Shown here piece by piece: positions 1 to 64,000 of a stretch of DNA of 64,000 nucleotides; position 1 is the first letter of the stretch, and the number at the start of each line of letters is the position of its first letter. The position numbers and the translations under genes were made by a program. The notes below the pieces were generated by a model. The model did not search any database and was not told where the DNA came from. It saw only the letters and a list, made by a program, of their open reading frames with translations. The stretch comes from Candidatus Methylomirabilota bacterium (GTDB taxonomy: Bacteria; Methylomirabilota; Methylomirabilia; Rokubacteriales; CSP1-6). Location of the stretch: positions 695-64,694 of the forward strand of contig DASRHC010000011.1 in the NCBI GenBank assembly GCA_035650715.1, read 5' to 3'.

Positions 1-773
1 CCCTCGAAGGGCATGGGCACCTGCCAGGGATCGCGCGGATCGTAGGCGATGAGCGACCGCATGGCCAGGCGCACGTCGCGGACCTCGCGGCAGATCACGC
101 CCTGCACGGACATCACCTGGGCCAGCATGCCGCGCTCGGCGGTGGCCGAGGGATTGAAGGCGGGCACCCGCCCGAGACCCGGCTTCACGGTGGCCGCGCC
201 GCAGGCGTAGGCCGGGAAGCGGAGCGAGCCGCCGATGTCGTTGCCGTGCGCGATCGGTCCGTAGCCCATCATCACCCCGGCGGCCGCGCCCCCCGAGGAG
301 CCGCCGGCGGAGGCGGTGGCGCTCCAGGGGTTGAAGGTGCGGCCGTGGAGCTCGTTCACCGTGGTCCCCCGGAAGGAGAACTCCGGGGTGTTGGTGCGCC
401 CGATCACGATGGCTCCGGCCCGGCGCAGGTTCCGGACCACCGGCGCATCGTCCGGGGCGAGCACGCCCTTGAAGGCCACGACGCCGTTGGGCGTCGCGCA
501 CCCCTTCTGATCGACGTTCTCCTTGATGGTGACCGGCACGCCGTGCAGCGGCCCGACGGGCCCGCCGGTCCTGATCGCCCGGTCGTGCGCCTCGGCCTCG
601 CGCAGGGCGGCGTCGCCCAGATCGTCCACGACCGCGTTGATCGTGCCGTTGGTGGCGCGCATGCGGTCCACCGCGCTGCCCACCGCCTCGACGGCGGTCA
701 CCCGGCGCGCTGCGATGGCTTCGGCGAGGTCGCAGGCGCTCCACTGCCAGAGCGGCCTATTCGGGGCGGCCAT
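1..773 (-). CDS. amidase (amidase-signature family), C-terminal part runs off window start
   Basis: Reverse-strand translation from ATG ~771-773 gives MAAPNRPLWQW...GVPVTIKEN...GGSSGGAAAGV...GNDIGGSLRFPA, typical AS-family motifs. Absent from ORF track because no stop inside window. The 246..833 + ORF is a GC artefact on the opposite strand. Confidence 0.75.
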   Translation of the reverse strand, partial: MAAPNRPLWQWSACDLAEAIAARRVTAVEAVGSAVDRMRATNGTINAVVDDLGDAALREAEAHDRAIRTGGPVGPLHGVPVTIKENVDQKGCATPNGVVAFKGVLAPDDAPVVRNLRRAGAIVIGRTNTPEFSFRGTTVNELHGRTFNPWSATASAGGSSGGAAAGVMMGYGPIAHGNDIGGSLRFPAYACGAATVKPGLGRVPAFNPSATAERGMLAQVMSVQGVICREVRDVRLAMRSLIAYDPRDPWQVPMPFE

Positions 774-1172
774 TGCGGGCTCTCCTCGGGCTCGGGGCGG
801 GGGGCTCGAGGACGTGGCCGTCCCCCTCGGTGACGTGGCAGGCGCGTGTCATGGACCCGCCGCATAGTATCGCAATTGATGCTGTCCAGCGCGGCCATCG
901 AGGGCTGGCAACGGCGTGATCCCGAAGGCTGGGCGCACGTTGCGGAGTGGCTGGCCGCGCGCTCGATCCCCATCGTGCGGGTATGACCCTGGAGACGTCG
1001 TGTGGCGCGTAGCTGTCCTCCCGGTCAGGCAGCCCCTACCCCCCGTCAGATCCCCTGGACGGGCCCGAAACCCCACCGCCGCATGCCCGGGCACGTCTTG
1101 ACACCGTTACCTGCCTCGGCGTGTAGTAGTCGGGCTGCGCTATGTGGATCTTGCGCCGAGGAGGGTCGTGAC

Positions 1173-1718
1173 ATGCTGAAGTTCGGTTCGCCCCGGAAGG
1201 ACGAACCCCCCGCGAAGGCCGCGCATGCGGTCGAGCCGCCGGCTGCACCCGCCCCACTCCCGGTTCCCGAGGTTCCGCGACACGGGCAGAGGGGCGAGGA
1301 ACCCCCACGAATGGAGGGCCCACGTATGCCTCTGAGCAGCGTCAACAACGCGGAATCGGTCCTGGCCGCCGGCCTCACGATCGAAGGGAAGATCGAGGGC
1401 ACCGGCAACTTTCGCGTGGTCGGTCGGTTCAAGGGCACCGTCAAGGTGAACGGCGAGCTGACCATCGAGCCGGGCGCGTTCATCGAGGGCGACATCACCG
1501 CCGACTCGGTCCTGGTGGCCGGCGATGTCCGGGGCCAGATCGCCGCGGCGTCGCGGGTGGAGTTCAAGGACTCCGGGACGCTCATCGGCGACGTCAAGGC
1601 CAGCAGCGTGATCGTGTCGGCCGGATCCAAGATGCGCGGCAAGATGGAGTTCGGGTGGAAGGAGGGTGAGGGCGAGGCGGTGCCGCCGGAGACCGGCTCT
1701 CTGTCCCATTCCCACTGA
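1173..1718 (+). CDS. bactofilin family cytoskeletal protein (DUF583 repeats)
   Basis: MLKFGSP...TIEGKIEGTGNFRVVGRFKGTVKVNGELTIEPGAFIEGDITADSVLVAGDVRGQI has the beta-helical bactofilin repeat pattern. GAGGAGG RBS 6 nt upstream of ATG 1173. The longer track ORF 1002..1718 has an N-terminal extension judged spurious. Confidence 0.8.
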   Translation: MLKFGSPRKDEPPAKAAHAVEPPAAPAPLPVPEVPRHGQRGEEPPRMEGPRMPLSSVNNAESVLAAGLTIEGKIEGTGNFRVVGRFKGTVKVNGELTIEPGAFIEGDITADSVLVAGDVRGQIAAASRVEFKDSGTLIGDVKASSVIVSAGSKMRGKMEFGWKEGEGEAVPPETGSLSHSH

Positions 1719-1729
1719 CCTCCCCGACG

Positions 1730-2095
1730 ATGGCGGGTGAGGCCTGGAAGTGCCCGCATTGCCGGGAGCGCATCCTGCGCAGCGCCGTGACCTGCCCGGC
1801 ATGCCGGCGCCACCTCCGGTTCGACGCGGTCAGCGCGGCTCGTCCGGCGGTCCGGCCGACCCTGTGCCCGCTCAATGTCGAGGCGACGATCCGGCAGCCC
1901 AGCGACGCCTCGGTCGGGGAATACTCCGTGATCATCGAGGTGCGCGAGGACCGGGGTGAGGTGATCGCCCGCCGCATCGTGGACGTCGGGGCTCTGGAGC
2001 CCGGCCAGGCCAGGCGCATCACCCTCCGCGTCGAGACGGAGGCGCCGGAAGCCTCCGGCTCCGCCGCCGCGCCGGCGACCGCGCGGCAGCGCTGA
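1730..2095 (+). CDS. hypothetical protein with N-terminal C4 zinc-ribbon (CPHC...CPAC)
   Basis: 121 aa. Starts 12 nt after the bactofilin stop. WKCPHCRERILRSAVTCPACRR zinc-ribbon followed by a small beta-rich domain. No family recognised. Confidence 0.5.
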   Translation: MAGEAWKCPHCRERILRSAVTCPACRRHLRFDAVSAARPAVRPTLCPLNVEATIRQPSDASVGEYSVIIEVREDRGEVIARRIVDVGALEPGQARRITLRVETEAPEASGSAAAPATARQR

Positions 2096-2099
2096 GGCT

Positions 2100-3269
2100 T
2101 CAGGCGGCGCGCCCCGCCGGTCCCCGGGGCGCGCCGCCGGCACCGCCCCGCGAGGCGACGTCGGGGAGCCCCCGGAGCGCCAGGACGTGGGTGATGTCCT
2201 TGAGGGAGAGGTAGCCTACCAGGCGGGAATCGCTCAGCACCGCGAGGCGGCCGACCTCGTTCCGGGTCGCCTTGCCGAGCGCGTCGAACACCGGATCATC
2301 CGGGTCGATCACCAGGTCGTCGGTCACGGGCTTCATGATCTCGCTCACGCGGCGCTGCGTCCGTTCCTCGGGCGGCACCGCGTGGACCTGCTGCACGCTC
2401 GCGATCCCGCGGACCCCGGCGCCGTCCACGACGGGGAAGCTGGTCACGTGATGCGCCCAGAAGGCGTCCGCGAGCTGCGCCACGGTCGCGTCGATGGGCA
2501 CGGTGACCACGTCGCGGGTCATGATGTCCCGCACCCGGAGCCGTGAGAGGGCGTCCCGCAGCGCCATCTGCGAATAGCTCGCGTCCGCGGCGCCCCGGAG
2601 GAACATGCCGATGATGATGAACCAGACACCTCCCAGCACCTCGCCGCCGAAGATCTGAAGCATGCCGAGCGCCATGAGGCCGAACGCGAAACCGACCCCC
2701 ACGCGGCTCGCCAGGTAGGTGGCCCGAGGCAGGGTGCCCGTCCACTTCCAGACGATGGCCCGCAGGACGCGCCCGCCGTCGAGCGGGAACCCCGGGACGA
2801 GATTGAAGATCCCGACGACGACGTTCACCAGCACCAGATAGGCGACCACCGCCTGCGCCCACGCGGGTCGCACGAGCCCGCCCGCGTCGGCGGCCCACAG
2901 CACCGCCGCGACGGCGAAGCTCGTGATGGGGCCGACCACCGCGATCAGGAACTCGGCGCGCGGGGTGGGGGGCTCGTCCTCGAGGTGGGACACGCCGCCG
3001 AAGACGTGCAGGGTGATGCCGCGGACCGAGAGCCCGTGCGCGATCGCCACGAACGAATGGGACAGCTCGTGCAGCAGGACCGAGACGAAGAGCAGGAGCG
3101 CGGCCAGCAACCCGTTGGCCCAGTAGGCGGCGACGGGCCGGTCGGGCAGGACGTTCGGGAAGTACCCGACCGCGAGGGTCCACGTGATCAGCCCGTAGAC
3201 CACGAGCCAGCTGGCGTGGACCTTGATCGGGATACCGCGAATCGCGAGGACGCGGACTGTGCTGTCCAT
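2100..3269 (-). CDS. site-2 protease family zinc metalloprotease (peptidase M50) with tandem CBS domains
   Basis: HELSH HExxH motif in a multi-TM N-terminal region, LDGG motif, and a C-terminal CBS pair (RDVVTVPIDATVAQ..., VGYLSLKDI). Confidence 0.85.
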   Translation of the reverse strand: MDSTVRVLAIRGIPIKVHASWLVVYGLITWTLAVGYFPNVLPDRPVAAYWANGLLAALLLFVSVLLHELSHSFVAIAHGLSVRGITLHVFGGVSHLEDEPPTPRAEFLIAVVGPITSFAVAAVLWAADAGGLVRPAWAQAVVAYLVLVNVVVGIFNLVPGFPLDGGRVLRAIVWKWTGTLPRATYLASRVGVGFAFGLMALGMLQIFGGEVLGGVWFIIIGMFLRGAADASYSQMALRDALSRLRVRDIMTRDVVTVPIDATVAQLADAFWAHHVTSFPVVDGAGVRGIASVQQVHAVPPEERTQRRVSEIMKPVTDDLVIDPDDPVFDALGKATRNEVGRLAVLSDSRLVGYLSLKDITHVLALRGLPDVASRGGAGGAPRGPAGRAA

Positions 3270-3297
3270 GGCTCACGGAGCCTCCGCCGCGGCCGGC

Positions 3298-3904
3298 TCA
3301 CGCGCGGCGCGGCGCATCGTGTACATGTCGTCCCCGAATCCTTTGTGCGGGAAGGCGGTTGCCCGCGTAGGCCGACACCGCCCCGAACCGCGCGTGGGCC
3401 TCCTCCCAGTCGCGCCGCGCCTCGGCGATCTCGTCGGGCGTGCGCGCCACGAAGTTCCACCACATCAGGATCCGCTCGCGGAACGGCTCGCCGCCGATCA
3501 GCATCAGGCGCGCGCCGGCGCGCAGCCGGAGGGGCGGCTGCTCCCGGCCGGCTTCCCCGGCCGGCGGTCATCAGATTCAGCTGACCCGGTCTGATCAGCT
3601 GCTCGGAGCCCAGGCTGTCCTTGTGCAGGACTTCACCGGCGAGCAGCCAGGTCACGGTCTGCAATCCGATGTGCGGGTGCGGGGCGACGTCCATCGGCTT
3701 GCCGGTGTCGAACGCGAGCGGACCGAAGTGATCCAGAAAGCACCACGGCCCCACCAGCCGCCGCTCGCCCCGGGGCAGCGCCCGGTGCACCACGAGGCCG
3801 CCGCCGAGATCGGCCGCGCGGGCCGGGTACGCCGTCATCGACGGCGTCGACGCCGCGTCGGCCTCGCACGGCAGCGCCTCCGGCGAGGGGAGCGGATTGC
3901 TCAT
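3298..3904 (-). pseudogene. pirin family protein, apparent frameshift (two ORF pieces 3504..3904 and 3298..3504 in different frames)
   Basis: N-terminal piece MSNPLPSPE...RALPRGERRLVGPWCFLDHFGP...HPHIGLQTVTWLLAGEVLHKDSLGSE...LNLMTAGRG then degenerates to RGSRPGAAAPP. The pirin C-terminal motif ...ERILMWWNFVARTPDEIAEARRDWEE continues in another frame. Shift lies near 3520-3560 in a GC homopolymer-like tract. Confidence 0.6.
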
Positions 3905-3917
3905 GGCCGGACCGCGC

Positions 3918-5579
3918 CTAGTAGCCCATCGCGGCGCCGTCCCCCCGCGGATCCGCGCCGCCCTCGAACAGGCCGCTCTCGTGGTGGACGCGAATCGCCT
4001 GGGCGTGGCCGAGCGCGCTGTCCCACTGACCGACCATCCGGACCGGCTGCCCGCGCCGACGCAGCTCGCGCGCGGTGGCATCCGAGATCCGGCCCTCGAG
4101 CCAGAGGTCGCGCGACTCCCGGCCCCAGGTGCGGCCCATCAGCCAGCGCGGCGCCTCGATCGCCTGCTGGACGTCGTAGCCGAAGTCGACCAGGCGGGTG
4201 AGCACCGCGGCCTGCGTCTGCGGCTGGCCTTCGCCGCCCATGGTGCCGTAGGCCAGGAGCGGCCTCCCCTCTTGCAGCAGCATGGCCGGGATGATGGTGT
4301 GAAACGTCCGCTTGCCGGGCTCGAGCCGGTTCGGGTGGTTGTCGTCCAGCGAGAAGAAGCTGCCCCGGTTCTGCATGATGATGCCGGTGTCGCCGCCCAT
4401 GACGACGGCTCCGAAATCGTGGTAGATCGACTGGATGGTGGACACGACGAGCCCGCTCGCGTCGGTGGCGCAGAGATAGACCGTGCCGCCGTCGGGACTG
4501 CGGCGGGTGAAGGTGGGCCCGTACCGCATCCCGGGCTCGACCAGGCCGACGAGGAGTGAGCGCGTCGGGCGGATCAGCCTGCGGCGCGTGGCCGCGTAGT
4601 CCTTGGACAGCAGGCGGTCGAGCGGGATGTCGACGAAGGCGGGGTCCGTCAGCCATTCGTCGCGGTCGGCGAGCGCGACCTTCACCGCCTCCACCATGTG
4701 GTGATAGTAGTCGGCGGTGCCGTCACCCCAGGCCGAGACGTCGAAGCCTTCGATGAGGTTCAGGATCTGCAGCGCCGCGAAGCCCTGGGTGCTGGGCGGC
4801 ATCTGCACCACGTCGTGTCCGCGATAGGTGGTCGAGATCGGCTCGACCCACCGCGCGTGATAGGCGGCGAAGTCCTCCGGAGTGAGCGGGGAGCCCGCGG
4901 GAGCGAGCGCCCGGCAGATGCGCTGGGCGACCGGTCCCTCGTAGAACGCCCCGCGGGCGCCGGATGCGGCCAGCAGCTCGAGCGTGTCGGCCAGCGCGGG
5001 CTGGACCAGGCGAGCGCCCTCTCGCGGCGCGGTGCCGTCGGGCAGGAAGACGCGGGCGGTGTCGGGAAAATCGTGAAGGATCGATTCATCCGCGACGATC
5101 CAGTCCGCCAGCGAGCGGGGAATGGCGATGCCGTCGCGCGCGTACTCGATGGCGTCGGCAAACAGGCTCGCCCAGGGGAGCCGGCCGTGGCGCTCGTGCG
5201 CGAGCCGCCAGCCGTCGACCGCCCCCGGCGTCGTGAGCGCGGCGAGCGGGCCGCGAGGGGGGATCTGGCCGGCGCAGCCGTGTTCCCGGTAGTAGTCTCG
5301 CGTGGCGCGGCGGGCGGCGGGTCCTTGAGCCTCGAGCGCCTGGACGCCGGCGATGTGGGGTCCCGCGATGAGCCAGAAGCCGTCGCCGCCCAGGCCCGCC
5401 ATGTGCGGATAGGCGACGCAGAGGGTCGCGTTCGCCGCGATCGCCGCGTCGACCGCGCTGCCGCCGCGGCGCAGCGCCTCGAGCCCGGATGCGGAGGCGA
5501 GGTAGTGCGGCGTGCTCACCATGCCCCGCGCGGCAAAGACGGGAGGCCGCCCGGTGGTGGGCCCGTTCGGATGACTCAT
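3918..5579 (-). CDS. ggt: gamma-glutamyltranspeptidase
   Basis: MSHPNGPTTGRPPVFAARGMVSTPHYLASASGLEAL... full-length GGT-like (ca. 553 aa) with TVYLCATDASG and GGDTGIIMQNRG motifs. Start chosen at MSHPNG (track residue 26). Confidence 0.85.
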   Translation of the reverse strand: MSHPNGPTTGRPPVFAARGMVSTPHYLASASGLEALRRGGSAVDAAIAANATLCVAYPHMAGLGGDGFWLIAGPHIAGVQALEAQGPAARRATRDYYREHGCAGQIPPRGPLAALTTPGAVDGWRLAHERHGRLPWASLFADAIEYARDGIAIPRSLADWIVADESILHDFPDTARVFLPDGTAPREGARLVQPALADTLELLAASGARGAFYEGPVAQRICRALAPAGSPLTPEDFAAYHARWVEPISTTYRGHDVVQMPPSTQGFAALQILNLIEGFDVSAWGDGTADYYHHMVEAVKVALADRDEWLTDPAFVDIPLDRLLSKDYAATRRRLIRPTRSLLVGLVEPGMRYGPTFTRRSPDGGTVYLCATDASGLVVSTIQSIYHDFGAVVMGGDTGIIMQNRGSFFSLDDNHPNRLEPGKRTFHTIIPAMLLQEGRPLLAYGTMGGEGQPQTQAAVLTRLVDFGYDVQQAIEAPRWLMGRTWGRESRDLWLEGRISDATARELRRRGQPVRMVGQWDSALGHAQAIRVHHESGLFEGGADPRGDGAAMGY

Positions 5580-5769
5580 CGCGACCTCGCGGGTGGGATC
5601 AGGAACGACGCGCCAGGATGGCCGAATCGACTCACCGTGGCGGTGAGCGACCACGGCGAGGCTATATTGGCGCCCGCGTGGCTGTCAAGCATGAGCCGGC
5701 ATCGCGCGAGGAGGCGCCCATACTGCGGGATGCCATGGGCCGCCGTGTGATCGACCGGGAGCGGATAGA

Positions 5770-6729
5770 GTGCTGAGCGTCGACGCCGCCCTCGGGTCCT
5801 ACGGCTATCCGGCGATCTTCGCCGGGATGGCGCTGGAGCAGTTCGTGCCGCCGATGCCGGGGGAGCCCCTCCTCCTCGCGGCGGGCGCGGTGGCGGGAGC
5901 CGGCCATCTGGGACTGGGATGGGCGGTGATCTGCGCGCTGCTGGGGACGCTCCTGGGCGACATCCTGTGGTACGAGATCGGCCGCCGCGGCGGCCGACCC
6001 GTCCTGCGGTGGCTGTGCCGCATCGCGATCGAGCCCGACAGCTGCGTGCGACGAGGCGAGGAGGGGTTCTCGCGCAGCGGCGCGAGCGTGCTGCTCGTCG
6101 CGAAGTTCTTGCCGGGGCTGAACAGCGTGGGGCAGCCGCTGGCGGGCGCGCTCGGCATGCCGAGAGGCCGCTTCCTCTTCTTCGACGCGCTGGGCGCGGC
6201 GCTGTGGGTCGGGGTCTACGTGGGGCTCGGCTACGCGTTTCACGACCAGCTCGCCCGGGCGGTCGCTCTCGCCGGACGGCTGGGCGGAATGGCGGTGTGG
6301 CTCCTGGCGGGTCTCGCCGCGCTGTACCTGGGCGTCAAGGTGCTGCGTCGCCGGCTGTTCCTGCGCCGGCTGCGGATCGGGCGCATCACGCCCGAGGAGC
6401 TGCTGCGGATGCTCGCCGCCGGCGAGCCGGTGCTCATCGTCGACCTGCGGCACGAGCTCGACGTTCGGGCCGATCCGACGGCGATTCCCGGCGCGATCCA
6501 GATGACGCCGGCCGAGCTGGAGCAGGCCCGGCCCGTCCTCCCGCGCGACCGCGACGTGGTGCTGTACTGCTCGTGACCCAACGAGGCCACGAGCGCCCGG
6601 GCGGCGCTCCTGTTGCGCAGACACGGAGTCTCGCGCATCCGACCGCTGGCCGGCGGCTTCCCGGCCTGGCGCGAGCGCGGGTTCCCGGTGGAGCCGCTCG
6701 CCGTCCGGCCCGCGCGGGCGGCGGGATGA
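5770..6729 (+). CDS. DedA/SNARE-associated membrane domain fused to C-terminal rhodanese domain; in-frame TGA at 6574-6576 at the catalytic Cys position (candidate Sec codon, or a broken gene)
   Basis: Track ORF 5770..6576 ends ...RDVVLYCS*. The same frame continues for 50 more codons to a TGA at about 6727-6729: PNEATSARAALLLRRHGVSRIRPLAGGFPAWRERGFPVEPLAVRPARAAG. These are the rhodanese active-site loop and C-terminal helix. The segment U-PNEATS-ARAALLLRRHG aligns residue-for-residue with GlpE [19 protein letters not shown]. Confidence 0.6.
6591..6609 (+). promoter_or_regulatory. GC-rich hairpin 15 nt downstream of the in-frame TGA (candidate bacterial SECIS element)
   Basis: gagcgcc-cgggc-ggcgctc forms a 7-bp perfect stem with a G-rich 5-nt apical loop. 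Loop Gs sit 26-28 nt from the U of UGA. Extra pairing is possible at the base (ca/tg). Confidence 0.35.
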
Positions 6730-6743
6730 GGTGCCGCGGCCCC

Positions 6744-7979
6744 TCAGGCCACGCCCACGAGGTATCCGAAGCGCTTGACGAACTCGGACTCCGTCATGTT
6801 GGCGGCCCGCGCGAGCGCCTCCCGCCGCTCGGGCTGCTCGAAGTCCTCGCGCTTGAGGCGGATCATGTACGCCTCGAGGGTGCGGTACGCCTCCGAGTGG
6901 ATGTCCGCGTAGCGAACGCGGATCTTGCCGGTCGTGGGATCCAGGAGATTCCCGAACGGAATCGGGACGAGCCGGCCGCCCTGGATGGTGGCCAGCGCCT
7001 CGCTGCCGCCGTCGAGCAGGAAGCACGTCGCCCAGTAGCCGAGGCTCCGGCAGTACTGGATGTCGAACCCGCCGGGCGGGGCGCAGCGGAGCTCGTAGCC
7101 GAGATCCTTGGCCACGATACCGGTCTCGATCCCCCGCGCGGCCAGGCTCGCGGTCACCTGCGTCTTGAGCAGTCCCGCCAGCTCCAGCTCCTGCAGGCGC
7201 ACGTTGCCGTAGGCGTCGCGGGCCACCGTGCCCAGCGTCTGCGGGTCGAGCTTCACGAGGAGACCCTCGGCGAGGAGCGCGACGCCGTGGTCCCGGCCGT
7301 GGACCAGCCGCTTGATGATCGCCCCTTCGAGGATGTCCGCCAGCCGCTGGATGGGCACGTGGGTCTCCGGGAACTCCTCGGCGACCACGGTGAGGGTCGC
7401 CCCGGCGGCCCCGCCGATGCCCAGCGCCAGGTGCCCGGCGTGGCGGCCCATCACGGTCACGAAGAACCACTTGCCGGTCGTGGCCGCGTCCTTCATGAGA
7501 TTGCGGACGAGCTGCATGCCCAGATCCACCGCGGTGGTGAAGCCGAAGGTCGGGATCTCGGGCGGCAGCGGCAGGTCGTTGTCGATGGTCTTGGGGACGT
7601 GGACCACCGCCATCCGGCCGCCGGCCGCGCGAGCCACGCGTGACGCCGCGAAGGCGGTGTCGTCGCCGCCGATGGTGAGCAGGTACGAGACGTCGAGACG
7701 GCGCAGCGATTCGACGACGTGCCGGAGGGCCTCCGGCGACCGGGTGGGGTTCGCGCGGGCCGTGCGCAGGATCGAGCCGCCCTCGAAGTGGATCTGGGAC
7801 AGCGCCCCGATCTCCAGCTCGTGCACGCGGGAGAGGTCGCCCTGCATGAGCCACTTGAAGCCGTCCTCGCAGCCGAGCACCCGGAGGCCGCGGTTGCGGG
7901 CCTCGATGGTGGCGGCCGCGATGACCGCGTTGATGCCCGGCGCCGGGCCGCCGCCCACCAGGATCGCGAGCGTCTTCAT
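6744..7979 (-). CDS. pfp: 6-phosphofructokinase, PPi-dependent type (GGDDT and PKTIDND signatures)
   Basis: MKTLAILVGGGPAPGINAVI...TIGGDDTAF...VVHVPKTIDNDL...MGRHAGHLAL. Asp in GGDD and Lys in KTIDND are the classical PPi-PFK discriminators (ATP-PFK has GGDG/GTIDND). Confidence 0.85.
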   Translation of the reverse strand: MKTLAILVGGGPAPGINAVIAAATIEARNRGLRVLGCEDGFKWLMQGDLSRVHELEIGALSQIHFEGGSILRTARANPTRSPEALRHVVESLRRLDVSYLLTIGGDDTAFAASRVARAAGGRMAVVHVPKTIDNDLPLPPEIPTFGFTTAVDLGMQLVRNLMKDAATTGKWFFVTVMGRHAGHLALGIGGAAGATLTVVAEEFPETHVPIQRLADILEGAIIKRLVHGRDHGVALLAEGLLVKLDPQTLGTVARDAYGNVRLQELELAGLLKTQVTASLAARGIETGIVAKDLGYELRCAPPGGFDIQYCRSLGYWATCFLLDGGSEALATIQGGRLVPIPFGNLLDPTTGKIRVRYADIHSEAYRTLEAYMIRLKREDFEQPERREALARAANMTESEFVKRFGYLVGVA

Positions 7980-7988
7980 GGGCCGGGG

Positions 7989-9011
7989 CTACGCGACGCG
8001 CTCTTCCATCTCGGGCCGATACCGGCCGGAGCGGGCGAGGCCGTTGAGCCGGGCGCGGTCGTGGAAGGCCTTCTGGCCGGCCGCGATGCGACCCGGGTCC
8101 CCCTTCCACGCGTGCTGGGCGGCCGCCTGCAGTGCGCGGCCGTAGGAGAACGAGAGCGGCCAGGGGTGCGACACGGGCAGGGCGTTCATCGCGTTCAGGT
8201 GCGCGGTCGCGTCCGCGTCGCTCTGGCCGCCGGAGAGGAACACGATGCCGGGCACCGCGGCCGGGACGGCCCGCCGAAGGGTGCGGATGGTGGCCTCGGC
8301 GACGTCCTGGACGCTCGCCTGGCGGGGGGAGCCCTTGCCGGGGAGGATCATGTTCGGCTTCAGCAGCATGCCCTCGAGAGCGACCCGCTGGCGGCGCAGT
8401 TCGGCGAAGACGGCCTGGAGGGCCGCCTCGCTGACCTCGGCGCAGCGCTCGATGGTGTGGTCGCCGTCCATCAGGACCTCGGGCTCGACGATCGGGACGA
8501 GACCCGCCTCCTGCGCCAGGGCCGCGTAGCGGGCCAGGGCGTGGGCATTGACCTCGAGGCCGTACGCGCTCGGGATGCCAAGCCCGATCGTGAAGACGGC
8601 GCGCCACTTGGCGAAGCGGGCGCCGAGGCCGCGGTACTCGGCGAGACGCTCGCGCAGGCCGTCCAGGCCCTCGGTGATCAGCTCGCCCGGGGCGCCGGCC
8701 AGGGGCTTCGTTCCCTTGTCGACCTTGATCCCGGGAATCATCCCGCGCCGGGCGAGGAGCTCGGCGAACGGCGTGCCGTCGTCGCTCTTCTGCCGGATGG
8801 TCTCGTCGAACAGGATGACGCCGCTGATGAACTCGGCCACCCCCGGGGTGGTGAAGAGCATCTGCCGGTAGACGCGGCGGTTCTCCTCCGTGTTGTCGAC
8901 GCCGATCGCGGCGAAGCGCTTCTCGATGGTGGAGTGGCTCTCGTCGGCGGCGAGGATGCCCCGTCCGGGAGCCACGAGCATCCGGGCGGTGGATTCGAGC
9001 GTGGTCGTCAT
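7989..9011 (-). CDS. fba: fructose-bisphosphate aldolase, class I
   Basis: MTTTLESTARMLVAPGRGILAADESHSTIEKRF...PGIKVDKG...LEGMLLKPNM, class I FBA Schiff-base Lys region. AAGGAGA RBS upstream of the ATG at track residue 84. Immediately downstream of pfp with a 9-nt gap. Confidence 0.85.
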   Translation of the reverse strand: MTTTLESTARMLVAPGRGILAADESHSTIEKRFAAIGVDNTEENRRVYRQMLFTTPGVAEFISGVILFDETIRQKSDDGTPFAELLARRGMIPGIKVDKGTKPLAGAPGELITEGLDGLRERLAEYRGLGARFAKWRAVFTIGLGIPSAYGLEVNAHALARYAALAQEAGLVPIVEPEVLMDGDHTIERCAEVSEAALQAVFAELRRQRVALEGMLLKPNMILPGKGSPRQASVQDVAEATIRTLRRAVPAAVPGIVFLSGGQSDADATAHLNAMNALPVSHPWPLSFSYGRALQAAAQHAWKGDPGRIAAGQKAFHDRARLNGLARSGRYRPEMEERVA

Positions 9012-9284
9012 CGCATTCTCCTTGATCTGATCATCCGACCGCCCGCCGGGGAAGACAAGCGCGGGCGTGCCGCGCGACGCGCGAAGGTGTACGCTCGGAC
9101 GCGATGACTCCGGAGACACGGGAACTGCCGGTCCGCCTCTACGAGGCAGTCCGCTCAGCTCCGGCTCGAGGCCATCCAGCCGACGCGCGGGGAGCACGTG
9201 GGGCACGCGGGCCGGGTGCCCCGGGCGACCACCACCGCCGAGCATCGATGGGGCAAGCACGCGGCGTGAGCCGGAGGCGGGCGG

Positions 9285-12101
<2,817 letters not shown>

Positions 12102-12157
12102 GGCCGTGTGGCTTACTGATACACCCGCCCGCGCGCGGCGCCAAGGAGAGTGCAGTC

Positions 12158-12607
12158 ATGATCCGGGTGAAGCGGGTCTACGAGAAGCCGTCCCCCGCGG
12201 ACGGCCTGCGAGTGCTGGTCGATCGCCTGTGGCCGCGCGGCCTGTCGAAGCAGCGGGCCGCGGTGGACGTGTGGCTGAAGGACGTGGCCCCGAGCCCCGA
12301 GCTGCGCAAGTGGTTCGGCCACGACCCGGCCCGATGGAAGGAGTTCCAGTCGCGCTACCGGAAGGAGCTCCGCGCGCAGAAGGAGGCGCTGGGGCGGCTC
12401 CGGCGGGAAAGCAGGACGCGGACCGTCACCCTGCTCTACGGGGCGCGGGACGAGGAGCACAACGGGGCCCTCGTCCTGAAGGAGGTCCTCGAAGACCCCG
12501 CGATCTGCTGGGCGAGCCGAGGGTCTCACGCGCACGCGAGGGGCGCGCGGTACACTCCGGGTGTCCCGCGCGCACCCGCGTGGGACACGCAGGATGACAT
12601 GGCATGA
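12158..12607 (+). CDS. DUF488 family protein
   Basis: [46 protein letters not shown]...RYRKEL is the DUF488 signature. AGGAGAG RBS. Its stop overlaps the copA ATG (ATGA). Confidence 0.7.
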
Positions 12608-14967
12608 GCCAGCGAGGCGACGAATCCGTGGCGTCGGCCACGTCGAAGGACCCCGTGTGCGGCATGGATGCGGGTCCGGCCGACGCGCCGGGCGGCAGCG
12701 CCGAGCACGCGGGGACGACGTACTGGTTCTGTAGCCCGGTCTGCCGGCAGCGGTTCGCGGCGGACCCGAGCCGCTACGTCGGCGCCCCGTCGCCCCCTCC
12801 GGCGTCGGCGCCCCCTTCCGCGTCGCCGCCCGCGCCGGCGGTGACCGGGCATCGCGTCTACACCTGCCCGATGCACCCCCAGATCGTTCGCGACGGGCCG
12901 GGCGGCTGCCCGATCTGCGGGATGGCGCTCGAGCCGCTGCTGGCCACCGCGGAAGAGGGCCCCGATCCCGAGCTGGTCGACATGACCCGCCGATTCTGGA
13001 TCGGGCTCGTGCTGGCGCTCCCGTTGCTCGTTCTCGCGATGAGCGACATGCTGCCCGGCGAGCCGCTCCGGCGTCTGCTGTCCGGCCGGGCCCTCGCCTG
13101 GCTGCAGGCCGTCCTCGCCACCCCGGTCGTGCTGTGGGCGGGCCGGCCCTTCCTCGTCCGCGGCTGGGCCTCGATCGTCCATCGCAGCCTGAACATGTTC
13201 ACGTTGATCGCCATCGGGACCGGCACCGCCTACGTGTACAGCCTGGTCGCGACGGTGGCCCCCGGCCTCTTCCCGGCTTCGTTCCGGACCCACGGCGGCG
13301 AGATCGGCCTCTACTTCGAGGCCGCCGCGGTGATCACGGTGCTGGTGCTGCTCGGTCAGGTCCTGGAGCTCCGGGCGCGCAGCCGGACGAGCAGCGCCAT
13401 CCGGGCCCTGCTGAACCTCGCGCCTCCGACCGCCCGACGCCTTCGCGCCGACGACACCGAGGAGGACGTGCCCCTCGAGGTGGTGCAGGTCGGCGACCGC
13501 CTGCGCGTCCGCCCCGGGGAGCGGATCCCGGTCGACGGCGTGGTCCTGGACGGCGCGAGCGCGGTCGACGAGTCGATGATCACGGGCGAGCCGATCCCGG
13601 TGGAGAAGACGGCGGGCAGCCCGCTGTCCGGGGGCACCGTGAACGGCCTCGGCAGCCTCATCATGCGCGCGGAGCGCGTCGGCAGCGATACCCTGCTCGC
13701 GCGCATCGTCCAGATGGTGAGCGAGGCGCAGCGGACGCGGGCTCCGATCCAGCGGCTCGCCGATCAGGTGTCGGCCTGGTTCGTGCCGGCGGTGGTCGTC
13801 GCGGCGGTGCTGACGTTCATCGGATGGAGCCTCTGGGGACCGGAGCCGCGCTTCGCCTACGGGCTGGTGAACGCGGTGGCGGTGCTGATCATCGCCTGTC
13901 CGTGCGCCCTGGGCCTGGCGACGCCCATGTCGATCATGGTGGGCACCGGGCGCGGCGCGATGGCCGGCGTGCTGATCAGGAACGCGGAGGCGCTGGAGGT
14001 GATGGAGCGGGTCGACACGCTGATCGTCGACAAGACGGGCACCCTCACCGAGGGGAGGCCGCGCCTCGTCGCGGTGAAGCCGGCGCCCGGGCAGGACGAG
14101 GCGTCCGTGCTCCGGTACGCGGCGAGCCTGGAGCGCGGGAGCGAGCATCCGCTCGCCGCGGCGATCCTCGCCGGCGCGGCGGAGCGCGGGATCACCCCGC
14201 CGGCCCCGGAGGAGTTCCGATCCGAGACCGGGAAGGGCATCGTGGGCCGCGTCGGGAGCCGGGCCGTCGCGCTCGGCAATGCCCGGCTCATGGAGGATCT
14301 GGGCGTGGCGGTCGGGGCGCTGGCGGCCCAGGCCGAAACCCTGCGGGAGGACGGTCAGACCGTGGTGTTCGTCGCGGTCGAGGGGCGGCCGGCCGGGATC
14401 GTGGCCGTCGCCGACCCGATCAAGTCATCCACGGCGGACGCCATCGCCGCGCTGCACCGCGCGGGGCTCGATATCGTCATGGTGAGCGGCGACAGCCGGC
14501 GCACGGCGACCGCGGTCGCCCGCACGCTGCGCATCGATCGCGTGGAGGCGGAGGTGCTGCCGGAGGACAAGAGCCGCGTCGTGCAGGCCCTCCAGAAGGA
14601 CGGCCGGCGGGTGGCGATGGCGGGGGACGGGGTCAACGACGCGCCCGCGCTGGCCCAGGCCGACGTCGGGATCGCCATGGGGACGGGGACCGACGTGGCG
14701 ATCCAGAGCGCGGGGATCACGCTGGTGAAGGGCGATCTCCGCGGCATCGTCCGCGCCCGGCACCTGAGCCGCGCCACCATGCGGAACATCCGCCAGAACC
14801 TCTTCTTCGCGTTCGTGTACAACGCGCTCGGCGTCCCGCTCGCGGCCGGGGTCCTGTACCCGGTGCTGGGCATTCTCCTGAGCCCCATCATCGCCAGCGC
14901 CGCGATGACGTTCAGCTCGGTCTCGGTCATCGCCAACGCGCTGCGGCTCCGGCGCGTGCCGCTCTGA
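12604..14967 (+). CDS. copA: copper-translocating P1B-type ATPase with N-terminal YHS/TRASH-like and CPxH..CPxC metal-binding motifs
   Basis: DPVCGM...[12 protein letters not shown] (YHS), then YTCPMHPQI...CPICGM. TM region with the CPC motif (IIACPCALG), [17 protein letters not shown]. Confidence 0.9.
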
Positions 14968-15051
14968 GCGGACCGGCCGCCGGCCGGCGGGTCGGGCTCG
15001 CGCCCGGCGGGCCTGCTCGAACTACCTGGCCAAACGACCTGGTAAGACCTA

Positions 15052-15083
15052 CGCGGCGGGCCGGAAACGTCCGGCCGCCGGCC
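15052..15083 (+). terminator. GC-rich imperfect hairpin downstream of copA (candidate intrinsic terminator, no U-tract)
   Basis: cggcgggccgga-aacg-tccggccgccg forms an 11-12 bp stem with one bulge and a 4-nt loop, about 85 nt after the copA stop. No T-run follows, as is common in high-GC genomes. Confidence 0.25.
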
Positions 15084-15206
15084 GCGGATCCGCCGGTCTC
15101 GCGGCGTCCTGATGCTCGCGATCGCCTGGCAGCCTCCTTGCTCGAAGCAGGACGAGGCATCGAACACCACACACGCGGCATCGCCGCGCAAGGAGGCACG
15201 CGAGTC

Positions 15207-15413
15207 ATGGGGGAATCCCGGCCGACCAGGAACGAGGGTGAAGGCAACCGCAGCGCCGATCGAGAGTACCGCGAGGACGTGCGGCGTCACGTCGAGTCCG
15301 GGGCGGTGGAGCCCGCGGCCAAGGAAGCGGAGAAGACGCTCGACGGGCCCGAGGCCGAGGAGCTGCGCCGAGCCGAGGAGGCGGGCAAGGCCGGACGCAC
15401 GGGCCGGAGGTGA
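15207..15413 (+). CDS. small highly charged hypothetical protein (68 aa)
   Basis: MGESRPTRNEGEGNRSADREYREDVRRHVESGAVEPAAKEAEKTLDGPEAEELRRAEEAGKAGRTGRR. AAGGAGG RBS 8 nt upstream of the ATG. In the track it is hidden in the tail of the artefactual 13134..15413 ORF. Confidence 0.45.
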   Translation: MGESRPTRNEGEGNRSADREYREDVRRHVESGAVEPAAKEAEKTLDGPEAEELRRAEEAGKAGRTGRR

Positions 15414-15464
15414 TCCGGGCGCGCGCCGTCCCGCTCCGGGGCGGCGCGCGGGCGGCCGGCAGGC

Positions 15465-16457
15465 TCAGCGCATGGCCGGCTTCGCCGAGTAGCGGGCGCG
15501 GGCCAGCTCCACGATCTCCAAAATGGTGTCGCGGTAGGTGCGCCCGGAGGCGCGCGCGCCCTTGATGAACTCGGCCCCGGAGGAGAGGTAGGGGTTGGGA
15601 TTCGCCTCGATGAGGTACACGGTGCCGTCCGGAGCGAGCCGGAAGTCCACGCGGGCGTAGTCCCGCAGGTTCAGCGCGTGGAACGCGGTGAGGGCCGCGT
15701 GCCGCAGGGTCTCCTGCACGTCGTCGGGGAGCGCGGGCAGCACGAGCCGGCTGCCCCGGTAGGCGCGGGTGCCTTCTCCCCATTTCACCTCGGTGCCGGC
15801 GATGCGGGGCGTGCCCTTGGGCAGGTGCGAGAGATCGAGCTCGATCGGGGGCAAGGCCCGGGCCTGGTGGTTGCCCAGCACGCCCACGTAGATCTCGCGG
15901 CCCTCGATGTACTGCTCGATGAGCACGGGGTGATCGAACTCGGACTGTAGCTGGTCGATGCGCTCCATCAGCTCCTTGATGCTGCCGACCAGGGCGTCGA
16001 AGCCGATGCCGATCGAGCCGTCTTCCCGGGCCGGCTTCACGATCACCGGGAAGTCGATGTCGTGCGCCGAGTCCAGCCGCCCGCGCCAGACCACCGCCCA
16101 CCGGGGCGTGGCGAGCCCGTGGAAGCTGAAGATCTTCTTGGCCAGCGCCTTGTCCATGGCCAGGGTGAGGCCGCGGACCCCGGAGCCGGTGTAGCGAAGC
16201 CCCAGCAGGTCGTAGTACGCGGCCACGTGGGGCTCCTTGGTGTCGTCGTCCCCGAAGGATTCCACCAGGTTGAACACCAGGTCGGCCTGCGCCTGGGCGA
16301 GCGCGCGCAGGCACTCCGGCGTGCCGTCCACCGCGAGGCCGGATACGTCGTGCCCCGCCTTCCGCAGGACGTCGGCGACCTGCTGGACGTCGGTCTTGCG
16401 CCGGCCCTTGGGGCCGTCGATCGACTCGTCAGCGCCGTGGGCGACGATGATTCGCAT
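15465..16457 (-). CDS. ATP-grasp enzyme, D-alanine--D-alanine ligase-like
   Basis: N-terminal Ddl_N-like (DLVFNLVESFGDDD), central ATP-grasp (FPVIVKPAREDGSIGI, EQYIEGREIYVGVLG, YLIEANPNPYLS). Confidence 0.8.
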   Translation of the reverse strand: MRIIVAHGADESIDGPKGRRKTDVQQVADVLRKAGHDVSGLAVDGTPECLRALAQAQADLVFNLVESFGDDDTKEPHVAAYYDLLGLRYTGSGVRGLTLAMDKALAKKIFSFHGLATPRWAVVWRGRLDSAHDIDFPVIVKPAREDGSIGIGFDALVGSIKELMERIDQLQSEFDHPVLIEQYIEGREIYVGVLGNHQARALPPIELDLSHLPKGTPRIAGTEVKWGEGTRAYRGSRLVLPALPDDVQETLRHAALTAFHALNLRDYARVDFRLAPDGTVYLIEANPNPYLSSGAEFIKGARASGRTYRDTILEIVELARARYSAKPAMR

Positions 16458-17505
16458 GGTGGGGGCTGGCCTGATGGCCGCGGTGCCCGCGGCCCGAGCG
16501 ACGGGCGCGCGGGATGAAGCGGCCGTGGGTGAGGAAGTTCATCGCGAGCGTGGTGGCGTAGGTGGTCAGCTCCACCAGCGTGGCGGCCTCGGCGGCCGCC
16601 GGCACCGCCAGCTGAAGACGCGCCGCGGTGTCCTCGATCTTGGTGACCAGCGCCCGGATGGCGCTCCGGCGCACGCCGGTCCAGTACTCGATCTTGTTGA
16701 CGAGGACGGCGCGGTGCTCCCGCAGGAAGTCGGCGGCCGGTCGGGTTCCGGCGCGGCGCCGCACGAAGAAGTCGGGCAGGTCGTGCTCCAGCGCCACGTC
16801 CACCGGCTCCTGCACCGACTCCTGCGCCCGGAAGAACTCCTCCACCGTCATGTTCATCTCCTCGACCGTGATGTCGGTGGAGGCGATGCGCACCACCGGG
16901 TCGGCGTCGCCGAGCCGGCGCGCGGTGCGCTCGACGTAGCGGAGCTTGCGCATGGCCGGCCAGCCCCGGTAGCGCTCGCGCCAGCGCGAGCGGGGGGTCA
17001 GCCAGACCGCGAAGGTCTCCGCGAAGTCCTCGTCCGGATGCTTCTGGGCGTACCAGCCCTCCATGTGACGCACGAAGCGCCGGTCGAAGGGCACCGGCTT
17101 GTAGCGGTCGCGGTAGGGGCGATTGAAGGGCCCGAACTGCTCGCGCCATTCCGGGGTCTCGTACAGCCGGTACGCGTAGTTGAAGGCGTGGCCCGCCTCG
17201 TGCCGGAGGTACATGCGGATCTCGCGGGCGTCCTCGACGTCGTCCAGCTCCTTCTCGAGGCGCGCGAGGTTGGCGTCGGCCAGATAGAACGGGATGCCGA
17301 TGATCGGCTCCTCGTCCGGGCAGCCCCACTCATCGGTCAGGTAGGTGGGAGGGCGAAACCGCTTCAGTCCCTTGGCCTCCAGCTCGCGATAGAGATCGGC
17401 GACGTAGCGTTCGACCGGTGATCCCTCGAGCTTCAGGCCCAGCTCGCTGACCCGCTGGGAGAGCAGCGGCTTGAGGTCGGGAGGAGCCGTCTCGAACCCG
17501 GCCAT
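16429..17505 (-). CDS. putative zinc metallopeptidase (Peptidase_Mx-like, HEAGHAFNY HExxH)
   Basis: HEAGHAFNYAYRLYETPEWREQFGPF... The zincin-like HExxH plus downstream E matches the 'putative zinc-binding metallopeptidase' family. This family is recurrently neighboured by ATP-grasp ligases. Its 3' end overlaps the ATP-grasp start by about 29 nt. Confidence 0.65.
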   Translation of the reverse strand: MAGFETAPPDLKPLLSQRVSELGLKLEGSPVERYVADLYRELEAKGLKRFRPPTYLTDEWGCPDEEPIIGIPFYLADANLARLEKELDDVEDAREIRMYLRHEAGHAFNYAYRLYETPEWREQFGPFNRPYRDRYKPVPFDRRFVRHMEGWYAQKHPDEDFAETFAVWLTPRSRWRERYRGWPAMRKLRYVERTARRLGDADPVVRIASTDITVEEMNMTVEEFFRAQESVQEPVDVALEHDLPDFFVRRRAGTRPAADFLREHRAVLVNKIEYWTGVRRSAIRALVTKIEDTAARLQLAVPAAAEAATLVELTTYATTLAMNFLTHGRFIPRARRSGRGHRGHQASPHHANHRRPRR

Positions 17506-17581
17506 CGCTCCATGCTAGCCCTCCCGCCGCCCGCGGGCAATTCTCGGAACGGATGGACCGGTTCGGCTTAGAATCTGGTCC

Positions 17582-18766
17582 ATGACCGTCTCCAGAGGGC
17601 GCGCGCTGCTCAGCATTCCGGGGCCGACCAACATTCCCGACGCGGTGCTCGCCGCGATGCATCGACCGGCCATCGACATCTACGCCGGCGACATGCTCGC
17701 GGTGACCCGCAGCCTGCTCGAGGACCTGCCGAAGATCTTCCGGACCGCGGGACGTACGTACATCTATGCGGCCAACGGCCACGGCGGGTGGGAGGCCGCG
17801 CTCACCAACGTGCTGTCGCGGGGCGAGACGGTGCTGGTGCTGGAGAGCGGGCTGTTCGCGCTCGGCTGGGGCGACATGGCGCGGATGCTGGGGGTCAAGG
17901 TCGAGGTGCTGAAGGGCGACCCGCGGCGTGCGGTCGATCCGGCCGCGCTCGCCCAGCGGCTCCGGGCCGATGCCGCGCACGAGATCAAGGCCGTCCTGGT
18001 GGTCCAGATCGATACCGCCTCGGGGGTGGTGAACGACCTCGAGGCGATCCATCGCGCCATCGCCTCCGTGGGCCATCCCGCGCTGCTGATGGTGGACTGC
18101 GTGGCCTCGCTCGGCTGCATGCCGTTCGAGATGGACCGGTGGGGCATCGACGTGGCGATGGCGGGCTCGCAGAAGGGACTGATGACGCCGCCCGGTCTGG
18201 CCTTCGTCGCGGCCGGTCCGCGCGCGCACGCGGCCCATCAGCACGCGGACCTCCGCACGCGCTACTGGGACTGGACCTTCCGCGAGGGCGAGGCGCACTA
18301 CCAGAAGTACGGAGGCACCCCGCCCGAGCACCTGCTCTTCGGCCTGCGCAAGGCGCTCGACCTGCTGCTGGAGGAAGGCCTCGAGGCCGCGATCCGCCGC
18401 CACGCCCTGCTCGCCGAGGCCACGCGGCGGGCGGTCGCCCGGTGGTCCGAAGGGGGCGCGCTCGCCTTCAACATCGTCCGCGCCGAGGAGCGCGCGAACT
18501 CGGTGACCACGGTGCTCGTCGAGGGCCGTGAGCCGGGACCGATCAGCGACTACTGTCGCGACTGCTGTGGCGTGGTCCTCGGCCGAGGGATCGGGGACCT
18601 GCAAGGCCGGGCCTTCCGGATCGCCCACATGGGCCACGTGAACGCGCCGATGGTCTTCGGGGTGCTGGGAGCCATCGAGATGTCCCTGCAGGCCCTCGGC
18701 ATCCCGTACGGGAAGGGTGGCGTCCAGGCGGCGGTGGAGTACCTCGGAGGCGAGGTCCGCCCCTAG
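17582..18766 (+). CDS. class V aminotransferase (alanine/serine--glyoxylate aminotransferase family, PLP-dependent)
   Basis: LLSIPGPTNIPDAVLAAM...GSQKGLMTPPGLAF (PLP-Lys region), about 394 aa. Confidence 0.8.
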   Translation: MTVSRGRALLSIPGPTNIPDAVLAAMHRPAIDIYAGDMLAVTRSLLEDLPKIFRTAGRTYIYAANGHGGWEAALTNVLSRGETVLVLESGLFALGWGDMARMLGVKVEVLKGDPRRAVDPAALAQRLRADAAHEIKAVLVVQIDTASGVVNDLEAIHRAIASVGHPALLMVDCVASLGCMPFEMDRWGIDVAMAGSQKGLMTPPGLAFVAAGPRAHAAHQHADLRTRYWDWTFREGEAHYQKYGGTPPEHLLFGLRKALDLLLEEGLEAAIRRHALLAEATRRAVARWSEGGALAFNIVRAEERANSVTTVLVEGREPGPISDYCRDCCGVVLGRGIGDLQGRAFRIAHMGHVNAPMVFGVLGAIEMSLQALGIPYGKGGVQAAVEYLGGEVRP

Positions 18767-18981
18767 AGCCGGATCCGGGGCCGTCCGCCGTCGGCGGGGC
18801 TCGCACCGCGTGACGGCCTGGAACCGCCTCTTCGCGCCTTCATCTGCGGGGGCCCAGAAACGGCCCCCGCACTCCCCCACGTGGCCTGCGCGGGTCCACC
18901 GGCCCCGTTCACGAACGCGGTCGTCTGTGTCATCCTGTGGCGGTTCGCGGGCAGGAGATCCATACCCGAGGAGATCGACAG

Positions 18982-19293
18982 ATGGCCGAGAAGAAGCCGA
19001 CGGCGGTGTACGAGTTCATCCCCAAGCTGGGGCAGCTCCGAGACGAGGTGCTGTTCGGGGACGTGTGGGAGCATCCCGATCTCAGCAAGCGGGACCGGAG
19101 CCTGATCACGGTGGCGATGCTCGCGGCGCTCTACCGGACCGACGAGATGCGGGGCCACATGCGGAGGGCGCTGGACAACGGCGTGACCGAGACCGAGCTC
19201 AAGGGGCTGATCACCCACGTGGCGTTCTACGCGGGCTGGCCCTGCGCGGTGAACGCGGGCCGGGTGGCCCTCGAGGTGTTCGGACCCAAGTAG
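18982..19293 (+). CDS. carboxymuconolactone decarboxylase (AhpD-like) family protein
   Basis: MAEKKPTAVYEF...FGDVWEHPDLSKRDRSLITVAMLAA...HVAFYAGWP is a CMD family signature. GAGGAG RBS. Confidence 0.75.
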   Translation: MAEKKPTAVYEFIPKLGQLRDEVLFGDVWEHPDLSKRDRSLITVAMLAALYRTDEMRGHMRRALDNGVTETELKGLITHVAFYAGWPCAVNAGRVALEVFGPK

Positions 19294-19327
19294 CCCCGGC
19301 CCCGCGGCCGGGAAGGGAGGAGGCCTC

Positions 19328-20134
19328 ATGAAGCGGCTGCTCATCGGAACCGTGCTGGCGCTCGTGATCGCCACGCCCGCGCTGGGCGAGATCAAGGAAG
19401 AGCCCGTCACCTACCGGGACGGCGAGACCACCATGAAGGGCGCGGTGGTGTACGACACCGCCGTGAGCGGCAAGCGGCCCGGTCTGATCCTCGTCCACGA
19501 GTGGTGGGGCATCACGAAGCACATGCACAGCGAGGCACGCCGGTTCGCCCAGCAGGGCTACACCGTGTTCATCGCCGACATGTACGGCGACGCCAAGACC
19601 GCGGACAACCCGAAGGACGCGGGGGCGCTGTCCGGCTCGGTCATGAAGAACCCGAAGACGATGGAGGCGCGTTTCAATGCCGCGCGCGAGCAGCTCGCCC
19701 GGCAGGCGACCGTGGATCCGACGCGCATCGGGGCGGTCGGCTACTGCTTCGGCGGGGCGGTGGTGCTCAACATGGCGCGCGCGGGGGCGGACCTGTCCGG
19801 GGTGGCCGGCTTCCACGCCTCCCTCGGCCTCAACACCCCAGCGCCGGCGCCCGGGACGGTGAAGGCCAAGATCCTGGTGCTCAACGGCGCCGACGATCCC
19901 TTCGTGAAGAAGGAGCAGTACGCCACGTTCAAGAGCGACCTGGACGCGGCCAAGGCCGACTACGAGGTGATCGAGTATCCGGGCGCGGTGCACGCCTTCA
20001 CGAACCCGGAGGCCACCGAGCTCGGCAAGAAGTTCAACCTGCCGCTGCGGTACGACGCCAAGGTGAACGAGGAGGCGAAGGCGGAGGCGAAGGCGGAGGC
20101 GTCGAAGTTCTTCGCGCAGATCTTCAAGAAGTAG
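19328..20134 (+). CDS. dienelactone hydrolase family protein, secreted (signal peptide)
   Basis: Signal peptide MKRLLIGTVLALVIATPALG, then ...GLILVHEWWGI...GYCFGG...LVLNGADDPFV...AVHAF is the DLH catalytic triad context. Confidence 0.8.
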   Translation: MKRLLIGTVLALVIATPALGEIKEEPVTYRDGETTMKGAVVYDTAVSGKRPGLILVHEWWGITKHMHSEARRFAQQGYTVFIADMYGDAKTADNPKDAGALSGSVMKNPKTMEARFNAAREQLARQATVDPTRIGAVGYCFGGAVVLNMARAGADLSGVAGFHASLGLNTPAPAPGTVKAKILVLNGADDPFVKKEQYATFKSDLDAAKADYEVIEYPGAVHAFTNPEATELGKKFNLPLRYDAKVNEEAKAEAKAEASKFFAQIFKK

Positions 20135-20154
20135 GCCGCGACGGAGGGGCCGCC

Positions 20155-21762
20155 ATGGACAAGACGGGATGGCTGGTCGCCGAGGTGCTCGCCCGGCAGG
20201 CGCGGGCCCGGGGCGACCGTACGTTTCTGTCGTTCGTGGACGGCCCCACCGTCAGCTACGCGGAGGCGGACGCGATCGCCCATCGGGTGAGCCGCGGGGT
20301 GGCCGCCCTGGGCGCCGAGCCCGGCGACCGGGTCGGGGTCTGGCTGCCCAACGGGCCGGAGATCCTCCACGCCTCGTTCGGCATCTACCGGGCCGGGGCG
20401 ATCGCGGTGTTCGTCAACCCCGGCTACCGCGGCATCTTCCTCGAGCACGTGCTCAACAACGCCGGGGCGCGCTGGGTCATCACGACCGGCGAGTACCTGC
20501 CGCGTCTGGCCGAGAGCGAGGCCAACCTGCCCGGCGTGGAACGGGTCGTGATCGTGGGGCCGGTTCCGCCCGATGCCCCTCGGCTCCGGCGGGTCACGAT
20601 CCAGTCCTGGGACGAGCTGCTGTGCCACCCCGCCGAGCCGCTGGGGGTGACCGTCAGCTATCGGGACGTGGGGGCCATGATGTACACCTCCGGGACCACC
20701 GGCCCCTCCAAGGGCGTGCTGATGCCCCACGCCCACCTCTACCTCTTCGGCCAGGGCGTGGTGGACAACCTCCGGGTGACGGCCGACGACGTCTACTACA
20801 TCTGCATGCCGCTGTTCCACGCCAACGCGCTGTGCATGCAGCTGTACGGCACGCTCCTCGCGGGGGCCCGGGCGGCGATCGCGCCCCAGTTCAGCGCCAG
20901 CCGGTGGCTCGACGACGTGCGGGCGAGCGGGGCCACCGTGACCCACACCCTGGGGGTGATGACCGAGTTCATCCATCGCCAGCCCGCGCGTCCGGACGAT
21001 CGCGACCACCGGCTCCGCCTGATCTGCGCGGTGCCCACGCCGGCCGAGATCGCGGTGAGCTTTCGCGAGCGATTCGGGGTCCCGCTCATCGAGGGCTACG
21101 GCATGACGGAGGTGAACATCCCGCTCTACATGCCGCTCGATGCGCCGTACCGGCCGGGCAGCTGCGGGCGGGTCTACGAGCGGTACTTCGAGGTCCGGGT
21201 GGTGGACCCCGAGACGGATGAGCCGGTGCCGCCGGGCACGGTGGGCGAGATCGTGGTGCGGCCCCGCGAGCCGTTCGGCTTCATGCAGGGCTACAACGCC
21301 ATGCCCGACCGGACGGTGGAGGCCTGGCGCAACTTCTGGTTCCACACCGGCGACGCCGGGCGGCAGGACGAGGACGGCTACTTCTACTTCGTGGACCGCA
21401 TCAAGGACACCATCCGGCGCCGGGGCGAGAACCTCTCCTCCTACGAGATCGAGCGGGTGCTCGGCGAGCATCCCGCGGTGGCGGAGGTGGCCGCGATCGC
21501 CGTCCGCTCGGAGATCGCGGGCGGCGAGGACGAGGTCAAGGCATGCATCGTGCTCGCGGCGGGGCAGACGGTCGCCCCCGAGGCGCTGCTGGACTTCTGC
21601 CAGAGCCGCATGCCGCACTTCGCGGTGCCGCGCTACGTGGAGTTCCTGGACGCGCTGCCGAAGACGCCCACCGCCAAGGTGCAGAAGGCGGCCCTGCGCC
21701 GGGACGGGATCACCCCCGGCACCTGGGATCGCGAAGCCGCCGGCTACCGCGTGCGGCGCTGA
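20155..21762 (+). CDS. AMP-dependent synthetase/ligase (acyl-CoA synthetase-like)
   Basis: MMYTSGTTGPSKGV (AMP-binding motif), YGMTEV, ...FHTGDAGRQDEDGYFYFVDRIKD...PKTPTAKVQK. Confidence 0.85.
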   Translation: MDKTGWLVAEVLARQARARGDRTFLSFVDGPTVSYAEADAIAHRVSRGVAALGAEPGDRVGVWLPNGPEILHASFGIYRAGAIAVFVNPGYRGIFLEHVLNNAGARWVITTGEYLPRLAESEANLPGVERVVIVGPVPPDAPRLRRVTIQSWDELLCHPAEPLGVTVSYRDVGAMMYTSGTTGPSKGVLMPHAHLYLFGQGVVDNLRVTADDVYYICMPLFHANALCMQLYGTLLAGARAAIAPQFSASRWLDDVRASGATVTHTLGVMTEFIHRQPARPDDRDHRLRLICAVPTPAEIAVSFRERFGVPLIEGYGMTEVNIPLYMPLDAPYRPGSCGRVYERYFEVRVVDPETDEPVPPGTVGEIVVRPREPFGFMQGYNAMPDRTVEAWRNFWFHTGDAGRQDEDGYFYFVDRIKDTIRRRGENLSSYEIERVLGEHPAVAEVAAIAVRSEIAGGEDEVKACIVLAAGQTVAPEALLDFCQSRMPHFAVPRYVEFLDALPKTPTAKVQKAALRRDGITPGTWDREAAGYRVRR

Positions 21763-21772
21763 TCCGGCCGGC

Positions 21773-22519
21773 TCAGCGCGCGCTCTCCCAGCGCTCGCAC
21801 CGCACCCGCGCGCCGGGCCGGCGCACCACCACCGCGCCGGCGAAGCCGGCGGGCACCGGGAGGGCGGCCATGGTCCAGGCGTCCACCTCTCCGGGCGCGT
21901 CGTCCACGGCCTCCAGGCGCGCGGGGAGCCCCGGGGCGAGGGAGACCGAGAAGCGATCGAGCGGGTAGGAAAGTCCCTCGCCGAGGCCCTTGATGTAGGC
22001 TTCCTTCCTCGTCCAGCAGTTGAAGAACCCGGCGGCGCGCTGCGCGGGCGGCAGGTCCCGGAGCGCCCGGCACTCCCGCGCCGAGAAGGTGCGGGCCGCG
22101 ATCTGCTCCAGGTCGTGCAGGGGGCGCACCTGCTCCACGTCCACGCCGACCGGGGCCTGGGCGGCCACCGCGACCGCGGCCAGGTCCGCGGCGTGCGAGA
22201 CGCTGAACTGCGGAGGCGTCCGGACGCCCTCGGCGGCCAGCGCCGGCTTTCCCCGGGGCCCGTAGGTGAACGCGATCGCGGCGGGATCCGTGTCCAGATA
22301 CGCGCCGAGGATCGCCCGCAGGGTGCCGCGGGCCACCATCCAGCGCATCGCATCCCGCCGGAAGTGGAACCGCGCGGCCCGCGCTCGCTCCTCCGGGCTC
22401 AGCGCGGCCACGAGGCCGTCCAGCGCGGCGGCCTCGACGTCCAGGGGCGCGAGCCACACCCACGCCTCGTCGTCGGCGGGCGGCGCCGGGCGCGCGGCGT
22501 CTCCGGCGCGCTCCAGCAT
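21773..22519 (-). CDS. 4'-phosphopantetheinyl transferase (Sfp-type)
   Basis: About 248 aa. ...FSVSHAADLAAVAVA...VGVDVE...WTRKEAYIKGLGEG is the PPTase motif pattern. The long track ORF 21773..23980 is an alt-frame artefact upstream of the MLERAG start. Confidence 0.75.
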   Translation of the reverse strand: MLERAGDAARPAPPADDEAWVWLAPLDVEAAALDGLVAALSPEERARAARFHFRRDAMRWMVARGTLRAILGAYLDTDPAAIAFTYGPRGKPALAAEGVRTPPQFSVSHAADLAAVAVAAQAPVGVDVEQVRPLHDLEQIAARTFSARECRALRDLPPAQRAAGFFNCWTRKEAYIKGLGEGLSYPLDRFSVSLAPGLPARLEAVDDAPGEVDAWTMAALPVPAGFAGAVVVRRPGARVRCERWESAR

Positions 22520-22539
22520 CAGCCGCCCCCCGCGCGGGC

Positions 22540-24192
22540 TCAGGCCGCGAACTTCATGCGGCAGAAGCAGGAGGCCTTCACCGGCACCTCGGACCGGGCC
22601 AGGGCGAGATCGAGGCGCTGCTTGATCAGCGGGGCCTCCACGGTCTCGCCGCGGCGGGTGAGGCATTCGTGGAGCCCGTGCAGGCTCCACAGGTTGTCGG
22701 GATGCTGGCAGGCGCGGCTCAGCGTGCCGTCGAGGCCCAGGTCCGAGCGGTAGACCGCCTCCGCCTCCGCGACCCGGCCCTGCTCCAGGAGCAGGGCCCC
22801 CAGGGCGTGTCGGGTCGGCTGCATCCAGCCCCACGGCTCGTCGTAGGGCAGGGCGTCGTCCAGCTCCACCGACCGGCGCAGGTGCGCGAAGGCGATCTCG
22901 TGGTTGCCGCGGCGGTACTCGAGCTCGCCGTCGAGCATCGCGTGCGCGATCTCCAGCAGGTCCCGGACGGTGTTGTTGTGGACCCGCCGGCTCTCCGGGA
23001 CCCGCGCCTTCGCCTCGATGAAGGCGGCCCGCGAGGCCTCGGCCGCCGCGATGTGACCGAGCGCGGAGTGGGCGACGGTCTGCGCGTAGAGCATCATGGC
23101 GGTGGTCGCGCAGTAGAGGTCCCGGTCCCGCGGCAACTCCTGCGCGAGGATCTCGTGCCACTTGCCGAAGCGGATGAGGACGTGCTGCTTCATCGGCAGG
23201 TAGCCCTCCACGAAGTCGGCCATGGGCGGCGAGGGGATGCGCAGGAGATCCTCCGGCGTGGTGTCGATCAGCTCCTGGGCCGCGGCCAGCGCGGGCGTGT
23301 ACTGACCGAGGAACATCGCGCCGTAGATCGCGAAGTGGTAGTCGTGGGTGCGGTAGAGCGCGTAGACGTTCAGCGCTCCCTCGCGCGCCAGGAACTTTCG
23401 GTCGGCCACGATGGCCTTCTGGTTGTAGACCAGCACGTCGCGATAGTGCCCGCACAGCACGTCCAGGTGGGTCGGCATGTGGATGAGGTGGCCCGCGTCC
23501 GGCACCAGATCCCGCAGCCGGTCCCCCGCCCGCAGGGCGCGCTGCGGAAACGGCGACATCTCCATCAGGTGGACGTACAGATGGAGGAGCCCCGGATGGT
23601 CCCACGCGGCCGGGAAATCGCGGAAGGCGCTCTCCAGGACGTCCATCGCCTCCAGCGTGCCCGCGCCGTCGGCCACGCGGCCGGTCTTGAGGTCCCACAT
23701 CTTCCAGGGGGTCAGGTTCATGATCGATTCCACGAACACCTCCCGCACCTCGAGGTCGTCGCGGTGGGCGTGGAACACGCGGCGCATGGCGTCCGCGTAG
23801 GCGGCGTCCCACGGCGCCTGGTCCTCGATCGGCTCCCGCTGCGGGTACCGCGCGGGCAGCGCGCGGATCAGCGCCTGCTCGACCGGGCTCGCGCGCTCCG
23901 CGCGGGCGAGGGCGGCCTGCATCGCGTCGTATGCGGCGGCGAGGGCGGCGGCCTTGCCGGCCGGGTCGTAGAGGTGCCACGGCAGGTTGTAGTTCGGGCC
24001 GGCCGCGTAGGCGATGCCCCAGTAGGCCATGGCGCAGTCGGGGTCGTGCTCCAGCGCCCTCTTGAAGCAGGTGATGGCCTCGGCGTGGTTGAACCCGTAG
24101 AGCCAGTTGAGCCCGCGGTCGAACCAGAGCTGGGCGTCCGGGGCGGCGGTGGTGATCTTCCGAGTGTAGGAGCCGAGGTCGTAGTACGGCAT
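22540..24192 (-). CDS. TPR-like repeat protein, conserved hypothetical (550 aa)
   Basis: MPYYDLGSYTRKITT...AQLWFDRGLNWLYGFNHAEAITCFKRALEHDPDCAMAYWGIAYAAGPNYN... is all-helical and repeat-like. No enzymatic motif recognised. Confidence 0.6.
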   Translation of the reverse strand: MPYYDLGSYTRKITTAAPDAQLWFDRGLNWLYGFNHAEAITCFKRALEHDPDCAMAYWGIAYAAGPNYNLPWHLYDPAGKAAALAAAYDAMQAALARAERASPVEQALIRALPARYPQREPIEDQAPWDAAYADAMRRVFHAHRDDLEVREVFVESIMNLTPWKMWDLKTGRVADGAGTLEAMDVLESAFRDFPAAWDHPGLLHLYVHLMEMSPFPQRALRAGDRLRDLVPDAGHLIHMPTHLDVLCGHYRDVLVYNQKAIVADRKFLAREGALNVYALYRTHDYHFAIYGAMFLGQYTPALAAAQELIDTTPEDLLRIPSPPMADFVEGYLPMKQHVLIRFGKWHEILAQELPRDRDLYCATTAMMLYAQTVAHSALGHIAAAEASRAAFIEAKARVPESRRVHNNTVRDLLEIAHAMLDGELEYRRGNHEIAFAHLRRSVELDDALPYDEPWGWMQPTRHALGALLLEQGRVAEAEAVYRSDLGLDGTLSRACQHPDNLWSLHGLHECLTRRGETVEAPLIKQRLDLALARSEVPVKASCFCRMKFAA

Positions 24193-24258
24193 GACAGTCT
24201 CCTTGGCGGCGGCGGGCCGGCGGGGCCGCGGCCGGGTGAAGCGCGGACGATCAGTCCA

Positions 24259-25368
24259 TCAGTCGTAGTTGCCGTTGTTCGGGCCGTGCCACCTTCCGCG
24301 ATTGAGATCCACCCGCATGCCGACGGCCGTGAAGGGCAGGCGGAGGTTGTCGCCGAAGACGTGGAGCGCGTAGCCCCACCAGGTGCTCCGGGGCACCCTG
24401 AGGTCGAACAGGATCTGCTGCACGTTGAGCCCCACCTCGAAGCCGAGCTGCCGCTGCTGCTCGATGGCCGGGGTGACCCGGTAGCCCTTGGCACCGTACG
24501 TAACCGAGAAGAGCAGCCAGCGCAAGGGGCCGAGGTTGACGCCCAGGCGGCGAGCGAGACCGGAGAACTTGAAATCGGCGGAGTACACGTCGTGGGTGTA
24601 GCTCGAGCTGGGCAGGTGCGAGGTGCGCATGCTGAAGAGGTCCCGGGTGTGGGTCACCGAGACCAGCCCCGCGGCCAGCGCGCCCGCGGAGTCCATGGCC
24701 AGATCCTCCCACGAGAATCCGTGCCGCGTGACGCCGTCGCTCAGCTCGTTCGCGAGCCCGGTGGCGATCGCCAGGCCGACGCCGGCCAGGATCGCCTTGT
24801 TCTCCGAGTAGCCGATCATCTTGTAGGCGTCCTCGAGCAGGCTGGCGGTGACGTAGTAGTCGGTGAGGTGCGACGCCTTGTCCGCGCCGCCGTTGGTGGT
24901 GTCCTTGCCGAACCAGCCCTCCTCGTGGACCCGGAAGGAATGATTGGTGTTGTACGCGACGAGCGAGTTCGCGGTGACCGCCCCGATCGAGGTGATCGGG
25001 AGGAGGACCGAGAAGAGCGTCTGGTGGCGCTCGAGGAACGACCACCGGGGCACCTCGGTCTCGGCCCGATCGAAGCGGGGATCGAACCACGACGCGGGCG
25101 TCGACCGCTCGGGATCCCGGTCCTGGTTCAGGGCGAGGCTGGACCAGGGCTGCGCGAGCGCCAGCCTCTGCTCCGATCCCAGCCACCGCTCGGCCTCCAG
25201 GGACCGGTCCGGCAGCAGATGGTAGGGCGACTCGCCGGCCGGCCCCGCCGGTGCCTCGTCCGCGGACAGGGAGAACGGCCGCCCCCCGCGGTCCTGCGCG
25301 AGGAGGGGGCCGGCGCCCACGAGCATCAGCAGCCAGCAGAGGGCGAGCGAGCGGGTGGCTGGTCGCAC
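24259..25368 (-). CDS. exported hypothetical protein (signal peptide)
   Basis: MRPATRSLALCWLLMLVGAGPLLAQ signal peptide. C-terminal beta-rich region. No family recognised. 66 nt upstream of the TPR gene on the same strand. Confidence 0.55.
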   Translation of the reverse strand: MRPATRSLALCWLLMLVGAGPLLAQDRGGRPFSLSADEAPAGPAGESPYHLLPDRSLEAERWLGSEQRLALAQPWSSLALNQDRDPERSTPASWFDPRFDRAETEVPRWSFLERHQTLFSVLLPITSIGAVTANSLVAYNTNHSFRVHEEGWFGKDTTNGGADKASHLTDYYVTASLLEDAYKMIGYSENKAILAGVGLAIATGLANELSDGVTRHGFSWEDLAMDSAGALAAGLVSVTHTRDLFSMRTSHLPSSSYTHDVYSADFKFSGLARRLGVNLGPLRWLLFSVTYGAKGYRVTPAIEQQRQLGFEVGLNVQQILFDLRVPRSTWWGYALHVFGDNLRLPFTAVGMRVDLNRGRWHGPNNGNYD

Positions 25369-25502
25369 GGATCGACGACATCCTACGCCATGGACCGCGG
25401 AAAGCGGGCCGAAATTTGCCGTCGCCTTGACAGGCCGCCGGGCAAGGCCGTATCAGGTCCGTACGCGCGATCCGGGCTCGCGCCCGGGACGGGAGGACGA
25501 TC

Positions 25503-26234
25503 ATGAGCGACGTGGTGTTCGACGAGCGGGTGGCGAGCGAGCTGCTGCGCTATGCCCGGATGGTGGTGGCCCGCGGGTACATCCACAACTCCCTGGGGAA
25601 CATCGCGGTGCGGGCCCCCTCCCCGGGGCGGCCCCACGGGGTGGCCTACACCAAGCACGCCGAGGTGTCGCTGGAGGAGATGACCATCGACAACGTGGTC
25701 GTCACCGACATCCCGACCCCGGCGCTGCTCCATGGCCACGTGCCGACCAGCGTCGGGCACAACCTCAATCGCGAGATCCTGCGCCTCCGGCCGGACATCG
25801 GCGCGGTCATCCACGTCCACCACGACGAGACGATCGCGTTCTTCGCGGCGGGGGCCAAGGGCCTGCGGGTGCTCTCGCTCGAGTTCCCCTACGTGATGGC
25901 GATGCCGCCCCACGTGGTGCCGTCGCACCTGGACGTGGAGAACGACGTGGGGCCCATCGCCGACTTCATCGCCCACACCAACGCCCTCATCATGGAGAAC
26001 CACGGGATCACCACGCTCGGCCGCACGCTCTCCGAGGCCTACCACCGCCTGAACACGCTCACCTCGGAGATCCGGCGCAACGTCGTGGCCGAGCAGCTGG
26101 CCGCCGTCCGCGGCCACGACGTGCACGTGCTGGCCGCGGACGCGGTGGACTGGATGTACCGCTACGCGGAGAGCGTCATCTATCCGTCCCGCGACGCGAC
26201 CCGCCGCCCGGAGGGAGGCGACCGCCGGGCCTGA
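25503..26234 (+). CDS. class II aldolase/adducin family protein
   Basis: ...YIHNSLGNIAVRAP...HVHHDETIAFFAAG...IMENHGITTLGRTL is the class II aldolase fold (fuculose-phosphate aldolase-like) with the metal His pattern. Confidence 0.8.
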   Translation: MSDVVFDERVASELLRYARMVVARGYIHNSLGNIAVRAPSPGRPHGVAYTKHAEVSLEEMTIDNVVVTDIPTPALLHGHVPTSVGHNLNREILRLRPDIGAVIHVHHDETIAFFAAGAKGLRVLSLEFPYVMAMPPHVVPSHLDVENDVGPIADFIAHTNALIMENHGITTLGRTLSEAYHRLNTLTSEIRRNVVAEQLAAVRGHDVHVLAADAVDWMYRYAESVIYPSRDATRRPEGGDRRA

Positions 26235-26261
26235 GCCCCCGGGCCCCGCGGGCGCGCGACG

Positions 26262-27113
26262 CTACCTGATCGCGCCCACCGTGAAGCCGGCGATGAAGCG
26301 GTCGACGAAGAAGTTGTAGATGATCGCGATCGGCACGCTCGCGATGAAGCATCCCGCCATCAAGGAGCCCCAGAAGTAGACGTCGCCGCGGACCAGGAAG
26401 GTCGGCACCCCGACGCTCACCGTGTACTGCGAGGCGGTGGAGATGAAGGTCAGCGCGTAGACGAACTCCTGGGTGACCAGGGTGAAGCTGAAGATGATCA
26501 CGGTGAGGATGCCCGCCACCGAGATCGGCACCACCACGCGCACGAAGGCGCCCAGGCGGCTCAGGCCGTCGATCAGGGCCGCCTCCTCCACGTCGCTGGG
26601 GATGGCCTTGAAGAAGCCCATGAGCAGCCACGTACAGAACGGCACCGTGAAGGACGGATAGACCAGGACCAGGGACCACAGCGAGTCCTGGAGCCCGAGC
26701 GAGGCGATCAGCCGGGACAGGGGGATGAAGAGCAGGGTCGGGGGCACCAGGTAGGTCAGGAAGATGCCGATCCCGAGCTGCTCGCCCCACCGGCCGGTGA
26801 GCCGCGCGAGCGCGTAGCCGGCGGGCAGGGCCAGCACCAGCGTGATGATCACGACCACCACCCCGACCACGGCGGTGTTCCAGAGCCACTGGCCGTAGAG
26901 CGTGTCCTGGAAGAGCACGCGCAGGTTCTCGAGGGTCGGGGGCTCGTTGTAGATGAACGGATTGTTGCCGCGCTTGAGCAGGTCCCCGGTGCGCTTGAAG
27001 GTGGTGATCAGCATCCAGTAGAAGGGAAACGCGGTGAACAGGGTGAAGAAGCCGATCACTCCCGCATGGACCCCGCGCCCCGCCACCCGCCGCGTCCATC
27101 CGGGCCGGGCCAT
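26262..27113 (-). CDS. carbohydrate ABC transporter permease (MalG/UgpE-like)
   Basis: MARPGWTRR...FPFYWMLITTFK...EAALIDGLSRLGAF (EAA loop). 6 TM helices. Confidence 0.85.
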   Translation of the reverse strand: MARPGWTRRVAGRGVHAGVIGFFTLFTAFPFYWMLITTFKRTGDLLKRGNNPFIYNEPPTLENLRVLFQDTLYGQWLWNTAVVGVVVVIITLVLALPAGYALARLTGRWGEQLGIGIFLTYLVPPTLLFIPLSRLIASLGLQDSLWSLVLVYPSFTVPFCTWLLMGFFKAIPSDVEEAALIDGLSRLGAFVRVVVPISVAGILTVIIFSFTLVTQEFVYALTFISTASQYTVSVGVPTFLVRGDVYFWGSLMAGCFIASVPIAIIYNFFVDRFIAGFTVGAIR

Positions 27114-28087
27114 CAGACGACCTCGGTGCGGCGGGCGATGCGCAGGAACACGATCGCCACCACCAGCAGCAGCGGGAACAGGAACACCGCGATGGCCGCG
27201 CCTTCCGCGAGATCGCCGCCCTGGATGCCGGTGAAGAAGGCCAGGGTCGAGAGGACCTGAGTGGTGTCGTAGGGGCCGCCGCGGGTGAGCACGAAGATCA
27301 CGATCATGTCGGTGAAGGCGAACACCAGCCCGAACAGGGTCGCCACCAGCATGATCGGCCGCACCAGGGGCAAGGTGATCCGGACCAGGTGATGCCACGG
27401 GCCGGCCCCGTCCACCTGGGCCGCGTCGTGGATCTCCTGGGGGATGGAGGTGAGGCCGGCCATGAGGATGACGGTGGCCAGCGGCAGGAGCCGCCACACG
27501 TGCACGCCGATGACCGACATCATGGCCAGGTACGGCTTGCCGAGGTACATGGGCCAGTTGTCCGGGCGGATCAGGCCCATGGCCTCCAGGGTCCAGTTGA
27601 TGACGCTGTAGATGGAGTCGAGGATCCACAGCCAGCCGATGCTGCCGAGCGACATGGGGGCCACCCACGGCAGCAGGATCAGGAGGCGCACCAGCCACTT
27701 GCCGCGGAAGTCCTTCGTGAGGGCCAGGGCCAGCACGGTGGCCAGCACGAGCACCAGCACCTGGGAGCCGAGGGCGAAGACGAAGGTGTTCCGGAGCGCG
27801 GTCATGAACTTGGGAGAGTTCAGGATCGCACTGAAGTTGCGGAAACCGACGAAGTGCAGGGTCCGGCTGCCCGCGGTGATGTCGGTCACGCTGTAGTACA
27901 GCGCGAGGACGAACGGCACGCCCACCACCAGCAGGATGTAGACGACGGCGGGGGCGATCATGATCGATCCGAGCCACCCGCGTCGGTTGACCAGGAAGTC
28001 GAGCCGGCCCGGCCGGGCGGCCGCCCGCGCCGCGGGCCGCGCCGCTCCGGTGAGGTCCCTCATGTGTGCTCGCTCGCTCTCTGCCAT
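27113..28087 (-). CDS. carbohydrate ABC transporter permease (MalF/UgpA-like)
   Basis: ...LALYYSVTD..., HDAAQVDGAGPWHHLVRITLP (EAA loop). Its stop overlaps the ATG of the downstream permease. Confidence 0.85.
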   Translation of the reverse strand: MAESERAHMRDLTGAARPAARAAARPGRLDFLVNRRGWLGSIMIAPAVVYILLVVGVPFVLALYYSVTDITAGSRTLHFVGFRNFSAILNSPKFMTALRNTFVFALGSQVLVLVLATVLALALTKDFRGKWLVRLLILLPWVAPMSLGSIGWLWILDSIYSVINWTLEAMGLIRPDNWPMYLGKPYLAMMSVIGVHVWRLLPLATVILMAGLTSIPQEIHDAAQVDGAGPWHHLVRITLPLVRPIMLVATLFGLVFAFTDMIVIFVLTRGGPYDTTQVLSTLAFFTGIQGGDLAEGAAIAVFLFPLLLVVAIVFLRIARRTEVV

Positions 28088-28151
28088 GAACGTGGCGGGA
28101 GGCTCCGGTGAGCCGGAGCCTCCCTGGACCTGGCCCGAAGGATCCGGGCCG

Positions 28152-29495
28152 CTACACCATCTTCTTCTCCTTCCACTTGGCGAAGATGCGCCGGCACTGG
28201 GCGTCCGCTTCCTTCAGCGCGTCCTCCGGGGAGGCGGCCCCGCTGGCGGCCTTGGCGAACATCACGTTGAGCACCCAGGTGCTGTAGATCTCGTCGATCG
28301 CCGCGTTGGCGTAGCCGGGGTAGCCGACGTTGGTGGCCCAGTTGAGCACGTCGTCCAGGACCTTGTACTTGTCGGGCGGGTGGGCCTTGGGATCGTTGCT
28401 GATGAGCCTGGTGATGTCCGGCACCGTCTTGGGCCAGCACGGGAAGTCGTAGAACTCGCCGGCCACGAAGGCGTCGCGGAAGTTGGTGGTGTAGTCGACG
28501 AGGAACTTCTTGGCCCCGTCGATGTTGTCCGCGAACTTCCAGATCACGTAGCACTGCATGACGTGCTCGAGGCCGATGGCCCGGGCCGGGCCCTTGAGGG
28601 CCTTGGTGAGCTGGATCTTCCTGGAGATGTCCGGGTTCTCCTTCTCGGCGGTCCGGGTGATGGAGATCGCGTTGAGGGCCAGCGAGAGCTTGCCCGCGAT
28701 CATCGCCCGGTTGTTGGAGGAGGCGTCCCAGGTGAACACCTCGTCGGTCATGGTCTCCTTGAAGAGCGCGGTGACGAACTTGATGGTCTCGAGCGTCTCC
28801 TTGGAGTTGAGGGTCAGATTGCCGTTGGCGTCCTGCTCGTGGGCGCCGTGGGCATACATGATCGTGCGCATGGCCATCGCGGTGTCGATCTCGTTGGCGA
28901 GCCCGATGCCCACCGGGTTGCCGGACTGCTTCTTGATCTTGGCTCCCGCGGTGCGGACCTCGTCCCACGTCTTCGGCCCGTTGGGCAGGCCCACCTGGCC
29001 GAAGAGGTCCTGGCGGTAGTTCACCGGGTCCGGCGTGAACGAGGGAGAGAAGGCGAAGTACTTCTTGGTCTTGGGGTTGTAGGTGCTCTTGACGCAGAGG
29101 TCGATGGGCTTGCCGACCTTCCGCTCGAGCTCCTGGTAGACGTCCTTCATGTCCACCGTCTGCTCCTCGTAGGAGGGCGGCGGCCAGTTGAACAGGAAGA
29201 GGTCGTGCCCCTTCTGGGCCGAGACCTCGGCGGTGGCCCGAGGGTTGATGCCGGCGATGCCGATGTTGTCGACGACCACCTCGGTGTCGTTCTTCTCGCC
29301 CCACTCCTTGGCCAGCTTCTTGTTGAACCACTCGTCGTAGGCGGGGACGAAGTGGACCCACTGCAGGATCTTGAGGGTCTTCTTGGCGGCGCGGGCGCGC
29401 CCGGGAACGATGATGTTGGCGCCGATGCCGGTGGCCAGCGCTCCGGCGCCGGTGGCCTTGATGAACTGCCGGCGATTCACGCGTTGCCCTGCCAT
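28152..29495 (-). CDS. ABC transporter substrate-binding protein (family 1, sugar type) with Tat signal
   Basis: MAGQRVNRRQFIKATGAGALATGIGANIIVPGRARA twin-arginine signal, then an extracellular solute-binding fold. AAGGAGGG RBS upstream of the ATG (track residue about 117 of ORF 28152..29843). Confidence 0.8.
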   Translation of the reverse strand: MAGQRVNRRQFIKATGAGALATGIGANIIVPGRARAAKKTLKILQWVHFVPAYDEWFNKKLAKEWGEKNDTEVVVDNIGIAGINPRATAEVSAQKGHDLFLFNWPPPSYEEQTVDMKDVYQELERKVGKPIDLCVKSTYNPKTKKYFAFSPSFTPDPVNYRQDLFGQVGLPNGPKTWDEVRTAGAKIKKQSGNPVGIGLANEIDTAMAMRTIMYAHGAHEQDANGNLTLNSKETLETIKFVTALFKETMTDEVFTWDASSNNRAMIAGKLSLALNAISITRTAEKENPDISRKIQLTKALKGPARAIGLEHVMQCYVIWKFADNIDGAKKFLVDYTTNFRDAFVAGEFYDFPCWPKTVPDITRLISNDPKAHPPDKYKVLDDVLNWATNVGYPGYANAAIDEIYSTWVLNVMFAKAASGAASPEDALKEADAQCRRIFAKWKEKKMV

Positions 29496-29793
29496 ACACC
29501 GCCCTCCTTGTTGGGTAGGCACACTCCGATCGCCGGAGCGGCCTCCTGCGTGGCGCTGATCGATCGAGTCGGGGCGTGCCGGGAGGGACGCCCGGCGCGC
29601 CCCTTCGCCCGCCCGGGGAAATGCGTCGCCACTGTAGCGCCCGCGCGGATCGTGTTCAAGGGGCGATGGGGCGACCGGGGCCGACGGCCGGATGAGCGGG
29701 AATCCCGGCGCGGACGCCGAGGAGTGACCGGTCCGAAGGTACGCAGCCTGGGTCGAGGGCGCCCCGCAGGGAGTCGACACCCCCGCTCCTCTT

Positions 29794-29824
29794 GCCGAGC
29801 CCGGGATTCCCGGGGACACTCGGC
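29794..29824. promoter_or_regulatory. nested palindrome in divergent intergenic region (candidate operator)
   Basis: gccgag-CCCGGGA-t-TCCCGGG-gaca-ctcggc: a perfect 7-1-7 inverted repeat nested in a 6-bp outer inverted repeat. It lies about 135 nt upstream of the amidohydrolase ATG and about 300 nt upstream of the sugar-SBP start. Confidence 0.3.
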
Positions 29825-29957
29825 TGGGAGGAGACTCGCCCACTCCCGAGCAATGACACCCGGGATAGGTCCGGACGCCTGACCGGCGTCATGCTCTCGG
29901 GACGCGGTAGGATCGGGGAGTCGCCGGGCGCGAAAAGGCCCGTCGAGGGAGGATCAC

Positions 29958-31094
29958 ATGGTCGACCGGCTCATCTCCTGCGACGATCACATGGATCTCA
30001 GCCAGCTCCCCGCGGATCTGTGGACCACGCGGCTGCCCGCGTCGCTGCTCGATCGCGCGCCGCACGTCGCGGAGCGCGACGGTCAGGCGGTCTGGCTGTG
30101 CGACGGGAAGGTGTGGGGGCGCTGGGACGGCAAGCCGCCGGCGACGGGCTCGGCGCGGGCCATCAAGCCGCTCTACAGTGCCTTTGACCGCGCGGGCATC
30201 CACGATCCGAGCGCGCGCCGTCCGGCCGTCGCCGAGCTGCGGCTGGCCGACATGGATCGCGACGGCGTCGCGACGCAGGTGATCTTCGGGCCGATCTTCC
30301 AGATCTCGACCGACGATCCGGTGCTTCGTGTCGCCTGCTATCGCGTCTACAACGACTGGCTGCTCGACTTCTGCAAGGCGGCGCCCGACCGGCTCATCGG
30401 CCTGCCGATGCTGCCGGAGACGCCCGACGCGGCGCTCGCCGAGCTCGAGCGGGTGCGCGCCAAGGGCGGGGTGCGCCAGGTCAATCTCATGATCGCCAAC
30501 ATCGACCCCAAGCTCGACGACCCGGCCTGGGAGCCGCTCTGGCAGGCGCTGGAGGACAGCGGCATCATCCTCTCCTGGCACATCACGGTGTTCGTCGGCA
30601 AGCCGGGGGATCGGGTCGCCAACAAGGCGGCGAGCGTCTTCGAGAACACCAAGTTCTTCCTCGGAAACTTCCTCGAGCCCTTCGTCGATCTCTTCGCCTG
30701 GGGCATCCTGGAGCGCCACCCGGGACTGCGCATGGTGATGGCCGAGGCGGGCGCCGGCTGGCTGCCCTGGCTCGTCCAGGAGCTCGACTACCGGCACTGG
30801 CGGCTCTGGGAGGCCAAGGAGTTCTGGGCCGACAAGGGCGGCCGCGCCCTCGTCACCAAGCCGAGCGAGCTCTTCAAGCGGCAGATCTACGCGACCTTTC
30901 AGGAAGACCACGTGGCGATGTCGCTCATCCCGTTCTTCGGCGACGGCCACCTGCTGTGGGCGTCGGACTATCCTCACCCCGACAGCGTCTGGCCCAACTC
31001 CCGGGCCGCGATCGAGCGGCAGATGCAGCACCTGTCGCCGGAGATGCGGCGGAAGCTGACCCACGACAACGCGGCCGCGCTCTACGGGCTCTGA
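29958..31094 (+). CDS. amidohydrolase 2 family protein (ACMSD-like metal-dependent hydrolase)
   Basis: MVDRLISCDDHMDLSQLPADLW...NLMIANID...WHITVF...WASDYPHPDS are the TIM-barrel amidohydrolase_2 His/Asp positions. Confidence 0.75.
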   Translation: MVDRLISCDDHMDLSQLPADLWTTRLPASLLDRAPHVAERDGQAVWLCDGKVWGRWDGKPPATGSARAIKPLYSAFDRAGIHDPSARRPAVAELRLADMDRDGVATQVIFGPIFQISTDDPVLRVACYRVYNDWLLDFCKAAPDRLIGLPMLPETPDAALAELERVRAKGGVRQVNLMIANIDPKLDDPAWEPLWQALEDSGIILSWHITVFVGKPGDRVANKAASVFENTKFFLGNFLEPFVDLFAWGILERHPGLRMVMAEAGAGWLPWLVQELDYRHWRLWEAKEFWADKGGRALVTKPSELFKRQIYATFQEDHVAMSLIPFFGDGHLLWASDYPHPDSVWPNSRAAIERQMQHLSPEMRRKLTHDNAAALYGL

Positions 31095-31112
31095 GGCGAA
31101 AAGGACACGGCA

Positions 31113-31250
31113 TGGCACGCGACAGGCGCTTCAAGGTCTGGCTGGACGGGAAGGTCGTGGACCCGGAGCAGGCGATGCTCAGCGTGTTCACGCTGACCGT
31201 CCTGCGAGGGGCGAACGTCTACGAAGGTCTGCGCGCGTACTGGAATCCGG
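31113..31250 (+). pseudogene. 5' fragment (about 45 codons) of a class IV aminotransferase (branched-chain/D-amino-acid aminotransferase) gene
   Basis: MARDRRFKVWLDGKVVDPEQAMLSVFTLTVLRGANVYEGLRAYWNP matches the IlvE N-terminus ([36 protein letters not shown]). AAAGGA RBS. The frame dissolves after about 31250, where the convergent sco1 gene ends. Confidence 0.6.
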
Positions 31251-31306
31251 CCTCAGCAGCCGCGGCTCGGCGAGCGCGTGCTGCCGAACGTCTGAGCGCG
31301 GCGCCT

Positions 31307-31927
31307 CTACCGCGCCAGGCGCTCCAGGAGGGCTGCGGGCTCGGTCGGCGCCGCCCCGAGGCCGACCTGCTGGTGGCGAACCACCCCATCCCGGTCCAGG
31401 ATCGTGATGACGTTGGAGTGGTCGAAGTCGCCGTCGGCCTTCTGCTTGTAGCGGACCCCGAGCGTCATGGCGAGCTCGCGCACGGCGGCGCGGCCGCCGT
31501 GGAAGAGCCGCCAGCGCGCCGGCTCGAGCTCGTGGGCCGCCGCGAACTTCTTCAAGACCGCCGGCCGATCACGCTCGGTATCGAAGGAGGCGAGGACGAA
31601 CCACACCCGTTCCCGGGCCTGCGGCGACAGTGTCGATTCGATGAGCTGCAGATTCGCGAGGATGAGGGGGCACGCGGTGGTGCAGTGCGTGTACACCATC
31701 GCGAGCGCGACCGGCCGGCCCCGGAGCGAGCGCAGCCGCACGCGCGTTCCGTCCATGTCGGTCCACTCGCTGCCCGACTGGTAGATCGACGAGCCCGAGA
31801 GCGGAGCCGGCCGGTCGACGTCCAGGGACCGGTGGTCGCCGTGACTGTGCGGCGGCTCGTCCTTCGCCCGGGCGGCCCCGGGAAGGACCGCGAGCGCCAT
31901 CGCGAGGACCAGCGTCATCCGGGTCAT
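31307..31927 (-). CDS. SCO1/SenC family copper chaperone (thioredoxin-like, CxxxC)
   Basis: Signal peptide [21 protein letters not shown]. ...VYTHCTTACPLILANL (CxxxCP) and downstream His are the Sco1 signature. Confidence 0.8.
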   Translation of the reverse strand: MTRMTLVLAMALAVLPGAARAKDEPPHSHGDHRSLDVDRPAPLSGSSIYQSGSEWTDMDGTRVRLRSLRGRPVALAMVYTHCTTACPLILANLQLIESTLSPQARERVWFVLASFDTERDRPAVLKKFAAAHELEPARWRLFHGGRAAVRELAMTLGVRYKQKADGDFDHSNVITILDRDGVVRHQQVGLGAAPTEPAALLERLAR

Positions 31928-32739
31928 GGCCGGTCGGGCTCGGCGGCGCAGCGGAATCCGAGGCGGCTGGTGGTGTAGCTGGCCCTCAAGCTGTTCCGCA
32001 GGGCGTAGCGCATGAAGGTGGCGTAGTCGCTCGGATCGACCGCGCCCAGGCTGCCCGAGCCGCAGAACAGCGGGTCGTCCTTTCCGCCGGGATCGCGGCT
32101 GTCCGTGCTGATGAGGGTGCTGTTGAAGTCGAGCGTCCACTCCCAGATCAACCCGTGCAGATCGTAGACGCCGTAGGCGTTCGGCGCTCCGCGGCCGACC
32201 ACGCCGAGCGGCTCGGTCGCGGGCTGGCTGTACCAGCGGAGGATGCGATCGCGCGTGGCCGCCGTGTCCTTCCCGTCGCCGGCCGCGGCGCGCTCCCACT
32301 GGTCCACGGTGGGCAGCTCCTTGCCCCGCCACTGGCAGTAGGCGTTCGCCGCGAACCAGGACACGCGGGTGACCGGCGCGTCCGGCGGCACCCGCGCTCC
32401 CGCATCGAAGTCCGACGCCCAGTCCTCGAGGTAGTGGGCGTCGGCCAGCACCGCCGCGACGCGCGACCGCGACCACTCCGGCCGGCGGCGCAGGAACTCG
32501 GCGAACTGGCGGCGCGTCACCGGCCGCCGGTCGATGAGGAAGGCCGGCACGTCGGCCGATGCGCCGCGGTCGGCGCCCGCGGCCGGGACGCCCGATCCCC
32601 CGGGGACGAAGAACGCGGCCGGCGGCCCGGCCGGCACCAGGGCCATGTCCTCCGGGGCCGCCGCGCCGCCGGCGGCGGTGCCGCTGGCCAGGGCGATGGC
32701 CGCGGCGGTCACCGCGATCAGCGCGCCGGCGGTCTTCAT
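31924..32739 (-). CDS. nirV: formylglycine-generating-enzyme family protein (NirV-like accessory protein of NirK)
   Basis: ...[28 protein letters not shown]...[16 protein letters not shown]... has the FGE-sulfatase fold. Its 4-nt ATGA overlap with sco1 and position downstream of nirK match the nirK-nirV arrangement. Confidence 0.75.
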
Positions 32740-34190
32740 TCCGACGCCTTCGCGCTGCCCTTGGCGCGATGGGTCTTCACCTCCTGCGCCGACACCTCCT
32801 TGCCGGAGTTCCCCCAGCTGCCGTAGACGTAGGTGAGCACCGCGGCGACGTCCTCGTCGGAGAGAGTCCACGCGGGCATGACCCCGTTGTACTTCTCGCC
32901 GTTCACGGTGACCGATCCCTGCAGCCCGCCGGTCACGGTCCGGATCGCGCGCACCTTGTCCGCGTTCAGGTAGTCGCTGCGGGCCAGCGGCGGGAACGCC
33001 TTGGGAATCCCTTGCCCGTTCGCCTGGTGGCAGGCCGCGCAGTTGGTGGTGTACACCGACCTTCCGCGGTCGAGCAGCTGCTTCCTCGTCAAGGCCGGCC
33101 GCGCGGGCTGCGGCGGCAGGTCGGTCACCCGGATCCGGCTGCCCTCCGGCTGGTACACCTCGTCGCTGATCTTCCCCGAGTACACGATCTTGTTGTCGCC
33201 GCCCTCCACCTTGAGCATGCCGAGCGCGCCCTTGTTGAACGCCCGCGTGAGCGAGTGGTCGACGAGGATGTAGGTGCCCGGCACCTCGACCTTGAAGTCG
33301 ATGATCGCCGCGCCGCCGGCGGGCACCATGGTGGTCTGCACGTTGTGGGAGACCACCGACGTGTTCCCTTCGGGCCACACCCGGTCGAAGATCTCGCCGA
33401 TCACGTGGAACGAGGACGTCAGGTTCGGCCCGCCGACGCCGAAGTAGAGGCGGACGGTCTCGCCGATCCTGGCCTGGAGCGCCTTGTCTCCGGCGATGGC
33501 TCCGACCGCGCCGTTGAAGACCACGTATTCCGGCCGCTCGTCGATGGCCTTGAGCATGCTGAACGGCTGCAGCCCGGGCTGACCGTTGGGTCCCTTCGTG
33601 TAGAGATCGCCCTGCATGACGTAGTACTCGCGGTCCACCTTGGGCAGGCCGTCCCTGGGCTCGACCAGGATCAGGCCGTACATGCCGTTGGCCACGTGCA
33701 TGGCCACCGGAGCGGTGGCGCAATGATAGACGTACAGCCCGGGATTCAAGGCCTTGAACGAGAACACCGAGCTGTGTCCGGGGGCGGAGAGCGACGAGGC
33801 CGCCCCCCCGCCCGGGCCGGTGACCGCATGCAGGTCGATGTTGTGCGGCATCTTGTTGTCGGGGTGGTTGTCGAGGTGGAACTCGACCAGGTCCCCCTCG
33901 CGGATTCGGATGAACTTGCCCGGGACCTTCCCGCCGAACGTCCAGAAGGAGTACCGGACGCCCTCGGCGACGGTCATCTCGGTCTCCACGACCTCCAGGC
34001 GCACGACGACCTTGGTGGCGTGCTTCCGCGTGATCGGCGGCGGCACCGTCGGCGCGTCGGTCAGCACCGCGCGCTCCTCGCCCTCCGTCGGCTCCACCGC
34101 GTTCTGGTCCGGGGCCGCCGTCGCGACGGTGGCGAACGACAGCATCAGCGCGGTAATCCACATCGGCAGGGTCCGGCGATGTCCAGGCAT
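32736..34190 (-). CDS. nirK: copper-containing nitrite reductase with C-terminal cytochrome c domain
   Basis: Two cupredoxin domains with type-1/type-2 Cu ligands (...[13 protein letters not shown]..., ...[20 protein letters not shown]...), plus a C-terminal CAACH heme-binding site. Confidence 0.9.
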
Positions 34191-34307
34191 GGCCGCCCCA
34201 TCCTCCTCGTTGAAGACGTGTGAGCTCTGCCCGACCTTAGCTGGCTCGGCCGCCGGCCCGTTATGGCGCCCGTCATATCCGGCCCTTGGGCCATCAAGAG
34301 GGGGCGA

Positions 34308-34480
34308 TGATACCGGCTCGACGCAACGTCATGGCCGAGTAGCGGGCCGCCGTCCGGGGGCACGACGCGCACGCGCTGGCGCCGGACGCGGTGGACTGGA
34401 TGTATCGCTCCGCCGAGAGCGTCATCTATCCCTCGCGGGACACGACCCGCCGCCCCGAGGGCGGAGACCGCCGGGCCCGA
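34308..34480 (+). pseudogene. 3' fragment of a class II aldolase gene (duplicate of 26066-26232)
   Basis: VMAE*RAAVRGHDAHALAPDAVDWMYRSAESVIYPSRDTTRRPEGGDRRA matches VVAEQLAAVRGHDVHVLAADAVDWMYRYAESVIYPSRDATRRPEGGDRRA of the intact gene (about 85% nt identity over about 170 nt). It has an internal stop and no upstream body. Confidence 0.7.
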
Positions 34481-34498
34481 CGCACGGGGCCGCCGCGC

Positions 34499-35407
34499 TC
34501 AGAGGGTGCGCAGCTTGGGGTCGAGGGCGTCCCGCAGGGAGTCGCCGAAGAGATTGAAGGCGAACACGGCCAGGCTGATGGCCAGGCCCGGGAAGATGGG
34601 GATCCAGGGCGCGCTCTCCGCGTACTCGGCGGCGCCGCCCTGGAGCATGAGGCCCCAGGCCGGGGTGGGCTCCTGCACGCCGAGCCCCAGGTAGGAGAGC
34701 GACGCCTCCAGCAGGATGGCCTGGCCCAGGAAGGCGGTGAGGACGATCAGGTACGGGGGGATGACGTTCGGCACCATGTGCCGCAGGATGATGCGCACGT
34801 GGCCGTACCCGCAGGCCCGCGCGGCGTCCACGTAGGGGCTCTCCCGGACCGAGAGCGCGGTGGCGCGGCAGACGCGGGCCGCGCGGGGCACCATCGGCAC
34901 CAGGATGGCGAGAATGACCTTGAAGGTGCCGGTGCCGAGGATGGCGACCACCGCCAGCGCCAGCACGATCAGGGGAAACGACAGGAAGACGTCCAGGATC
35001 CGCTGCACGATCATGTCGATCCGGCCGCCGAAGTAGCCGCTGGCGGTGCCGATGATCAGGCCCGCGGTCGCGCCGACCACGGAGGCTCCGAAGCCCACGA
35101 GCAGGGCGGTCCGCGACCCGAAGATGATGCGCGAGAGCACGTCGCGCCCGAACGAGTCCGTCCCGAGCCAGTGCCGCGCGTCGGGCGGCGCGAACATCGC
35201 GCCGTAGTCGGTCGCCAGCGGATCGTAGGGCGCGACCACCGGGGCGAGGACCGCGGTCAGCACCATGACGATCACCACCGCGACGCCCGCGAACCCGAGC
35301 GGCTTCCGGCGCGCGAAGCGCCACATCGCGGCCAGCGCGCGCCGGGCGGGTCCGTGCGCGAGCGCCGCCTCCTCGACGTCCAGCGCGGGCAGGGCCACGT
35401 CCGCCAT
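34499..35407 (-). CDS. dppC: peptide/nickel ABC transporter permease (DppC/OppC-like)
   Basis: ...PYDPLATDY...HWLGTDSFGRDVLSRII...PYVDAARACGYGHVRII are the OppC N-terminal and EAA motifs. Confidence 0.8.
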   Translation of the reverse strand: MADVALPALDVEEAALAHGPARRALAAMWRFARRKPLGFAGVAVVIVMVLTAVLAPVVAPYDPLATDYGAMFAPPDARHWLGTDSFGRDVLSRIIFGSRTALLVGFGASVVGATAGLIIGTASGYFGGRIDMIVQRILDVFLSFPLIVLALAVVAILGTGTFKVILAILVPMVPRAARVCRATALSVRESPYVDAARACGYGHVRIILRHMVPNVIPPYLIVLTAFLGQAILLEASLSYLGLGVQEPTPAWGLMLQGGAAEYAESAPWIPIFPGLAISLAVFAFNLFGDSLRDALDPKLRTL

Positions 35408-36360
35408 CAGCGGTACCGGATGCGCGGGTCGAGCCAGGCGTAGAGCAGGTCGACCACGAAGTTGGACAGGATGAACACGAAGGCCACCAGCAGCACGAGC
35501 CCCTGGACCATCGTGTAATCGTACTGGGTGACCGCGTCGACGAAGAGCTTGCCGAGGCCGTTCAGGTTGAACACCTGCTCGGTGACCACGAGCCCCCCGA
35601 TGAGGAACGCGAACTCGAGCCCGATGACCGTCACCACCGGGAGCATCGCGTTCTTGAGCGCGTGGCGGGTGAGGATCAGCTTGCGCCGGATGCCCTTGGC
35701 CCGCGCGGTGCGGATGTAGTCCTCGCGCAGCACCTCGAGCACCGCGGAGCGCGTCATGCGCGTGGCCACCGCCGAGTAGCGGTACCCGGTGGCGAGGGCC
35801 GGCCAGATGAGCTGGGAGAGGTTCCCCCAGGGATCCACCCAGAACGGCACGTACACCATCGGCGGAGTCCAGTGGAACGCGATCAGGAAGCCGAGGAGGA
35901 TGAGGATGCCGAGCCAGAAGGAGGGCATGGCGAGCCCCGCGATGGAGAAGACGCGCACCGCGTAGTCGGGCCATCGATCCTGGTAGAGCGCCGCGATGGT
36001 CCCGAGGGGCAGGGCGAGCGCGATCGCGATGAGGGTCGCCATGATGGCGATCTGCAGCGAGAGCTGGAACCGGATCCCGATCTCGTAGGTGACCGGCCGG
36101 CCCGTCCACATGGAGAGGCCCAGGTCCAGCCGGGTCAGGCCCTTCATCCAGTCCACGAACTGGCGTCCGATCGACCGGTCCAGGCCGAGGCGCTGGCGCT
36201 CCTGCTGCATCGCCTCCTCGCTGACGAACCCGCCCTCCCCGGCCATCCGGAGCTGCACGATGTCACCGGGCAGCAGCCGGATGAGCACGAAGATGAACAG
36301 CGCGACCCCGAAGAGGGTGGGGAACATCATCAGGAACCGCCTCACCAGATAGCGGCGCAT
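35407..36360 (-). CDS. dppB: peptide/nickel ABC transporter permease (DppB/OppB-like)
   Basis: MRRYLVRRFLMMFPTLFGVALFIFVLIRLLPGD...EDYIRTARAKGIRRKLILTRHALKNA is the EAA loop. The stop overlaps the dppC ATG. Confidence 0.8.
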   Translation of the reverse strand: MRRYLVRRFLMMFPTLFGVALFIFVLIRLLPGDIVQLRMAGEGGFVSEEAMQQERQRLGLDRSIGRQFVDWMKGLTRLDLGLSMWTGRPVTYEIGIRFQLSLQIAIMATLIAIALALPLGTIAALYQDRWPDYAVRVFSIAGLAMPSFWLGILILLGFLIAFHWTPPMVYVPFWVDPWGNLSQLIWPALATGYRYSAVATRMTRSAVLEVLREDYIRTARAKGIRRKLILTRHALKNAMLPVVTVIGLEFAFLIGGLVVTEQVFNLNGLGKLFVDAVTQYDYTMVQGLVLLVAFVFILSNFVVDLLYAWLDPRIRYR

Positions 36361-36384
36361 AGAAAACGACGCGGGCCCACCGGC

Positions 36385-38001
36385 CTACTCCGGCGCGAGC
36401 CACACGTTGGCCAGGTCCTGGTTCAGGTAGTGGCTCGGGCTGATCTTCCAGCCGTGGAGCCGGGCGTTGTAGGGGACGATCCGGTTCCACCAGAGCGTCA
36501 TGATGTAGTGGGCCTGCTCGTCGAGGACCCGCTTCTCGAACCGCCGCAGATCGCTCTTCAGCTTGCCCTGGTCGGTCTCGTGGACGATCTCGTCGTACAG
36601 GCCGTCCAGCGTGCGGTCCTGGTACTGGGCGTAGTTGGAGGCGGAGCGGTCGTTGGAGAGGAACTTCGAGATGTCGAGCACGGGATTCACGACCGCCTGG
36701 CAGTTGAAGTCCATGGTCACCTGGAAGTTGCCGTTCCGCAGGGTCGCGAAGAAGGGCGCGGTCGGCTCCACCCAGTGCTCGACGTTGAGGCCGATCTGCC
36801 GCCACTGGTCGATGAGCCAGATGCCGACCGCCTTGTAGGGCTGCTCGACCGCCCGGTTGTGCAGCTTGAAGGAGAAGCCGTCGGGCACGCCGGCCTCCCG
36901 GAGGAGGCGGCGGGCCTCGGTGCGGGCGGCCTTGATGTCGGTGCCGTAGCCCGCGATGGTCTGCAGCTCGGCCTGGGACGCGGCCAGGGGTGAGCCCGGG
37001 AACACGAGCCCGCCGACCGTCTTGACGATGGCGACCCTGGAGAGCGCCTTCGATCCCTCCCAGCGATCGAGGGCCAGCGACAGGGCCCGACGCACGCGCG
37101 GATCGTCGAAGGGCTTGGCCTTGTGGTTGGGGGCCAGGTAGAGGCCGCAGTTCCACGGGCTCTCCTGGACGGCGAGCTTGTCCCCCATCGCGGCCCGGAG
37201 GTCCTCCACCGCCTTGGGCGGGAAGGCCCGGAAGTTGATCATGGCCCGGCCGCCCCGGATGGCGGCCAGCTGCGGCGCCTCCTGCTTGATGAAGATGGCG
37301 CGGAAGCCGTCCAGGTACGGCAGGCCCGGCATGAAGTAGTCGGGGTTGCGGACTCCCGAGACGTGGGAGCCGGCCACGTACTCCTTGAACTTGAACGGGC
37401 CGCTGCCCATCACGTGCGTCTCGTACCAGTGGATGTCGCGGGCCAGGATGTCGGCCTCGTAGATCCAGTTGTAGGGGTTGGCCAGCGCGGGAATGAACGC
37501 CTCGGTGGCGAACTTCAGCCGGAAGACCACGGTGGTGGGGTCGGGCGCCTCCACGCTCTTGACCATGAAGAACATGGCCTTGCGATCGCTCACCACGCCT
37601 TCGGGCGGGAAGATGATCTTGTCGAAGCTCGCCTTCACGTCCCGCGAGGTGAGCGGGTTGCCGTCGTGGAACTTCACGTTCTTGCGGAGCTTGAACGTGT
37701 ACGTGAGACCGTCGGCGCTCTTGGTCCAGCTCTCGGCCACGTCGCCCACGAAGGCGGTCGGGTCCGACGGGTTCTTCGGGTCCACCTTGATCAGCAGGCT
37801 GTAGAAGGGACGCAGGGGATGGATGACCGCGTAGGTCTCCTCCCGGTGGGCGTCCATGCTCGGAAAGCCCGCGGCGGGCACGACGAAGTCGAGCTCGCCC
37901 CCGCGCACCGGCGTCTCCTCCGCGGGCGCCCGCACGGGCAGGGCGAGGAGCAGGGCCACCAGCAGGACGGACACTCTCGTGACGGTAGACGTCGGGACCA
38001 T
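36385..38001 (-). CDS. ABC transporter substrate-binding protein, family 5 (peptide/nickel)
   Basis: Signal peptide MVPTSTVTRVSVLLVALLLALPVRAPA, SBP_bac_5 fold (...TFKLRKNVKFHDGNPLTSRDV...). GAGGAGG RBS. Confidence 0.8.
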   Translation of the reverse strand: MVPTSTVTRVSVLLVALLLALPVRAPAEETPVRGGELDFVVPAAGFPSMDAHREETYAVIHPLRPFYSLLIKVDPKNPSDPTAFVGDVAESWTKSADGLTYTFKLRKNVKFHDGNPLTSRDVKASFDKIIFPPEGVVSDRKAMFFMVKSVEAPDPTTVVFRLKFATEAFIPALANPYNWIYEADILARDIHWYETHVMGSGPFKFKEYVAGSHVSGVRNPDYFMPGLPYLDGFRAIFIKQEAPQLAAIRGGRAMINFRAFPPKAVEDLRAAMGDKLAVQESPWNCGLYLAPNHKAKPFDDPRVRRALSLALDRWEGSKALSRVAIVKTVGGLVFPGSPLAASQAELQTIAGYGTDIKAARTEARRLLREAGVPDGFSFKLHNRAVEQPYKAVGIWLIDQWRQIGLNVEHWVEPTAPFFATLRNGNFQVTMDFNCQAVVNPVLDISKFLSNDRSASNYAQYQDRTLDGLYDEIVHETDQGKLKSDLRRFEKRVLDEQAHYIMTLWWNRIVPYNARLHGWKISPSHYLNQDLANVWLAPE

Positions 38002-38210
38002 CTCGTGCCTCCTCGATCGACTCGGCGGCCGCTCCCGCACCGCCACCAGGACGTGTGCTCCACCATGTCCCACCCGAAGGTGAGAGGAGCGTGAGAGGAA
38101 CGTGAGAACCGCGTGAGAAGCACGCGGCAGCCGTGGTAGGTTGCGCAGGAGGCGGGGACCGGTTCCGGCCGGGTTGGCCCCCGCGAGAACGACGGAGGGC
38201 GAGCCCGACC

Positions 38211-39527
38211 ATGACCAAGATGCACCTGATGTGGTTCTGCGCGTTCAATCCCCACGCGGGGTTCGGCCTGGACGGCTGGGCGGGGCCCCGGACCGGCGGC
38301 TACGAGTGGACCCGGCCGGAGCTGTGGCAGGACATGGCGGCGGCGCTCGAGCGCGCCAGGTTCGACCTGATCATGCTGGGAGACAGCCTCGCGGTGCCGG
38401 GCACCTACCAGGGGCGAATGGACGCCTATCTGCGCTACGCCGAGCACGTGCCGTTCCACGATCCCGGCCCCCTGATCGCGGTCATGGCCGCGGCCACCCG
38501 GCGCATCGGCCTCGCGGCCACGCTGTCGACCACGTTCTACCCGCCCTACCTGCTCGCCCGCCTCATGACGACGCTCGACCACCTGAGCCGCGGGCGCGCG
38601 GCCTGGAACGTGGTGACCTCCTACAAGGTGGAGGAGGCGCTCAATTTCGGCTACACGGAGCTGCTCGACCACGACCAGCGCTACGACCGGGCCGACGAGT
38701 ACATGGAGCTGTGCTACCGGCTCTGGTCGAGCTGGGATCCCGACGCGGTGGTCATGGATCAGCGCACCGACACCTTCGCCGATCCCGCGAAGGTGCACCC
38801 CATCGACTTCGAGGGCGCGTACTACCGCTCGCGCGGGCCGCTCAACGCGACGCCGTCGCCGCAGGGCCGGCCGGTCATCATCCAGGCCGGCGCTTCCGAC
38901 CGTGGTCAGGACTTCGCGGCCCGCCACGCCGAGGCGGTCATCGTCTCGCGGGAGACGGTGGACGAGATGAAGCAGTACTACGACGCGTTCAAGGCCCGGG
39001 TGGCCCGGCAGGGCCGCGATCCCGACGAGTGCAAGGTGTTCTTCCTGAGCAAGCCCATCATCGGCGACACCGACGAGGAGGCCCGGCAACGCGCCGACGA
39101 GCTGTACGCCAACGCGCCGGTGGAGGCGGGGCTCGCGTCGCTCTCGACGATGATGCAGATCGATCTGTCCGCCTACGACCTGGACAGGCCGCTCCCCGAT
39201 GCCATCCAGACCCGCGCCATCCAGGGCATCCGCAGCCAGCTGGACCGCTTCTACATGTCCGGGCGCACCCCGACGCTGCGGGACATCGCCACCCGCAAGG
39301 TGAGCATCGACTCCAAGCCGTACATCGGCACCCCGGAGCGCGTCGCCGACGAGCTGGCGCGGACGATCGACGCGGTGGGCGGCGACGGCTTCGCCATCCG
39401 GCAGGGCATCTGGCCGGGCTACGTCCTGCCCTTCGTGGACAAGGTCATCCCGCTGCTCCAGCAGCGGGGCGCGGTGCGCACCGAGTACAAGGGCACGACC
39501 CTCCGGGAGCACCTGCGGGAGTTCTAG
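38211..39527 (+). CDS. LLM-class flavin-dependent monooxygenase (NtaA/SnaA/DszA subfamily)
   Basis: MTKMHLMWFCAFNPHAGF...WTRPELWQDMAAALERARFDLIMLGDSL... is the long (about 440 aa) luciferase-like monooxygenase of the NtaA type. Confidence 0.8.
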   Translation: MTKMHLMWFCAFNPHAGFGLDGWAGPRTGGYEWTRPELWQDMAAALERARFDLIMLGDSLAVPGTYQGRMDAYLRYAEHVPFHDPGPLIAVMAAATRRIGLAATLSTTFYPPYLLARLMTTLDHLSRGRAAWNVVTSYKVEEALNFGYTELLDHDQRYDRADEYMELCYRLWSSWDPDAVVMDQRTDTFADPAKVHPIDFEGAYYRSRGPLNATPSPQGRPVIIQAGASDRGQDFAARHAEAVIVSRETVDEMKQYYDAFKARVARQGRDPDECKVFFLSKPIIGDTDEEARQRADELYANAPVEAGLASLSTMMQIDLSAYDLDRPLPDAIQTRAIQGIRSQLDRFYMSGRTPTLRDIATRKVSIDSKPYIGTPERVADELARTIDAVGGDGFAIRQGIWPGYVLPFVDKVIPLLQQRGAVRTEYKGTTLREHLREF

Positions 39528-39539
39528 GCGGTCGGGACG

Positions 39540-40457
39540 CTACCGCCGGCGCTGCGACGCCGCGATCGCGGCGATGGCGTTGCAGGCGAGCCGGGCCGCG
39601 GTCAGCGCGCTGAGCCCGGTGGCGTCGCGCGAGGGCATGAGCTCGACGAGGTCGCATCCCACGATGCGGCACCTCGCGGCGAGCCCCGCGAACAGCTCCA
39701 GCACCTGCCAGTAGAGCAGTCCGCCCGGCACCGGGGCGGCCACCGCCGGGATGACCGACGGGTCCAGGCCGTCGAGGTCCACCGTCACCAGGCAGGCGGC
39801 GCCGGGCTCCACCAGGTCCAGGACGGGCGCGATGCCGTGCCGGTGCACCTCCGCGGCGGTCACGAGCCGCGATCCCCATGCGCGCGCGTCCGCGACCTCT
39901 TCGGCGCGGGCGCTGCCGACCCCGCGGAGGCCCACCTGGACCATGCCGCGGATCCACGCCATCTCGGACGCGCGGCGCATCGGGCTGCTCCAGCCGAATC
40001 GCTCGCCCCGGACCTCGTCGCGCCAGTCGAGATGCGCGTCGATCTGCACCACGGTCAGCGGCCCGTGGCCCTCGAAGGCCCGGAACATCGGGATCGGCAC
40101 GGAGTCGTCGCCGCCCAGCACCACCGGGATCGCGCCGGCGTCGAGCACCGCGCGCACGGCGGCGGTGATCGCCTCGCGGTTGCCCGCCGGATCCGCGGGA
40201 TCGCCCGGCACGTCGCCGCAATCGACCGCCACGTCCGGCCGCAACCCGCCGAGGTCGAAGTCGTAGTGGTCGGGCAGCCGGTTGTATCCGGTGAGGGCGG
40301 CGCGGAGCGCCGCGGGCGCGCCGGCGGAGTGGCTCGGCTTGCCCTTGTCGTAGGGCGTGGCGTGCTCGACGCCCAGCACCGCGATCTGGCCGGGGCGGGG
40401 CTGGGCGGCGCCCGGCAGTCCCGCGAACGTCACCGGCGGCCCGCTCGCGGGGGTCAC
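39540..40457 (-). CDS. arginase-family ureohydrolase (agmatinase/guanidino-acid hydrolase-like)
   Basis: ...AVLGVEHATPYDKG..., VVLGGDDSVPIPMF, QIDAHLDW, TVDLDGLDP are the Mn-binding Asp/His motifs of the arginase fold. GTG start overlaps the stop of the upstream M20 gene. Confidence 0.75.
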   Translation of the reverse strand: MTPASGPPVTFAGLPGAAQPRPGQIAVLGVEHATPYDKGKPSHSAGAPAALRAALTGYNRLPDHYDFDLGGLRPDVAVDCGDVPGDPADPAGNREAITAAVRAVLDAGAIPVVLGGDDSVPIPMFRAFEGHGPLTVVQIDAHLDWRDEVRGERFGWSSPMRRASEMAWIRGMVQVGLRGVGSARAEEVADARAWGSRLVTAAEVHRHGIAPVLDLVEPGAACLVTVDLDGLDPSVIPAVAAPVPGGLLYWQVLELFAGLAARCRIVGCDLVELMPSRDATGLSALTAARLACNAIAAIAASQRRR

Positions 40458-41833
40458 GGGGCCGCGACCTCCTCGCGCCGCCGGGTGCACGTGTCCACGA
40501 TGGCGTGCACGTAGGCGCGCGTGAGGCGCCCCAGCGCGTCCACGCGGCAGGCGTCGTAGCTGGGCGGCCAGCCCGCCTCGGGGTTCATGAGGCCGGGCAG
40601 CCCGAAGCGCGCGGTGGGGATGCCCGCGTTGCGCAGCACGTTGCCGTCGGTGGTGCCGCTCTGGTCGCGCACGAACGCGTGCGGACGGCCCTCGACCGCC
40701 TCCCACGCGCGCAGGCAGCTCTGGACGATCCAGCTCCGCGGGTCGGTGCGCGAGCCGGGTACCGACAGGGTCATCTCCCAGTCGAGGTCCATCTCCGGGT
40801 GGGCGCGGAGGAAGCCCGCCATGAACTCGTCCATCTCGCGCTTCACGGACAGCATGCTCTGGTGGGGATTCGTGCGCAGGTCCACGTACACGTGGCACAC
40901 GCCGGGGATGAACTCGGGCTTGAACGGCCAGCCCCCCTCGATGGCCCCGACCGCGCCCTGGGGCGCGAGCTGGCCGCGGGTGTGCCGCTTCGTGTACTCG
41001 GGGAACCACGCCTCCAGGGCCTCGACCAGGCGCGCCGCGTCCACGAGCGGGTTGCGCGTGCGCTGGAACTGGCGCATGCCCGAGTAGCAGAGCGATCCCT
41101 TCACGCGCACCGTGAACCAGCACTGGCCGGGCTCTTCCCACACCACCGCGTAGCCCGGCTTGGTGCTGATGGCCATGTCCGCGCGCACGCCGTGCTTCAG
41201 CATGTACTCGCAGCCGATCCCGAAGCCCTGGTAGGCGGGGCCCCGGAAGTCGCGATGGAGACCGGTCGTCGGCCGCTTGTGGATGCCGCCCGCCACGAGG
41301 GCGACGATCAGGTCGCCGCGGAGCGGCACGCCCGCGCGGCGCACCGCATCCGCGGCCGCGATCGCGCAGGCCGCGCCGCCCTTGGGGTTCGAGATGCCCA
41401 GACCGGTGAGGAGCCCGTCGCGCAGGATGGCGCGCGGCTGCAGATCGGGCCGATCGGCCGGGCCCACGCACGGATAGTCCTCGCGCGCGTCGCCGGTGAA
41501 GGTGGTGTCGAGGTGGCCGTAGAGGATCAGGTCGGCGCCGGTGCCGTCGCCCCGCAGCCGCGCGATGGTGTTGCCGCGCTGCTCGGTGATCTCGTGATAG
41601 GTGGTGCTGAAGCCGCGCCCGCGCAGGTCCTCCTCCAGGTAGCGGGCCAGCGCGGCCTCGCCGCCGGTCGGGCTCGGGATCTCGATCATGCGCATCGCGA
41701 GGTCCAGCAGCGCGCGCTCGTCGACCAGAGCGAGCGCGCGGTCGAGCCACGCCTGCTGTCCCGGGGCGGGCGCGGCTTCCGCCACCGGGACGCTGGTCTC
41801 GTCCATGCCGGTGTCGACGCCCGTCGCGCTCAT
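40454..41833 (-). CDS. peptidase M20 family amidohydrolase (ArgE/DapE/ACY1-like)
   Basis: ...MIEIPSPTGGE...ADLILYGHLDT...GISNPKGG... are M20 metal-ligand motifs. About 460 aa. Overlaps the upstream Rieske gene by 4 nt. Confidence 0.75.
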   Translation of the reverse strand: MSATGVDTGMDETSVPVAEAAPAPGQQAWLDRALALVDERALLDLAMRMIEIPSPTGGEAALARYLEEDLRGRGFSTTYHEITEQRGNTIARLRGDGTGADLILYGHLDTTFTGDAREDYPCVGPADRPDLQPRAILRDGLLTGLGISNPKGGAACAIAAADAVRRAGVPLRGDLIVALVAGGIHKRPTTGLHRDFRGPAYQGFGIGCEYMLKHGVRADMAISTKPGYAVVWEEPGQCWFTVRVKGSLCYSGMRQFQRTRNPLVDAARLVEALEAWFPEYTKRHTRGQLAPQGAVGAIEGGWPFKPEFIPGVCHVYVDLRTNPHQSMLSVKREMDEFMAGFLRAHPEMDLDWEMTLSVPGSRTDPRSWIVQSCLRAWEAVEGRPHAFVRDQSGTTDGNVLRNAGIPTARFGLPGLMNPEAGWPPSYDACRVDALGRLTRAYVHAIVDTCTRRREEVAAP

Positions 41834-43053
41834 CGCGGTCTCGGCCCGGGTCCGAGCCCGGCGATGCTGTCGTCGCGAAGCTCGTCGATCGCGCCCAGGT
41901 CGGTTCGGGCCGGCATGCCCCGCGCGCTCAGCAGCAGCCGCCGCCACGCGATCACCTCGGCGTCGGTGCCGGAGAGCTTCTCGGGCGTGTCGTAGCGCTG
42001 GGGCGCCATCACCCGGTAGTCCTGGTCGGAGAAGTTGGCGTTCATGGCCCAGTTCTGGAAGCCGACGAAGAACAGCCGCGCGAGGGCCCGGCCGACCGCG
42101 GTCCGCCGGCGGACCGCGTGGTAGTAGATCACCCGCGTGAGCTGCTCGTCCACCGGCACGCAGGCCCGCGTGTACATGTGGGTGCCGAAGTCGAAGCGGA
42201 ACATGCTGGGCAGGTGGTGGCCCCCGGAGCGCACGCGCTGGCCGTCGATGAACGTGTGCATGCCCCACTCCTCGTCGGGATTGAACGGCGGGCGCGTGGC
42301 CCGCCGCCGCAGCCGCCAGGCGAACGCCCACAGCCAGAGCCGCCGCCACTGCGACTTCGGCCAGTACCCGTCGACGCCCGGGTAGTACTCGCGCGCCGGC
42401 CGCGGCGCCTGGTCGGCCGGGATGTAGCCGAGGGCGGCGCGGCCGTTGACGATGCGCGGCCGGTAGCCGGCCGGTCCGAACTGGAGGATCGGCTCCATGA
42501 GCTGCAGCAGCGCGTTGCGGTGCACGTACATGACGTGGGAGTCGAGGGCGTTCTCGAGGGCCACCCGCCAGTTCACGGGCCAGTAGCGGGTCGCGGTCAT
42601 CACCACCGTGTCCTCCCCCTCGAAGAACTCGGGCGGCACGTCCTCCTGGATCGGCGCCGGGGTGCCCGTGCCCATCCAGACGAACACCATGCCCTTCAGC
42701 GTCCGGGTCGGGAAGATGCGGCCGCGCACCTTGCCCGGGATCCGGCTGTCCGGCCCCTCGGAGAGCACGGCCACGCACTCGCCCCGCGCGTCGAACACCC
42801 AGCCGTGGTACGGGCAGGCGATGGTCCCGGGGTAGTGGCAGTCGCCGCGCCGCAGCGAGCCGCCGCGGTGCGGGCACACGTCGGCGATGGCGGTGACCGT
42901 GCCGTCCTTGTCGCGGAAGAAGGCGATCTCCTCGCCCATGATCTTGAGCCCGGTGGGCCGTTTGCGGGGGACGGACGATTCGGGCAGGGCCGGGTACCAG
43001 TACTCGGGCAGCCCCAGCGCGGGGATCAGCGATCGCATCTCGGTCGGGTTCAT
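41830..43053 (-). CDS. Rieske [2Fe-2S] non-haem iron oxygenase, alpha-subunit-like
   Basis: CPHRGGSLRRGDCHYPGTIACPYHGW is the Rieske CxH-X17-CxxH motif. The C-terminal catalytic domain has conserved His/Asp. Confidence 0.8.
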   Translation of the reverse strand: MNPTEMRSLIPALGLPEYWYPALPESSVPRKRPTGLKIMGEEIAFFRDKDGTVTAIADVCPHRGGSLRRGDCHYPGTIACPYHGWVFDARGECVAVLSEGPDSRIPGKVRGRIFPTRTLKGMVFVWMGTGTPAPIQEDVPPEFFEGEDTVVMTATRYWPVNWRVALENALDSHVMYVHRNALLQLMEPILQFGPAGYRPRIVNGRAALGYIPADQAPRPAREYYPGVDGYWPKSQWRRLWLWAFAWRLRRRATRPPFNPDEEWGMHTFIDGQRVRSGGHHLPSMFRFDFGTHMYTRACVPVDEQLTRVIYYHAVRRRTAVGRALARLFFVGFQNWAMNANFSDQDYRVMAPQRYDTPEKLSGTDAEVIAWRRLLLSARGMPARTDLGAIDELRDDSIAGLGPGPRPR

Positions 43054-43075
43054 GAGATCTCCTCCATGGGCCGCG

Positions 43076-43783
43076 TCATGCGCCGAGATAGGCCTCGCGC
43101 ACGCGCGGATGCTGCAGCAGGTCCGCCGCCTTGCCTTCCAGCACCACCCGTCCGGTCTCGAGCACGTAGGCGCGGTGGGCGAGCCGCAGGGCCTCCGCCG
43201 CGTTCTGCTCGACCAGCAGCACGGTGACGCCGTCTCGGGCCAGCGACGCGATGATGTCGAAGATGCGCGCGATGACCACCGGGGCGAGCCCGAGCGACGG
43301 CTCGTCCAGCAACAGCACCCGCGGCCGCGCCATCAGGGCGCGTGCGATCGCCAGCATCTGCTGCTCGCCGCCGGAGAGCGAGCCCGCCTTCTGGCCGAGC
43401 CGCTCCCTCAGCACCGGGAAGCGCGCGGAGACCTGCTCGAGGTCGGCGGCGATGCGCGCGTCGCGCCGCTGGTAGGCGCCGAGTCGCAGGTTCTCGCGCA
43501 CGGTGAGGGAGCCGAGGATGCCCCGTCCCTCGGGCACGAGCACCACGCCGCGGCGCACGACCTCCTCCACCGCGAGACCGCCGAGCGGGGCGCCCGCGAA
43601 GGTCACCGTGCCGGCGCTCGGCCGCACCACGCCCATGATCGCCTTCATGAGCGTGCTCTTCCCCGCGCAGTTGGAGCCGACCAGTGCCACGATCTCGCCC
43701 TCGCCGACGGACAGGCTCACCCCGTCCAGCGCACGCACGACTCCGTAGCTGACCGACACGTCGCGGACCTCGAGCCAGCTCAT
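43076..43783 (-). CDS. livF: branched-chain amino acid ABC transporter ATP-binding protein
   Basis: GSNCAGKST (Walker A), LSGGEQQMLAIARAL, LLLDEPSLGLAP. Confidence 0.9.
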   Translation of the reverse strand: MSWLEVRDVSVSYGVVRALDGVSLSVGEGEIVALVGSNCAGKSTLMKAIMGVVRPSAGTVTFAGAPLGGLAVEEVVRRGVVLVPEGRGILGSLTVRENLRLGAYQRRDARIAADLEQVSARFPVLRERLGQKAGSLSGGEQQMLAIARALMARPRVLLLDEPSLGLAPVVIARIFDIIASLARDGVTVLLVEQNAAEALRLAHRAYVLETGRVVLEGKAADLLQHPRVREAYLGA

Positions 43784-44541
43784 GCCTCGCGCCCCAGATA
43801 GGCCGCGATCACCCGCGGGTCCTGGCGCACGCGGTCCGGCGGCCCGCTGGCGATGACGCGGCCCGCGTCGAGCACCGTCACCACGTCCGAGACCCGCATG
43901 ACCAGGCGCACGTGGTGCTCCACCAGGACCACCGTCACGCCGGACTCGCGGATCTTCCGGATGAGCTGGTTCAGATCCTCGACCTCGACGGCGGTCATCC
44001 CGCCCGCCGGCTCGTCGAGGAGCAGGAGGCGCGGATCGCTGGCGAGGGCCCGCGCCACCTCGAGGCGCCGCTGCTCGACCAGGGTGAGATCGCCCGCCCA
44101 GGTGCCGGCGCGGGAGGCCAGGCCCACCATCTCCAGGAGCTCGCGAGCCCGGCGGCGCGTCTCCACCTCCTCGCTTCGCTCCCGGAACGGGGGGCGGACG
44201 AGGGCCGCGCCGAAGCCGCCCCGGGTGCGGGCGTGCCGGCCCACCATCACGTTCTCGAGCGCGTTCATGCCCCGGAAGAGGCGGACCTGCTGGAAGGTGC
44301 GAGCGATGCCGGCGTGGGTGATGCGATCCGCGCGCCAGCCGGTGACGTCGCGCCCGTCGAGCGCGACCGACCCCGCGGTCGGAGAGAGGAGGCCGGTGAT
44401 GACGTTGAACAGCGTGGTCTTCCCCGCGCCGTTCGGGCCGATCACCGCGTGCACGCTGCCCGGCTCGACGGTGAGGTCCACGTCCGCGAGGGCCTGGTAG
44501 CCCCCGAAGCGCTTGGCGAGCCCCTCGACGCGGAGCATCAC
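43780..44541 (-). CDS. livG: branched-chain amino acid ABC transporter ATP-binding protein
   Basis: GPNGAGKTT, ...LEVARALASDPRLLLLDEPAGGM; the LivG-type C-terminal extension. Confidence 0.9.
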   Translation of the reverse strand: MMLRVEGLAKRFGGYQALADVDLTVEPGSVHAVIGPNGAGKTTLFNVITGLLSPTAGSVALDGRDVTGWRADRITHAGIARTFQQVRLFRGMNALENVMVGRHARTRGGFGAALVRPPFRERSEEVETRRRARELLEMVGLASRAGTWAGDLTLVEQRRLEVARALASDPRLLLLDEPAGGMTAVEVEDLNQLIRKIRESGVTVVLVEHHVRLVMRVSDVVTVLDAGRVIASGPPDRVRQDPRVIAAYLGREA

Positions 44542-44548
44542 GTCCGTC

Positions 44549-45367
44549 TCACGCCGGCGTGTGGCGGCGCGGCGCGAGCAGGCCGGCGGGCCGCAGCACC
44601 GCGCAGAGGACCAGCAGCGTCCCGAACACGGTCATCCGCCACTCCTGCACGAAGCGCAGCGTCTCGGGCAGGAGGGTGACCACCGCCGCGCCGACGACGG
44701 GGCCCCAGTAGGTACCGACGCCGCCCAGCACCACGATCAGGAAGATCTCGGCGGAGCGGAAGAAGCCGAACTGGGCGGGATCGATGAACAGCGCCTGGTG
44801 AGCGTAGAGACCGCCGCCGACGCCGGCCCCGAGGGCGCCGAGCGCGAAGGCGGCCACCTTCACCCGGGTGAGGTTGACGCCCATCGCCTCGGCCGCCACC
44901 TCGTCCTCCTGCACCGCGCGCAGGGCGCGGCCGATCCGCGAGCCGCGGAAGCGCATCAGACAGACCAGCATGAGCGCGGCCACCACGCTCACCACCGGCA
45001 GCGACGTCAGGTGCTTGATGCCGCCGATCCCCGAGGCCTGCCCGGTGGGCTCGAAGTTGAGGAAGAAGATGCGAACGATCTCGCCGAAGCCCATGGTCAG
45101 GATGATGAGGTAGATGCCGCGGATGCGCAGGGCCGGGAAGCCGACCAGCGCGCCCGCGATGGCGGCGGCCAGGCCACCGGCGGCGAGCCCCGCCGCGAAG
45201 GGCCAGCCGAGCCACGTGGTGCAGATCACGGTGACGTAGGCCCCGATGGCCATGAAGCCGCCGTGGCCGAGCGAGAGCTGACCGGCCGAGATGGGCAGGT
45301 AGAGCGACAGGGCCAGCACCGTGTTGATGCCGAGGAAGATCAGCACCGACTCCCAGTACGAGCCCAT
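44549..45367 (-). CDS. livM: branched-chain amino acid ABC transporter permease
   Basis: LivM-like polytopic permease. Uncertain N-terminal extent. Confidence 0.75.
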   Translation of the reverse strand: MGSYWESVLIFLGINTVLALSLYLPISAGQLSLGHGGFMAIGAYVTVICTTWLGWPFAAGLAAGGLAAAIAGALVGFPALRIRGIYLIILTMGFGEIVRIFFLNFEPTGQASGIGGIKHLTSLPVVSVVAALMLVCLMRFRGSRIGRALRAVQEDEVAAEAMGVNLTRVKVAAFALGALGAGVGGGLYAHQALFIDPAQFGFFRSAEIFLIVVLGGVGTYWGPVVGAAVVTLLPETLRFVQEWRMTVFGTLLVLCAVLRPAGLLAPRRHTPA

Positions 45368-45378
45368 CGCGGCCGGCC

Positions 45379-46251
45379 CTAGCGGATGTGCCCGACGCCG
45401 AAGAGTCCCTGCGGCCGGAAGAGCAGGATCAGGATCATCACCGCGAAGACGAAGGCATCGCGGTAGGACGAGGCGAGATACGCGACGCTCAGCACCTCCA
45501 CGGCGCCCAGCAGCAGGCCGCCGACCATGGCTCCGTAGATGTTGCCGAGCCCGCCCAGCAGCATGATCGCGAGGCCCTTCACCCCCATGTCGATGCCCAT
45601 GAACGGGGAGATCGCGTTGAACGAGAGGCCGACCAGCACCCCGGCCGCGCCGGCCAGCGCGGAGGCCACCGCGAACGTGACGAGGATCACCCGATCGGTG
45701 GAGATGCCGAGCAGCCGCGCGGTCAGCGTGCTCTCGGCGCTGGCGCGCATCGCCATGCCCATGCGGGTGCGGGTGACCCAGAGGTGGAGCGCGACCATCA
45801 GGGCCACCGAGACGCCTAGGATCAGCAGCTGCACCGAGCTGATCGTGATCGGGCCCACGCGCCAGGTCACCGGCTCCAGCCGGTGGGGGAAGCCGACCTG
45901 CTCGCCGCCGAAGACCTTGGTGGCCACTTCCTGCAGGATCAGGCCGACCCCGATGGTGCTGACCATCGGGGCGAAGACCGGACCGTGCCGCGCGCGGATG
46001 GGCCGGAACGCGGTGAGCTCGATGATCATGCCGAGCACCGCGGTGCCGAGCAGCGCCCCCACCAGGGCCACCGCGGGCCCCGCGTGTAGCCAGAGCACCA
46101 GCTGCAGCCCGATCAGCGCGCCCATCATGAACACCTCGCCGTGGGCCAGGTGCACGAGGCCGAGGACGCCGAAGATCAGCGCATAGCCGATGGCGATGAG
46201 CGCGTAGGTGCTGCCGAGCATCAGCCCGTTGACGAGCTGCTGGAGCAGCAC
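45379..46251 (-). CDS. livH: branched-chain amino acid ABC transporter permease
   Basis: MLLQQLVNGLMLGSTYALIAIGYALIFGVLGLVHLAHGE is the canonical LivH N-terminus. Confidence 0.9.
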   Translation of the reverse strand: MLLQQLVNGLMLGSTYALIAIGYALIFGVLGLVHLAHGEVFMMGALIGLQLVLWLHAGPAVALVGALLGTAVLGMIIELTAFRPIRARHGPVFAPMVSTIGVGLILQEVATKVFGGEQVGFPHRLEPVTWRVGPITISSVQLLILGVSVALMVALHLWVTRTRMGMAMRASAESTLTARLLGISTDRVILVTFAVASALAGAAGVLVGLSFNAISPFMGIDMGVKGLAIMLLGGLGNIYGAMVGGLLLGAVEVLSVAYLASSYRDAFVFAVMILILLFRPQGLFGVGHIR

Positions 46252-46257
46252 TGCGCG

Positions 46258-47400
46258 CTACCGGACCGACTCGAACTTGCCCTGGCGCACCACGAGCACC
46301 ACCGGCTGCCGGACCGCGTCGCCGTTGGCGTCGAAGGTGGTGGCGCCGGTGACCGGGGCCTTGTAGTCCTTCACCTTGGCCAGGCAGTCGCGCATCCGCT
46401 CGCGGTCCTTCTCGAGATCGTCGGGCTTGCCGCTGAGCGCGCTCTTCTCGGCGCAGGTCCGCACGATGTCGAGGGTGTCGTACATGAGCGCGGCCGCGTT
46501 GCTGGGCGGGGTGGGAGAGCGCTTCTTGTAGTCGGCCACCCAGCGGGCCACCGCGGGATCCGGGTTGTCGGTCCAGAAGTCGTTGACGGTCATGACGCCT
46601 TCGGCGGCGGGACCGGCCAGCTCGATGAAGCGCGGATCCATGACCCCGAGGCCGGCCACGATCGGCTGGGTCATGCCCTGCTTGCGCACCTCACGCACCA
46701 CGTTGGCGCCCTCGTTGTAGAGGGCGGCCACCACCACTCCGTCCGGGTTGAGGCTCTTGGCCTTGGTGACCTGCGCCGAGTAGTCGATGTCGCCGGTCTG
46801 GAACGAGATGGAGTCGAGCACCGTGATGCCGCGGCTCTTGAGCGCGGCGGGCAGCACCACGCTGCCGTCCGACTTCGAGACCGCGTCCTTGGTGTCGAGC
46901 AGGATCACGACCTTCTTGATCCCCGGGTGGGCGGCGAGCCACCGGTCGATCAGGGCGCCGTCGAGCTTGTCGGAGGTGAGCGCGTTGCGGAACGCCCAGG
47001 GCCGATTGGCCGCCGCGATGCCGGGCTTGGCCGAGGTCGGGGTGATGATCGGCGTCTTGCCCTGGACCGCGACCGGGAACGTGACCTCCGACTCGCCGCT
47101 GAAGAGCGGCCCGACGATCGCCACCACCTGGTCGCTGCCGATCAGCTTGCGGGTGAGGTTGATCGCGTCGGTGTTCTCGCCGCGCGTGTCGTAGATCACG
47201 AGCCTGAGGGCGTCGCCCTTCTCCTGGAACATCTTGATCGCCACCTGCTGGTGGGCCCCGTAGGAGGCTCCCTTGCCGGAGAGCGGCATCAGCACCCCGA
47301 CCTTCGGCTGGGCCGCGGCCGGGGCGGCCGCGCCCAGGAGGGCGGAGACCGCGCAGACCGCCAGTACAACGAGTGCGATCGACTTGCCGTGCGACGCCAT
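46258..47400 (-). CDS. livK: branched-chain amino acid ABC transporter substrate-binding protein
   Basis: Signal peptide MASHGKSIALVVLAVCAVSALLGAAAPAAA. Periplasmic binding protein type I fold. AGGAGGAGG RBS. Confidence 0.85.
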   Translation of the reverse strand: MASHGKSIALVVLAVCAVSALLGAAAPAAAQPKVGVLMPLSGKGASYGAHQQVAIKMFQEKGDALRLVIYDTRGENTDAINLTRKLIGSDQVVAIVGPLFSGESEVTFPVAVQGKTPIITPTSAKPGIAAANRPWAFRNALTSDKLDGALIDRWLAAHPGIKKVVILLDTKDAVSKSDGSVVLPAALKSRGITVLDSISFQTGDIDYSAQVTKAKSLNPDGVVVAALYNEGANVVREVRKQGMTQPIVAGLGVMDPRFIELAGPAAEGVMTVNDFWTDNPDPAVARWVADYKKRSPTPPSNAAALMYDTLDIVRTCAEKSALSGKPDDLEKDRERMRDCLAKVKDYKAPVTGATTFDANGDAVRQPVVLVVRQGKFESVR

Positions 47401-47432
47401 GGGTTCCTCCTCCTGATGAGTGAGGGACGGGA

Positions 47433-48206
47433 TCATTGCGGGGCGGCGCGGCGGGCCCGGGTCCGGCCCGGGCGCCGGCGGGCCGCGGGCGGCGAGGGGG
47501 ACTCGCCGTCGACGCGCGCCACCTCGGCACTCCGCAGGAAGTCGCTCTCGAGCTGCGAGAGGTGGGCTTCCATCCAGACCGCGGCCTCCTTGCCGTCGCG
47601 CCGGGTCACCGCGTCGGCGATCTTGGAGTGGAAGAAGCGCGCGAACGACCGCTGGACGGGGCCGGCGGTGCCGGCGGCGTGACTCATGACCTCGGTGGCG
47701 AAGAACTCGGGCAGGAACCCCTGCACGTACGGGTTGCCGCTCGCCTGGGCCAGGGTCTGGTGGAAGAGCCGGTTGCTCTCCACGAACGCCTCCGTCGAGT
47801 CGGGATGCTCCTCCAGCATGCGAAGGGTCTTGTGGAGCGTGTTGAGGTGGTCGTCGGTCGCCCGCTGCGCGGCCAGCTCCGCTACCTTCGGCTCGATGAT
47901 TCGCCGGAACTCGAGGGAATGCGAGAAGCCGTGCCGGCCGAGGGGCTGCAACGAGGCGAAGGAGTCGCGGGCGATCTCCGTGCAGTGCGGCGTGGTCACC
48001 ACCCCGCCGGTCCGCCCGCGCCGCACCGTCACCAGGCCGAACAGCTCGAGGATCCGGATGGCCTCGCGCACCGACGCCCGGCTCACCCGGAACTGCTCGG
48101 CGAGCGCCCGCTCGGTGGGCAGGCGCGCCCCGGGCGCGATGCGACCCTGGGCGATCGCGACGCGGAGATCCTGGACGAGGCCTTCGAAGATGCGGGGGGA
48201 TGTCAT
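47433..48206 (-). CDS. GntR family transcriptional regulator (FadR/FCD subfamily)
   Basis: N-terminal wHTH (...LPTERALAEQFRVSRASVREAIRILE...), C-terminal FCD helical domain. Confidence 0.85.
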   Translation of the reverse strand: MTSPRIFEGLVQDLRVAIAQGRIAPGARLPTERALAEQFRVSRASVREAIRILELFGLVTVRRGRTGGVVTTPHCTEIARDSFASLQPLGRHGFSHSLEFRRIIEPKVAELAAQRATDDHLNTLHKTLRMLEEHPDSTEAFVESNRLFHQTLAQASGNPYVQGFLPEFFATEVMSHAAGTAGPVQRSFARFFHSKIADAVTRRDGKEAAVWMEAHLSQLESDFLRSAEVARVDGESPSPPAARRRPGRTRARRAAPQ

Positions 48207-48367
48207 TGGTCAGACCGAATACTCCACTGGCCCGACCATTGTCAACCGGGGCGCCGGCACCCGACCCCGGCGCGGCGACCCGGTGGTTGTCGCGCCGGAC
48301 CGCCAAGGGTATCGTTCCCTCGCGCGCCGCGCATCCGCGTTCACTCGAGGGCCCAGGGAGCGAAGCC

Positions 48368-49384
48368 ATGAAGGTCGGCATCTTCCTCACGAACCAGAAC
48401 CCGCTCGGGACCGACATGGTCTCCGCGCTCCACGAGCAGTTCGCGATGACGCGCCTGGCGCGCGATCGGGGCTGGGACGCGGTCGCCACCGGCCAGCACT
48501 ACCTGAGCGAGGGCATGAGCCAGCTCCAGCTCGTTCCGTTCCTGGCGCGGCTGGCCGCCGAGGCGGGGGAGATGACCGGGGTCGCCGGCGTGCTGCTCAT
48601 CAACCTGCACAACCCGGTCGAGGTGGCCGAGTGCATCGCCTCGCTCGACGTCATCTGGCGCGGCAACTTCGTGTTCGGGGTGGGGCTCGGCTATCGCGAC
48701 GTCGAGTTCGACGCGTTCAACGTCCCGAAGGGCCAGCGCCTGCAGCGGTTCGAGGAGTGCCTGGAGATCGTCAAGCGCCTGTGGACCGAGGACGGCGTCA
48801 GCGTCGAGACCGACGTCTGCAAGCTCGCGAACGTGACCTTGACCTGCCGGCCCGCGCAGCGGCCGCACCCGCCCATCTGGTTCGCGGCCAACAGCGACGC
48901 GGCGGTGCGCCGGGCGGCCCGTCTGGGCGACACCTGGTTCGTGAACCCGCACGCGACCATGGCCAGCATCACGCGCCAGATGGGCCTCTACCGGGAGGAG
49001 CGCGCGCGCCTGGGCAAGCCGTGGCCGCGCGTGCGGCCGCTCATCAAGGAGATCTACTGCGCGAAGGACCGGCGAACCGCCCTCGAGCTGGCCGGGCCCT
49101 ATCTCGGCGCGAAGTACCGCGCCTACGCGTCCTGGGGCCAGGACGCGGTGCTGCCCGACGGCGACACGTTCCGCCAGCCCTTCGAGGCGCTGCTGCGCGA
49201 CCGCTTCGTGCTGGGCAGCCCCGAGGAGTGCTACGAGCAGCTCCGCCCGTGCTGGGAAGCGGTCGGCGCGAACTTCCTCTTCTTCCGCACGCACTGGCTC
49301 GGCATGCCGCTCGCCCACGCGCTGGCGAGCATGCGGCTGATGAGCGACGAGCTGTTGCCGGCGCTGCGGAAGATCGCGCCCTAG
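48368..49384 (+). CDS. LLM-class flavin-dependent oxidoreductase (luciferase-like, F420/FMN-type)
   Basis: MKVGIFLTNQNP...GQHYLSEG...FVFGVGLGYRDVEF...FAANSDAAVRRAARLGDTW. Confidence 0.8.
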   Translation: MKVGIFLTNQNPLGTDMVSALHEQFAMTRLARDRGWDAVATGQHYLSEGMSQLQLVPFLARLAAEAGEMTGVAGVLLINLHNPVEVAECIASLDVIWRGNFVFGVGLGYRDVEFDAFNVPKGQRLQRFEECLEIVKRLWTEDGVSVETDVCKLANVTLTCRPAQRPHPPIWFAANSDAAVRRAARLGDTWFVNPHATMASITRQMGLYREERARLGKPWPRVRPLIKEIYCAKDRRTALELAGPYLGAKYRAYASWGQDAVLPDGDTFRQPFEALLRDRFVLGSPEECYEQLRPCWEAVGANFLFFRTHWLGMPLAHALASMRLMSDELLPALRKIAP

Positions 49385-49640
49385 GCGGTGGCCGGGGCGA
49401 CCTCCACCCCGTTCACCGTGTCGACCGTCTTGTAGTGCCCGGGGGAGGTGATCTCCAGGATCTCCACGTCCTCCGACCAGCCGGTCACGGTGTGCGACAG
49501 CCCGGGCGGGATGATGTGGCAGTCGCCCGCCTGGAGCTTGTGCTCGCCGTGGCCGTGGTAGTGGAAGCTCATCCAGCCCTTCAGCACGTAGTCCTCGAGG
49601 TGCGTGACCAGCAGGGACTGCTTGAGCTCCGACTTCGGCA
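49381..49640 (-). CDS. cupin domain protein
   Basis: MPKSELKQSLLVTHLEDYVLKGWMSFHYHGHGEHKLQAGDCHIIPPGLSHTV is the cupin 2-His motif. GGAGG RBS. Confidence 0.7.
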
Positions 49641-49793
49641 TGGCGAGCCTCCGGAGTGAGGGTGATGGGGACGGCGTGCCGGACCGCCCGCGCCGCCCGC
49701 TCCCCACGTAGCCCGCGGGGAGCGACCCTGTCAAGGAGATTCGGCCGCCGGCGCGACCCCGAGGGGCGCCTGGCGAGGCCGCAACCGGCCACG

Positions 49794-49813
49794 TATTGGA
49801 CTAACGTCCAATA
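49794..49813. promoter_or_regulatory. perfect 8-4-8 palindrome TATTGGAC-taac-GTCCAATA (box D of a repeated TTGGAC-N4-GTCCAA motif)
   Basis: Lies in the divergent region between the cupin gene and the Cys-rich small ORF, about 35-50 nt upstream of the latter's start. Confidence 0.5.
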
Positions 49814-49837
49814 GGCCCGGCCGGCAACGCCCGTACA

Positions 49838-50155
49838 GTGGGTGTCATGCGTCGGCGACGCGTGGCCATCGTTCCGTCACCGGAGGCAAGGTCCGCGTCC
49901 GGCCTCCCAGGGGCATCGGCGAGCGACGATCGGGCGGTGCCGCTCGACCTGACCGAGAGCGTGGTGCGGGACTACCTGCGGCGCCATCCAGACCGAGCGT
50001 ATTGCCCGCCGTGTGCTGGCCGAGCGGTGGGCGGTGATCTGCCCGCTCTCGCCGTCTCGGGGGTCATGGCCCAGCTGGCGGGGCGCCGGCCGCCGTTCGA
50101 GGCGGGACGCTGCCGCTGCGGCGCCGAAGGACTCATGTTCGTGGCCAGGCGGTAA
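49838..50155 (+). CDS. hypothetical Cys-rich small protein (CPPC...CRC)
   Basis: MGVMRRRRVAIVPSPEARS...RDYLRRHPDRAYCPPCAGRA...EAGRCRCGAEGLMFVARR. Real start may be the ATG at about 49847. Preceded by box D. Confidence 0.4.
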   Translation: MGVMRRRRVAIVPSPEARSASGLPGASASDDRAVPLDLTESVVRDYLRRHPDRAYCPPCAGRAVGGDLPALAVSGVMAQLAGRRPPFEAGRCRCGAEGLMFVARR

Positions 50156-50166
50156 CGGAGGCGGCC

Positions 50167-50364
50167 GTGCCGGGTGGGGTCCTCGTCGGCATTCTGCGCG
50201 TCCGGCACGCCGATCACCTCGTTTTGCACGACGGGACCCAGGTGTTCCTGACCGGCAAGCAGACCGCTCGCGAGTTCCCGATCGGCACCAGCCTCACCGT
50301 CTCGTACACGCTCAAGAAGGACGGCAAGAAGATCGTCGACACCATCTGGCGCACGGACGCGTGA
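50167..50364 (+). CDS. hypothetical small protein (65 aa)
   Basis: GTG start with GGAGG 7 nt upstream: VPGGVLVGILRVRHADHLVLHDGTQVFLTGKQTAREFPIGTSLTVSYTLKKDGKKIVDTIWRTDA. Predicted beta-rich. No family assigned. Confidence 0.4.
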   Translation: MPGGVLVGILRVRHADHLVLHDGTQVFLTGKQTAREFPIGTSLTVSYTLKKDGKKIVDTIWRTDA

Positions 50365-50398
50365 GCGCTCTCATGGGGCCGGCACCGAGCCGCCCGGC

Positions 50399-50414
50399 TT
50401 GGACCTTGGTCCCA
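50399..50414. promoter_or_regulatory. TTGGAC-cttg-GTCCCA palindromic box (box A)
   Basis: About 75 nt upstream of the 50488 ORF. Shares half-sites with boxes B, C and D. Confidence 0.45.
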
Positions 50415-50487
50415 TATCGCGGTTCCGCGAGGGCCCCTACACTCGAAGCTCACGACACACATTCTCCGAAGCGCCAGGAGGAGTCCA

Positions 50488-50853
50488 ATGCAACTGGGGG
50501 ACGTCAGGCTCAAGACCGGGATCTGGGGTGCGGTGGCGGGCAGTGTGATCACCATGATCGTGGGGTTCAGCTGGGGGGGATGGACGACGAGCGGCACCGC
50601 CCGGCAGATGGCGCTGAAGCAGGCTGATACGGCGGTCACCGCCGCACTGGTGCCGATCTGTGTGGCCGGGCCGAAGGCCGACGTCGCTCGCGTGAAGAAG
50701 CTCGAGGAGCTTCGCGCCATCACGTCCTCCTACGACCAGACCGACTTCGTGATGAAGACCGGGTGGGCCAGCTTTGCGGGACAGGCGGAGCCCAATCGCG
50801 CCGTGGCCGAGGGCTGCGCCTCTGCCCTGCTCGAGACCGCCAGCACGAAGTAG
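50488..50853 (+). CDS. hypothetical membrane-anchored protein (one TM helix)
   Basis: MQLGDVRLKTGIWGAVAGSVITMIVGFSWGGW... AGGAGGAG RBS. Confidence 0.5.
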   Translation: MQLGDVRLKTGIWGAVAGSVITMIVGFSWGGWTTSGTARQMALKQADTAVTAALVPICVAGPKADVARVKKLEELRAITSSYDQTDFVMKTGWASFAGQAEPNRAVAEGCASALLETASTK

Positions 50854-50941
50854 CGCCCGTAGTCCGAGCCCGGGCCGCCTCGGATGGGAGGCGGCCGAGT
50901 AGGTTGCCCGCGGGGGGACGGAAGACTATAGTGGCCACTGG

Positions 50942-52417
50942 ATGTGGAGTTCGTGGCCCCTCGTCGTTGTCCTCTGCCTGGTCCTGCTCGTACCGTTCGG
51001 CTGGATGCGATCGCCTCCTGCGGTCGCCGCCGCGAACGGTGCCGGCCTCCCGGATGGATGGATCGCTCCACATCTCGTCGAGGCGCTTCTCGTCCTGGGC
51101 GCGGCCCTGCTCGTCTTCCGGTTGGCTCTGGAGCGATCGCGCCGGAGGCGTGCCGAGCGCTCGCTCGGTGAGCGACTCCGGTTCGAGACCTTGCTGTCCG
51201 AGCAAGTCGCGATGTTCAGTCGCGTGTCGGGTGCCGACGTCGACCCGGCCATCCAGCGCTCCCTCCGCCAGATGGCCGATTTCCTGGTGGTGGACTGGGG
51301 CACGCTGACCGAGTACTCGGGCGATGGCGGGACGGCACGGCCGACCCACTGGTGGGCGGCGGAGGGGGTGCGGCCCAAGCCATCTGCGGTCGGGTTCGAC
51401 GAGATCCCGTGGGTCGGCGCCCGGCTGCGGCGCGGAGAGCTGGTCAGGTTCTCCCGGCTCGATGAGCTCCCGGAAGAGGACGCGGCGCTCGATCGGCGAA
51501 CGTACCGTCGGCTCGGCATCAAGTCCCTGGTCGCGGTTCCCTTGACGGTGGAAGGGGCGGTGGTCGGCGCCCTGGCGTTCAGCACCGTCGGGACCGAGCG
51601 CGCGTGGCGGGACGAGTTCGTGCAGCGGCTTCATCTGCTCGGGGAAGTGCTGGCCAGCGCGCTGTCGCGCCGTCGCGCGGACATGGAGGCACAGCGGCTG
51701 CGCCAGGATCTGGCCCATGTCGGGCGCGTGTCGACGATGGGGCAGCTCACCGCGTCGCTCGCCCACGAGCTCAATCAGCCCCTGACCGCGATCCTCAGCA
51801 ACGCCCAGGCGGCCCAGCGCATGCTCGAGTCGGATCCGGCGGATCCGGTCGAGATTCGCGAGATCCTGCGGGACATCGTCGCCGACGACAAGCGGGCCGG
51901 TGAGGTGATCCAGCGATTGCGCGGGTTCCTCCGGAATGGCGATCTCCAGCTCGCCGCCCTCGACGTCGAAGACCTGGTGAGCCAGGTCGCGCGTCTCGTG
52001 AGCAGCGACGCGATCATCCGTAACGTGGCGATGGAGCTCGATCTGGCCGCCGACCTGCCTCCGGTCGCGGGGGACCGGGTGCAGCTGCAGCAGGTGGTCT
52101 TGAACCTGCTCATGAACGGGCTGGACGCGATGGCCGAGCCGAGTGCGGGAGGGCGGACCATCGTGCTGCGGACCTTCCGGGGCGGCCCGGCGACCGTGGT
52201 GGTGTCGGTGGAGGATTCGGGGGTCGGCATCGATGGGGCCGACCTGGAACGCGTCTTCGAGGCGTTCTACACGACGAAGCCCGAAGGGCTGGGGATGGGT
52301 CTGGCGATCGCGCGCTCCATCGTGCACGCGCACGGTGGCGAGTTGGAGGCCCGGAACAACGCTCGGGGGGGCGCCACGTTCTCGTTCACCTTGCGGACCG
52401 CGGCGGGCGAGCGATGA
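50942..52417 (+). CDS. sensor histidine kinase with two N-terminal TM helices and a GAF domain
   Basis: HisKA H-box STMGQLTASLAHELNQPL. HATPase_c N/G boxes (LNLLMNGLDAM, DSGVGI, GLGMGLAIA). Central GAF-like region. Confidence 0.85.
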   Translation: MWSSWPLVVVLCLVLLVPFGWMRSPPAVAAANGAGLPDGWIAPHLVEALLVLGAALLVFRLALERSRRRRAERSLGERLRFETLLSEQVAMFSRVSGADVDPAIQRSLRQMADFLVVDWGTLTEYSGDGGTARPTHWWAAEGVRPKPSAVGFDEIPWVGARLRRGELVRFSRLDELPEEDAALDRRTYRRLGIKSLVAVPLTVEGAVVGALAFSTVGTERAWRDEFVQRLHLLGEVLASALSRRRADMEAQRLRQDLAHVGRVSTMGQLTASLAHELNQPLTAILSNAQAAQRMLESDPADPVEIREILRDIVADDKRAGEVIQRLRGFLRNGDLQLAALDVEDLVSQVARLVSSDAIIRNVAMELDLAADLPPVAGDRVQLQQVVLNLLMNGLDAMAEPSAGGRTIVLRTFRGGPATVVVSVEDSGVGIDGADLERVFEAFYTTKPEGLGMGLAIARSIVHAHGGELEARNNARGGATFSFTLRTAAGER

Positions 52418-53040
52418 ACGTTCCGACGACCGCGGTCGTGTTCGTGGTGGACGACGACGCGGCGGTGCGAAAGAGCCTGGCGCGACTGGCCCGGGCGGCG
52501 GGCCATCGGGCGGAAACGTTCGAGTCGGTTCGCGACTTCCTCGCCCGTGAGCCGTACGAGGGTCCCTGCTGTCTGGTGCTGGACGTCCGCATGCCCGGGC
52601 TGACCGGGCTGGACCTCCAGGCGGCGCTGGCCGCGGCCGGGCTGCGCGTGGCGATCGTGTTCATCACCGGCCATCGCGACGTCCCGGTGAGCGTGAAGGC
52701 CATGAAGGGCGGCGCCGTGGACTTCCTCGTGAAGCCGGTGGACCAGCAGGTCCTGCTGAGTGCCATCCAGCAGGCGGTGGCGCGGACGCTGACCGATCGA
52801 CGGCACGAGGCACGGGCGAGCGAGGTACGGAGCCGCATCGCGAGCCTGACCCCGCGGGAGGCCGCCGTCTTCGCGCTGGTGGTGGCGGGAATGCTGAACA
52901 AGCAGATCGGGTCCGAGCTCGGCATCGCGGAGAAGACGGTGAAGGTACACCGAGGCCGGGTCATGGAGAAGATGAGGGCGGGATCCCTCGCGGAGCTGGT
53001 TCGGCTCGCGGGGGAAGGGGGCGTCATCGGCGCGGGCTGA
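52414..53040 (+). CDS. response regulator, FixJ/NarL (LuxR-type HTH) family
   Basis: REC (VVFVVDDDAAVRKS...LVLDVRMPGLTGLDL...FITGHRDV...KPVD) plus a LuxR HTH (LTPREAAVFALVVAGMLNKQIGSELGIAEKTVKVHRGRVMEKM). Very close to the FixJ architecture. 4-nt overlap with the kinase gene. Confidence 0.85.
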   Translation: MNVPTTAVVFVVDDDAAVRKSLARLARAAGHRAETFESVRDFLAREPYEGPCCLVLDVRMPGLTGLDLQAALAAAGLRVAIVFITGHRDVPVSVKAMKGGAVDFLVKPVDQQVLLSAIQQAVARTLTDRRHEARASEVRSRIASLTPREAAVFALVVAGMLNKQIGSELGIAEKTVKVHRGRVMEKMRAGSLAELVRLAGEGGVIGAG

Positions 53041-53054
53041 AGACGGCCCGGGAG

Positions 53055-53071
53055 TTGGGACGAAGGTCCAC
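53055..53071. promoter_or_regulatory. TTGGGAC-gaag-GTCCAC palindromic box (box B)
   Basis: About 40 nt upstream of the ATG of the REC-only regulator. The core GGAC-N4-GTCC resembles NarL/DosR-type boxes (GGGACT-N-AGTCCC). Confidence 0.45.
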
Positions 53072-53108
53072 TATCCCTCCCGGCGGGGTCCGGTACGATG
53101 ACCGGGAG

Positions 53109-53492
53109 ATGACCCTCGCGAGCCCGCTGATCTGCATAGTGGACGACGATCTGTCGGTACGCCGCGCGCTCGGCCGGCTCATCACGTCGGCGGGCTACGC
53201 GGTCGCGACGTTCGGGTCGGCCCGGGACTTCCTGACCCTGGCGCCGTCGGTCCGCACCGCGTGTCTGGTGCTGGACATCTATCTGGACGAGATGGATGGA
53301 TTCGAGCTGCAGGCGAGGTTGGCGGCGGACCGGGCGGACATCCCGATCATCTTCATGACCGCCCACGATGATGCGACGACGCGCGAGCGTATCGAGCGCG
53401 CCGGGGTGGCCGGTGTTCTGGGGAAGCCGTTCGACGGCGAGCGGTTGCTCGAGGCGATCCGCGGGGTGGTCGATCGAGGCGCGGGAGCGTGA
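53109..53492 (+). CDS. single-domain response regulator (REC only)
   Basis: MTLASPLICIVDDDLSVRRALGRLITSAGYAV...LVLDIYLDEMDGFEL...IFMTAHDD...KPFD. Confidence 0.8.
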   Translation: MTLASPLICIVDDDLSVRRALGRLITSAGYAVATFGSARDFLTLAPSVRTACLVLDIYLDEMDGFELQARLAADRADIPIIFMTAHDDATTRERIERAGVAGVLGKPFDGERLLEAIRGVVDRGAGA

Positions 53493-53637
53493 ACGGACCG
53501 GTTGGACGAAGGTCCCATGGCTCTGGGTACTCAAGCGCAGGGCTTCAAGACTCTGTCCGAGGGCGACAAGGTGGAGTTCGACGTGAACCGAGGCCCGAAG
53601 GGACTCCTGGCCGCCAACGTGCGGGAGGCCTGATCGA
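53493..53637 (+). pseudogene. 3' remnant of a cold-shock protein (CspA family) gene
   Basis: ...[40 protein letters not shown] matches the CspA C-terminus (...[30 protein letters not shown]). The N-terminal RNP1/RNP2 half is absent. It begins immediately after the REC gene stop. Confidence 0.55.
53502..53517. promoter_or_regulatory. TTGGAC-gaag-GTCCCA palindromic box (box C)
   Basis: Abuts the ATG of the truncated csp remnant. Same spacer sequence (gaag) as box B. Confidence 0.45.
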
Positions 53638-53664
53638 CGAAGGAGAGCGCGCCGCCCGCCCGGA

Positions 53665-54285
53665 TCAGGCGTGCGGCAGCTGCGAGAGAACGCGCTGCTT
53701 GAAGTGGGCTTCCTTCGCCGGGTCCCCGATCTCCCGGGCGATCGCCTCGACGAGCCGCGTGGTCTCCTGCGGCGAGCCGAGACCGGGGTGACCCGCGAGG
53801 TATTCCTGGCAGATCATCCCCGCCATGGGGCCCAGGAACTCGGCCAGCTCGCGCTCCAGCAGCGGTCGGATCCGGCCCATCGCTTCTGCGGCCTCGGCGG
53901 GCGGTCGCGTGGCGGTCGCCGGGCTCACATCCGGCCTGGGCGCCGCTTGCGACACCACCGACACCGGTCCTGACGCGGCGCCCAGGTGGGCGAGGATCTC
54001 GGCGGTCGCGGGGAGTCGCGGATCCACCGATGGCACCGACGCCTGCTCGAAGCGGTACCGCGCCGCGCTGAAGGTCTGAAGCGGCGCCAGGGCGTCCGGT
54101 CCGCGCATGAGTCGATAGCTCAGGCCGACGATCTCCCCCTCGCGAAGGACGACCTGGGCGGGATGGTTCTCGAGCGTGATGATGAACAGCGTGCCCGTGC
54201 CCCGGGCGGCGCACAGGGACTGGAGCTCCGCGATCACCTGATCGCGCGGCCGGAGCTCCGCGTCGCCCGGACGTTCGGCCGCCAT
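53665..54285 (-). CDS. DUF4388 (PATAN-like) domain protein
   Basis: ...LCAARGTGTLFIITLENHPAQVVLREGEIVGLSY... resembles the DUF4388 signalling-associated domain. C-terminal low-complexity region. Confidence 0.5.
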   Translation of the reverse strand: MAAERPGDAELRPRDQVIAELQSLCAARGTGTLFIITLENHPAQVVLREGEIVGLSYRLMRGPDALAPLQTFSAARYRFEQASVPSVDPRLPATAEILAHLGAASGPVSVVSQAAPRPDVSPATATRPPAEAAEAMGRIRPLLERELAEFLGPMAGMICQEYLAGHPGLGSPQETTRLVEAIAREIGDPAKEAHFKQRVLSQLPHA

Positions 54286-54306
54286 GCGGATGGAGTGGGG
54301 CGGTCG

Positions 54307-55458
54307 CTACCCGGCTGAGCGCCGGTCGGCGAGGCCGGGGCCGGGACGTTTCCAGCCGGTGCCGCCCGTTCCCGCCGACTCGGACCGTGTTGGGGTGAGG
54401 CGCGCCATGGCGGCCTTGATGCTGGCGCCCAGGCGGTCGACGGCCCGAGCCAGCGCGCCGATCTCGTCGGAGCGGCCCGCCTCCGGGATGGAGGCCTTGA
54501 GGTTTCCCCGGCTGATCTCGTCCGCGATCCGGGTGAGGCTGCGGATCGGACGGGTGAGCCGCTGGGCCAGCAGGTACGACGCCAGCACCACGAGCAGCAG
54601 GGTCAGGGCGAGCAGCACCAGCGCGTTGCGGTTGGCCGCGGTGATGGGGGCGTAGGCCTCCTGGACGTCCTGCTGGACCACCAGGGTCCAGCCCTCCTTG
54701 GTCTTGCGCGCGTAGGCGAGCATCGACCGGCCGGCCTCGTCGGTGTACACGATCCGCTTCTTGGTGACATCCGAGCGGCCCAGGAAGGCCGGGTGCTGGC
54801 TCAGATCCTTGAGGCCCTCGACGTACTCCTTCCGCGGGTGCGCGATGACCTTGCCGGTGGTGTCCAGCAGGAAGGCGTGGCCCGTCCGTCCGATCTGGAC
54901 CCCCGCGATGCTGCTGGAGACGTCGTTGATCGTCATGCCGATGGCGAGCACGCCGACCAGGCGCTGCTCGGCGGTGACGGGGACCGACAGGATGAGGGCG
55001 GGCTGGCCGTTGGTCCGGCTGATCACGACCTGCTGGCCGAGCGGAGCGCCGTGGAGGACTTGCTGGACGTAGAGCCGGTCGCCGTAGTTCTTCGGCGTGT
55101 CCTGATCGCTTCGTCCGATGTTGGTGCCGTCCGGCGCGATGGTGAAGGCGAGATAGACCGCCTTGTACTCGTTGGCGATGGCGACCAGGGTCCGGCGCTG
55201 CCGCCGGGCGTCCATCGAGACGATATCGTCGAGCGCGGCGTTCTGCCGCAGCATCTTGACGTTCATCTCGGTCCAGGCGTCGACGAAGGTGCCGACCGCC
55301 TCCGCCCGGTCCCCCAGCTGCTGGTCGACCGCGTGCTCGATCCGTTCCACCGCCGCGCGCTGGTTCACGTACCAGATGGCGCCGAGCGGGATCACCGCCA
55401 CCGCGATCATCGTCAGGAGCACCTTGGGGAAGATGCCGAAGGTTGGCCGCTTTGCCAT
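54307..55458 (-). CDS. membrane sensor protein: double Cache (dCache_1) plus HAMP, no output domain
   Basis: N-terminal TM, periplasmic Cache-like region, second TM (ALVLLALTLLLVVLASYLLA), HAMP (RLTRPIRSLTRIADEISRGNL...DEIGALARAVDRLGASI). The ORF ends about 60 aa after HAMP. GAGGAG RBS. Confidence 0.7.
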   Translation of the reverse strand: MAKRPTFGIFPKVLLTMIAVAVIPLGAIWYVNQRAAVERIEHAVDQQLGDRAEAVGTFVDAWTEMNVKMLRQNAALDDIVSMDARRQRRTLVAIANEYKAVYLAFTIAPDGTNIGRSDQDTPKNYGDRLYVQQVLHGAPLGQQVVISRTNGQPALILSVPVTAEQRLVGVLAIGMTINDVSSSIAGVQIGRTGHAFLLDTTGKVIAHPRKEYVEGLKDLSQHPAFLGRSDVTKKRIVYTDEAGRSMLAYARKTKEGWTLVVQQDVQEAYAPITAANRNALVLLALTLLLVVLASYLLAQRLTRPIRSLTRIADEISRGNLKASIPEAGRSDEIGALARAVDRLGASIKAAMARLTPTRSESAGTGGTGWKRPGPGLADRRSAG

Positions 55459-55630
55459 CGCTTGCTCCTCGTCCCCGGCCGGGGTCGGCGGGCGTGCTGA
55501 GAATTGGGCTGAGCCATTTACGCAATCGGCATGCCAGCCCCCCGAAATCGACAAAGCGGCGTGGAATTTGCCGGATTCTCCGGGGTGTCCGGCCCCGGGG
55601 TCAGGCGTGTGACAGGAAACGGCACGCGTG

Positions 55631-56203
55631 TCAGCGACGCTGTTGCTCGCGGGGGCTCCGGGCCGTCGGGGCCGGATAGAGCAGTCGGCCCGCGCGGACC
55701 ACGAGAAAGGGCGTGCGCCGGTGGAGCGGGGCGGAGCGGCGGCTCTGGACGTGGAGGACCCGCCACCGGGCGACGGTGAGCGCGTCCGCGATCAGCGACC
55801 GATGGCACCGCCACGGGATCGCCTCCGCGCACATGATCGCGGTCGGCCGCTCGGTCGCGATCTCCTCGAGCCGCGCGAGGGCCTCCGCGAACTCCTCGGT
55901 CTGCATGTAGTCGGCGTACCCGCGGAACGAAGCGTTGCGCCAGCCCTGGTTGATCGAGTCCGGCCGCGCGTGGCGGAGTCCGCCGAGCGCCTTCAGGTGC
56001 CGATACCGGATCCCGGCCGCGCGGAGCGACCGGGCGAGGGCCGGGCCGTTGAACTGCGGGTTGTGGCGCGACTTCGGGATGGTGCGGACGTCCACCAGCT
56101 GCTCGATTCCGTGGGCGCGGAGCAGATCGATGAGCTCCTCGATCGGCCGCGTGGAATGGCCGATGGTGTAGAGCGTCCGAGCGGCGGCTGACGAGCGAGC
56201 CAT
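55631..56203 (-). CDS. DUF488 family protein (second copy in window)
   Basis: ...TLYTIGHSTRPIEELIDLLRAHGIEQLVDVRTIPKSRHNPQFN...IAYMCAE-like core (TAIMCAEAIPWRCHR). Confidence 0.7.
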   Translation of the reverse strand: MARSSAAARTLYTIGHSTRPIEELIDLLRAHGIEQLVDVRTIPKSRHNPQFNGPALARSLRAAGIRYRHLKALGGLRHARPDSINQGWRNASFRGYADYMQTEEFAEALARLEEIATERPTAIMCAEAIPWRCHRSLIADALTVARWRVLHVQSRRSAPLHRRTPFLVVRAGRLLYPAPTARSPREQQRR

Positions 56204-56238
56204 GGGGCGCCTCGGGCCCGTGGACGGCGTCCCCCGCG

Positions 56239-57282
56239 CTACCGTTGCATCACGACGGTGCGCACGAAGAACTTGGCGATCGTCGCGTACACCGCGGGCA
56301 GCCCGGCCCGATCGAACCCGGGCGGATCCACCAGGAGCGGGGTGAGGCTCCGGGCCAGCGAGTCCGGCCAGGGCGAGAAGAGCGATCCGTGGCCGGCGGC
56401 GGGAAGGTTCGCGAGCCGCTCGCATCGCGCGCAGGCGGCGCGGACCCGCTCGATGTGGAAGCGCGGGAGGAGCCACTGGTCCTGCCCGGCCTCGATCAGG
56501 CCCACGGCGGCGACCGGCGCGGCCAGCGTCGTCAGGTCGATCGGGGTCGCCATCGGGACCGAGGCGACCACCGCCACGATGCGACGGTCGGTCAGGCCGT
56601 AGCGGGTCTCGTCATTGAAGCGCCAGCGGTGCACCCAGCCCGCCAGCCACACCTTCACCCCATCCAGCGCATTGCCGTGCAGCGAGGTGACGAGGCCCAC
56701 GCAGCCCGGGAAGTCCTCGCGCATGTGGGCGAGGCAGTGCCGCATGAAGTTGGCGGGCGACCAGCGCGCGCCCGCCAGCGTGAGCGCGGTGAGCCCGCCC
56801 GCCGACGTCCCGTAGACGCCCACCCGATCGGTATCGAGCAGTGGGCCGAGCCGCGCGTCCGCGTGGACCGCGTCGATGGCCGCGACCGCCTCCGCGGGCC
56901 TCCGCTTCCAGCTCTCCGGACCCACGAGGCGCTGGTCGCGGTGGTTGTCGCCGTCGTGCTCGGGCACCGCCACCACGAAGCCCGCCGCGACCAGCGTCCG
57001 GGCGAGGTCCACGAAGGGCCAGGGCGCGCCGCCCGAGCCGTGCGAGATCACGATGAGCCGCCGGTTGCCGGCCCGCGGCGCGCCCTGCCACGCGGCGGGG
57101 AAGGTGAAGGGCCCGCGCGTCACCGGACTGTCGGGCGCGTCGCTCGGGTAGAACGTCGTCACCGGCCCGTGACCGTCGGTTCCGTTCACCGCCGTCGCGC
57201 CCAGGCCGGCCGCGGGCGCGGCGCCGACCGCCGTGAAGGCCAGCCAGAGCCCGACCGCGAGGCCGGCCACGCGCCGGAGCAT
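56239..57282 (-). CDS. secreted alpha/beta hydrolase (dienelactone hydrolase / PAF-acetylhydrolase-like)
   Basis: Signal peptide MLRRVAGLAVGLWLAFTAVGAAPA. ...LIVISHGSGG..., GVYGTSAGG (nucleophile elbow GxSxG). Confidence 0.7.
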   Translation of the reverse strand: MLRRVAGLAVGLWLAFTAVGAAPAAGLGATAVNGTDGHGPVTTFYPSDAPDSPVTRGPFTFPAAWQGAPRAGNRRLIVISHGSGGAPWPFVDLARTLVAAGFVVAVPEHDGDNHRDQRLVGPESWKRRPAEAVAAIDAVHADARLGPLLDTDRVGVYGTSAGGLTALTLAGARWSPANFMRHCLAHMREDFPGCVGLVTSLHGNALDGVKVWLAGWVHRWRFNDETRYGLTDRRIVAVVASVPMATPIDLTTLAAPVAAVGLIEAGQDQWLLPRFHIERVRAACARCERLANLPAAGHGSLFSPWPDSLARSLTPLLVDPPGFDRAGLPAVYATIAKFFVRTVVMQR

Positions 57283-57287
57283 GACGC

Positions 57288-58301
57288 TCACACGTACGGC
57301 AGGACGCGCTCGCCGAAGAGCCGGATGGCCTCGAGGATCTTCTCGTGCGGCGGCCCGCCCGAATGGGCGTGGCGCAGGCGAAGCAGGAAGGTGCTGGCGC
57401 CGGTGGCCTCGCGCCAGCGCTGGAATTCCCGGACGCACGTGTCGGGGTCGCCCAGGACGAGCCGATCGGGGGCGAGAGTCGTCAGGTTGAACTCGGCGCC
57501 CGCGGGGAGCGTGCGGAACTCGGCCAGGCGATTTTCCCAGTAGTAACGGTAGGCGGTCATCACGTGCGGGCCGTAGACGGCGTCGGCCTCCGCGCGGGAC
57601 CGCGCGACCCAGGCATCGCGCATCTGGATCACCTCGGCCGGACGATGGGCCTCGCGCGCGGCCTCGCGGTACACCTGCGCGAGACGCGTCGCATTGGCGA
57701 GCCCGGTGCTGGGGGTGCCCACGAAGCCGTCGGCGATCCGGCCCGCCCGGCGCGCGGCCGCCTCGATGCTGGCGCCGATCCAGAGCGGCGGGCCGCCCTT
57801 CTGGTAGGGCCGCGGAAGGATCCGCACGTCCTCGAGGGTGTAGTGCTTGCCGCGGTACGAGAACGGCTCGCTGGTCCAGCAGAGACGCAGGATCTCGATG
57901 CTCTCCTCGAAGCGACCGGCCCGATCCTCCATCGGCACCGAGAAGGCCCGGAAGTCCGCCGGCTGATAGCCGATGCCCACGCCCAGGATCACGCGGCCCT
58001 TGGAGACCAGATCCAGCGTGACGACGTCCTCGGCGACGCGCACCGGGTGATGGAGCGGCAGCAGGATCACCGAGGTGCCGACCCGGAGCCGGCTGGTCCG
58101 GGCCGCCACCGCGGTGGCCACGATCAGGGGCGACGGCAGGAAGCCGTCCCTGTCCTGATGGTGCTCGCCGAAGAAGCAGGAGTCGAAGCCGACCGCCTCG
58201 GCCTGCTGTGCCTCGGCGATCACCTCGTCGATGCAGCGATCGAGCCGCTCCCCCCGAGGCGGGTTGGCGATGGAGCTGTAGAGACCGAACTTCATGGCCA
58301 C
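57288..58301 (-). CDS. LLM-class flavin-dependent oxidoreductase (luciferase-like)
   Basis: MKFGLYSS...VGFDSCFFGEHH...VILGVGIGYQPADF... Third LLM-family gene in the window. Confidence 0.8.
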   Translation of the reverse strand: MAMKFGLYSSIANPPRGERLDRCIDEVIAEAQQAEAVGFDSCFFGEHHQDRDGFLPSPLIVATAVAARTSRLRVGTSVILLPLHHPVRVAEDVVTLDLVSKGRVILGVGIGYQPADFRAFSVPMEDRAGRFEESIEILRLCWTSEPFSYRGKHYTLEDVRILPRPYQKGGPPLWIGASIEAAARRAGRIADGFVGTPSTGLANATRLAQVYREAAREAHRPAEVIQMRDAWVARSRAEADAVYGPHVMTAYRYYWENRLAEFRTLPAGAEFNLTTLAPDRLVLGDPDTCVREFQRWREATGASTFLLRLRHAHSGGPPHEKILEAIRLFGERVLPYV

Positions 58302-58314
58302 CGCGCGGCGCCGG

Positions 58315-59070
58315 TCAGCGGCCGGCCGGCACGTGCGCCCGGAGGAAGCGGCGCGCGTGCTCCACCACCTCGTCGATGTGCTCGGGCGAGTCCTTCCAGG
58401 GATAGATGGTGACCTCCGCGTTCGGGGCCAGGCTCGCCACTTCCATCGCCACCTTGTACGGGTGCGCGGGGACGTCGTCGGGTGCGATGAGCAGCGGGGT
58501 CTTGATCGAGCGCACGAAGTCGCGCGAGACGGTGAAGACGAAGTCGGCGCGGTTGGTATACATGCTGGTGAGGAAGGCGTGGACCATGTCCATGGTGACG
58601 TCCGGCCGCTTCTCGCAGAGCTGCGGGCCCCAGCCCTTGATGTTGTTCTGGTAGAACAGATCGGGCAGCTCGGGCCGGTACCCGCTCGGCTGCATCATCG
58701 CGGCGGCCACGATGCGGTCCGGGGCCCGCCTGATGAGGTTGTGGATCATGGGCCCGCCGATGCAGAAGCCCATCACCAGGAACTCCCGGATGCCGAGATG
58801 GTCCATCAGCCCCAGCTGGTCGTCGGAGTAGGCGTCCCAGGGGCGGTCGACCTCGAGGGGGCCGCGGGACTGGCCGGGGTTGGCGTTGCGGAGATCGGCG
58901 CAGATGCACCGGAAGTCGTTCCGGTAGCGCTCCATGGGGTCGAAGGGCGAGGCGGTCTGCCAGGAGGAGAGGGCCGAGTTCAGGCCTCCGCCCGGGATGA
59001 GGAGCAGGGGAAAGCCGGAGCCGACCTCCTGATAGTGGATCCGGACGGGGCCTCTCTCGTAGAAGGGCAT
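58315..59070 (-). CDS. alpha/beta hydrolase fold protein
   Basis: ...FPLLLIPGGGLNS...LVMGFCIGG (nucleophile elbow variant). Confidence 0.7.
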   Translation of the reverse strand: MPFYERGPVRIHYQEVGSGFPLLLIPGGGLNSALSSWQTASPFDPMERYRNDFRCICADLRNANPGQSRGPLEVDRPWDAYSDDQLGLMDHLGIREFLVMGFCIGGPMIHNLIRRAPDRIVAAAMMQPSGYRPELPDLFYQNNIKGWGPQLCEKRPDVTMDMVHAFLTSMYTNRADFVFTVSRDFVRSIKTPLLIAPDDVPAHPYKVAMEVASLAPNAEVTIYPWKDSPEHIDEVVEHARRFLRAHVPAGR

Positions 59071-59168
59071 GGCGATTTCCTCCTCCGCTCGGCGCGGTTG
59101 CTCTAACGTATGGGCAGCGCGACAGTAGCCCGGCGGTCGAGGGTCGTCAATACGCGGAAAGGAGGAGC

Positions 59169-60079
59169 ATGGACCACGTCGAGTTCGACCGGGAGCCTCC
59201 CTCCAACCTGACCACGATGGTCATCGCCTTCGGGGGGTGGATCGACGCCGGCCGCGCCGCCACCGGCGCCCTGCGTTATCTGGCCCGGGACCTGGGGGCG
59301 GAGCGGCTCGCGCGGATCGACCCCGAGGAGTTCTTCGTGTTCACCCAGGAGCGGCCGAAGGTGCGCCTGCGGCCCGACAACCGCCGGGACATCTACTGGC
59401 CGCGCAGCGAATTCCTCTCCTGGGAGCCGACCGACGGGCGCGACGGGCTGCTCCTGTTCCGCGGCCCCGAGCCCCATCAGCGGTGGCGGACGTACGCGAA
59501 GGCGTTCGTGGACCTGGCCCAGCGCTGCGGGGTGAGGCGCATCGTCTCCCTCGGCGCGCTGCTCGCGGGCGCTCCGCACACCCGCCCGGTGCGGGTCACC
59601 GCCCGCTGCACGGATCCGGGCACGCGAGAGGTGCTCGAGGCCTGGCGGATCTACCGGCCGCCGACCTACGAGGGGCCGACCGGCATCTCGACCATCGTCC
59701 TGGACGCGGCGGAGCGTCGCGGCATCCACCACGTCGGCTTCATGGGGCAGGCGCCCCACTATCTGCCGGAGACCGAGAACCCGGCCGCGATCGAGGTGCT
59801 GGTGTCCTACGTGGCCCGTCTGCTCAACCTGAGCCCGGACATGTCGTACTTCCCGGACGCGATCCGGGAGTTCCGCGCCCAGTGCGACCAGGCGGTGGCG
59901 CGAGACCGCGCCACCCGCGAGCACGTGCGGAAGCTCGAGCAGGAGTACGATGCCGCGGCCCGGGAGGAGGCGTCGTCCCTGCCGGAGGGCGATCTGGACA
60001 CCGGCAAGCTGATACGCGACCTCGAGGAGTTCCTGCGCCAGCAGCGAGGGAGCGGAGAGGGCGGGGAAGGGGAATCCAC

Positions 60080-60083
<4 letters not shown>
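59169..60083 (+). CDS. PAC2 (proteasome assembly chaperone 2-like) family protein
   Basis: ...TMVIAFGGWIDAGRAATGALRYL...GPTGISTIVLDAAERRGI... matches PAC2 family conservation. Confidence 0.65.
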
Positions 60084-60817
<734 letters not shown>

Positions 60818-61009
60818 ACCGGTCGCCGCCGCTTCTCCCGCCGTCCCGCGACCGCCGCCGTCGCCGCGCCGGCGCGGCGACGCCTCGCCACCTCCACGGG
60901 GCGGGCGTATAGTCCTCCTGCGGGCGTGCGCGTCGGCCCGCGCGCACGAGGCACATCCCCGAGCACGACTGCACGAGCAGGGCCGCACCAACACGAAAGG
61001 AGAGAGGCG

Positions 61010-61537
61010 ATGAACTTGAAGGGCAAGCGAATCGCGATCCTGGCCGAGAACCTCTACCAGGAGATGGAGCTCTGGGTGCCGTACTACCGGATGAAGGAGG
61101 AAGGGGCCGAGGTCAAGGTGGTGGGCGCCGGCGGCGCCAGGTCCTACACCTCGAAGCACGGCTATCCGGTGACGGTGGACGTCCAGGCCGACGCGGTGAG
61201 CGCGGTGGAGTTCGACGCGATCATCGTGCCGGGCGGCTATGCGCCGGACATGATGCGTCGGCACGAGTCGATGGTGAAGCTGGTCCGGGACGCCGTGCAG
61301 CAGGGCAAGGTGGTCGCGGCCATCTGCCACGCGGGATGGATGCTGGCCAGCGCCGGCGTGGTGAAGGGCAAGAAGGTCACGTCGTTCTTCTCCATCAAGG
61401 ACGACATGACGAACGCCGGCGGTCAGTGGTCGGACACCGAGGTGGTGGTGGACGGCAACCTCATCACCTCGCGGAAGCCGGACGACCTGCCCGCGTTCTG
61501 CCGCGAGATCGTCCGCGCCCTGGCCAAGACCTCCTGA
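61010..61537 (+). CDS. DJ-1/PfpI family protein (type 1 glutamine amidotransferase-like)
   Basis: MNLKGKRIAILAENLYQEMELWVPYYRMKEEG...AICHAGWMLASAG is the PfpI Cys-His motif. AAAGGAGAGAGG RBS. Confidence 0.8.
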   Translation: MNLKGKRIAILAENLYQEMELWVPYYRMKEEGAEVKVVGAGGARSYTSKHGYPVTVDVQADAVSAVEFDAIIVPGGYAPDMMRRHESMVKLVRDAVQQGKVVAAICHAGWMLASAGVVKGKKVTSFFSIKDDMTNAGGQWSDTEVVVDGNLITSRKPDDLPAFCREIVRALAKTS

Positions 61538-61648
61538 TCCGGGGAGGTCGAGCGGGGGGCCCGGTCCGGGTGGGCGCACTCTCGGGCCGGGCTCACCCGT
61601 GAGGCATCACGCGGGCGGGGCCTTCTCCCGCACCAGCCGGAGCGCGCT

Positions 61649-62731
61649 TCAGGCGGGAGAGAGCTTCTCGGCCCGCACGCCGATCAGCCGCAGCCGGCGG
61701 CCCCGCGGATTCTCGCGCTCGTCGAGGAACGGAAGGAGGAGATCCCGGGCCGTCGCCCACAGGGCCTCCTCGCTCGTCCACGGCTCGCGCCCGGTGCGCG
61801 AGCGCGCGAAGGTCATGAAGTTCTCGAAGCGCACCGTCACCGTCACCGTCTTGAAGCCCCGGAAGCCGTGGCCCTCGAGGCGGGTCCACACCGTATGGGC
61901 CAGGGCGCGGGCGCGCTCCAGGACGAACGGCGCATCCAGGGTGTCGACCTCGAAGGTCTCCTGCTCGCCGACGGACTTGCGCTGGCGCTCGTTCGTGACC
62001 GGGCTGTCCGAGAGCCCGCGCGCCTTGGCGAAGAGGTCCTCGCCGCCGCGCCCGAGCCATTCCACGAGCTGCGCGCGCTCGATCGCCCGGAGGTCGGCGA
62101 TCGTCCGGATCCGGCGCTCGTGCAGGAAGCGCTCGGTCTTGGGGCCGATCCCGGGAATGACCCGGATGGGCAGGGGATCGAGAAACGACTGGACGGCTTC
62201 CGGCCGCACCACCGTGAGGCCGTCCGGCTTGTCGAAGTCGGAGGCGATCTTGGCCACGAGCTTGTTGGGGCCGATGCCCACCGAGGCGGTCAGCCCCTCC
62301 CGGGCGGCGATCTCCGCCTTGAGCTGCCGCGCCCGCTCGGTGGCCGCCTCGAAGTCGCCGAGCGAGGAGAGCTCCAGATACGCCTCGTCCACGCTGGTCT
62401 TCTGGAAGGCGTCGCCGGCGGCCTCGATGATCGCCATGATGCGCTCCGAGACGGCGCGGTAGAGCGCGTGGTCGTCCCGGACGAAGATCGTCTCCGGCTC
62501 GCCCCGGCGCCGCGCGGCCTCCGCCAGGCGCCACGCGCGCGAGATGGGCAGCGCGGATCGGATGCCGTAGCGCCGGGCCGCGTAGCTCGCCGCGGTCACC
62601 ACGCCGCGGCCGTGGCCCTCCTTGGGATCCGCGCCGACCACCAGCGGCCGATCCCGCAAAGCGGGATCCCGCCGCGCCTCCACGGCGGCGTAGAAGGCGT
62701 CCATGTCCACGTGAGCGACGATCCGCGGCAT
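61649..62731 (-). CDS. dinB: DNA polymerase IV
   Basis: MPRIVAHVDMDAFYAAVE...SVDEAYLEL...IPGIGPKT... are Y-family polymerase motifs. Confidence 0.9.
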   Translation of the reverse strand: MPRIVAHVDMDAFYAAVEARRDPALRDRPLVVGADPKEGHGRGVVTAASYAARRYGIRSALPISRAWRLAEAARRRGEPETIFVRDDHALYRAVSERIMAIIEAAGDAFQKTSVDEAYLELSSLGDFEAATERARQLKAEIAAREGLTASVGIGPNKLVAKIASDFDKPDGLTVVRPEAVQSFLDPLPIRVIPGIGPKTERFLHERRIRTIADLRAIERAQLVEWLGRGGEDLFAKARGLSDSPVTNERQRKSVGEQETFEVDTLDAPFVLERARALAHTVWTRLEGHGFRGFKTVTVTVRFENFMTFARSRTGREPWTSEEALWATARDLLLPFLDERENPRGRRLRLIGVRAEKLSPA

Positions 62732-62766
62732 GCCCGACGGGACAGTAGCGTGCGCATGCGAGGGCG

Positions 62767-63288
62767 TCAACGTGGCGGCCGCGCATCCCTCCGATCGAAG
62801 AACACGAGCCGGGGCATGGCGCGGCCGTCCGCGATGCGGAGGATCGCGTAGGAGTAGCGGGGCTGGGTGCGCTTGTCGGTGGGCGAGCCCGGGTTGAGGA
62901 GCCACCGCCCCTCGCGCCGCTCGCACAGCGGCCGGTGGCTGTGCCCGAAGCAGATCACGTCGACCGGCTCGTCCGCGAAGGCGGACACGCTGCGGCCGAC
63001 GGTGGTGCCGGACCGGCCATCGCCGTGCACCATCCCGATCCGCACGCCCTCCACCGCGAGCACCCGGCGTCGCCCGAAGCGCCGCACGAGGGCCGGCGGA
63101 TCGTTGTTGCCCGCCACCGCCCGCAACGGCGCCACCTCCTCCAGCAGAGCGGGCACTTCGGGGCCGGTGAAGTCGCCGAGGTGCAGGATCAGCGCCACCC
63201 GCGCGCGGCGGAGCCCGTCCAGCAGCGCGGCCGGCAGCCGATCACCGAAGCGGGGCAGGTGGGTGTCGGACACGACGCCCACGTTCAC
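62767..63288 (-). CDS. metallophosphoesterase (YfcE/MJ0936 family)
   Basis: MNVGVVSDTHLP...LHLGDF...GNNDP...VHGD...ICFGHSHRP. Confidence 0.8.
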   Translation of the reverse strand: MNVGVVSDTHLPRFGDRLPAALLDGLRRARVALILHLGDFTGPEVPALLEEVAPLRAVAGNNDPPALVRRFGRRRVLAVEGVRIGMVHGDGRSGTTVGRSVSAFADEPVDVICFGHSHRPLCERREGRWLLNPGSPTDKRTQPRYSYAILRIADGRAMPRLVFFDRRDARPPR

Positions 63289-63319
63289 GGGGCCCGGCTC
63301 CCGCGGCGCCCCGACCGCG

Positions 63320-63685
63320 CTACAGGCGCGTGACGTTCGCGGCCACGCACACCCAGCGACCGCCGCGCCGGGCCCACACGTCGGTGTAGCGGCCGGCGCC
63401 GGGCTGGCCGTCGGCCTTGACGTACGTGGTCCGGGCGTGGATCAGGGCCACGTCGCCCAGCTCGCGGATCAGCACGTCCTCGATGTCGAGGTTCTTCACC
63501 GTCGAGCCGCGCCCGATCTGGGCCAGGAAGCCGGCGCGGTCGACCAGCGAGCCGTCCGGATTGCTGTTGACGAAGTCCTCGGAGAGGTTCGCGTCGAACC
63601 ATCGCACGTCGGCCTCGCTGACCGAGCGGATGTATTCCCGGTTGAGCGCCTCGAGCGTCGCCTTGTCGGTGGCCATGCTCAGCAC
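63320..63685 (-). CDS. NTF2-like/DUF4440 (SnoaL-like) domain protein
   Basis: ...EALNREYIRSVSEADVRWFDANLSEDFVNSNPDGSLVDRAGFLAQI...RYTDVWARRGGRWVCVAANVT. Confidence 0.65.
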   Translation of the reverse strand: MLSMATDKATLEALNREYIRSVSEADVRWFDANLSEDFVNSNPDGSLVDRAGFLAQIGRGSTVKNLDIEDVLIRELGDVALIHARTTYVKADGQPGAGRYTDVWARRGGRWVCVAANVTRL

Positions 63686-64000
63686 CTCACGAAGTGGGCG
63701 GAGACGCAGAGCCAGCGCCCGTCCCGCCGCTGCCAGATGTCGGTGTAGCGGCCCCGGCCGTGGCTGCCGTCCGGTCGCGTGTCCTCGAAGCTCGCGTGGA
63801 TCAGCGCCACGTCGCCCGCCCGCTGGATGCGCACCTCGGGCGCGCGGAAGTCGGTGAGGCGATGGGGCTGCCCGATGCGGGCCAGGAAGCCCGCCTTGTC
63901 CACGAAGGACCCGTCGGGGTTGGTGGCGCGGTAGTCCTCGGCCAGGTGCTCCGCGTACCAGGCCACGTCCGATCTCTCGGCGGCGCGGAGGTAGCCCTCG
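63679..64000 (-). CDS. NTF2-like/DUF4440 paralog, N-terminus beyond window end
   Basis: ...AEDYRATNPDGSFVDKAGFLARI...RYTDIWQRRDGRWLCVSAHFV is paralogous to the adjacent gene. ORF open at window end. Confidence 0.6.
   Translation of the reverse strand, partial: EGYLRAAERSDVAWYAEHLAEDYRATNPDGSFVDKAGFLARIGQPHRLTDFRAPEVRIQRAGDVALIHASFEDTRPDGSHGRGRYTDIWQRRDGRWLCVSAHFVRC

Follow-up and report, generated by a model that had tools for sequence, protein, structure and literature searches.

Positions 5770 to 6729 of the window (the whole 64-kb stretch of DNA that was analysed) hold a reading frame for a membrane protein which is broken by a single in-frame TGA at 6574-6576; 50 sense codons (6577-6726) follow before a TGA stop at 6727-6729. 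Does the gene end at the first TGA, or is this codon read through, and with which amino acid? An earlier note, made from the letters of the sequence, had described exactly this layout, and all its coordinates were verified. It took the TGA for a probable selenocysteine (Sec) codon at the catalytic position of a rhodanese domain. The comparison with homologues supports that proposal on three grounds: a column in which Sec and Cys replace each other, a conserved frame downstream of the TGA, and a hairpin specific to the TGA forms. The stretch 5770-6729 is very probably an intact selenoprotein gene whose UGA at 6574-6576 is decoded as selenocysteine; the probability of this reading is put at about 0.88.

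Layout of the gene

The GTG start at 5770 fits the N-termini of the homologues and the 268-aa entries found in databases. The peptide around the TGA reads VVLYCS-*-PNEATSARAALLLRRHG. The DedA-rhodanese gene stands alone between a divergent gamma-glutamyltransferase gene (3918-5654, minus strand) and a convergent PPi-phosphofructokinase gene (6744-7979, minus strand), in a window whose GC content is about 71-72%. The features of the locus are collected in Table 1.

Table 1. Features of the DedA-rhodanese locus, in window coordinates.
Feature	Position	Strand	Remarks
Shine-Dalgarno-like GGGAG	5757..5761	+	8 nt 5' of the GTG; read from the sequence, presumed function
Read-through selenoprotein gene (proposed)	5770..6729	+	319 codons, the Sec-UGA among them, then the stop; starts with GTG at 5770
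DedA/VTT membrane domain, aa 30-155	5857..6234	+	Pfam PF09335, 69.1 bits (cutoff 33.9)
C83-x8-C92 motif (LCRxxxEPDxCVRR)	6016..6045	+	arginine-rich extramembrane segment of the DedA part; both Cys in 135/135
Rhodanese domain, aa 207-302	6388..6675	+	Pfam PF00581, 45 bits (cutoff 22.2)
C267-S268-U269 motif	6568..6576	+	TGC TCG TGA; TGA 6574-6576 is the proposed Sec codon, in the catalytic-Cys column
Post-UGA codons (n=50)	6577..6726	+	active-site loop PNEATS, next helix and C-terminal third of the rhodanese fold
Proposed bacterial SECIS hairpin	6591..6609	+	7-bp stem GAGCGCC/GGCGCUC, 5-nt loop CGGGC; RNAalifold consensus
True stop codon TGA	6727..6729	+	the convergent PPi-phosphofructokinase gene ends 15 nt away

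Domains and conserved cysteines

The protein was first described as a DedA membrane protein fused to a rhodanese, and this description holds: both Pfam matches exceed their cutoffs, and the match to PF09335 spans 122 of 123 profile positions. The rhodanese domain sits after the last transmembrane helix and a basic stretch, KVLRRRLFLRRLRIGR. The C83-x8-C92 segment and the rhodanese domain probably both face the cytoplasm, because both follow arginine-rich stretches (positive-inside rule).

Four chalcogen positions are kept in all 135 unique members of the family: C83, C92, C267 and C/U269. The first two are Cys in every member, Sec-type and Cys-type alike, and C267 is likewise invariant (135/135).

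A Cys-type homologue, P0113, was modelled with AF2 and stands in for the read-through protein (pLDDT 80, pTM 0.71). The rhodanese part of this model superimposes on solved single-domain sulfurtransferases with an rmsd of 1.7-2.6 Å. An ungapped BLASTP alignment with GlpE, used as a lead only, places the TGA column on the catalytic Cys65 and yields the six-residue loop length of the sulfurtransferase-type rhodaneses. The HMMER alignment to the solved rhodanese 6mxv agrees with a TGA at the catalytic column; those to 3tp9 and 2hhg open a two-residue gap there and align the preceding Cys instead. The placement of the TGA at the catalytic-Cys column, as originally proposed, is backed by GlpE and 6mxv, with the other two alignments gapped at this point.

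The TGA column in homologous sequences

A protein search was run with the read-through protein, a Cys being placed at the TGA. At 60-82% identity to this query, its matches fall into more than 100 distinct clusters (90% identity level); nearly all have a length of 267-269 aa and cover 84% of the query. None of the best 120 matches above 56% identity in this search covers the C-terminus. One has to go down to about 53-55% identity to find full-length relatives (322-335 aa), and these contain Cys. The cluster of the window protein includes the NCBI entry HZP35795.1, a 'VTT domain-containing protein [Methylomirabilota bacterium]' of 268 aa.

At the DNA level, 80 genome loci and 80 metagenome loci were compared with the window (161 in total), and the codon of the column could be read in 157. 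It is TGA in 48 loci, TGC in 61, TGT in 47 and another codon in one. The earlier note had left it to the orthologues to tell a Sec/Cys column from a simple truncation; the close ones carry TGA and the more distant ones Cys (48 versus 108). Without duplicates, the TGA loci amount to 29 unique stretches of 120 nt, and two phyla are represented among them. One group consists of MAGs of Candidatus Rokubacteria / Methylomirabilota (L001-L004) and many soil contigs, and a separate one of Bryobacterales (Acidobacteriota) MAGs (L017, L019, L021, L023 and L029).

In all 47 TGA loci that reach the next stop, the frame stays open for 47-59 codons past the TGA, and all TGA forms conserve the downstream peptide PNEATSAR[V/A]ALLLR..G...IRPLAGGF.AW.... 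When the first 44 post-TGA codons are compared among 33 unique TGA forms, 25 first, 23 second and 40 third codon positions prove variable. Conserved downstream residues use several synonymous codons: three for P23, four for G27 and four for A30. The open frame, the variation at third positions and the synonymous codons at invariant residues together indicate that the region after the TGA is translated and under purifying selection. The column itself has the signature of a conserved Sec/Cys pair, not of a truncation. The contrasting case is a TGA in a sulfite-oxidase-like gene of contig L105, which is TGG in four sibling contigs: not being common to the siblings, it gives the picture of an accidental TGA.

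A hairpin downstream of the UGA

The hairpin at 6591-6609 begins 14 nt past the UGA, its loop begins 21 nt past the UGA, and its folding energy is -13.5 kcal/mol. According to the published rules for bacterial SECIS elements, the loop has 3-9 nt, the stem 4-16 bp, the distance from the UGA to the loop is 16-37 nt and the MFE is at most -7.5 kcal/mol, and one of the first two letters of the loop is a G with a G or U after it. The hairpin agrees with every one of these rules (loop 5 nt, stem 7 bp, spacing 21 nt, MFE -13.5 kcal/mol), and the loop variants found in Sec forms are CGGGC, CGGGU and CGUGU.

Taken by itself, the window sequence says little about this structure. In a single-sequence test, 8 of 200 shuffled versions match the 23-nt stretch in folding (z = -1.9), and z is -1.0 for 67 nt, so that the hairpin is only marginally unusual at 72% GC. 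This z-score was set aside as evidence, being too weak in DNA of 72% GC, and the significance of the hairpin rests on comparison among sequences.

RNAalifold was given one segment of 60 nt, counted from the TGA, for each of the 29 unique TGA forms. The consensus is the same 7-bp hairpin (columns 18-24 with 30-36, -12.6 kcal/mol); 97.4% of the cells are paired, and the hairpin is kept in 29/29 unique Sec forms. Classical covariation is thin: the stem is nearly invariant, and one pair alone covaries. Five of the pairs are constant, a sixth has a C-to-U wobble, and in the outer pair there are two G:C to C:G double changes (L029 and L117).

The choice of synonymous codons provides stronger evidence for the hairpin than covariation does. 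Among 33 Sec forms, the hairpin codons are practically frozen: Ser+6 is AGC in 32, Ala+7 is GCC and Ala+10 is GCG in all 33, and Arg+8 is CGG in 30 and CGT in 3. Codons of four-fold or six-fold degeneracy outside the hairpin (Pro+1, Ala+4, Leu+13, Gly+17, Pro+23, Gly+26, Gly+27 and Ala+30) use three to five synonyms each, and the codon entropies inside and outside the hairpin differ in the Sec forms (Mann-Whitney p = 0.004). In 99 unique Cys forms, on the other hand, Ala+7 and Ala+10 use all four synonyms. All seven pairs form in 24 of 29 Sec forms versus 3 of 99 Cys forms, and the mean local MFE is -12.8 kcal/mol in the former versus -7.3 kcal/mol in the latter. Cys forms with the identical peptide TSARVAL reach 5-6 pairs at most, and the Cys forms L152 and L155 retain the core of the hairpin. 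These comparisons show that the RNA hairpin is selected for in the UGA forms only. The SECIS-like hairpin with a G-rich loop, first noticed in the sequence at 6591-6609, has the features expected of a bacterial SECIS and is maintained specifically in TGA forms. Rfam has no match in the window at gathering scores, and noise alone at E <= 10 around the hairpin; bacterial SECIS elements are not modelled in Rfam.

Evidence on selenocysteine decoding in the lineage

Among the 32 other genes of the window, 21 have TGA as their ordinary stop, and the genetic code of the window is therefore standard, TGA not being reassigned. A scan for other coding TGA read-throughs in the window gave no convincing second candidate. 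ARAGORN detects no tRNA-Sec in the 64-kb window, which has no tRNA of any kind, or in the related loci. The genes selA, selB and selD are absent among the approximately 40 annotated window genes (NCBIfam and Pfam), and tblastn with genuine E. coli SelA, SelB and SelD over the window and about 1 Mb of related loci, which is a small fraction of any genome, gives one weak GTPase-like match only; absence from so small a sample carries little weight.

MoeB is a catalogued selenoprotein family. On a related contig, L089, the DedA-rhodanese gene adjoins a rhodanese-MoeB gene in which a TGA stands in frame in place of the conserved MoeB/ThiF cysteine (GLVPS-*-SEAGVLG). Read through, this rhodanese-MoeB gene scores 532.6 bits on NF006444 (cutoff 449). 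Counted from the U of the UGA, its downstream hairpin, CCUGGG-CGUGCU-CCCAGG, begins at nt 18, and the loop opens with CGU; the geometry of this hairpin is the same as that of the DedA-rhodanese hairpin.

The largest reported selenoproteome of a bacterium, with 63 predicted selenoprotein genes, is that of a Methylomirabilota MAG (2026 review, PMC13188914). Sec-type group 4 hydrogenases have been found in Methylomirabilota and Acidobacteriota, and about 90% of the Sec-type genomes of that study carry selABCD, one missing gene being allowed (2026 study, PMC13582414). The Sec trait of the host is supported at the level of the lineage only, by this literature and by the MoeB gene of L089.

Alternative readings of the TGA

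The one alternative compatible with the sequence data is a SECIS-dependent decoding of the UGA as cysteine. It would use a SelC*-type tRNA (tRNA-ReC) together with SelB and give a C-x-C product. Such tRNAs are reported from a minority of genomes with Sec-type genes, where Cys may be inserted at a UGA that a SECIS follows, but they are present in only about 2% of the non-UXXU Sec-type genomes (PMC13582414). Moreover, making Cys from a UGA and a constrained hairpin offers no gain over a plain TGC, and yet the TGA is conserved in two phyla, which makes this reading improbable. The other alternative, raised by the earlier note, is a recent Cys-to-stop pseudogenisation or a true truncation, in which translation would end at 6576 and yield a DedA protein of 268 aa whose partial rhodanese is dead. 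The truncated form (268 aa, 'VTT domain-containing protein') is the one annotated by NCBI and by every gene caller, and some truncated product is likely anyway, Sec decoding never being fully efficient. However, the TGA is common to sequences down to about 60% identity and to two phyla, the 50 downstream codons are open and evolve as coding sequence, and the synonymous sites of the hairpin are frozen; the genuine nonsense mutation of L105, for its part, is absent from its siblings. The shared TGA, the open downstream frame and the frozen hairpin contradict a recent pseudogenisation, and the truncation reading is highly improbable.

An error of assembly or sequencing, or a genome-wide reassignment of TGA to a sense codon, has nothing in its favour beyond the single TGA itself. 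About 47 loci, from metagenomes and MAGs that are independent of one another, have the TGA; a sequencing error, which the earlier note had wished to see excluded, is indeed excluded by the repetition of the TGA in dozens of independent assemblies. As to reassignment, the window genes that end in TGA include some whose alignment reaches the end of the profile (407/407 for PFK and 885/888 for AcnA). The probability of either is negligible, and decoding as selenocysteine is the preferred reading.

A possible role for the proposed selenoprotein

In the Sec reading, the UGA at 6574-6576 would be read as selenocysteine during translation, and the hairpin inside the coding sequence would act as a bacterial SECIS which recruits SelB-GTP-Sec-tRNA(Sec). 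The product would be a 319-aa inner-membrane DedA/VTT protein with a C-terminal rhodanese, probably cytoplasmic. Sec269 would be the catalytic nucleophile, in a C267-x-U269 motif. It may take a sulfane sulfur or a selenium atom, or form a selenenylsulfide with C267, and the C-x-U pair could carry a persulfide or a perselenide. On the DedA domain, the invariant C83/C92 pair is a plausible relay partner of C-x-U, and the atom, or reducing equivalents, might pass between the two in either direction. Such a relay could couple chalcogen (S/Se) transfer or redox sensing to the membrane activity of DedA.

The relay is proposed because of two things only, the identity of the domains and the invariant cysteines. 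That the protein is a membrane-coupled module for sulfur/selenium transfer or redox chemistry is suggested with low confidence, and the membrane-tethered role in S/Se trafficking put forward by the earlier note is speculation. The DedA domain could equally move a lipid, by analogy with the UptA-type DedA proteins. The most specific version of the proposal is a tentative and rather doubtful one: the gene would define an uncatalogued family of integral-membrane selenoproteins, in which a relay of C83, C92, C267 and U269 couples a DedA-type transporter to S/Se activation, for example by capturing imported selenite or thiosulfate at the membrane as selenotrisulfide or persulfide.

DedA proteins are still poorly understood, and to our knowledge integral-membrane selenoproteins are few. 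A DedA protein joined to a Sec-rhodanese with four invariant Cys/Sec residues would offer a testable handle on some of the functions of DedA. A DedA mutant of Ralstonia metallidurans (Cupriavidus/Ralstonia) has been linked to selenite uptake, and the chalcogen relay, if true, would give a molecular basis for this reported link.

Relation to known selenoproteins, rhodaneses and DedA proteins

Selenocysteine at a rhodanese C-x-U site has already been catalogued, as 'rhodanese-like form 3', which is NF041203 rhodanese_LYCAU (PMC13188914). This rhodanese-like selenoprotein was predicted by Zhang & Gladyshev and is included in the selenoproteome reviews of 2022 and 2026. It also has a rhodanese fold in which Sec occupies the catalytic-Cys column and is preceded, two residues before, by a Cys. 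For the rhodanese domain, no NCBIfam model matches better than NF041203, and the L-Y-C-x-U motif is shared (L-Y-C-S-U in the window protein and L-Y-C-T-U in the Bryobacterales forms). However, the match, which spans positions 20-125 of the 126 in the profile, reaches 78 bits where the curated cutoff is 115, so the domain is not an equivalog member. The proteins of NF041203 are free-standing and about 126 aa long, whereas here it forms the C-terminal end of a DedA/VTT membrane protein (about 200 aa) in which two further cysteines are invariant.

TsoB (NF045694; Haft & Tolstoy 2025, via PMC13188914), a rhodanese/DsbD fusion-like selenoprotein, resembles the present protein and sets a precedent for it, in that a Sec-rhodanese is joined to a polytopic membrane domain and a thiol relay is presumed. 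The match is 22.6 bits for a cutoff of 805 and concerns the rhodanese part only; the partner domain of TsoB is DsbD-like, and its motif is a UxxxxU with two Sec.

The Cys-type DedA-rhodanese fusions have the same architecture, with the invariant C83, C92 and C267 as well as the PNE motif. These orthologues or paralogues, of 40-55% identity, occur in Acidobacteriota, Verrucomicrobiota, Gemmatimonadota and Proteobacteria and are annotated as 'membrane protein DedA with SNARE-associated domain/rhodanese-related sulfurtransferase'. They differ by a TGC or TGT at the catalytic column and by a hairpin that is mostly degraded (3-5 of 7 pairs).

GlpE, PspE and YgaP of E. coli have a matching fold and a six-residue active-site loop (C-YHGNS, compared with U-PNEAT here). 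YgaP is likewise anchored to the membrane, but by a simple two-helix anchor, and all three differ in having Cys instead of Sec, no upstream Cys and no DedA domain. As to the DedA family (YqjA/YghB, UptA), its usual conserved acidic and basic residues are present here. The scores remain below the cutoffs both for UptA (NF052604, 60.6 bits versus 250) and for the E. coli DedA model (37.9 versus 236), and the DedA family members that have been studied functionally carry no rhodanese domain.

DedA or VTT was not found in the 2026 selenoprotein catalogue (PMC13188914) or in the deep-Sep paper, and none of the papers in the library that was searched combines DedA, rhodanese and selenoprotein. What would be new is the DedA-Sec-rhodanese fusion, as an architecture or a family, and not the principle. 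The Sec reading would add this family or fusion architecture to the bacterial selenoproteome. It would also change existing records: in databases, soil Methylomirabilota and Acidobacteriota account for more than 100 clusters of 'VTT/DedA' proteins with a length of 268 aa, all devoid of the catalytic residue and of the last third of the rhodanese fold, and recognising the Sec codon corrects these entries.

Gene neighbourhood and evolution of the family

Synteny is not conserved around the gene: the gamma-glutamyltransferase and PPi-PFK neighbours are common to the closest contigs only. The genes that recur upstream at Sec-type loci are a pirin gene (16 loci) and a PLD-like gene (14 loci), neither of which indicates a substrate, and no conserved operon context hinting at a substrate was found across the compared loci.

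A neighbour-joining tree of the 135 unique family members, which is a rough one, places the Sec forms in three groups. The largest is a Methylomirabilota-type clade of 32 sequences. The second consists of four Bryobacterales sequences whose nearest relative is a Cys form from Bryobacteraceae, and the third position is that of L019, alone among Cys forms. Judging from this distribution, the switch between Sec and Cys evidently occurred more than once. Since Sec and Cys forms are interleaved in one family, the latter provides a natural example of a SECIS embedded in a coding sequence, with synonymous sites that are frozen in the Sec forms and relaxed in the Cys forms.

A second cysteine pair in the DedA part

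The DedA part of the DedA-rhodanese protein contains a C-x8-C motif (LCRxxxEPDxCVRR, residues 83-92) which is invariant in all 135 unique members of the family, both the Sec-type (TGA at the column of the catalytic cysteine) and the Cys-type (TGC or TGT at the same column). To our knowledge, this motif is not a general feature of DedA proteins. Its conservation suggests that these cysteines form a second redox pair, acting with the C267/U269 pair of the rhodanese active site.

In-frame TGA codons and hairpins at other sites

On one contig (L089), and on no other, the DedA-rhodanese gene has a rhodanese-MoeB gene at a distance of about 260 nt. The conserved cysteine position of its MoeB/ThiF domain is occupied by an in-frame TGA (GLVPS*SEAGVLG), which is followed on the 3' side by a hairpin (CCUGGG-CGUGCU-CCCAGG) with a spacing identical to that of the proposed DedA-rhodanese SECIS. 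Judged from these sequence features, it is probably a second selenoprotein gene.

The hairpin core AGCGCCCG[G/T]GCGGCGCT occurs 51 times in about 1 Mb of related loci, 49 times at 15 nt past a DedA-rhodanese TGA. The exact core is also kept in two Cys-type homologues (L152:1120-1160 and L155:4769-4810), where it is either a relic of a former SECIS or a pre-adaptation.

A sulfite-oxidase-like gene is interrupted by an in-frame TGA (LFLPG*EGNMSVKWL, L105:2342, + strand), and four near-identical contigs (L101, L102, L103 and L120) have TGG (Trp) at this position. The TGA of L105 represents either an error or a nonsense mutation at the strain level, and it provides a negative control when TGA is read as selenocysteine elsewhere. 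Within the window, a single TGA (24259-24261, - strand; ...GPNNGNYD*WTDRPRF...) divides two long ORFs; no Cys-column evidence for selenocysteine was found at this codon, and the ORFs are probably two adjoining genes.

Location of the features discussed in the text
Feature	Location	Strand	Remarks
Pirin-like gene	window 3188-3900	-	N-terminal and C-terminal parts in different frames
C-x8-C motif	window 6016-6045		DedA part
CopA	window 12598-14967
ORF with TPR repeats	window 22540-24258	-	same frame as 24259-25452
ORF with YfiM-like domain	window 24259-25452	-	same frame as 22540-24258
Copper nitrite reductase NirK	window 32736-34328	-	C-terminal cytochrome c domain; TIGR02376
Rhodanese-MoeB gene	L089:2313-3677	-	NF006444, 532.6 bits
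PLD-like gene (PLDc_2)	L108:2166-3944	+	immediately upstream of DedA-rhodanese gene

Gene neighbourhood and taxonomic spread

An intact pirin gene directly precedes the Sec-type gene on the same strand in 16 related loci (e.g., L102:2830-3948). The pirin-like gene of the window looks disrupted from its sequence, the middle of the fold being apparently missing. The cardiolipin-synthase-type PLD-like gene of L108 is on the same strand as the DedA-rhodanese gene and has counterparts in the same position and orientation in 13 other Sec-type loci. This might be a hint that the DedA part is connected with membrane lipids.

One Rokubacteria MAG (isolate AR27) carries two differing TGA-form copies (L002, QHSQ01000581.1, and L003, QHSQ01000243.1), which are either paralogues or the product of a strain mixture in the bin. 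A TGA-type protein entry of 268 aa (P0037) is labelled Gemmatimonadaceae at NCBI; the genome loci assigned to this family (L015, L016 and L033) have Cys forms (46% identity). Either the Sec form occurs in a third phylum, or the contig behind this entry was mis-binned.

The window also encodes AcnA, a class I FBA and PPi-PFK, which are, like NirK and CopA, ordinary genes.

Follow-up and report, generated by a model that had tools for sequence, protein, structure and literature searches.

What does a cell do with a putative amide-forming enzyme and a putative peptidase whose genes run into one another? This question is raised by two genes in the 64,000-nucleotide stretch of DNA from a Candidatus Methylomirabilota bacterium analyzed here (the window), which encode a 358-aa, cytoplasmic, gluzincin-type metallopeptidase-like protein (positions 16429 to 17505, minus strand) and a 330-aa predicted ATP-grasp amide ligase (positions 15465 to 16457, minus strand). 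The answer that we tentatively favor, at somewhat less than an even chance, is that the pair is a two-enzyme module of the cytoplasm, complete in itself, of which one member would form an amide bond and the other would cleave it. A sequence-only reading of this locus had stated that no member of the pair is biochemically characterized; none was found here either, as searches for PF15887, for "putative zinc-binding metallopeptidase" and for ATP-grasp plus gluzincin returned nothing relevant and no publication on the pair, with PF15887 appearing only in unrelated papers.

Two genuine genes form a tightly linked unit

Both open reading frames, and the same-strand overlap of about 29 nt that had been noted between them, were confirmed. 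The 358-aa zincin-like frame (17505→16429) comes first in transcription and the 330-aa ATP-grasp frame (16457→15465) second, with the stop of the former and the start of the latter sharing 29 nt (16429 to 16457, minus strand), a junction that recurs in the closest relatives. Both are genuine genes and not chance open reading frames of DNA with a GC content of 71 %, since a database search yielded more than 8000 homologues of the peptidase-like protein, the clusters formed at 50 % identity (E ≤ 0.001) number 1851, and protein identity between phyla is 61–64 %.

The 29-nt overlap is a variable feature and no constant of the family. Methylomirabilota and a distant subfamily have junctions of −29, −38 or −4 nt, whereas the Terriglobales have spacers, most of them between 0 and about 90 nt long. 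Overlaps of these three lengths are common, and a tightly linked, often translationally coupled unit is supported. The strict co-translation that had been proposed is an overstatement, because many relatives have a spacer and one metagenome locus (L135) has the reverse gene order; what stands is that coupling is frequent.

Within related loci the two genes are obligately linked. The ligase adjoins the peptidase gene in 151/151 such loci with enough flanking sequence, made up of 76 of 76 from genomes, 71 of 71 from metagenomes and 4 of 4 on further contigs, these last representing a subfamily only 36–39 % identical. The sources of the paired loci are Methylomirabilota, Acidobacteriota, cyanobacteria and soil metagenomes, a cultured carrier being Occallatibacter savannae (locus L071), and the ligase lies downstream in 70 of the 71 metagenome loci and upstream in L135. 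Conservation of the pairing is upheld for related loci but does not extend to the whole peptidase (Mx) family: at least four more distant members stand without a ligase beside them, so the peptidase can work alone. Among the unpaired loci, L089 has a retropepsin as a neighbor.

The two proteins have also diverged together, their pairwise identities being correlated across 67 loci (r = 0.97), and the peptidase-like protein is the more conserved partner in 86 % of comparisons. In a natural fusion (P0198), which turned up on four or more contigs of independent origin, a single 568-aa chain begins with the catalytic domain of the peptidase and continues into a complete ATP-grasp, with the motifs intact. 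Ligase and peptidase thus make up a module that is strictly linked, sometimes fused and without a known product. It abounds in Methylomirabilota and Acidobacteriota, two major phyla of soil on which little experimental work exists.

The upstream gene encodes a divergent, putatively active gluzincin

The peptidase-like protein consists of an N-terminal catalytic domain (residues ~1–200) and a helical, family-specific C-terminal domain (~200–331), to whose 130 aa no Pfam family matched. The sole Pfam family at E ≤ 0.01 for the protein is Peptidase_Mx (PF15887), and this match is marginal, with 26.8 bits (E = 4.2e-6) falling 0.2 bits short of the gathering score of 27 and the alignment spanning residues 90–169 only (80 of 358). 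All 52 diverse homologues match PF15887 (E ≤ 0.1; best E = 9.7e-11), several scoring above 27 bits, and the family is the precomputed assignment on 119 of the 120 best database matches. The window protein appears to belong to a divergent branch that is tied to a ligase.

The description of this protein as a HEAGH zincin of probable Peptidase_Mx type is supported. The predicted zinc-binding and catalytic motif HEAGH (residues 102–106; 17188 to 17202, minus strand) contains H102, E103 and H106, all invariant across the 52 homologues. A second active-site motif, YAQKHPDEDFAE (Y152 to E163; 17017 to 17052, minus strand), has the pattern Y-x6-E-x-F-A, and in the same homologues H156, P157, D160 and E163 are invariant while Y152 and E159 are conserved at ≥ 90 %. 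Both gluzincin signatures, 102-HEAGH and 159-EDFA (the E-x-x-A helix), are present in the sequence; metal binding is predicted, with E159 as the predicted third zinc ligand, and Y152 is presumably the catalytic tyrosine, an assignment that follows the structures of MtfA and lethal factor. The gluzincin site is complete in sequence (HEXXH plus Y-x6-E-x-F-A), and the protein looks like an active peptidase.

An AlphaFold2 model of the protein has a pLDDT of 92.3 and a pTM of 0.85. A PDB search with the single sequence gave no match, a PDB profile search gave only non-significant sigma-factor matches (E = 0.04), and Foldseek with the model against the PDB gave weak matches only (E about 0.6). The weak fold and HMM matches were to lethal factor and ATLF; anthrax lethal factor-type gluzincins have His, His and Glu as zinc ligands, as is predicted here. 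No hydrophobic N-terminal stretch was seen in the sequence. The C-terminal tail (residues 332–358; 16429 to 16512, minus strand) is Arg/His-rich, disordered and non-conserved: the matches of most homologues stop near residues 331–332, mean pLDDT over residues 331–358 declines from 73 to 47, and residues 332–358 are missing or different in relatives. It is this tail through which the peptidase frame reaches into the ligase gene.

E. coli MtfA has HEXXH and Y-A-x3-P-x-E-x-F-A in common with the window peptidase (148-HEXXH, 204-YAASDPAECFA and 211-EXXA in MtfA), the spacing between the motifs being 50 residues in the window protein and 56 in MtfA, whose zinc ligands are H148, H152 and E211 (PMC13482132). 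MtfA is without a ligase partner, and the N-terminal region and C-terminal helical domain of the window peptidase differ from it. Membership in MEROPS M90, the family of MtfA, was rejected, as aligning the 52-sequence profile with E. coli MtfA in hhalign gave 0.45 % probability (E = 0.13, 14 columns) and profile similarity is not significant outside the HEXXH helix.

MtfA, with its shared motif, acts by binding Mlc (PMC13482132), and the zincin-like protein might similarly serve mainly as a regulatory or scaffolding partner to the ligase, or to some other macromolecule, and not as a working peptidase, in the way that MtfA titrates Mlc. Its higher conservation relative to the ligase and its family-specific 130-aa helical domain without a known match both point in this direction, and RimB, too, stimulates its ligase RimK (PMC11957791). 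We consider a mainly regulatory role very unlikely, however. The catalytic set is (nearly) invariant in the 52 members, down to 30 % identity with the window protein, which argues for retained hydrolytic activity, and the natural fusion keeps the catalytic domain while dropping the helical one.

The ligase is Ddl-descended with a remodeled substrate pocket

The ligase matches Pfam Dala_Dala_lig_C (E = 4e-29), with no Dala_Dala_lig_N detected by Pfam. Its closest sequence relatives are in the Ddl/VanA family: the best PDB matches are Ddl enzymes (E = 1e-23), VanA also being among them, and identity to E. coli DdlB is about 30 %. The RimK Pfam family (PF08443) appears as a secondary match in a few ligase homologues only. 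AlphaFold2 with a shallow alignment produced a poor model of the ligase alone (pLDDT 57, pTM 0.51).

The ATP, Mg and acyl-phosphate residues of the Ddl family are retained. DdlB K97, K144, E180, E187, K215, R255, D257, E270 and N272 are identical in the ligase and in 14/14 orthologues aligned (9/9 positions), and the last four correspond to the catalytic core R269-x-D271 ... E284-x-N286 (15600 to 15653, minus strand), which holds acyl-phosphate and Mg2+ ligands. By contrast, the E15 region of DdlB, H63, S150, Y216, G276, S281 and L282 are replaced. Across the window protein and the 14 orthologues, S150 has become G, Y216 W or F, S281 A, S, H or E, and L282 E or D; the E15 region, a D-Ala site, has given way to a variable, strongly basic insert; and in the window protein the positions of H63 and L282 hold the acidic residues E66 and E296. 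This pattern suggests an active ligase that is not a Ddl.

A true D-alanine--D-alanine ligase (EC 6.3.2.4) was accordingly rejected, on the replaced D-Ala-binding residues and on NCBIfam scores about 100 bits below the Ddl cut-offs (best NF002378, 147 bits against 243; TIGR01205, 124 against 246). The earlier term "D-Ala-D-Ala-ligase-like" is right as to ancestry but not as to the D-Ala-binding residues, and the label "D-alanine--D-alanine ligase", which this ligase carries in thousands of public genomes and metagenomes, is wrong. Cell-wall D-Ala-D-Ala metabolism, in which a true Ddl would be paired with a VanX-like dipeptidase, draws on that automatic annotation and on the Dala_Dala_lig_C match. 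It is extremely unlikely given the scores and replacements above, the lack of mur or dcw genes near the pair in the window, and a peptidase that is no M15/VanX enzyme and has no signal peptide.

Another possibility is that the ligase, as an enzyme of the L-amino-acid-ligase type, produces a dipeptide or pseudopeptide in free form, which might serve as a compatible solute or for storage; we regard this as possible but doubtful; with the same doubt, the zincin might set the level of that compound or edit wrong products, as VanX does for VanA. All characterized close relatives of the ligase, the Ddl and VanA found in the PDB among them, are small-molecule ligases, and E66 and E296 in place of H63 and L282 are acidic and therefore suggest a basic amine substrate. 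A small amino-acid donor is, on the other hand, not a good match for the variable and strongly basic insert that occupies the donor site.

The pair has no conserved third partner

A 76-nt upstream region (17506 to 17581), common to the pair and to a divergent aminotransferase gene, is presumably the promoter and leader of a two-gene operon. A scan of these 76 nt showed neither a sigma-70-like promoter nor an intrinsic terminator, and an Rfam search gave no significant match, one at E = 0.36 lying far under its gathering score; a riboswitch or leader RNA as a conserved element of the pair was rejected, none being found. The PLP aminotransferase had been put forward as a possible supplier of an amino-acid substrate, an idea that fails on comparison: no orthologue lies beside the pair in 80 related genome loci, not even in five relatives at 86–92 % identity. 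The divergent aminotransferase itself scores half the BhcA cut-off.

No conserved third gene (open reading frames of at least 80–90 aa) was found in 80 + 86 loci. The flanks of the pair are short, with the 76 nt upstream and about 50 nt beyond the end of the ligase gene, and the sole small neighboring frame (15210–15413) is convergent and not conserved. A graspetide or RiPP ATP-grasp cluster was rejected on these grounds, with no precursor-peptide gene adjoining the ligase and no conserved frame; in the window, the flanks of the pair leave no room for such a gene. An anti-phage defense system was also rejected, neither protein having a PADLOC match.

In some distant lineages the pair stands beside MscS channels or trehalose or glycogen genes, and other pairs lie near deoxyhypusine-synthase-like or arginine-decarboxylase genes. 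These neighbors point weakly to osmolyte or polyamine chemistry and would suit synthesis of a free small molecule, but they are confined to a handful of lineages, the window and its close relatives lack them, and no conserved exporter or regulator accompanies the pair.

A proposed amide-forming and amide-cleaving module

Starting from what was observed directly (gene structure, the conserved catalytic residues of both proteins, the lost D-Ala specificity of the ligase, linkage, co-divergence and the natural fusion), the two-enzyme module that we favor would work as follows. The ATP-grasp enzyme would activate a carboxyl group as an acyl-phosphate and join to it an amine, most likely an amino acid, giving a short peptide, an isopeptide tail or an oligomer on an acceptor that is either free or bound to a protein. 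The gluzincin expressed alongside it would hydrolyze the same or a closely related linkage and thereby trim, remove or recycle the product. We infer this action on a common bond from gene linkage and from analogy, and we likewise infer the chemical nature of the bond and of the acceptor. Against such a module stand the Ddl descent of the ligase, whose known Ddl relatives join small molecules, and the fact that it does not come from the RimK or TTL lineages, whose members modify protein tails.

The logic of the pair would resemble that of RimK/RimB, of tubulin ligases with carboxypeptidases, and of glutathionylspermidine synthetase/amidase. In E. coli Gss, an N-terminal hydrolase and a C-terminal ATP-grasp-type synthetase act on the same amide bond, and the fusion P0198 has the same hydrolase-then-ATP-grasp domain order. 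Gss differs in that its amidase is of the CHAP cysteine hydrolase type, and it has no sequence relationship to the pair.

RimK/RimB, which adds and removes polyglutamate on S6 in Pseudomonas, likewise pairs an ATP-grasp enzyme with a co-transcribed peptidase, where RimB removes what RimK has added and modulates RimK. Natural RimB–RimK hybrid proteins exist (PMC11957791) and are a precedent for the peptidase–ligase fusion seen here. [quoted passage not shown] Membership in the RimK/RimB system was rejected accordingly, the best ligase families being Ddl and the peptidase a zincin, so that the resemblance is functional only.

The linkage data fit a sequential pathway equally well. Here the peptidase would free or unmask a carboxylate or amine and the ligase would re-join it elsewhere, in a salvage route or a two-enzyme transpeptidation. 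The peptidase-then-ligase gene order is nearly universal, the fusion has the same domain order, and the LysW pathway is bracketed by an ATP-grasp enzyme (LysX) and a metallopeptidase (LysK). No conserved gene for an intermediate enzyme or carrier lies nearby, however, the order of genes is no proof of the order of reactions, and the gene order is reversed in L135; we judge such a pathway quite unlikely.

The higher conservation of the peptidase-like protein relative to the ligase also speaks against the module: it is unusual for a simple trimming enzyme, and the protein may bind a conserved macromolecule. A more specific version of the two-enzyme module would be that amino acids are reversibly added to and trimmed from a conserved cellular protein, at its C-terminus or at an acidic side chain, as a counterpart to RimK/RimB and the tubulin tyrosination cycle; we rate it as unlikely. 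Unlikely to the same degree is the accompanying proposal of a previously unrecognized bacterial system with an independent origin, put together from a ligase of Ddl descent and a zincin resembling MtfA and lethal factor. If a peptide tail is added to and removed from a protein, bacteria would have a second system of RimK/RimB type that evolved independently of the first, widespread in the hard-to-culture soil phyla Methylomirabilota and Acidobacteriota and present in some cyanobacteria. If a small amide is made, it would be a new metabolite, possibly stress-related. The synthesis of a free small molecule and the two-enzyme module overlap, the main difference between them being whether the acceptor is free or protein-bound.

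A conserved, co-inherited gene pair

Although long spurious ORFs are frequent around the pair because the local GC content is 70-73 %, both of its ORFs are real genes. The upstream gene (17505→16429, minus strand) encodes the 358-aa peptidase-like protein, with its HEAGH motif at residues 102-106, and the downstream gene (16457→15465, minus strand) encodes the 330-aa ATP-grasp ligase. From the ORF coordinates the two overlap by 29 nt (16429-16457, minus strand), which confirms the arrangement described in the sequence-only reading of this DNA. Free DNA beside the pair amounts to 76 nt upstream and about 50 nt after it, leaving no room for a precursor peptide in the window, and this candidate was rejected. 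No sigma-70 promoter or intrinsic terminator was recognisable at the pair, an Rfam search there returned nothing significant (one weak match, E = 0.36), and a PADLOC defence-system search gave no match for it.

The pairing on which the earlier proposal depended is conserved in other genomes. In 80 genome loci from Methylomirabilota and from Acidobacteriota, mostly Terriglobales and including the cultured Occallatibacter savannae, the peptidase-like protein is 58-92 % identical to that of the window, and the ligase gene lies immediately downstream in all 76 loci with room for it, the remaining four being cut by contig ends. A second subfamily, found in Vicinamibacterales and the cyanobacterium Petrachloros mirabilis (36-39 % identity to the window protein), has the ligase adjacent in 4/4 contigs with room, with a 4-nt overlap in each. 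Among 80 soil and sediment metagenome loci, with peptidase-like proteins 39-84 % identical to the better-matching of two queries, the ligase is adjacent in all 71 with room, downstream in 70 and in reverse order in one (L135). Pairwise identities of the two proteins correlate across 67 loci (r = 0.97), the peptidase-like protein being the more conserved in 86 % of comparisons. In a natural fusion of 568 aa (P0198; L093:6001-7707, also L094), the peptidase catalytic domain runs straight into a complete ATP-grasp ligase. This chain keeps every motif but lacks the C-terminal helical domain of the peptidase-like protein, and the four members of its cluster lie on contigs from several sources, 256, 201, 6.9 and 5.6 kb long.

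The strict co-translation proposed for the pair stands only in part. Methylomirabilota and the distant subfamily have overlaps of 29, 38 or 4 nt, and Terriglobales mostly a spacer of 0-90 nt, so coupling of translation is frequent without being obligatory. No ligase lies beside four homologues that are more distant (36-41 % identical), and the pairing marks several clades of the peptidase-like family, not the whole of it; within the paired clade, the copy in the window is unremarkable. Five contigs whose peptidase-like proteins are 61-91 % identical to that of the window carry the labels Gemmatimonadales, Verrucomicrobiia, Limnocylindria, Acidimicrobiia and Clostridia (L005, L012, L013, L022 and L049), so that either the MAG contigs were mis-binned or the module was transferred horizontally.

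A Ddl-derived ligase with an altered substrate pocket

The Ddl-like ATP-grasp call was upheld by Pfam, in which the ligase matches Dala_Dala_lig_C (E = 4e-29) with no detectable Dala_Dala_lig_N domain. Its nearest solved structures in the PDB are D-Ala-D-Ala ligases (E = 1e-23), and across residues 67-305 it shares about 30 % identity with E. coli DdlB. In an alignment with DdlB and 14 orthologues from three clades, the residues for ATP, Mg2+ and the acyl-phosphate are all identical to those of DdlB (K97, K144, E180, E187, K215, R255, D257, E270 and N272), while those holding the two D-alanines are replaced: H63 by E, S150 by G or A, Y216 by W or F, G276 by Y, W or Q, S281 by A, S, H or E, and L282 by E or D. 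The segment of the D-Ala-binding loop containing DdlB E15 has become a strongly basic insert of variable length, GPKGRRK in the window ligase (16367-16424, minus strand, residues 12-30; compared with the L049, L023 and L036 orthologues). In Methylomirabilota the insert spans 7-10 residues; in Terriglobales it is Lys/Arg-rich and can reach about 25, and the distant subfamily lacks it.

With the first set of residues kept and the second replaced, the ligase is a predicted active amide ligase of Ddl ancestry acting on a substrate pair other than D-Ala + D-Ala. True D-Ala-D-Ala metabolism is scarcely credible: the best NCBIfam Ddl model scores 147 bits vs a cut-off of 243, and the D-alanine-holding residues are replaced. 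The widespread automatic label 'D-alanine-D-alanine ligase' is best treated as an error. The best ligase match (97 % identical) belongs to a 90 %-identity cluster of which one member is named 'ATP-grasp domain-containing protein [Methylomirabilota bacterium]'.

A predicted gluzincin with its own helical domain

The peptidase-like protein itself matches Peptidase_Mx (PF15887) at 26.8 bits, 0.2 below the Pfam gathering score and over residues 90-169 only. Its assignment to the Mx family, as first suggested, is probable despite this sub-threshold score, being carried by sequence homologues: every one of the 52 diverse homologues has a match to PF15887 (best E = 9.7e-11), and nearly all database relatives bear the precomputed label. 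Peptidase_Mx1 is also matched by 23 of the 52, and the anthrax lethal-factor family ATLF by five. The family is large: a word-indexed search gave >8000 matches, and at 50 % identity there are 1851 clusters reaching E ≤ 0.001, of which 458 reach E ≤ 1e-30. The closest relatives (86-92 % identical) come from Candidatus Methylomirabilota/Rokubacteria MAGs; taken with the name in the ligase cluster, this makes it almost certain that the window belongs to Methylomirabilota.

An AlphaFold2 model built with the 52 sequences is confident (pLDDT 92.3, pTM 0.85) except for a disordered, non-conserved, Arg/His-rich tail (residues 332-358), through which the ORF overlaps the ligase gene by 29 nt. The C-terminal 130 residues, for which Pfam gave no match, make up a helical domain. 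Foldseek matches were weak (E about 0.6), to a Bacteroides 'putative zinc-binding metallo-peptidase' (4L7A) and lethal factor, and PDB sequence searches found nothing. As neither protein of the pair has an N-terminal hydrophobic segment, both are presumably cytoplasmic.

Ten residues are invariant among the 52 homologues (H102, E103, H106, F124, G125, H156, P157, D160, E163 and K187), and Y152 and E159 are at least 90 % conserved. The segment 152-YAQKHPDEDFA shares a Y-x6-E-x-F-A pattern with 204-YAASDPAECFA of E. coli MtfA, lying 50 residues from the HEXXH motif compared with 56 in MtfA. MtfA is classified as a gluzincin, its zinc ligands being H148, H152 and E211, which lie in the motifs 148-HEXXH-152 and 211-EXXA-214 (PMC13482132). 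Because E211 of the shared pattern binds zinc, E159 is the predicted third zinc ligand. Membership of the MtfA family itself is not supported, as profile comparison was not significant beyond the HEXXH helix. The lethal factor structure presumably has an equivalent of E159.

Proposed function

Established for the pair are a ligase predicted to be competent for acyl-phosphate chemistry, a predicted hydrolase with a complete gluzincin site, and co-inheritance that is obligate, with occasional fusion and no further partner. On these grounds we tentatively propose that one amide bond is the target of both enzymes; most simply, the ligase would form it and the peptidase-like protein would cleave it. 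RimK/RimB is the best-documented precedent, and glutathionylspermidine synthetase/amidase is a second for a ligase and hydrolase of one bond. Ribosomal protein S6 receives glutamates from RimK, the co-transcribed RimB takes them off and stimulates RimK, and natural RimB-RimK hybrid proteins occur (PMC11957791); protein peptide tagging by ATP-grasp enzymes has been reviewed (PMC4431377).

The same predicted activities could instead act in sequence, unmasking first and ligation second, which is quite unlikely, and a mainly regulatory zincin, set beside the complete gluzincin site, is very unlikely. A small-molecule peptide pathway is somewhat unlikely. For the proposed same-bond reading, the acceptor may be a protein tail or a free small molecule. 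A small, possibly basic, amine is favoured by the ligase's descent from Ddl, as well as by acidic substitutions in its nucleophile pocket; a macromolecular partner is favoured by the basic donor-site insert, as well as by the very strong conservation of the peptidase-like protein.

Both protein families are already catalogued, and ligase-peptidase modules are a recognised kind of system. Literature searches on PF15887 and on ATP-grasp + gluzincin yielded no characterised member of this combination, in which a ligase of Ddl descent whose pocket has been remodelled is coupled with an MtfA/lethal-factor-like gluzincin bearing a helical domain of its own. The pair is abundant in poorly studied soil phyla, systematically mis-annotated and easily testable.

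Genomic neighbours

The divergent class-V aminotransferase (17582-18766, plus strand), earlier suggested as a substrate supplier, does not hold up as a partner: none of the 80 genome loci, not even the five at 86-92 % identity, has an orthologue next to the pair. A 30-32 % identical paralogue occurs in only three distant loci, 1.7-5 kb from the pair, and the best NCBIfam model, BhcA (L-aspartate--glyoxylate aminotransferase), scores 329 bits vs a cut-off of 650, or half. Clustering all neighbouring ORFs in both locus sets gave no conserved third gene, the recurrent clusters being shadow ORFs over the pair or lineage-specific neighbours. A highly charged 67-aa ORF (MGESRPTRNEGEGN...; 15210-15413, plus strand) converging on the ligase gene is a putative gene with no homologue in any related locus and no Pfam match.

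Several contexts were seen in a few lineages, and none recurs widely enough to be more than a weak hint. In a Vicinamibacterales-type lineage the pair directly follows gatC-gatA (L081:6135-10075, L084:4084-8078; also L165 and L172), and the peptidase-like gene begins before the gatA stop, an overlap suggesting that the pair and these tRNA-amidotransferase genes are transcribed together. MscS-type mechanosensitive channel genes flank the pair in cyanobacterial-type loci and one Vicinamibacterales locus (L082:1932-9062, L086:541-10380, L085:903-7071), together with alpha-amylase/CBM48 genes of GlgX, TreZ or GlgB type (trehalose or glycogen enzymes), a possible osmotic or desiccation context. A deoxyhypusine-synthase-like gene 2-3.6 kb downstream on the opposite strand in five metagenome loci (L109, L125, L154, L157 and L158, e.g. 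L158:11665-12693) hints weakly at polyamine metabolism. A pyruvoyl arginine decarboxylase gene lies some 5 kb from the fusion gene, whose other neighbours include PspC and an Na+/H+ exchanger with TrkA_N.

Six metagenome loci from peat or bog, which probably represent one lineage (L099, L100, L119, L120, L121 and L128), encode an unannotated ~520-aa protein with no Pfam match upstream of the pair (e.g. L120:3634-5214), directly adjoining it in four. The unpaired homologue of the peptidase-like protein, P0172 (41 % identical; L089:4621-6059), has no ligase beside it; its start shares 4 nt with the gene of a 127-aa retropepsin-like aspartic protease (Asp_protease_2), a protein with RimB's fold. 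In the window, the end of a DUF488 gene (12158-12607) has 4 nt in common with the start of a gene for a heavy-metal P-type ATPase (12604-14967; together 12158-14967, plus strand), which carries YHS and HMBD metal-binding domains, both N-terminal.

What the first reader, a model, noticed from the sequence alone, without database searches (positions are those of the whole stretch)
31113..34480. nirK-nirV-sco1 nitrite-reductase cassette bounded by two gene fragments (possible acquired module)
The copper nitrite reductase operon (nirK with fused cytochrome c domain, FGE-like nirV, Sco1 copper chaperone, 31307-34190) is flanked on one side by a 45-codon 5' stub of an ilvE-like aminotransferase (31113-31250), which is cut off exactly where sco1 ends. 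On the other side is a 3' stub of a class II aldolase gene (34308-34480), an 85%-identical copy of the end of the intact aldolase 8 kb upstream. Gene remnants on both borders are the typical scar of insertion or replacement by recombination. This suggests the denitrification step was acquired or shuffled into this locus.
Basis: partly seen in the sequence, partly recalled or inferred. Interest (0 to 1): 0.6.

Follow-up and report, generated by a model that had tools for sequence, protein, structure and literature searches.

The report
Nitrite-reductase operon flanked by deletion scars
An ordinary copper nitrite-reductase operon in an uncultured soil bacterium (Rokubacteria) is bordered by real gene fragments. 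These fragments are what is left of its own former neighbour genes after deletions, not genes cut by its insertion.

Summary
nirK (with a fused cytochrome c domain), nirV and sco1 lie at 31307-34190 on the minus strand. On one side is a 46-codon 5' stub of an ilvE-type aminotransferase (31112-31252). On the other is a 54-codon 3' stub of a class II aldolase (34319-34480). Both junctions recur in at least 7 independent assemblies.

A sister Rokubacteria lineage (L191/L192) carries the same cassette at 96% nucleotide identity, with intact ilvE and aldolase as neighbours. Relative to it, the window lacks 7.5 kb between ilvE codon 47 and sco1, and 1.1 kb of the aldolase. The aldolase stub is 93.8% identical to that neighbour gene but only 87% to the window's own upstream aldolase. 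So the stubs are deletion scars of the cassette's old neighbours, not genes cut by a nirK insertion.

Two further remnants exist: a luciferase-like gene tail (31263-31295) and a dppC tail (29729-29776).

Divergence at four-fold degenerate (silent) sites is 0.05-0.16 in the cassette, its stubs and the adjacent amidohydrolase gene, against 0.30-0.41 in the five other genes shared with that lineage. This suggests a recent exchange of this stretch between lineages. Base composition is unremarkable.

This is a known kind of operon and ordinary, well-documented genome plasticity.

The parts
29729..29776 (-). Remnant of the last ~16 codons of a dppC-like permease gene. The stop codon is lost and there is a 1-nt deletion. 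It is a direct repeat of the true dppC 3' end at 34496-34544.
   Evidence: 85.7% over 49 nt. Protein-level match DSLRGALDP vs DSLRDALDP. Alignment.
29958..31094 (+). Amidohydro_2 gene. It is adjacent to ilvE both here and in sister lineage L191.
   Evidence: Pfam 5.5e-31. 95-96% nt identity to L191. In more than 20 other Rokubacteria genomes homology is limited to the coding sequence and the neighbouring genes differ.
31112..31252 (+). 5' stub (46-47 codons) of an ilvE-type class IV aminotransferase; a pseudogene remnant.
   Evidence: PDB 5ce8 E=1.3e-8. 92% nt identity to intact ilvE in L191, with homology ending at 31252. The rest of ilvE is absent from the window. A 17-nt frameshifting duplication is polymorphic among strains.
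31263..31295 (+). Probable remnant of the last ~11 codons plus stop of a luciferase-like monooxygenase gene (PRLGERVLPNV*). It fills the gap between the ilvE stub and sco1.
   Evidence: 29/32 nt match to the 3' end of the Bac_luciferase gene at 57288-58694. 26/29 nt match to the tail of LLM336 in L191. Statistically marginal (E about 1e-4). An intact luciferase-like gene faces sco1 in L185/L187.
31307..31927 (-). sco1/senC copper chaperone, last gene of the operon.
   Evidence: Pfam SCO1-SenC 1.1e-16. Gene call of 206 aa. CxxxC motif in the translation.
31924..32739 (-). nirV, an FGE-sulfatase-domain accessory protein.
   Evidence: Pfam 4e-32. Found downstream of nirK in about 60 of 79 related loci.
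32736..34190 (-). nirK, a three-domain copper nitrite reductase with a tethered C-terminal cytochrome c.
   Evidence: Pfam. PDB 2ZOO and 3ZIY aligned full length. The 90% identity cluster includes proteins named Methylomirabilota.
34191..34322 (-). nirK upstream region that travels with the cassette. It contains the ribosome-binding site GGAGGA and the operator-like palindrome.
   Evidence: Homology to L191/L192 runs through to 34322. 87% identity in the non-coding part. Homology to L190 runs to 34283.
34262..34277 (.). Conserved palindrome TATGAC-N4-G(T/C/G)CATA, about 75-95 nt upstream of the nirK ATG; a candidate operator.
   Evidence: Present in the window, L185-187, L190, L091 and L188, although the surrounding upstream sequence is otherwise poorly conserved.
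34319..34480 (+). 3' stub (54 codons) of the class II aldolase that neighbours nirK in the sister lineage. It has an in-frame TAG at 34340 and its stop is mutated to CGA. Its 3' flank is conserved to 34505.
   Evidence: 93.8% identity to the intact L192 aldolase, against 87.0% to the window's aldolase. Relative to L192, 1135 nt are missing at the 34319-34322 junction.
34499..38073 (-). dppC-dppB-SBP5 ABC transporter operon. L192 has only a 188-nt spacer at this position.
   Evidence: Pfam. Relatives L170-175 share 34481-37967 only. L192 goes from the aldolase straight to LLM438. There is a 7-nt overlap, TCAGAGG, at the join.
25503..26234 (+). Intact class II aldolase. It is the more distant relative of the stub, not its source.
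   Evidence: Pfam 6e-21. 88% nt identity and 4-fold divergence of 0.34 to the L192 aldolase.
22540..25368 (-). TPR (tetratricopeptide-repeat) and DUF2279 genes. In L191/L192 these lie between ilvE and the nirK cassette; here they are displaced, and DUF2279 is inverted.
   Evidence: Blocks 22538-24211 (89%) and 24261-25349 (83%, inverted). Pfam.
38211..39527 (+). Luciferase-like gene (LLM438). It directly follows the aldolase in L192.
   Evidence: 88.8% over 38203-39818. 4-fold divergence 0.30.
57288..58694 (-). Luciferase-like gene, orthologous to LLM336 of L191. In L191 that gene lies between DUF2279 and the nirK cassette.
   Evidence: 86% nt identity, inverted. Pfam Bac_luciferase 2e-68. 4-fold divergence 0.35.

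Best explanation
What it is. This is a standard periplasmic nitrite-to-NO module. NirK carries its own electron-entry domain, so electrons pass from the tethered cytochrome c to the type 1 copper and then to the type 2 copper. NirV is an FGE-like accessory protein. Sco1 is a CxxxC copper chaperone. The module is preceded by its own ribosome-binding site and a conserved palindrome, TATGAC-N4-GTCATA. I infer that this palindrome is an operator for a CRP/FNR-type, NO- or oxygen-responsive regulator.

How the borders arose (shown by comparison). A sister Rokubacteria lineage has this gene order: amidohydrolase - ilvE - TPR - DUF2279 - luciferase-like gene - AMP-binding - PP/thioesterase - sco1/nirV/nirK - aldolase - luciferase-like gene LLM438. 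The window keeps amidohydrolase, the nirK operon and LLM438 in the same order and orientation. It has lost the DNA between ilvE codon 47 and sco1, which is 7.5 kb in the relative. An ~11-codon luciferase-like tail remains there as filler. It has also lost 1.1 kb covering the aldolase 5' two-thirds. A dpp transporter operon sits where the relative has 188 nt. The two stubs are therefore the surviving ends of the cassette's former neighbour genes, left by deletions joined at no more than 4-7 nt of microhomology.

Inferred, less certain. The stretch from at least 30180 to 34505 is 3-6 times less diverged at silent sites from the sister lineage than the other shared genes. So this stretch was probably exchanged between the two lineages recently. 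It was then pruned of genes that the genome also holds elsewhere: TPR, DUF2279, a luciferase-like gene and an aldolase.
For: - Cassette identity.
- Sister-lineage gene order with intact ilvE (317 aa) and intact aldolase (396/397 aa) flanking a nirK that is 96% nt identical.
- Homology blocks and breakpoints at 31252 | 31299 and at 34319-34322.
- The stub is 93.8% identical to the L192 aldolase and 87.0% to the window's aldolase.
- The displaced TPR/DUF2279 and the luciferase-like gene are found elsewhere in the window.
- Luciferase-like tail filler.
- Stubs are not under coding selection. ilvE' carries a 17-nt frameshift polymorphism. ald' has an in-frame stop and a lost stop codon.
- 4-fold divergence from L191/L192: nirK 0.06, nirV 0.05, sco1 0.12, ald' 0.10 and ilvE' 0.16. 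The other shared genes give TPR 0.31-0.34, DUF2279 0.39, aldolase 0.34-0.41, LLM438 0.30 and LLM 0.35.
- The cassette is the unit of conservation. Homology runs from 31307 to 34218-34283 in L091, L185-187 and L190, and from 31311 to 34168 in L188, each time with different flanks.
- The cassette's upstream palindrome is conserved.
- Both junctions are seen in many assemblies.
Against: - The direction and timing of the exchange are unknown.
- The 'high-divergence' class rests on five genes, whose orthology is inferred from partial synteny only. They could be paralogues.
- Amidohydrolase has low silent-site divergence to many species (0.15 to L010/L013), so it does not help date the event.
- No compositional anomaly was found.
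- No integrase or transposase gene is called within ±10 kb. No tRNA gene is found anywhere in the window.
- The luciferase-like tail match is short and marginal.
- The rearrangement is not a simple deletion. TPR/DUF2279 and the luciferase-like gene persist elsewhere in the window, one of them inverted.
- The 49-nt dppC-tail repeat is not explained by this model.
- The regulator assignment is inference only.
Confidence: 0.7

Rival explanations
1. The nirK-nirV-sco1 cassette inserted into, or replaced part of, a resident locus, cutting a resident ilvE on one side and a resident aldolase on the other. On this view the aldolase stub is a diverged copy of the aldolase 8 kb upstream.
For: Gene fragments lie on both borders. 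The cassette occurs in other contexts in other genomes. In two relatives it lies next to a tRNA gene.
Against: In L191/L192 the same cassette is already flanked by the intact versions of both genes. The stub is closer to that nirK-adjacent aldolase (93.8%) than to the window's own (87.0%). The ilvE stub abuts a luciferase-like tail, not sco1. No relative with an empty site was found using the amidohydrolase, dppC or ilvE as anchors.
Confidence: 0.08
2. Purely vertical history. The cassette and its neighbours were in the common ancestor of the window and L191/L192. The window lineage simply suffered local deletions and rearrangements. The low silent-site divergence of the cassette reflects gene-specific constraint or mutation rate, or the more diverged genes are paralogues, and there was no recent exchange.
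For: Large-scale gene order TPR-DUF2279 ... nirK operon ... aldolase ... LLM438 is shared. Composition is typical. The arrangement is fixed in the population. Rokubacteria genomes are reported as mostly non-syntenic, with small islands of synteny (PMC5712423).
Against: There is a 3-6 fold gap in 4-fold divergence between adjacent blocks. This includes poorly conserved proteins (nirV, sco1) and the two pseudogene stubs, which cannot be under codon-level selection. nirK itself reaches 0.23-0.31 against other relatives (L190, L185), so it is not intrinsically slow-evolving.
Confidence: 0.25
3. The segment 29777-34495 is the decayed remnant of an integrative element that entered at the 3' end of dppC. 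The 49-nt dppC tails (29729-29776 and 34496-34544) would be its att-like direct repeats, and its integration genes were lost afterwards.
For: Direct repeats of the dppC tail flank exactly the low-divergence stretch. There is 7-nt microhomology at the right join. The stretch shows three internal deletions relative to L191. The cassette is next to a tRNA gene in L190 and L188.
Against: No integrase, transposase or other mobility gene is called in the segment or within ±10 kb. The repeats are only 86% identical. The donor-like L192 has no dppC tail beside its aldolase beyond 14 nt. The left limit of the low-divergence stretch is unknown because the L191 contig ends there.
Confidence: 0.1
4. Assembly chimera, or the stubs are real short functional ORFs.
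For: None beyond the stub ORF having an ATG and a long antisense-of-sco1 reading frame.
Against: Each junction appears in at least 7 independent assemblies, and one contig spans both. ilvE' has a frameshift polymorphism. ald' has an internal stop and no start. No gene is called there by the source pipelines. Rfam gives no match at or near a family's own threshold (one weak match, E=0.72).
Confidence: 0.02

Closest known systems
Three-domain, cytochrome c-tethered copper nitrite reductases (Pseudoalteromonas haloplanktis PhNiR, PDB 2ZOO; Ralstonia pickettii RpNiR, PDB 3ZIY)
   Same: Full-length alignment (E about 1e-185). The copper-ligand motifs HNIDLH, YHC...MH...GM and VDHS are visible in the sequence, as is a C-terminal CAACH haem site.
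   Different: None of note. It is a Rokubacteria/Methylomirabilota orthologue, and the identity read from the 2ZOO alignment is roughly 60-65%.
nirK-nirV operons (Rhodobacter sphaeroides nirV, cited in PMC4770552; NirV found in about 61% of nirK genomes)
   Same: nirV (FGE-sulfatase domain) lies immediately downstream of nirK, overlapping it by 4 nt.
   Different: Here, and in about 60 of 79 related metagenome loci, a sco1/senC gene follows as a third conserved member. PMC4770552 does not mention SenC (0 occurrences); I did not check for Sco1 there.
Patchy nirK phylogeny explained by transfer, duplication and loss (Jones et al., discussed in PMC4770552), and Rokubacteria genomes described as 'mostly non-syntenic with small islands of synteny' (PMC5712423)
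   Same: The cassette is conserved as a unit in different neighbourhoods. Operon-sized blocks are shuffled between related genomes.
   Different: Here the breakpoints can be read at nucleotide resolution. Four gene-end remnants and a sister lineage preserve the undeleted state.
Genomic islands or integrative elements at tRNA or gene 3' ends
   Same: Direct repeats of a gene 3' end flank the segment, and some relatives have a tRNA gene next to the cassette.
   Different: There is no integrase, no compositional deviation and no tRNA in the window. This is not filed as a member.

Membership tests
Copper nitrite reductase NirK, cytochrome c-fused three-domain class | Two cupredoxin domains carrying type 1 and type 2 copper ligands and the catalytic Asp/His | tested here: met
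   Pfam Cu-oxidase_3/_2. Residues 39-475 align to 2ZOO with the ligand motifs conserved. Motifs read directly in the translation.
Copper nitrite reductase NirK, cytochrome c-fused three-domain class | C-terminal class I cytochrome c domain with CXXCH | tested here: met
   Pfam Cytochrom_C 7e-13 at residues 374-455. CAACH is present in the sequence.
Copper nitrite reductase NirK, cytochrome c-fused three-domain class | Nitrite-reducing activity | not testable with these tools
   Requires an enzyme assay.
NirV | FGE-sulfatase-domain protein encoded directly downstream of nirK | tested here: met
   Pfam 4e-32. Position confirmed by gene calls. The same arrangement occurs in most related loci.
Sco1/SenC copper chaperone | SCO1-SenC thioredoxin-like fold with a CxxxC copper-binding motif | tested here: met
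   Pfam 1.1e-16. HCTTACP is present in the translation.
Pseudogene remnant (ilvE', ald') | Truncated relative to intact orthologues, and reading frame not maintained | tested here: met
   46 of 317 codons and 54 of about 250 conserved codons remain. Frameshift polymorphism. Internal stop and lost stop codon.
Genomic island / integrative element | Integrase or other mobility gene, tRNA or att site, and compositional deviation | tested here: not met
   No mobility gene is called within ±10 kb. No tRNA gene anywhere in the window. Tetranucleotide z about 0. The only hint is the 49-nt imperfect direct repeats.
Integron gene cassette | Promoterless single ORF with an attC site next to an integron integrase | not tested
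   No attC search was run. The unit has three genes, its own upstream regulatory region and no nearby integrase call, so membership is unlikely.
CRP/FNR-type (NnrR/Dnr-like) operator upstream of nirK | TTGAT-N4-ATCAA-like palindrome (TGA-N6-TCA core) at a suitable distance, plus a cognate regulator | tested here: inconclusive
   The palindrome TATGAC-N4-GTCATA is conserved in the window and all seven close relatives compared (L185-187, L190, L091, L188). It has the TGA-N6-TCA core, but its first base differs from the consensus. No regulator was sought.

The most novel reading that the evidence does not exclude
A roughly 13-kb stretch carrying the nirK operon was imported from a sister Rokubacteria lineage into a genome that already held more distant copies of most of its genes. 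It was then pruned by three microhomology-joined deletions down to the genes that were new, namely the nirK operon and the amidohydrolase. This left four gene-end stubs and a duplicated dppC tail. The locus would then be a nucleotide-resolution snapshot of 'acquire, then prune the redundant genes' as the way denitrification steps spread in soil bacteria.
Probability: 0.35. Interest if true: 0.45.

Novelty: new member of a known kind. Interest (0 to 1): 0.3.

Why it matters
nirK is patchily distributed among soil bacteria, and how single denitrification steps move between genomes affects NO and N2O budgets. This locus does not reveal a new system. It does give an unusually legible example, because a sister lineage preserves the intact neighbourhood and every scar can be assigned to a specific lost gene. 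It also shows that flanking gene stubs need not mark the insertion of the gene they flank. They can be the eroded remains of that gene's own old neighbours. That is a useful caution for calling 'acquired modules' from scars alone.

Tried and rejected
1. Synteny through the amidohydrolase (genome-contig scan). Eighty loci were returned, but homology was confined to the coding sequence and every context differed. No empty site was found.
2. Protein search with the 46-aa stub. It gave only three short contigs. L089 has a full-length but frameshifted ilvE with unrelated upstream DNA. L090 has another truncated ilvE among fragment-like ORFs.
3. Synteny through dppC. The dpp operon is conserved as a block, but other genes follow dppC.
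4. nirK metagenome scan. The cassette is conserved and the flanks are unrelated.
5. I first proposed that two tandem 'aldolase/dpp' loci existed and that the SBP1 operon had inserted between copies (notes). I dropped this once L192 showed that the stub derives from the nirK-adjacent aldolase.
6. GC and tetranucleotide deviation of the cassette: none.
7. Rfam, the promoter/terminator consensus scan and the repeat search at the cassette ends gave nothing meaningful.
8. I tested whether strain SNPs in the cassette are alleles imported from the sister lineage. They are not.
9. One look-up (P0250) was wasted, because that protein is the window's own nirK with a shorter start.
Full report
SOURCE AND SETTING. 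The window is about 70% GC. It matches a 73.8-kb ENA metagenome contig (ERZ27279688 k141_1626288). Its nirK is identical, apart from the called start, to NCBI protein HZP35818.1 from a 'Methylomirabilota bacterium' MAG. The nearest genome hits are Candidatus Rokubacteria MAGs.

OBSERVATION: THE GENES.
- nirK (32736-34190, minus strand) has two cupredoxin domains and a C-terminal cytochrome c.
- It aligns end to end with the cytochrome-tethered nitrite reductases 2ZOO and 3ZIY (E about 1e-185).
- nirV (31924-32739) is an FGE-sulfatase-domain protein.
- sco1 (31307-31927) is a SCO1/SenC protein with a CxxxC motif.

OBSERVATION: THE STUBS.
- The ilvE-like stub starts at ATG 31112. Its 46 residues match the N-terminus of solved branched-chain aminotransferases (5ce8, E=1.3e-8).
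- The aldolase stub matches 26073-26250 at 85.5% over 179 nt (E=1.5e-53). This is the strongest internal repeat in the whole 64 kb.
- The aldolase stub carries an in-frame TAG at 34340-34342, and its stop codon is mutated to CGA.
- Coordinates need small corrections: 31112 instead of 31113, and 34319 instead of 34308.
- ilvE homology ends at 31252, which is 54 nt before the sco1 stop codon.

OBSERVATION: NOT AN ARTEFACT. Neither border is an assembly artefact.
- The left junction recurs in 7 other contigs.
- The right junction recurs in 6 other assemblies.
- L181 spans both junctions, and all contigs are 99.5-100% identical to the window.

THE STUBS ARE DEAD GENES.
- Two strain contigs (L002, L181) carry a 17-nt tandem duplication directly after the stub's ATGG. 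This shifts the frame.
- The rest of ilvE is not in the window.
- No gene is called on either stub by the source pipelines.

THE CASSETTE AS A UNIT.
- In about 60 of 79 related metagenome loci, nirK is followed by nirV and sco1. No locus shares the window's flanking genes.
- Against the closer relatives, DNA homology begins at the sco1 stop (31307; 31311 for L188). This covers L091, L185-187 and L188 at 79-85% nt. L190 (90% nt) reaches its contig end at 31754.
- Homology ends 27-93 nt upstream of the nirK ATG, except in L188, where it stops 22 nt inside nirK (34168).
- The flanks differ in every case:
  - a ParB-like gene and a regulator in L091;
  - an aminotransferase and a luciferase-like gene facing sco1 in L185-187;
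  - tRNA-Met and a CoA-transferase in L188;
  - tRNA-Leu in L190.
- A palindrome, TATGAC-N4-G(T/C/G)CATA, is conserved in all of them 75-95 nt upstream of the ATG (window 34262-34277).
- I infer, without test, that this palindrome is a CRP/FNR-type operator.

THE DECISIVE COMPARISON. The 90% identity cluster of the window's NirK contained P0254, which is encoded on L191 (a 71-kb contig) and on L192-194. Turned to the window's orientation, L191 reads: amidohydrolase, intact ilvE (317 aa), TPR, DUF2279, luciferase-like LLM336, AMP-binding, PP-binding/thioesterase, then sco1-nirV-nirK, then an intact class II aldolase. L192 is the same but continues from the aldolase through 188 nt into a 438-aa luciferase-like gene. 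The homology blocks to the window are:

| Window block | Content | Identity |
|---|---|---|
| 30180-31252 | amidohydrolase plus ilvE 5' end | 95.2% |
| 31299-34322 | cassette with its whole upstream region | 96.0% |
| 34319-34505 | aldolase 3' end and flank | 90.6% to L192 |
| 38203-39818 | LLM438 | 88.8% |
| 22538-24211 | TPR | 89% |
| 24261-25349 | DUF2279, inverted | 83% |
| 57288-58294 | LLM336, inverted | 86% |

WHAT THE WINDOW HAS LOST.
- Relative to the sister lineage, the window lacks 7.5 kb between ilvE codon 47 and a point 8 nt beyond the sco1 stop.
- It also lacks 1135 nt comprising the spacer and the aldolase 5' two-thirds. That junction shows at most 4 nt of overlap.
- A 3.7-kb dpp operon stands where L192 has 188 nt. 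It is joined at a 7-nt overlap, TCAGAGG, that includes the dppC stop codon.
- Over its 162 coding nt, the aldolase stub is 93.8% identical to the intact L192 aldolase but only 87.0% to the window's own aldolase.
- The stub is therefore the remnant of the nirK-adjacent gene, not a copy of the upstream one.

THE FILLER BETWEEN ilvE' AND sco1.
- The 46-nt filler (31253-31298) reads ...PRLGERVLPNV*.
- It matches the tails of the luciferase-like genes of the window (57288-58694; Pfam) and of L191 about equally, at 26/29 nt.
- This is short and statistically marginal.
- It fits the position of such a gene next to sco1 in L185-187.

A FOURTH REMNANT. The last 16 codons of a dppC-like gene lie at 29729-29776.

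WAS THE CASSETTE ACQUIRED? Base composition says nothing. The tetranucleotide distance of the cassette from the window mean is z about 0, and GC is 0.707. Silent sites are more informative. Four-fold degenerate site divergence from L191/L192 is shown below.

| Gene or stub | 4-fold divergence from L191/L192 |
|---|---|
| nirK | 0.06 |
| nirV | 0.05 |
| sco1 | 0.12 |
| aldolase stub | 0.10 (n=30) |
| ilvE stub | 0.16 (n=25) |
| amidohydrolase | 0.13 |
| TPR | 0.31-0.34 |
| DUF2279 | 0.39 |
| intact aldolase | 0.34-0.41 |
| LLM438 | 0.30 |
| luciferase-like gene at 57 kb | 0.35 |

- nirK is not intrinsically slow. It reaches 0.23 against L190 and 0.31 against L185.
- The two pseudogene stubs share the low value, and they cannot be under codon-level selection.
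- The simplest reading is that the stretch from at least 30180 to 34505 shares a much more recent ancestor with the sister lineage than the surrounding genes do. That points to recent recombinational exchange between related Rokubacteria, in an unknown direction.
- The genes missing from the stretch (TPR, DUF2279, a luciferase-like gene, an aldolase) are exactly those the window also holds in more diverged copies elsewhere. This fits loss of redundant genes after acquisition.

CAVEATS.
- The orthology of the five more-diverged genes rests on partial synteny only.
- Amidohydrolase is equally close (0.15) to other species, so it is uninformative here.
- The L191 contig ends inside the amidohydrolase, so the left limit of the stretch is unknown.
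- The 49-nt dppC-tail repeats that bracket 29777-34495 remain unexplained.
- They could be a target duplication, or the product of a recombination anchored on one side by homology and joined on the other without it. No mobility gene is present.

VERDICT. The specific mechanism is wrong, however. The cassette did not cut ilvE and the aldolase. They were its neighbours and were eroded around it.

- The operon is a known kind. nirK-nirV pairing is documented (PMC4770552).
- Cytochrome-fused NirK structures are solved.
- Operon-scale shuffling is already described for Rokubacteria (PMC5712423).
- Interest is modest: a clean, nucleotide-resolution example rather than a new system.

Noticed in passing
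window 29898-31110; loci L009-L088: The Amidohydro_2 gene behaves as a lone wandering gene. It is 86-94% nt identical in more than 20 Rokubacteria species genomes and 81-87% aa identical in Alphaproteobacteria (Stellaceae, Acetobacteraceae) MAGs. Homology stops within about 10-60 nt of the coding sequence, and the neighbouring genes differ in all six genomes inspected; none of the related loci shares the window's other genes. Its 4-fold divergence to L010/L013 is only 0.15.
   Followed up: partly
window 29729-29776 and 34496-34544: 49-nt imperfect (86%) direct repeats of the dppC 3' end bracket exactly the segment holding amidohydrolase, both stubs and the nirK operon. The left copy has lost its stop codon and its frame. 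Their origin is not resolved; they could be a target duplication or a recombination anchored by homology on one side only.
   Followed up: partly
window 25500-29900: The SBP_bac_1-type ABC transporter operon (26262-29495) is the strongest compositional outlier of the window. Tetranucleotide distance reaches z=4.0 and GC is 0.664, against about 0.71 for the window. Part of this may be membrane-protein bias.
   Followed up: no
window 31116 (L002 and L181): A 17-nt tandem duplication, CACGCGACAGGCGCTTC, is polymorphic in the population, just after the start codon of the ilvE stub.
   Followed up: yes
window 31924-34190: Within-population nucleotide diversity is 3-8 times higher in nirV (0.0033) and nirK (0.0025) than in dppC, dppB or amidohydrolase (0.0003-0.0005) across 7-8 strain contigs. 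The variant alleles do not look like imports from the sister lineage.
   Followed up: partly
L191 vs L192 (aldolase gene; L191 original coordinates 8570-9323): The two sister-lineage contigs align over 10.6 kb at 98.8% overall, but are only 73.5% identical in the last 162 nt of the aldolase. Beyond its stop codon they are unrelated: a TPP enzyme and sulfatase in one, LLM438 in the other. The aldolase 3' end looks like a recurrent recombination breakpoint.
   Followed up: partly
L190 33-119; L188 7590-7665: In two relatives the nirK cassette lies directly downstream of a tRNA gene: tRNA-Leu(CAG) in L190 and tRNA-Met in L188. No integrase is seen in the sequence held.
   Followed up: no
L092 944-3733 and 10001-12876: One metagenome contig (55% GC) carries two copies of nirK-nirV-sco1 about 9 kb apart.
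   Followed up: no
L090 (862-nt ENA contig): A second, independent truncated ilvE (63 codons) is followed by fragment-like ORFs: an SRPBCC-like start and a DUF1501 gene with an internal stop. This could be another scarred locus or a poor assembly.
   Followed up: no
window 34262-34277 and equivalents in L185-188, L190, L091: The palindrome TATGAC-N4-GTCATA is conserved upstream of nirK in the high-GC clade, although the surrounding non-coding sequence is otherwise poorly conserved. It is a candidate regulator binding site.
   Followed up: partly
window 63339-63969 and 52516-53365: There are two weak internal direct repeats (about 68-69% over 160-280 nt), probably adjacent paralogous gene segments.
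   Followed up: no

Follow-up and report, generated by a model that had tools for sequence, protein, structure and literature searches.

Within a 64-kb stretch of DNA (64,000 nucleotides; hereafter the window) from a Candidatus Methylomirabilota bacterium, the genes for a sensor kinase and a response regulator are accompanied by a set of palindromic boxes. The question that this locus raises is whether the boxes are operators and, if so, which protein reads them and to what effect.

Four boxes around a two-component system

All four palindromes reported in the first-pass annotation are present where it placed them (Table 1). Box 1 is perfect, with halves reading TATTGGAC-TAAC-GTCCAATA, and the consensus of the box is T-ATTGGAC-YWWR-GTCCAAT-A. 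Boxes 1-4 are the sole matches in the window both to TTGGACNNNNGTCCAA with up to two mismatches and to the short core GGAC-N4-GTCC. A 20-bp weight matrix trained solely on sites from other genomes, applied at a threshold of at least 12 bits, found exactly the same four where a mean of 0.116 matches per window is expected by chance (500 shuffled windows). The short core by itself is not above chance, with 4 observed against 3.2 expected in the 64-kb window; it is the clustering of the boxes within 3.7 kb and their position, intergenic in all four cases, that is unusual, and not the raw core count. Box 3 is a weak match.

Table 1. Boxes, promoter elements and genes of the locus, with positions in the window
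Feature	Position	Strand	Remarks
Box 1, TATTGGACTAACGTCCAATA	49794-49813		20-bp palindrome; 32.5 bits, out-of-window matrix
P1, -10-like hexamer TACAGT	49834-49839	+	Starts 30 nt right of box 1 centre
102-aa Cys-containing ORF	49847-50155	+	Directly after P1; doubtful gene, may be leader region
65-aa hypothetical protein	50167-50364	+	GC3 0.91; likely product of P1 transcript
Box 2, GCTTGGACCTTGGTCCCATA	50397-50416		24.6 bits, out-of-window matrix; core TTGGAC-CTTG-GTCCCA at 50399-50414
P2, -10-like hexamer TACACT	50438-50443	+	Offset 31 from box 2 centre
121-aa predicted membrane protein	50488-50853	+	Family unassigned; predicted first gene of P2 transcript
Sigma-70-like promoter TTGCCC-17-TATAGT	50904-50932	+	Just 5' of kinase gene
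Sensor histidine kinase	50942-52417	+	N-terminal hydrophobic segments, then GAF, HisKA, HATPase_c (Pfam)
Response regulator	52414-53040	+	REC and GerE/LuxR helix-turn-helix; recognition helix AEKTVKVHRGRVMEKM; proposed box binder
Box 3, GTTGGGACGAAGGTCCACTA	53054-53073		15.7 bits, out-of-window matrix; core TTGGGAC-GAAG-GTCCAC at 53055-53071
P3, -10-like hexamer TACGAT	53094-53099	+	Offset 30 from box 3 centre
Single-domain receiver protein (REC only)	53109-53492	+	Pfam; box 3 upstream
Box 4, GGTTGGACGAAGGTCCCATG	53500-53519		21.2 bits; core TTGGAC-GAAG-GTCCCA at 53502-53517; no -10 at conserved spacing; apparent promoter remnant
csp remnant	53517-53633	+	Pfam CSD profile positions 34-65 only

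Pfam domains agree with the genes previously assigned as kinase, regulator, receiver-only protein and csp remnant. The Cys-rich small protein that had been placed downstream of box 1 is, on the other hand, a doubtful gene. The GC content of this 102-aa ORF at codon positions 1, 2 and 3 (0.78, 0.63 and 0.79) is atypical when compared with neighbouring genes, it is a singleton in clustering at 90% identity, and it has no gene call on the listed contigs, no Pfam or NCBIfam match and no tblastn match in the fetched related loci. The 65-aa protein that follows has no family match in Pfam or NCBIfam, and its gene is called on all related contigs (a cluster of six). Homologues of the 121-aa membrane protein occur in two related loci, L011 and L013 (43-46% identity), and the L013 homologue also has boxes upstream. 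The sigma-70-like promoter in front of the kinase gene (1 observed, 0.1 expected) is probably a basal promoter.

The kinase core is FixL-like by its best NCBIfam match, at a score far under the FixL cut-off (175 vs 850 bits), and full-length orthologues of the kinase in Methylomirabilota are 62-72% identical. The sensors wired to orthologous output modules are variously GAF, PAS, HAMP, TPR, MASE1, REC or periplasmic-binding domains, and structure comparison gave no informative solved relative for the GAF domain of this kinase. The GAF sensor is lineage-specific and so does not reveal the kinase's signal; given this variety of sensors and the lack of an informative GAF structure, nothing was found in support of the earlier suggestion of a gas or redox cue.

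The regulator and its recognition helix

The regulator has FixJ as its best NCBIfam match, below the equivalog cut-off (212.9 vs 255 bits). Its closest solved full-length structure is StyR (1yio, E = 8e-52), with FixJ (5xso) second, and it scores 179 bits against FixJ/StyR vs 57 bits against DevR. On these scores the regulator is, within the LuxR/FixJ family named in the first-pass annotation, of the FixJ/StyR type and not of the NarL/DosR type. StyR and TodT, of the StyS-StyR and TodS-TodT systems for aromatic compounds, recognise 16-bp palindromes that share the 6-N4-6 layout of the box and its AC...GT ends (ATAAAC-N4-GTTTAT). However, the StyR half-site and helix (AEVTVKVHR) are unlike those found here, no catabolic operons are among the targets and the kinases lack the double-sensor make-up of StyS and TodS. 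The oxygen-sensing FixL-FixJ system of Alphaproteobacteria, which kinase and regulator match best although below equivalog cut-offs, differs in its heme-PAS sensor, in place of which there is a GAF domain here, and in the S. meliloti FixJ helix, PRTVEVHR.

Box-linked regulators share the helix E-K-T-[V/I]-K-V-H-R, and that of the window regulator is nearly identical to the helix of EL222, SEKTVKMHRGLVMEKL (EKTVKMHR), with the E-K-T-V-K start in common and a score of 55 bits between the helix-turn-helix domains. EL222 is a light-activated LOV-HTH factor of Erythrobacter litoralis, and differs in being a one-component, LOV-switched protein and not a phospho-receiver; we know of no box-driven receiver gene associated with it. 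The 12-bp SELEX consensus of EL222 is RGNCYWWRGNCY (PMC10521638), which the box core GGAC-YWWR-GTCC fits exactly, although this consensus is looser and the extension to the 20-bp T-ATTGGAC...GTCCAAT-A is not described. EL222 binds as a dimer and, when its site is at the lux-box position and so overlaps the -35 element, switches on transcription in E. coli (PMC5001607).

By analogy DosR, of the Mycobacterium dormancy system DosS/DosT-DosR, is also an apt guide to the specificity of the regulator, though EL222 is the best experimental anchor; a GAF kinase, a LuxR-type partner and the GGAC-N4-GTCC core are in common. The DosR box is TTSGGGACTWWAGTCCCSAA, with the core GGGAC-N4-GTCCC, and the DosR helix, AEKTVKNY, begins AEKTVK. 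Kinases of the DosS type use HisKA_3, whereas the window kinase has HisKA (PF00512); its regulator is far nearer to FixJ/StyR than to DevR, as scored above, and the predicted targets are unlike those of DosR. The residues of DosR that contact bases include Lys179 and Lys182, together with Asn183 (PMC4082495).

Box, helix and promoter in other genomes

The loci retrieved by their similarity to the kinase include eight with boxes, L011, L013-L018 and L063 (five phyla). The box adjoins close relatives of the kinase/regulator pair in Methylomirabilota, Acidobacteriota, Polyangia, Desulfobacterales and Alphaproteobacteria, and about 70 other FixL-like loci are without it. Where a full-length regulator is encoded, the box is present in 9 of the 10 loci whose helix is EKT and in none of the 19 whose helix is of another kind (Fisher p = 1e-6). 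The exception among the EKT loci, L021, carries a variant, TAGGCCCAAGGGCCAA, in front of its receiver-only gene, and in L085 the box itself lies directly upstream of such a gene. Two Polyangia loci, with the box 3' of a convergent regulator gene, are a poor fit to a simple scheme.

A metagenome scan for the perfect 18-mer box, not guided by the kinase, returned at least 120 stretches, and 80 loci were analysed. Among the matches listed, the unconstrained flanking base was T in 102 of 172 cases, at least six contigs carried two perfect copies each, and a kinase, regulator or receiver homologue was found in 12 of the 30 loci of at least 4 kb; the full-length regulators in these listed loci had the exact EKT[V/I]KVHR in 8 of 11 cases. 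Since perfect boxes in other organisms also occur far from any such two-component system, the locus is probably not the self-contained regulon that had been envisaged.

The arrangement of the promoters is equally regular. When 134 boxes were taken in both orientations (268), a TAnnnT sequence started at offsets of 30-32 from the box centre in 81, and in only 0-7 at each of the other offsets. Sites 1-3 fit this spacing, as do most boxes elsewhere, and, in the spacer between the regulator and receiver genes, aligned for four orthologues, the box and the -10 are the sole conserved islands. A -10 at this distance puts the box near -43.5, which is class II activator geometry, and since the hexamers at the -35 position of sites 1-3 (TAGGCC, TATCGC and TATCCC) match TTGACA poorly, P1-P3 should be weak promoters without help. 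A parallel is found in LuxR, where a 20-bp inverted repeat just upstream of -40 (lux box centre -42.5) stands in place of the -35, although LuxR is ligand-activated, not phosphorylated, and its box is unrelated in sequence. The two checks initially suggested for the motif, whether it is enriched in front of genes and whether related genomes conserve it, both came out in its favour.

Probable operators and the alternatives

In our view the palindromes are very probably (at roughly 0.8) operators in activator-dependent promoters, to which the adjacent FixJ/StyR-type regulator would bind as a phosphorylated dimer. That the neighbouring regulator is their reader was proposed from the start, and it is supported in silico by co-occurrence, helix and promoter geometry. 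From its domain architecture, the kinase would autophosphorylate on cue and hand the phosphoryl group to the regulator, a dimer of which, judging by co-occurrence, helix and the fit to the EL222 consensus, would read both GGAC half-sites of the 20-bp box. The centre of the box is some 43.5 bp before the predicted transcription start, where the box replaces a usable -35 element, and a dimer bound there would bring in RNA polymerase in the manner of a class II activator. This geometry is what we observe; that it serves activation and not repression is what we infer. Three promoters would be driven in the window: P1, giving a transcript that carries the 65-aa protein; P2, giving the 121-aa membrane protein and probably, by a read-through assumed because no terminator is predicted, the kinase and regulator (positive autoregulation); and P3, giving the receiver-only protein.

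It is also conceivable, but unlikely, that the boxes, though genuine operators, have as their main reader a different LuxR-type protein that carries the same helix and is encoded at another place in the genome. Such a reader could be a response regulator paralogous to this one or a LOV-HTH protein resembling EL222, and in that case the adjacent regulator would supply one of several inputs, or none. EL222 is a non-receiver protein that reads the same core with the same helix, many perfect boxes among the listed metagenome matches are on contigs without such a two-component system nearby, and L014 and L015 carry two kinases. Against this, box and EKT-helix regulator are linked in all but the one locus with a variant box, and across phyla the kinase, regulator or receiver genes of the system itself have boxes directly in front of them. 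FixJ, StyR and LuxR are activators, and a role for the regulator as a repressor, blocking the -35 region until a signal removes it, seems to us very unlikely. The box does overlap the position of a would-be -35 element, and EL222 can repress from a site inside the core promoter (PMC5001607), but at the position seen here EL222 is an activator, the poor -35 hexamers of sites 1-3 imply promoters in need of help, and the tight spacing from box to -10 is what an activator needs for face-of-the-helix contacts.

There is very little to recommend the idea that the palindromes are not protein-binding sites at all, but REP/MITE copies or hairpins in RNA, at which transcripts would end or be processed downstream of the regulator and receiver genes. 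While sites 3 and 4 come after stop codons and site 1 folds into a stable hairpin of 8 bp (z = -4.5), folding at sites 2-4 is no stronger than in shuffled sequence (z = -1.8, -1.0 and -0.7), no T-tract terminators were found at the locus, there is no Rfam family match and likeness does not extend beyond 20 bp. Specific bases (GGAC, YWWR and the flanking T and A) are conserved, with no compensatory change. A fixed distance to a downstream -10 would make no sense for a hairpin or mobile repeat, and the sites recur across phyla together with one regulator type.

Taking the boxes as activator-dependent operators, the regulator, the box and a box-driven receiver gene make up a conserved output module, found in several phyla and attached to different sensor domains from lineage to lineage. 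The presence of all three in several phyla points to a real but conventional switch, which belongs to an apparently unstudied family. Of the 78 genes predicted to lie downstream of boxes, 13 are of the receiver-only kind, more than of any other class, and as the most widely shared target of the box this gene suggests negative feedback. Its product retains the DDD pocket, the phospho-acceptor Asp and the conserved Thr and Lys, and would most likely drain phosphoryl groups from the kinase or inhibit it. The classical system is routed through FixK, whereas the receiver gene here is preceded by the regulator's own box; the 4-Cys motif of FixT is also absent, and only one Cys is invariant. In spite of these differences there is a parallel in Caulobacter, where FixT, a single-domain receiver whose production the pathway induces, inhibits the kinase (PMC7078487).

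Box 4 had been counted with the others as an operator, upstream of the csp remnant; its position is correct, but it is not a working promoter. With no -10, and abutting an internally deleted csp, it reads as a fossil. When aligned with csp of L011, which is intact, the remnant is seen to have kept the original start codon and to have lost about 80 nt internally, and with them the cold-shock domain's N-terminal half. The counterpart of box 4 in relatives drives a fatty-acid desaturase and csp lies further downstream, whereas here a deletion has probably fused box 4 to the start codon of the csp remnant.

Boxes and predicted promoters in the window

All four inverted repeats proposed in the first-pass annotation are present in the sequence, and its assignments of the kinase, regulator, receiver-only protein and csp remnant are backed by Pfam domains. 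No sequence in the 64-kb window other than these repeats (boxes 1-4, palindromes of the TTGGAC-N4-GTCCAA type) matches TTGGACNNNNGTCCAA with two or fewer mismatches, and there are no further GGAC-N4-GTCC sites. The count of the short core is in itself nothing unusual, with 4 observed against 3.2 expected in 64 kb; what is unusual is the intergenic placement of the boxes and their clustering within 3.7 kb. A 20-bp weight matrix trained on sites of other genomes only finds exactly these four boxes in the window at 12 bits or more, and 500 shuffled windows gave 0.116 matrix hits per window on average. The central four bases follow YWWR only in box 2, each of the other three boxes being one Y/R position off.

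Features of the locus, with positions in the window
Feature	Position	Description
Luciferase-like monooxygenase gene	48368-49384	+ strand
Cupin gene	49381-49644	small; - strand
Box 1	49794-49813	centre TAAC; matrix score 32.5 bits
P1 -10	49834-49839	TACAGT; fits 30-32 nt spacing
Box 2	50397-50416	centre CTTG; matrix score 24.6 bits
P2 -10	50438-50443	TACACT; fits 30-32 nt spacing
Sigma-70-like promoter	50904-50932	TTGCCC-17-TATAGT
Kinase gene	50942-52417	GAF-HisKA-HATPase_c (Pfam)
Regulator gene	52414-53040	REC+GerE
Box 3	53054-53073	centre GAAG; matrix score 15.7 bits
P3 -10	53094-53099	TACGAT; fits 30-32 nt spacing
Receiver-only gene	53109-53492	REC only (Pfam)
Box 4	53500-53519	centre GAAG; matrix score 21.2 bits
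csp remnant	53517-53633	C-terminal half of cold-shock domain (Pfam)
DUF8082 protein gene	53665-54285	- strand
dCache_1+HAMP protein gene	54307-55458	- strand; convergent with the locus

The position of the boxes relative to -10-like hexamers proved informative. When 134 boxes were examined in both orientations (268 in all) for TAnnnT at offsets of 10-69 nt from the box centre, the hexamer started 30, 31 or 32 nt away in 81 orientations, and any other offset was occupied 0-7 times. Boxes 1, 2 and 3 have such a hexamer and define the predicted promoters P1, P2 and P3; at box 4 a -10 at this spacing was looked for and is absent. Placing the hexamer at -12 to -7 would put the box centre at about -43.5. 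Sites 1-3 combine a box at this predicted position, a -10 and a poor match to TTGACA at the -35 position, an arrangement that would correspond to the -35-overlapping geometry of a class II activator, whose site is centred about 41-44 bp before the start. In Escherichia coli, EL222 activates when its site takes the place of the lux box overlapping the -35 (PMC5001607). Alignment of four orthologous regulator-receiver spacers confines conservation to the box and the -10.

At three promoters of the window only 8-10 nt separate the -10 from the ATG: P1 with the ATG at 49847 (49834-49849), the sigma-70-like promoter with the kinase ATG at 50942 (50927-50944), and P3 with the receiver ATG at 53109 (53094-53111). 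Such proximity implies leaderless or nearly leaderless mRNAs. In another Methylomirabilota locus, L011, the orthologous receiver gene is preceded by an ordinary leader, about 17 nt long and containing AGGA.

Recurrence of the box and the recognition helix of the adjacent regulator

The first-pass annotation had proposed looking for the boxes in relatives, and the core does recur beside the closest relatives of the kinase in several phyla. Among 80 loci fetched by kinase similarity and then scanned, the core lies beside these closest relatives only: in Methylomirabilota (L011, L013), an Acidobacteriota MAG (L014), Polyangiaceae (L015), Polyangium (L017), a bin labelled Heliomicrobium (L016), Desulfobacterales (L018) and an alphaproteobacterial MAG (L063). 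Scanning of about 70 remoter FixL-like loci found nothing comparable; one apparent exception, L085, turned out to have a box immediately before a receiver-only gene. Loci L001-L010, contigs of Methylomirabilota metagenome assemblies in which the regulator is identical, are 99.95-100% identical to the window and so say nothing about conservation. The 23 sites in relatives all contain GGAC....GTCC with a central four bases that are mostly YWWR; the sites beside the closest relatives yield the consensus (T)ATTGGAC-YWWR-GTCCAAT(A). The matrix also detects weaker boxes upstream of the kinase genes of L011 and L012, upstream of the regulator gene of L014, and in L013 between groES and a homologue of the 121-aa membrane protein. 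The order kinase, regulator, box, receiver-only gene, box is found again in L011 and L063, and in L013, L014, L016 and L018 a box still immediately precedes the receiver-only gene.

Some arrangements in these loci deserve mention in their own right. In two Methylomirabilota, groES lies beside the system with a box upstream (L011 644-1036; L013 5860-8164), followed by groEL in L013 and read alone in L011. A single box in L011 seems to be shared by divergent promoters and has a -10 at the proper spacing on either side. The two Polyangia loci each have a strong box immediately past the 3' end of the regulator gene, which is in convergent orientation (L015 4619-4638; L017 4857-4876); a promoter there would run antisense into that gene or drive an unannotated small gene.

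Metagenome contigs were scanned for the perfect 18-mer ATTGGACYWWRGTCCAAT, which gave at least 120 stretches, of which 80 were made into loci. Among the matches listed, 102 of 172 half-sites have T as the base flanking the 18-mer, in loci whose overall A+T content is only 41%. The bases outside the 18-mer are far from random, so the natural box extends to 20 bp. A kinase, regulator or receiver homologue is encoded in 12 of the 30 listed loci of at least 4 kb, and 8 of the 11 full-length regulators of those loci carry exactly EKT[V/I]KVHR, with EKTVKTHR in one more. Also among the matches listed, six contigs (L100, L106, L115, L137, L148 and L159) hold two perfect 18-bp copies a few kb apart. 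The fetched stretches of L100, L106, L115 and L148 contain no regulator homologue, which suggests local regulon islands; L148 does encode a kinase-core homologue.

The regulator itself belongs to the NarL/FixJ type of response regulators with a LuxR-type HTH (Pfam Response_reg 81 bits, GerE 74 bits), and its receiver domain has the DDD pocket, phospho-acceptor Asp, Thr and Lys in alignment. The nearest solved structures to the whole protein are StyR (1yio) and FixJ (5xso). All full-length regulators adjoining boxes carry the helix E-K-T-[V/I]-K-V-H-R, whereas the corresponding residues in FixJ-like regulators of box-less loci are E-[I/T/A/S/R/V/M/Q]-T or E-Q-N; a box is present in 9 of 10 loci with the EKT helix and in 0 of 19 with another helix (Fisher p = 1e-6). 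The sole EKT locus without a canonical box, L021 from Lysobacter arvi, has at 7500-7530 a variant, TAGGCCCAAGGGCCAA, with GGCC for GGAC, ahead of its receiver-only gene. In the helix of the L021 regulator the residues after the common EKTIKVHR differ (SHVMHKL), and it is possible that helix and variant box are a co-varying protein/site pair.

For EL222 a 12-bp consensus, RGNCYWWRGNCY, has been published (PMC10521638), and GGAC-YWWR-GTCC fits it exactly. When only the DNA-binding domain of the regulator is compared with EL222 (helix SEKTVKMHRGLVMEKL), the score is 55 bits; the sites match the consensus and the regulator helix begins EKTVK, which points to a predicted likeness in specificity and not to membership. 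The DosR helix likewise starts AEKTVK and its box is GGGAC-N4-GTCCC. Its base contacts are made by Lys179, Lys182 and Asn183 (PMC4082495). These features make the analogy with DosR drawn in the first-pass annotation reasonable in mechanism, but scores and domain content show the regulator to be no DosR orthologue: it scores 57 bits against DevR and 179 against StyR, and the kinase pairs HisKA (PF00512) with a single GAF, where DosS and DosT are HisKA_3-type with tandem heme-binding GAF domains. Nor do the equivalogs of the Fix system apply, the regulator reaching 212.9 bits against a curated cut-off of 255 for FixJ (NCBIfam NF006900), which leaves it FixJ-like only, and the kinase 175 bits, from its kinase core only, against 850 for FixL (NCBIfam NF041777), with GAF as its sensor domain and no PAS domain by Pfam. 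The regulator clade is uncharacterised, FixJ/EL222-like and spread across several phyla, and the operator prediction for it is sound and has good computational support.

Predicted targets, proposed feedback receiver and rival readings

Crude GC3-based gene calling gave antisense artefacts in the high-GC loci, and targets were therefore limited to ORFs that follow a box and a -10 at the right distance from it; 78 such genes are predicted. Receiver-only genes form the biggest class (13 of 78). Fatty-acid desaturases and DUF1254/DUF1214 proteins occur three times each; BON-domain proteins, groES, the 121-aa membrane protein, the kinase itself and LOG-family proteins twice; and DUF4136, DUF481, outer-membrane beta-barrel, OmpA-VWA, MlaE and POTRA proteins, a sortase, an ECF sigma factor, a cytochrome c, a rhodanese and a DUF3300 protein once. 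The impression is one of a cell-envelope and stress flavour.

A box stands upstream of the receiver-only gene in the window, in L011, L013, L014, L016, L018, L063 and L085, and in several metagenome contigs. The acidic pocket, phospho-acceptor Asp, Thr and Lys are all kept in the aligned proteins, which presumably can accept phosphoryl groups. A box-driven receiver would provide negative feedback as a phosphate sink or kinase inhibitor, for which Caulobacter FixT is a precedent (PMC7078487). Like FixT, the window protein is a single-domain receiver that, judging by its box, would be induced by its own pathway; unlike FixT it does not have the 4-Cys motif that binds an Fe-S cluster, containing two cysteines, and 11 receiver-only proteins share just one invariant Cys column.

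An RNA hairpin or terminator is rejected as an explanation of the boxes: site 1 is the only one to fold better than shuffled sequence, there are no T-tract terminators and no Rfam match, and what is conserved is specific bases, not pairing. A REP- or MITE-like repeat is rejected too, as the boxes share no similarity beyond 20 bp and recur across phyla with one regulator type; such an element would leave both the fixed -10 distance and the regulator link unexplained. The location of the box at roughly -42 brought FNR/CRP-type sites into consideration; the layout is TTG-N10-CAA as against TTGAT-N4-ATCAA, and no gene for such a regulator is conserved nearby. Two readings keep the box as an operator: that it serves repression in place of activation, and that a paralogous regulator reads it. 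Set against the class II geometry and the pairing of helix with box, respectively, each is given a low probability.

A more far-reaching reading, to which we assign a probability of roughly 0.45, is that of an undescribed output cassette shared across phyla, in which an EKT-helix FixJ/EL222-type regulator, a 20-bp box (T-ATTGGAC-YWWR-GTCCAAT-A) centred near -43.5 and a box-driven decoy receiver are placed behind many sensors. Kinases with the same output module carry GAF (some with a periplasmic-binding domain), PAS, HAMP, TPR, MASE1 or receiver domains, or else a periplasmic-binding domain alone. The box was undescribed in the full-text literature searched by half-sites and exact 12-mer cores, where matches were unrelated primers, although this is weak evidence of absence since most subscription journals lie outside the coverage. 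If the reading is right, the cassette would control an envelope/stress regulon (BON, DUF1254/DUF1214, DUF4136, OmpA, MlaE, POTRA, fatty-acid desaturase, GroES) in soil Methylomirabilota, Acidobacteriota, Myxococcota and others, as a modular design with one DNA-binding output and feedback receiver reused behind GAF, PAS, HAMP, TPR, MASE1 and periplasmic-binding sensors. It would supply a precise predicted operator consensus and promoter architecture for a clade often met in soil phyla that are little studied and mostly uncultured; its regulons could then be read straight from metagenome-assembled genomes. The DNA specificity of the widely used optogenetic tool EL222 would gain a natural context in a large family of phospho-regulated relatives, which may offer orthogonal or better-defined operators. 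Conceptually this is an ordinary two-component circuit, and its value lies in annotation and testable hypotheses, with no new mechanism.

Predicted circuit at the window locus and the csp remnant

The predicted circuit logic is conventional, with autoregulation and a feedback receiver. P1 would give a near-leaderless transcript with a 102-aa ORF first and a 65-aa gene after it. The 102-aa ORF, which is the Cys-rich protein of the first-pass annotation, is doubtful as a gene: its GC by codon position is atypical (0.78/0.63/0.79) and its codon statistics are weak, it forms a singleton in the protein collection, and it has neither a family match nor a homologue in related loci. The 65-aa gene looks genuine by its GC3 of 0.91. 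The cupin gene diverges from box 1, with the monooxygenase gene beyond it; no box-spaced -10 faces the cupin gene, which is thus probably outside box control. P2 would drive the 121-aa membrane protein gene, and because no terminator is predicted between this and the kinase gene, it probably raises kinase and regulator expression too; the sigma-70-like promoter could be a source of basal expression. P3 would drive the receiver-only gene. The GAF domain of the kinase has no informative relative among solved structures, and no ligand can therefore be inferred.

Box 4, which abuts the csp start codon, is a relic. The box that follows the receiver gene is predicted to drive a desaturase in L013, and a small ORF and desaturase in L011, where an intact csp comes next and has a promoter of its own; the metagenome contig L160 again has a desaturase with a box. 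Comparison of window 53496-53640 with L011 8560-10260 shows that about 1.4 kb, comprising in L011 a 77-aa ORF, the fatty-acid desaturase and the csp promoter and leader, is absent from the window. Within csp itself about 80 nt, encoding the N-terminal half of the cold-shock domain, have been lost. The right half of the box (CCAATAGGC) and the start of csp (TCAATGGC) share a short stretch of similarity, in which the junction may lie. Convergent with the locus are the genes for the dCache_1+HAMP protein, which has no recognisable output domain, and then the DUF8082 protein, together an odd sensor-like pair.
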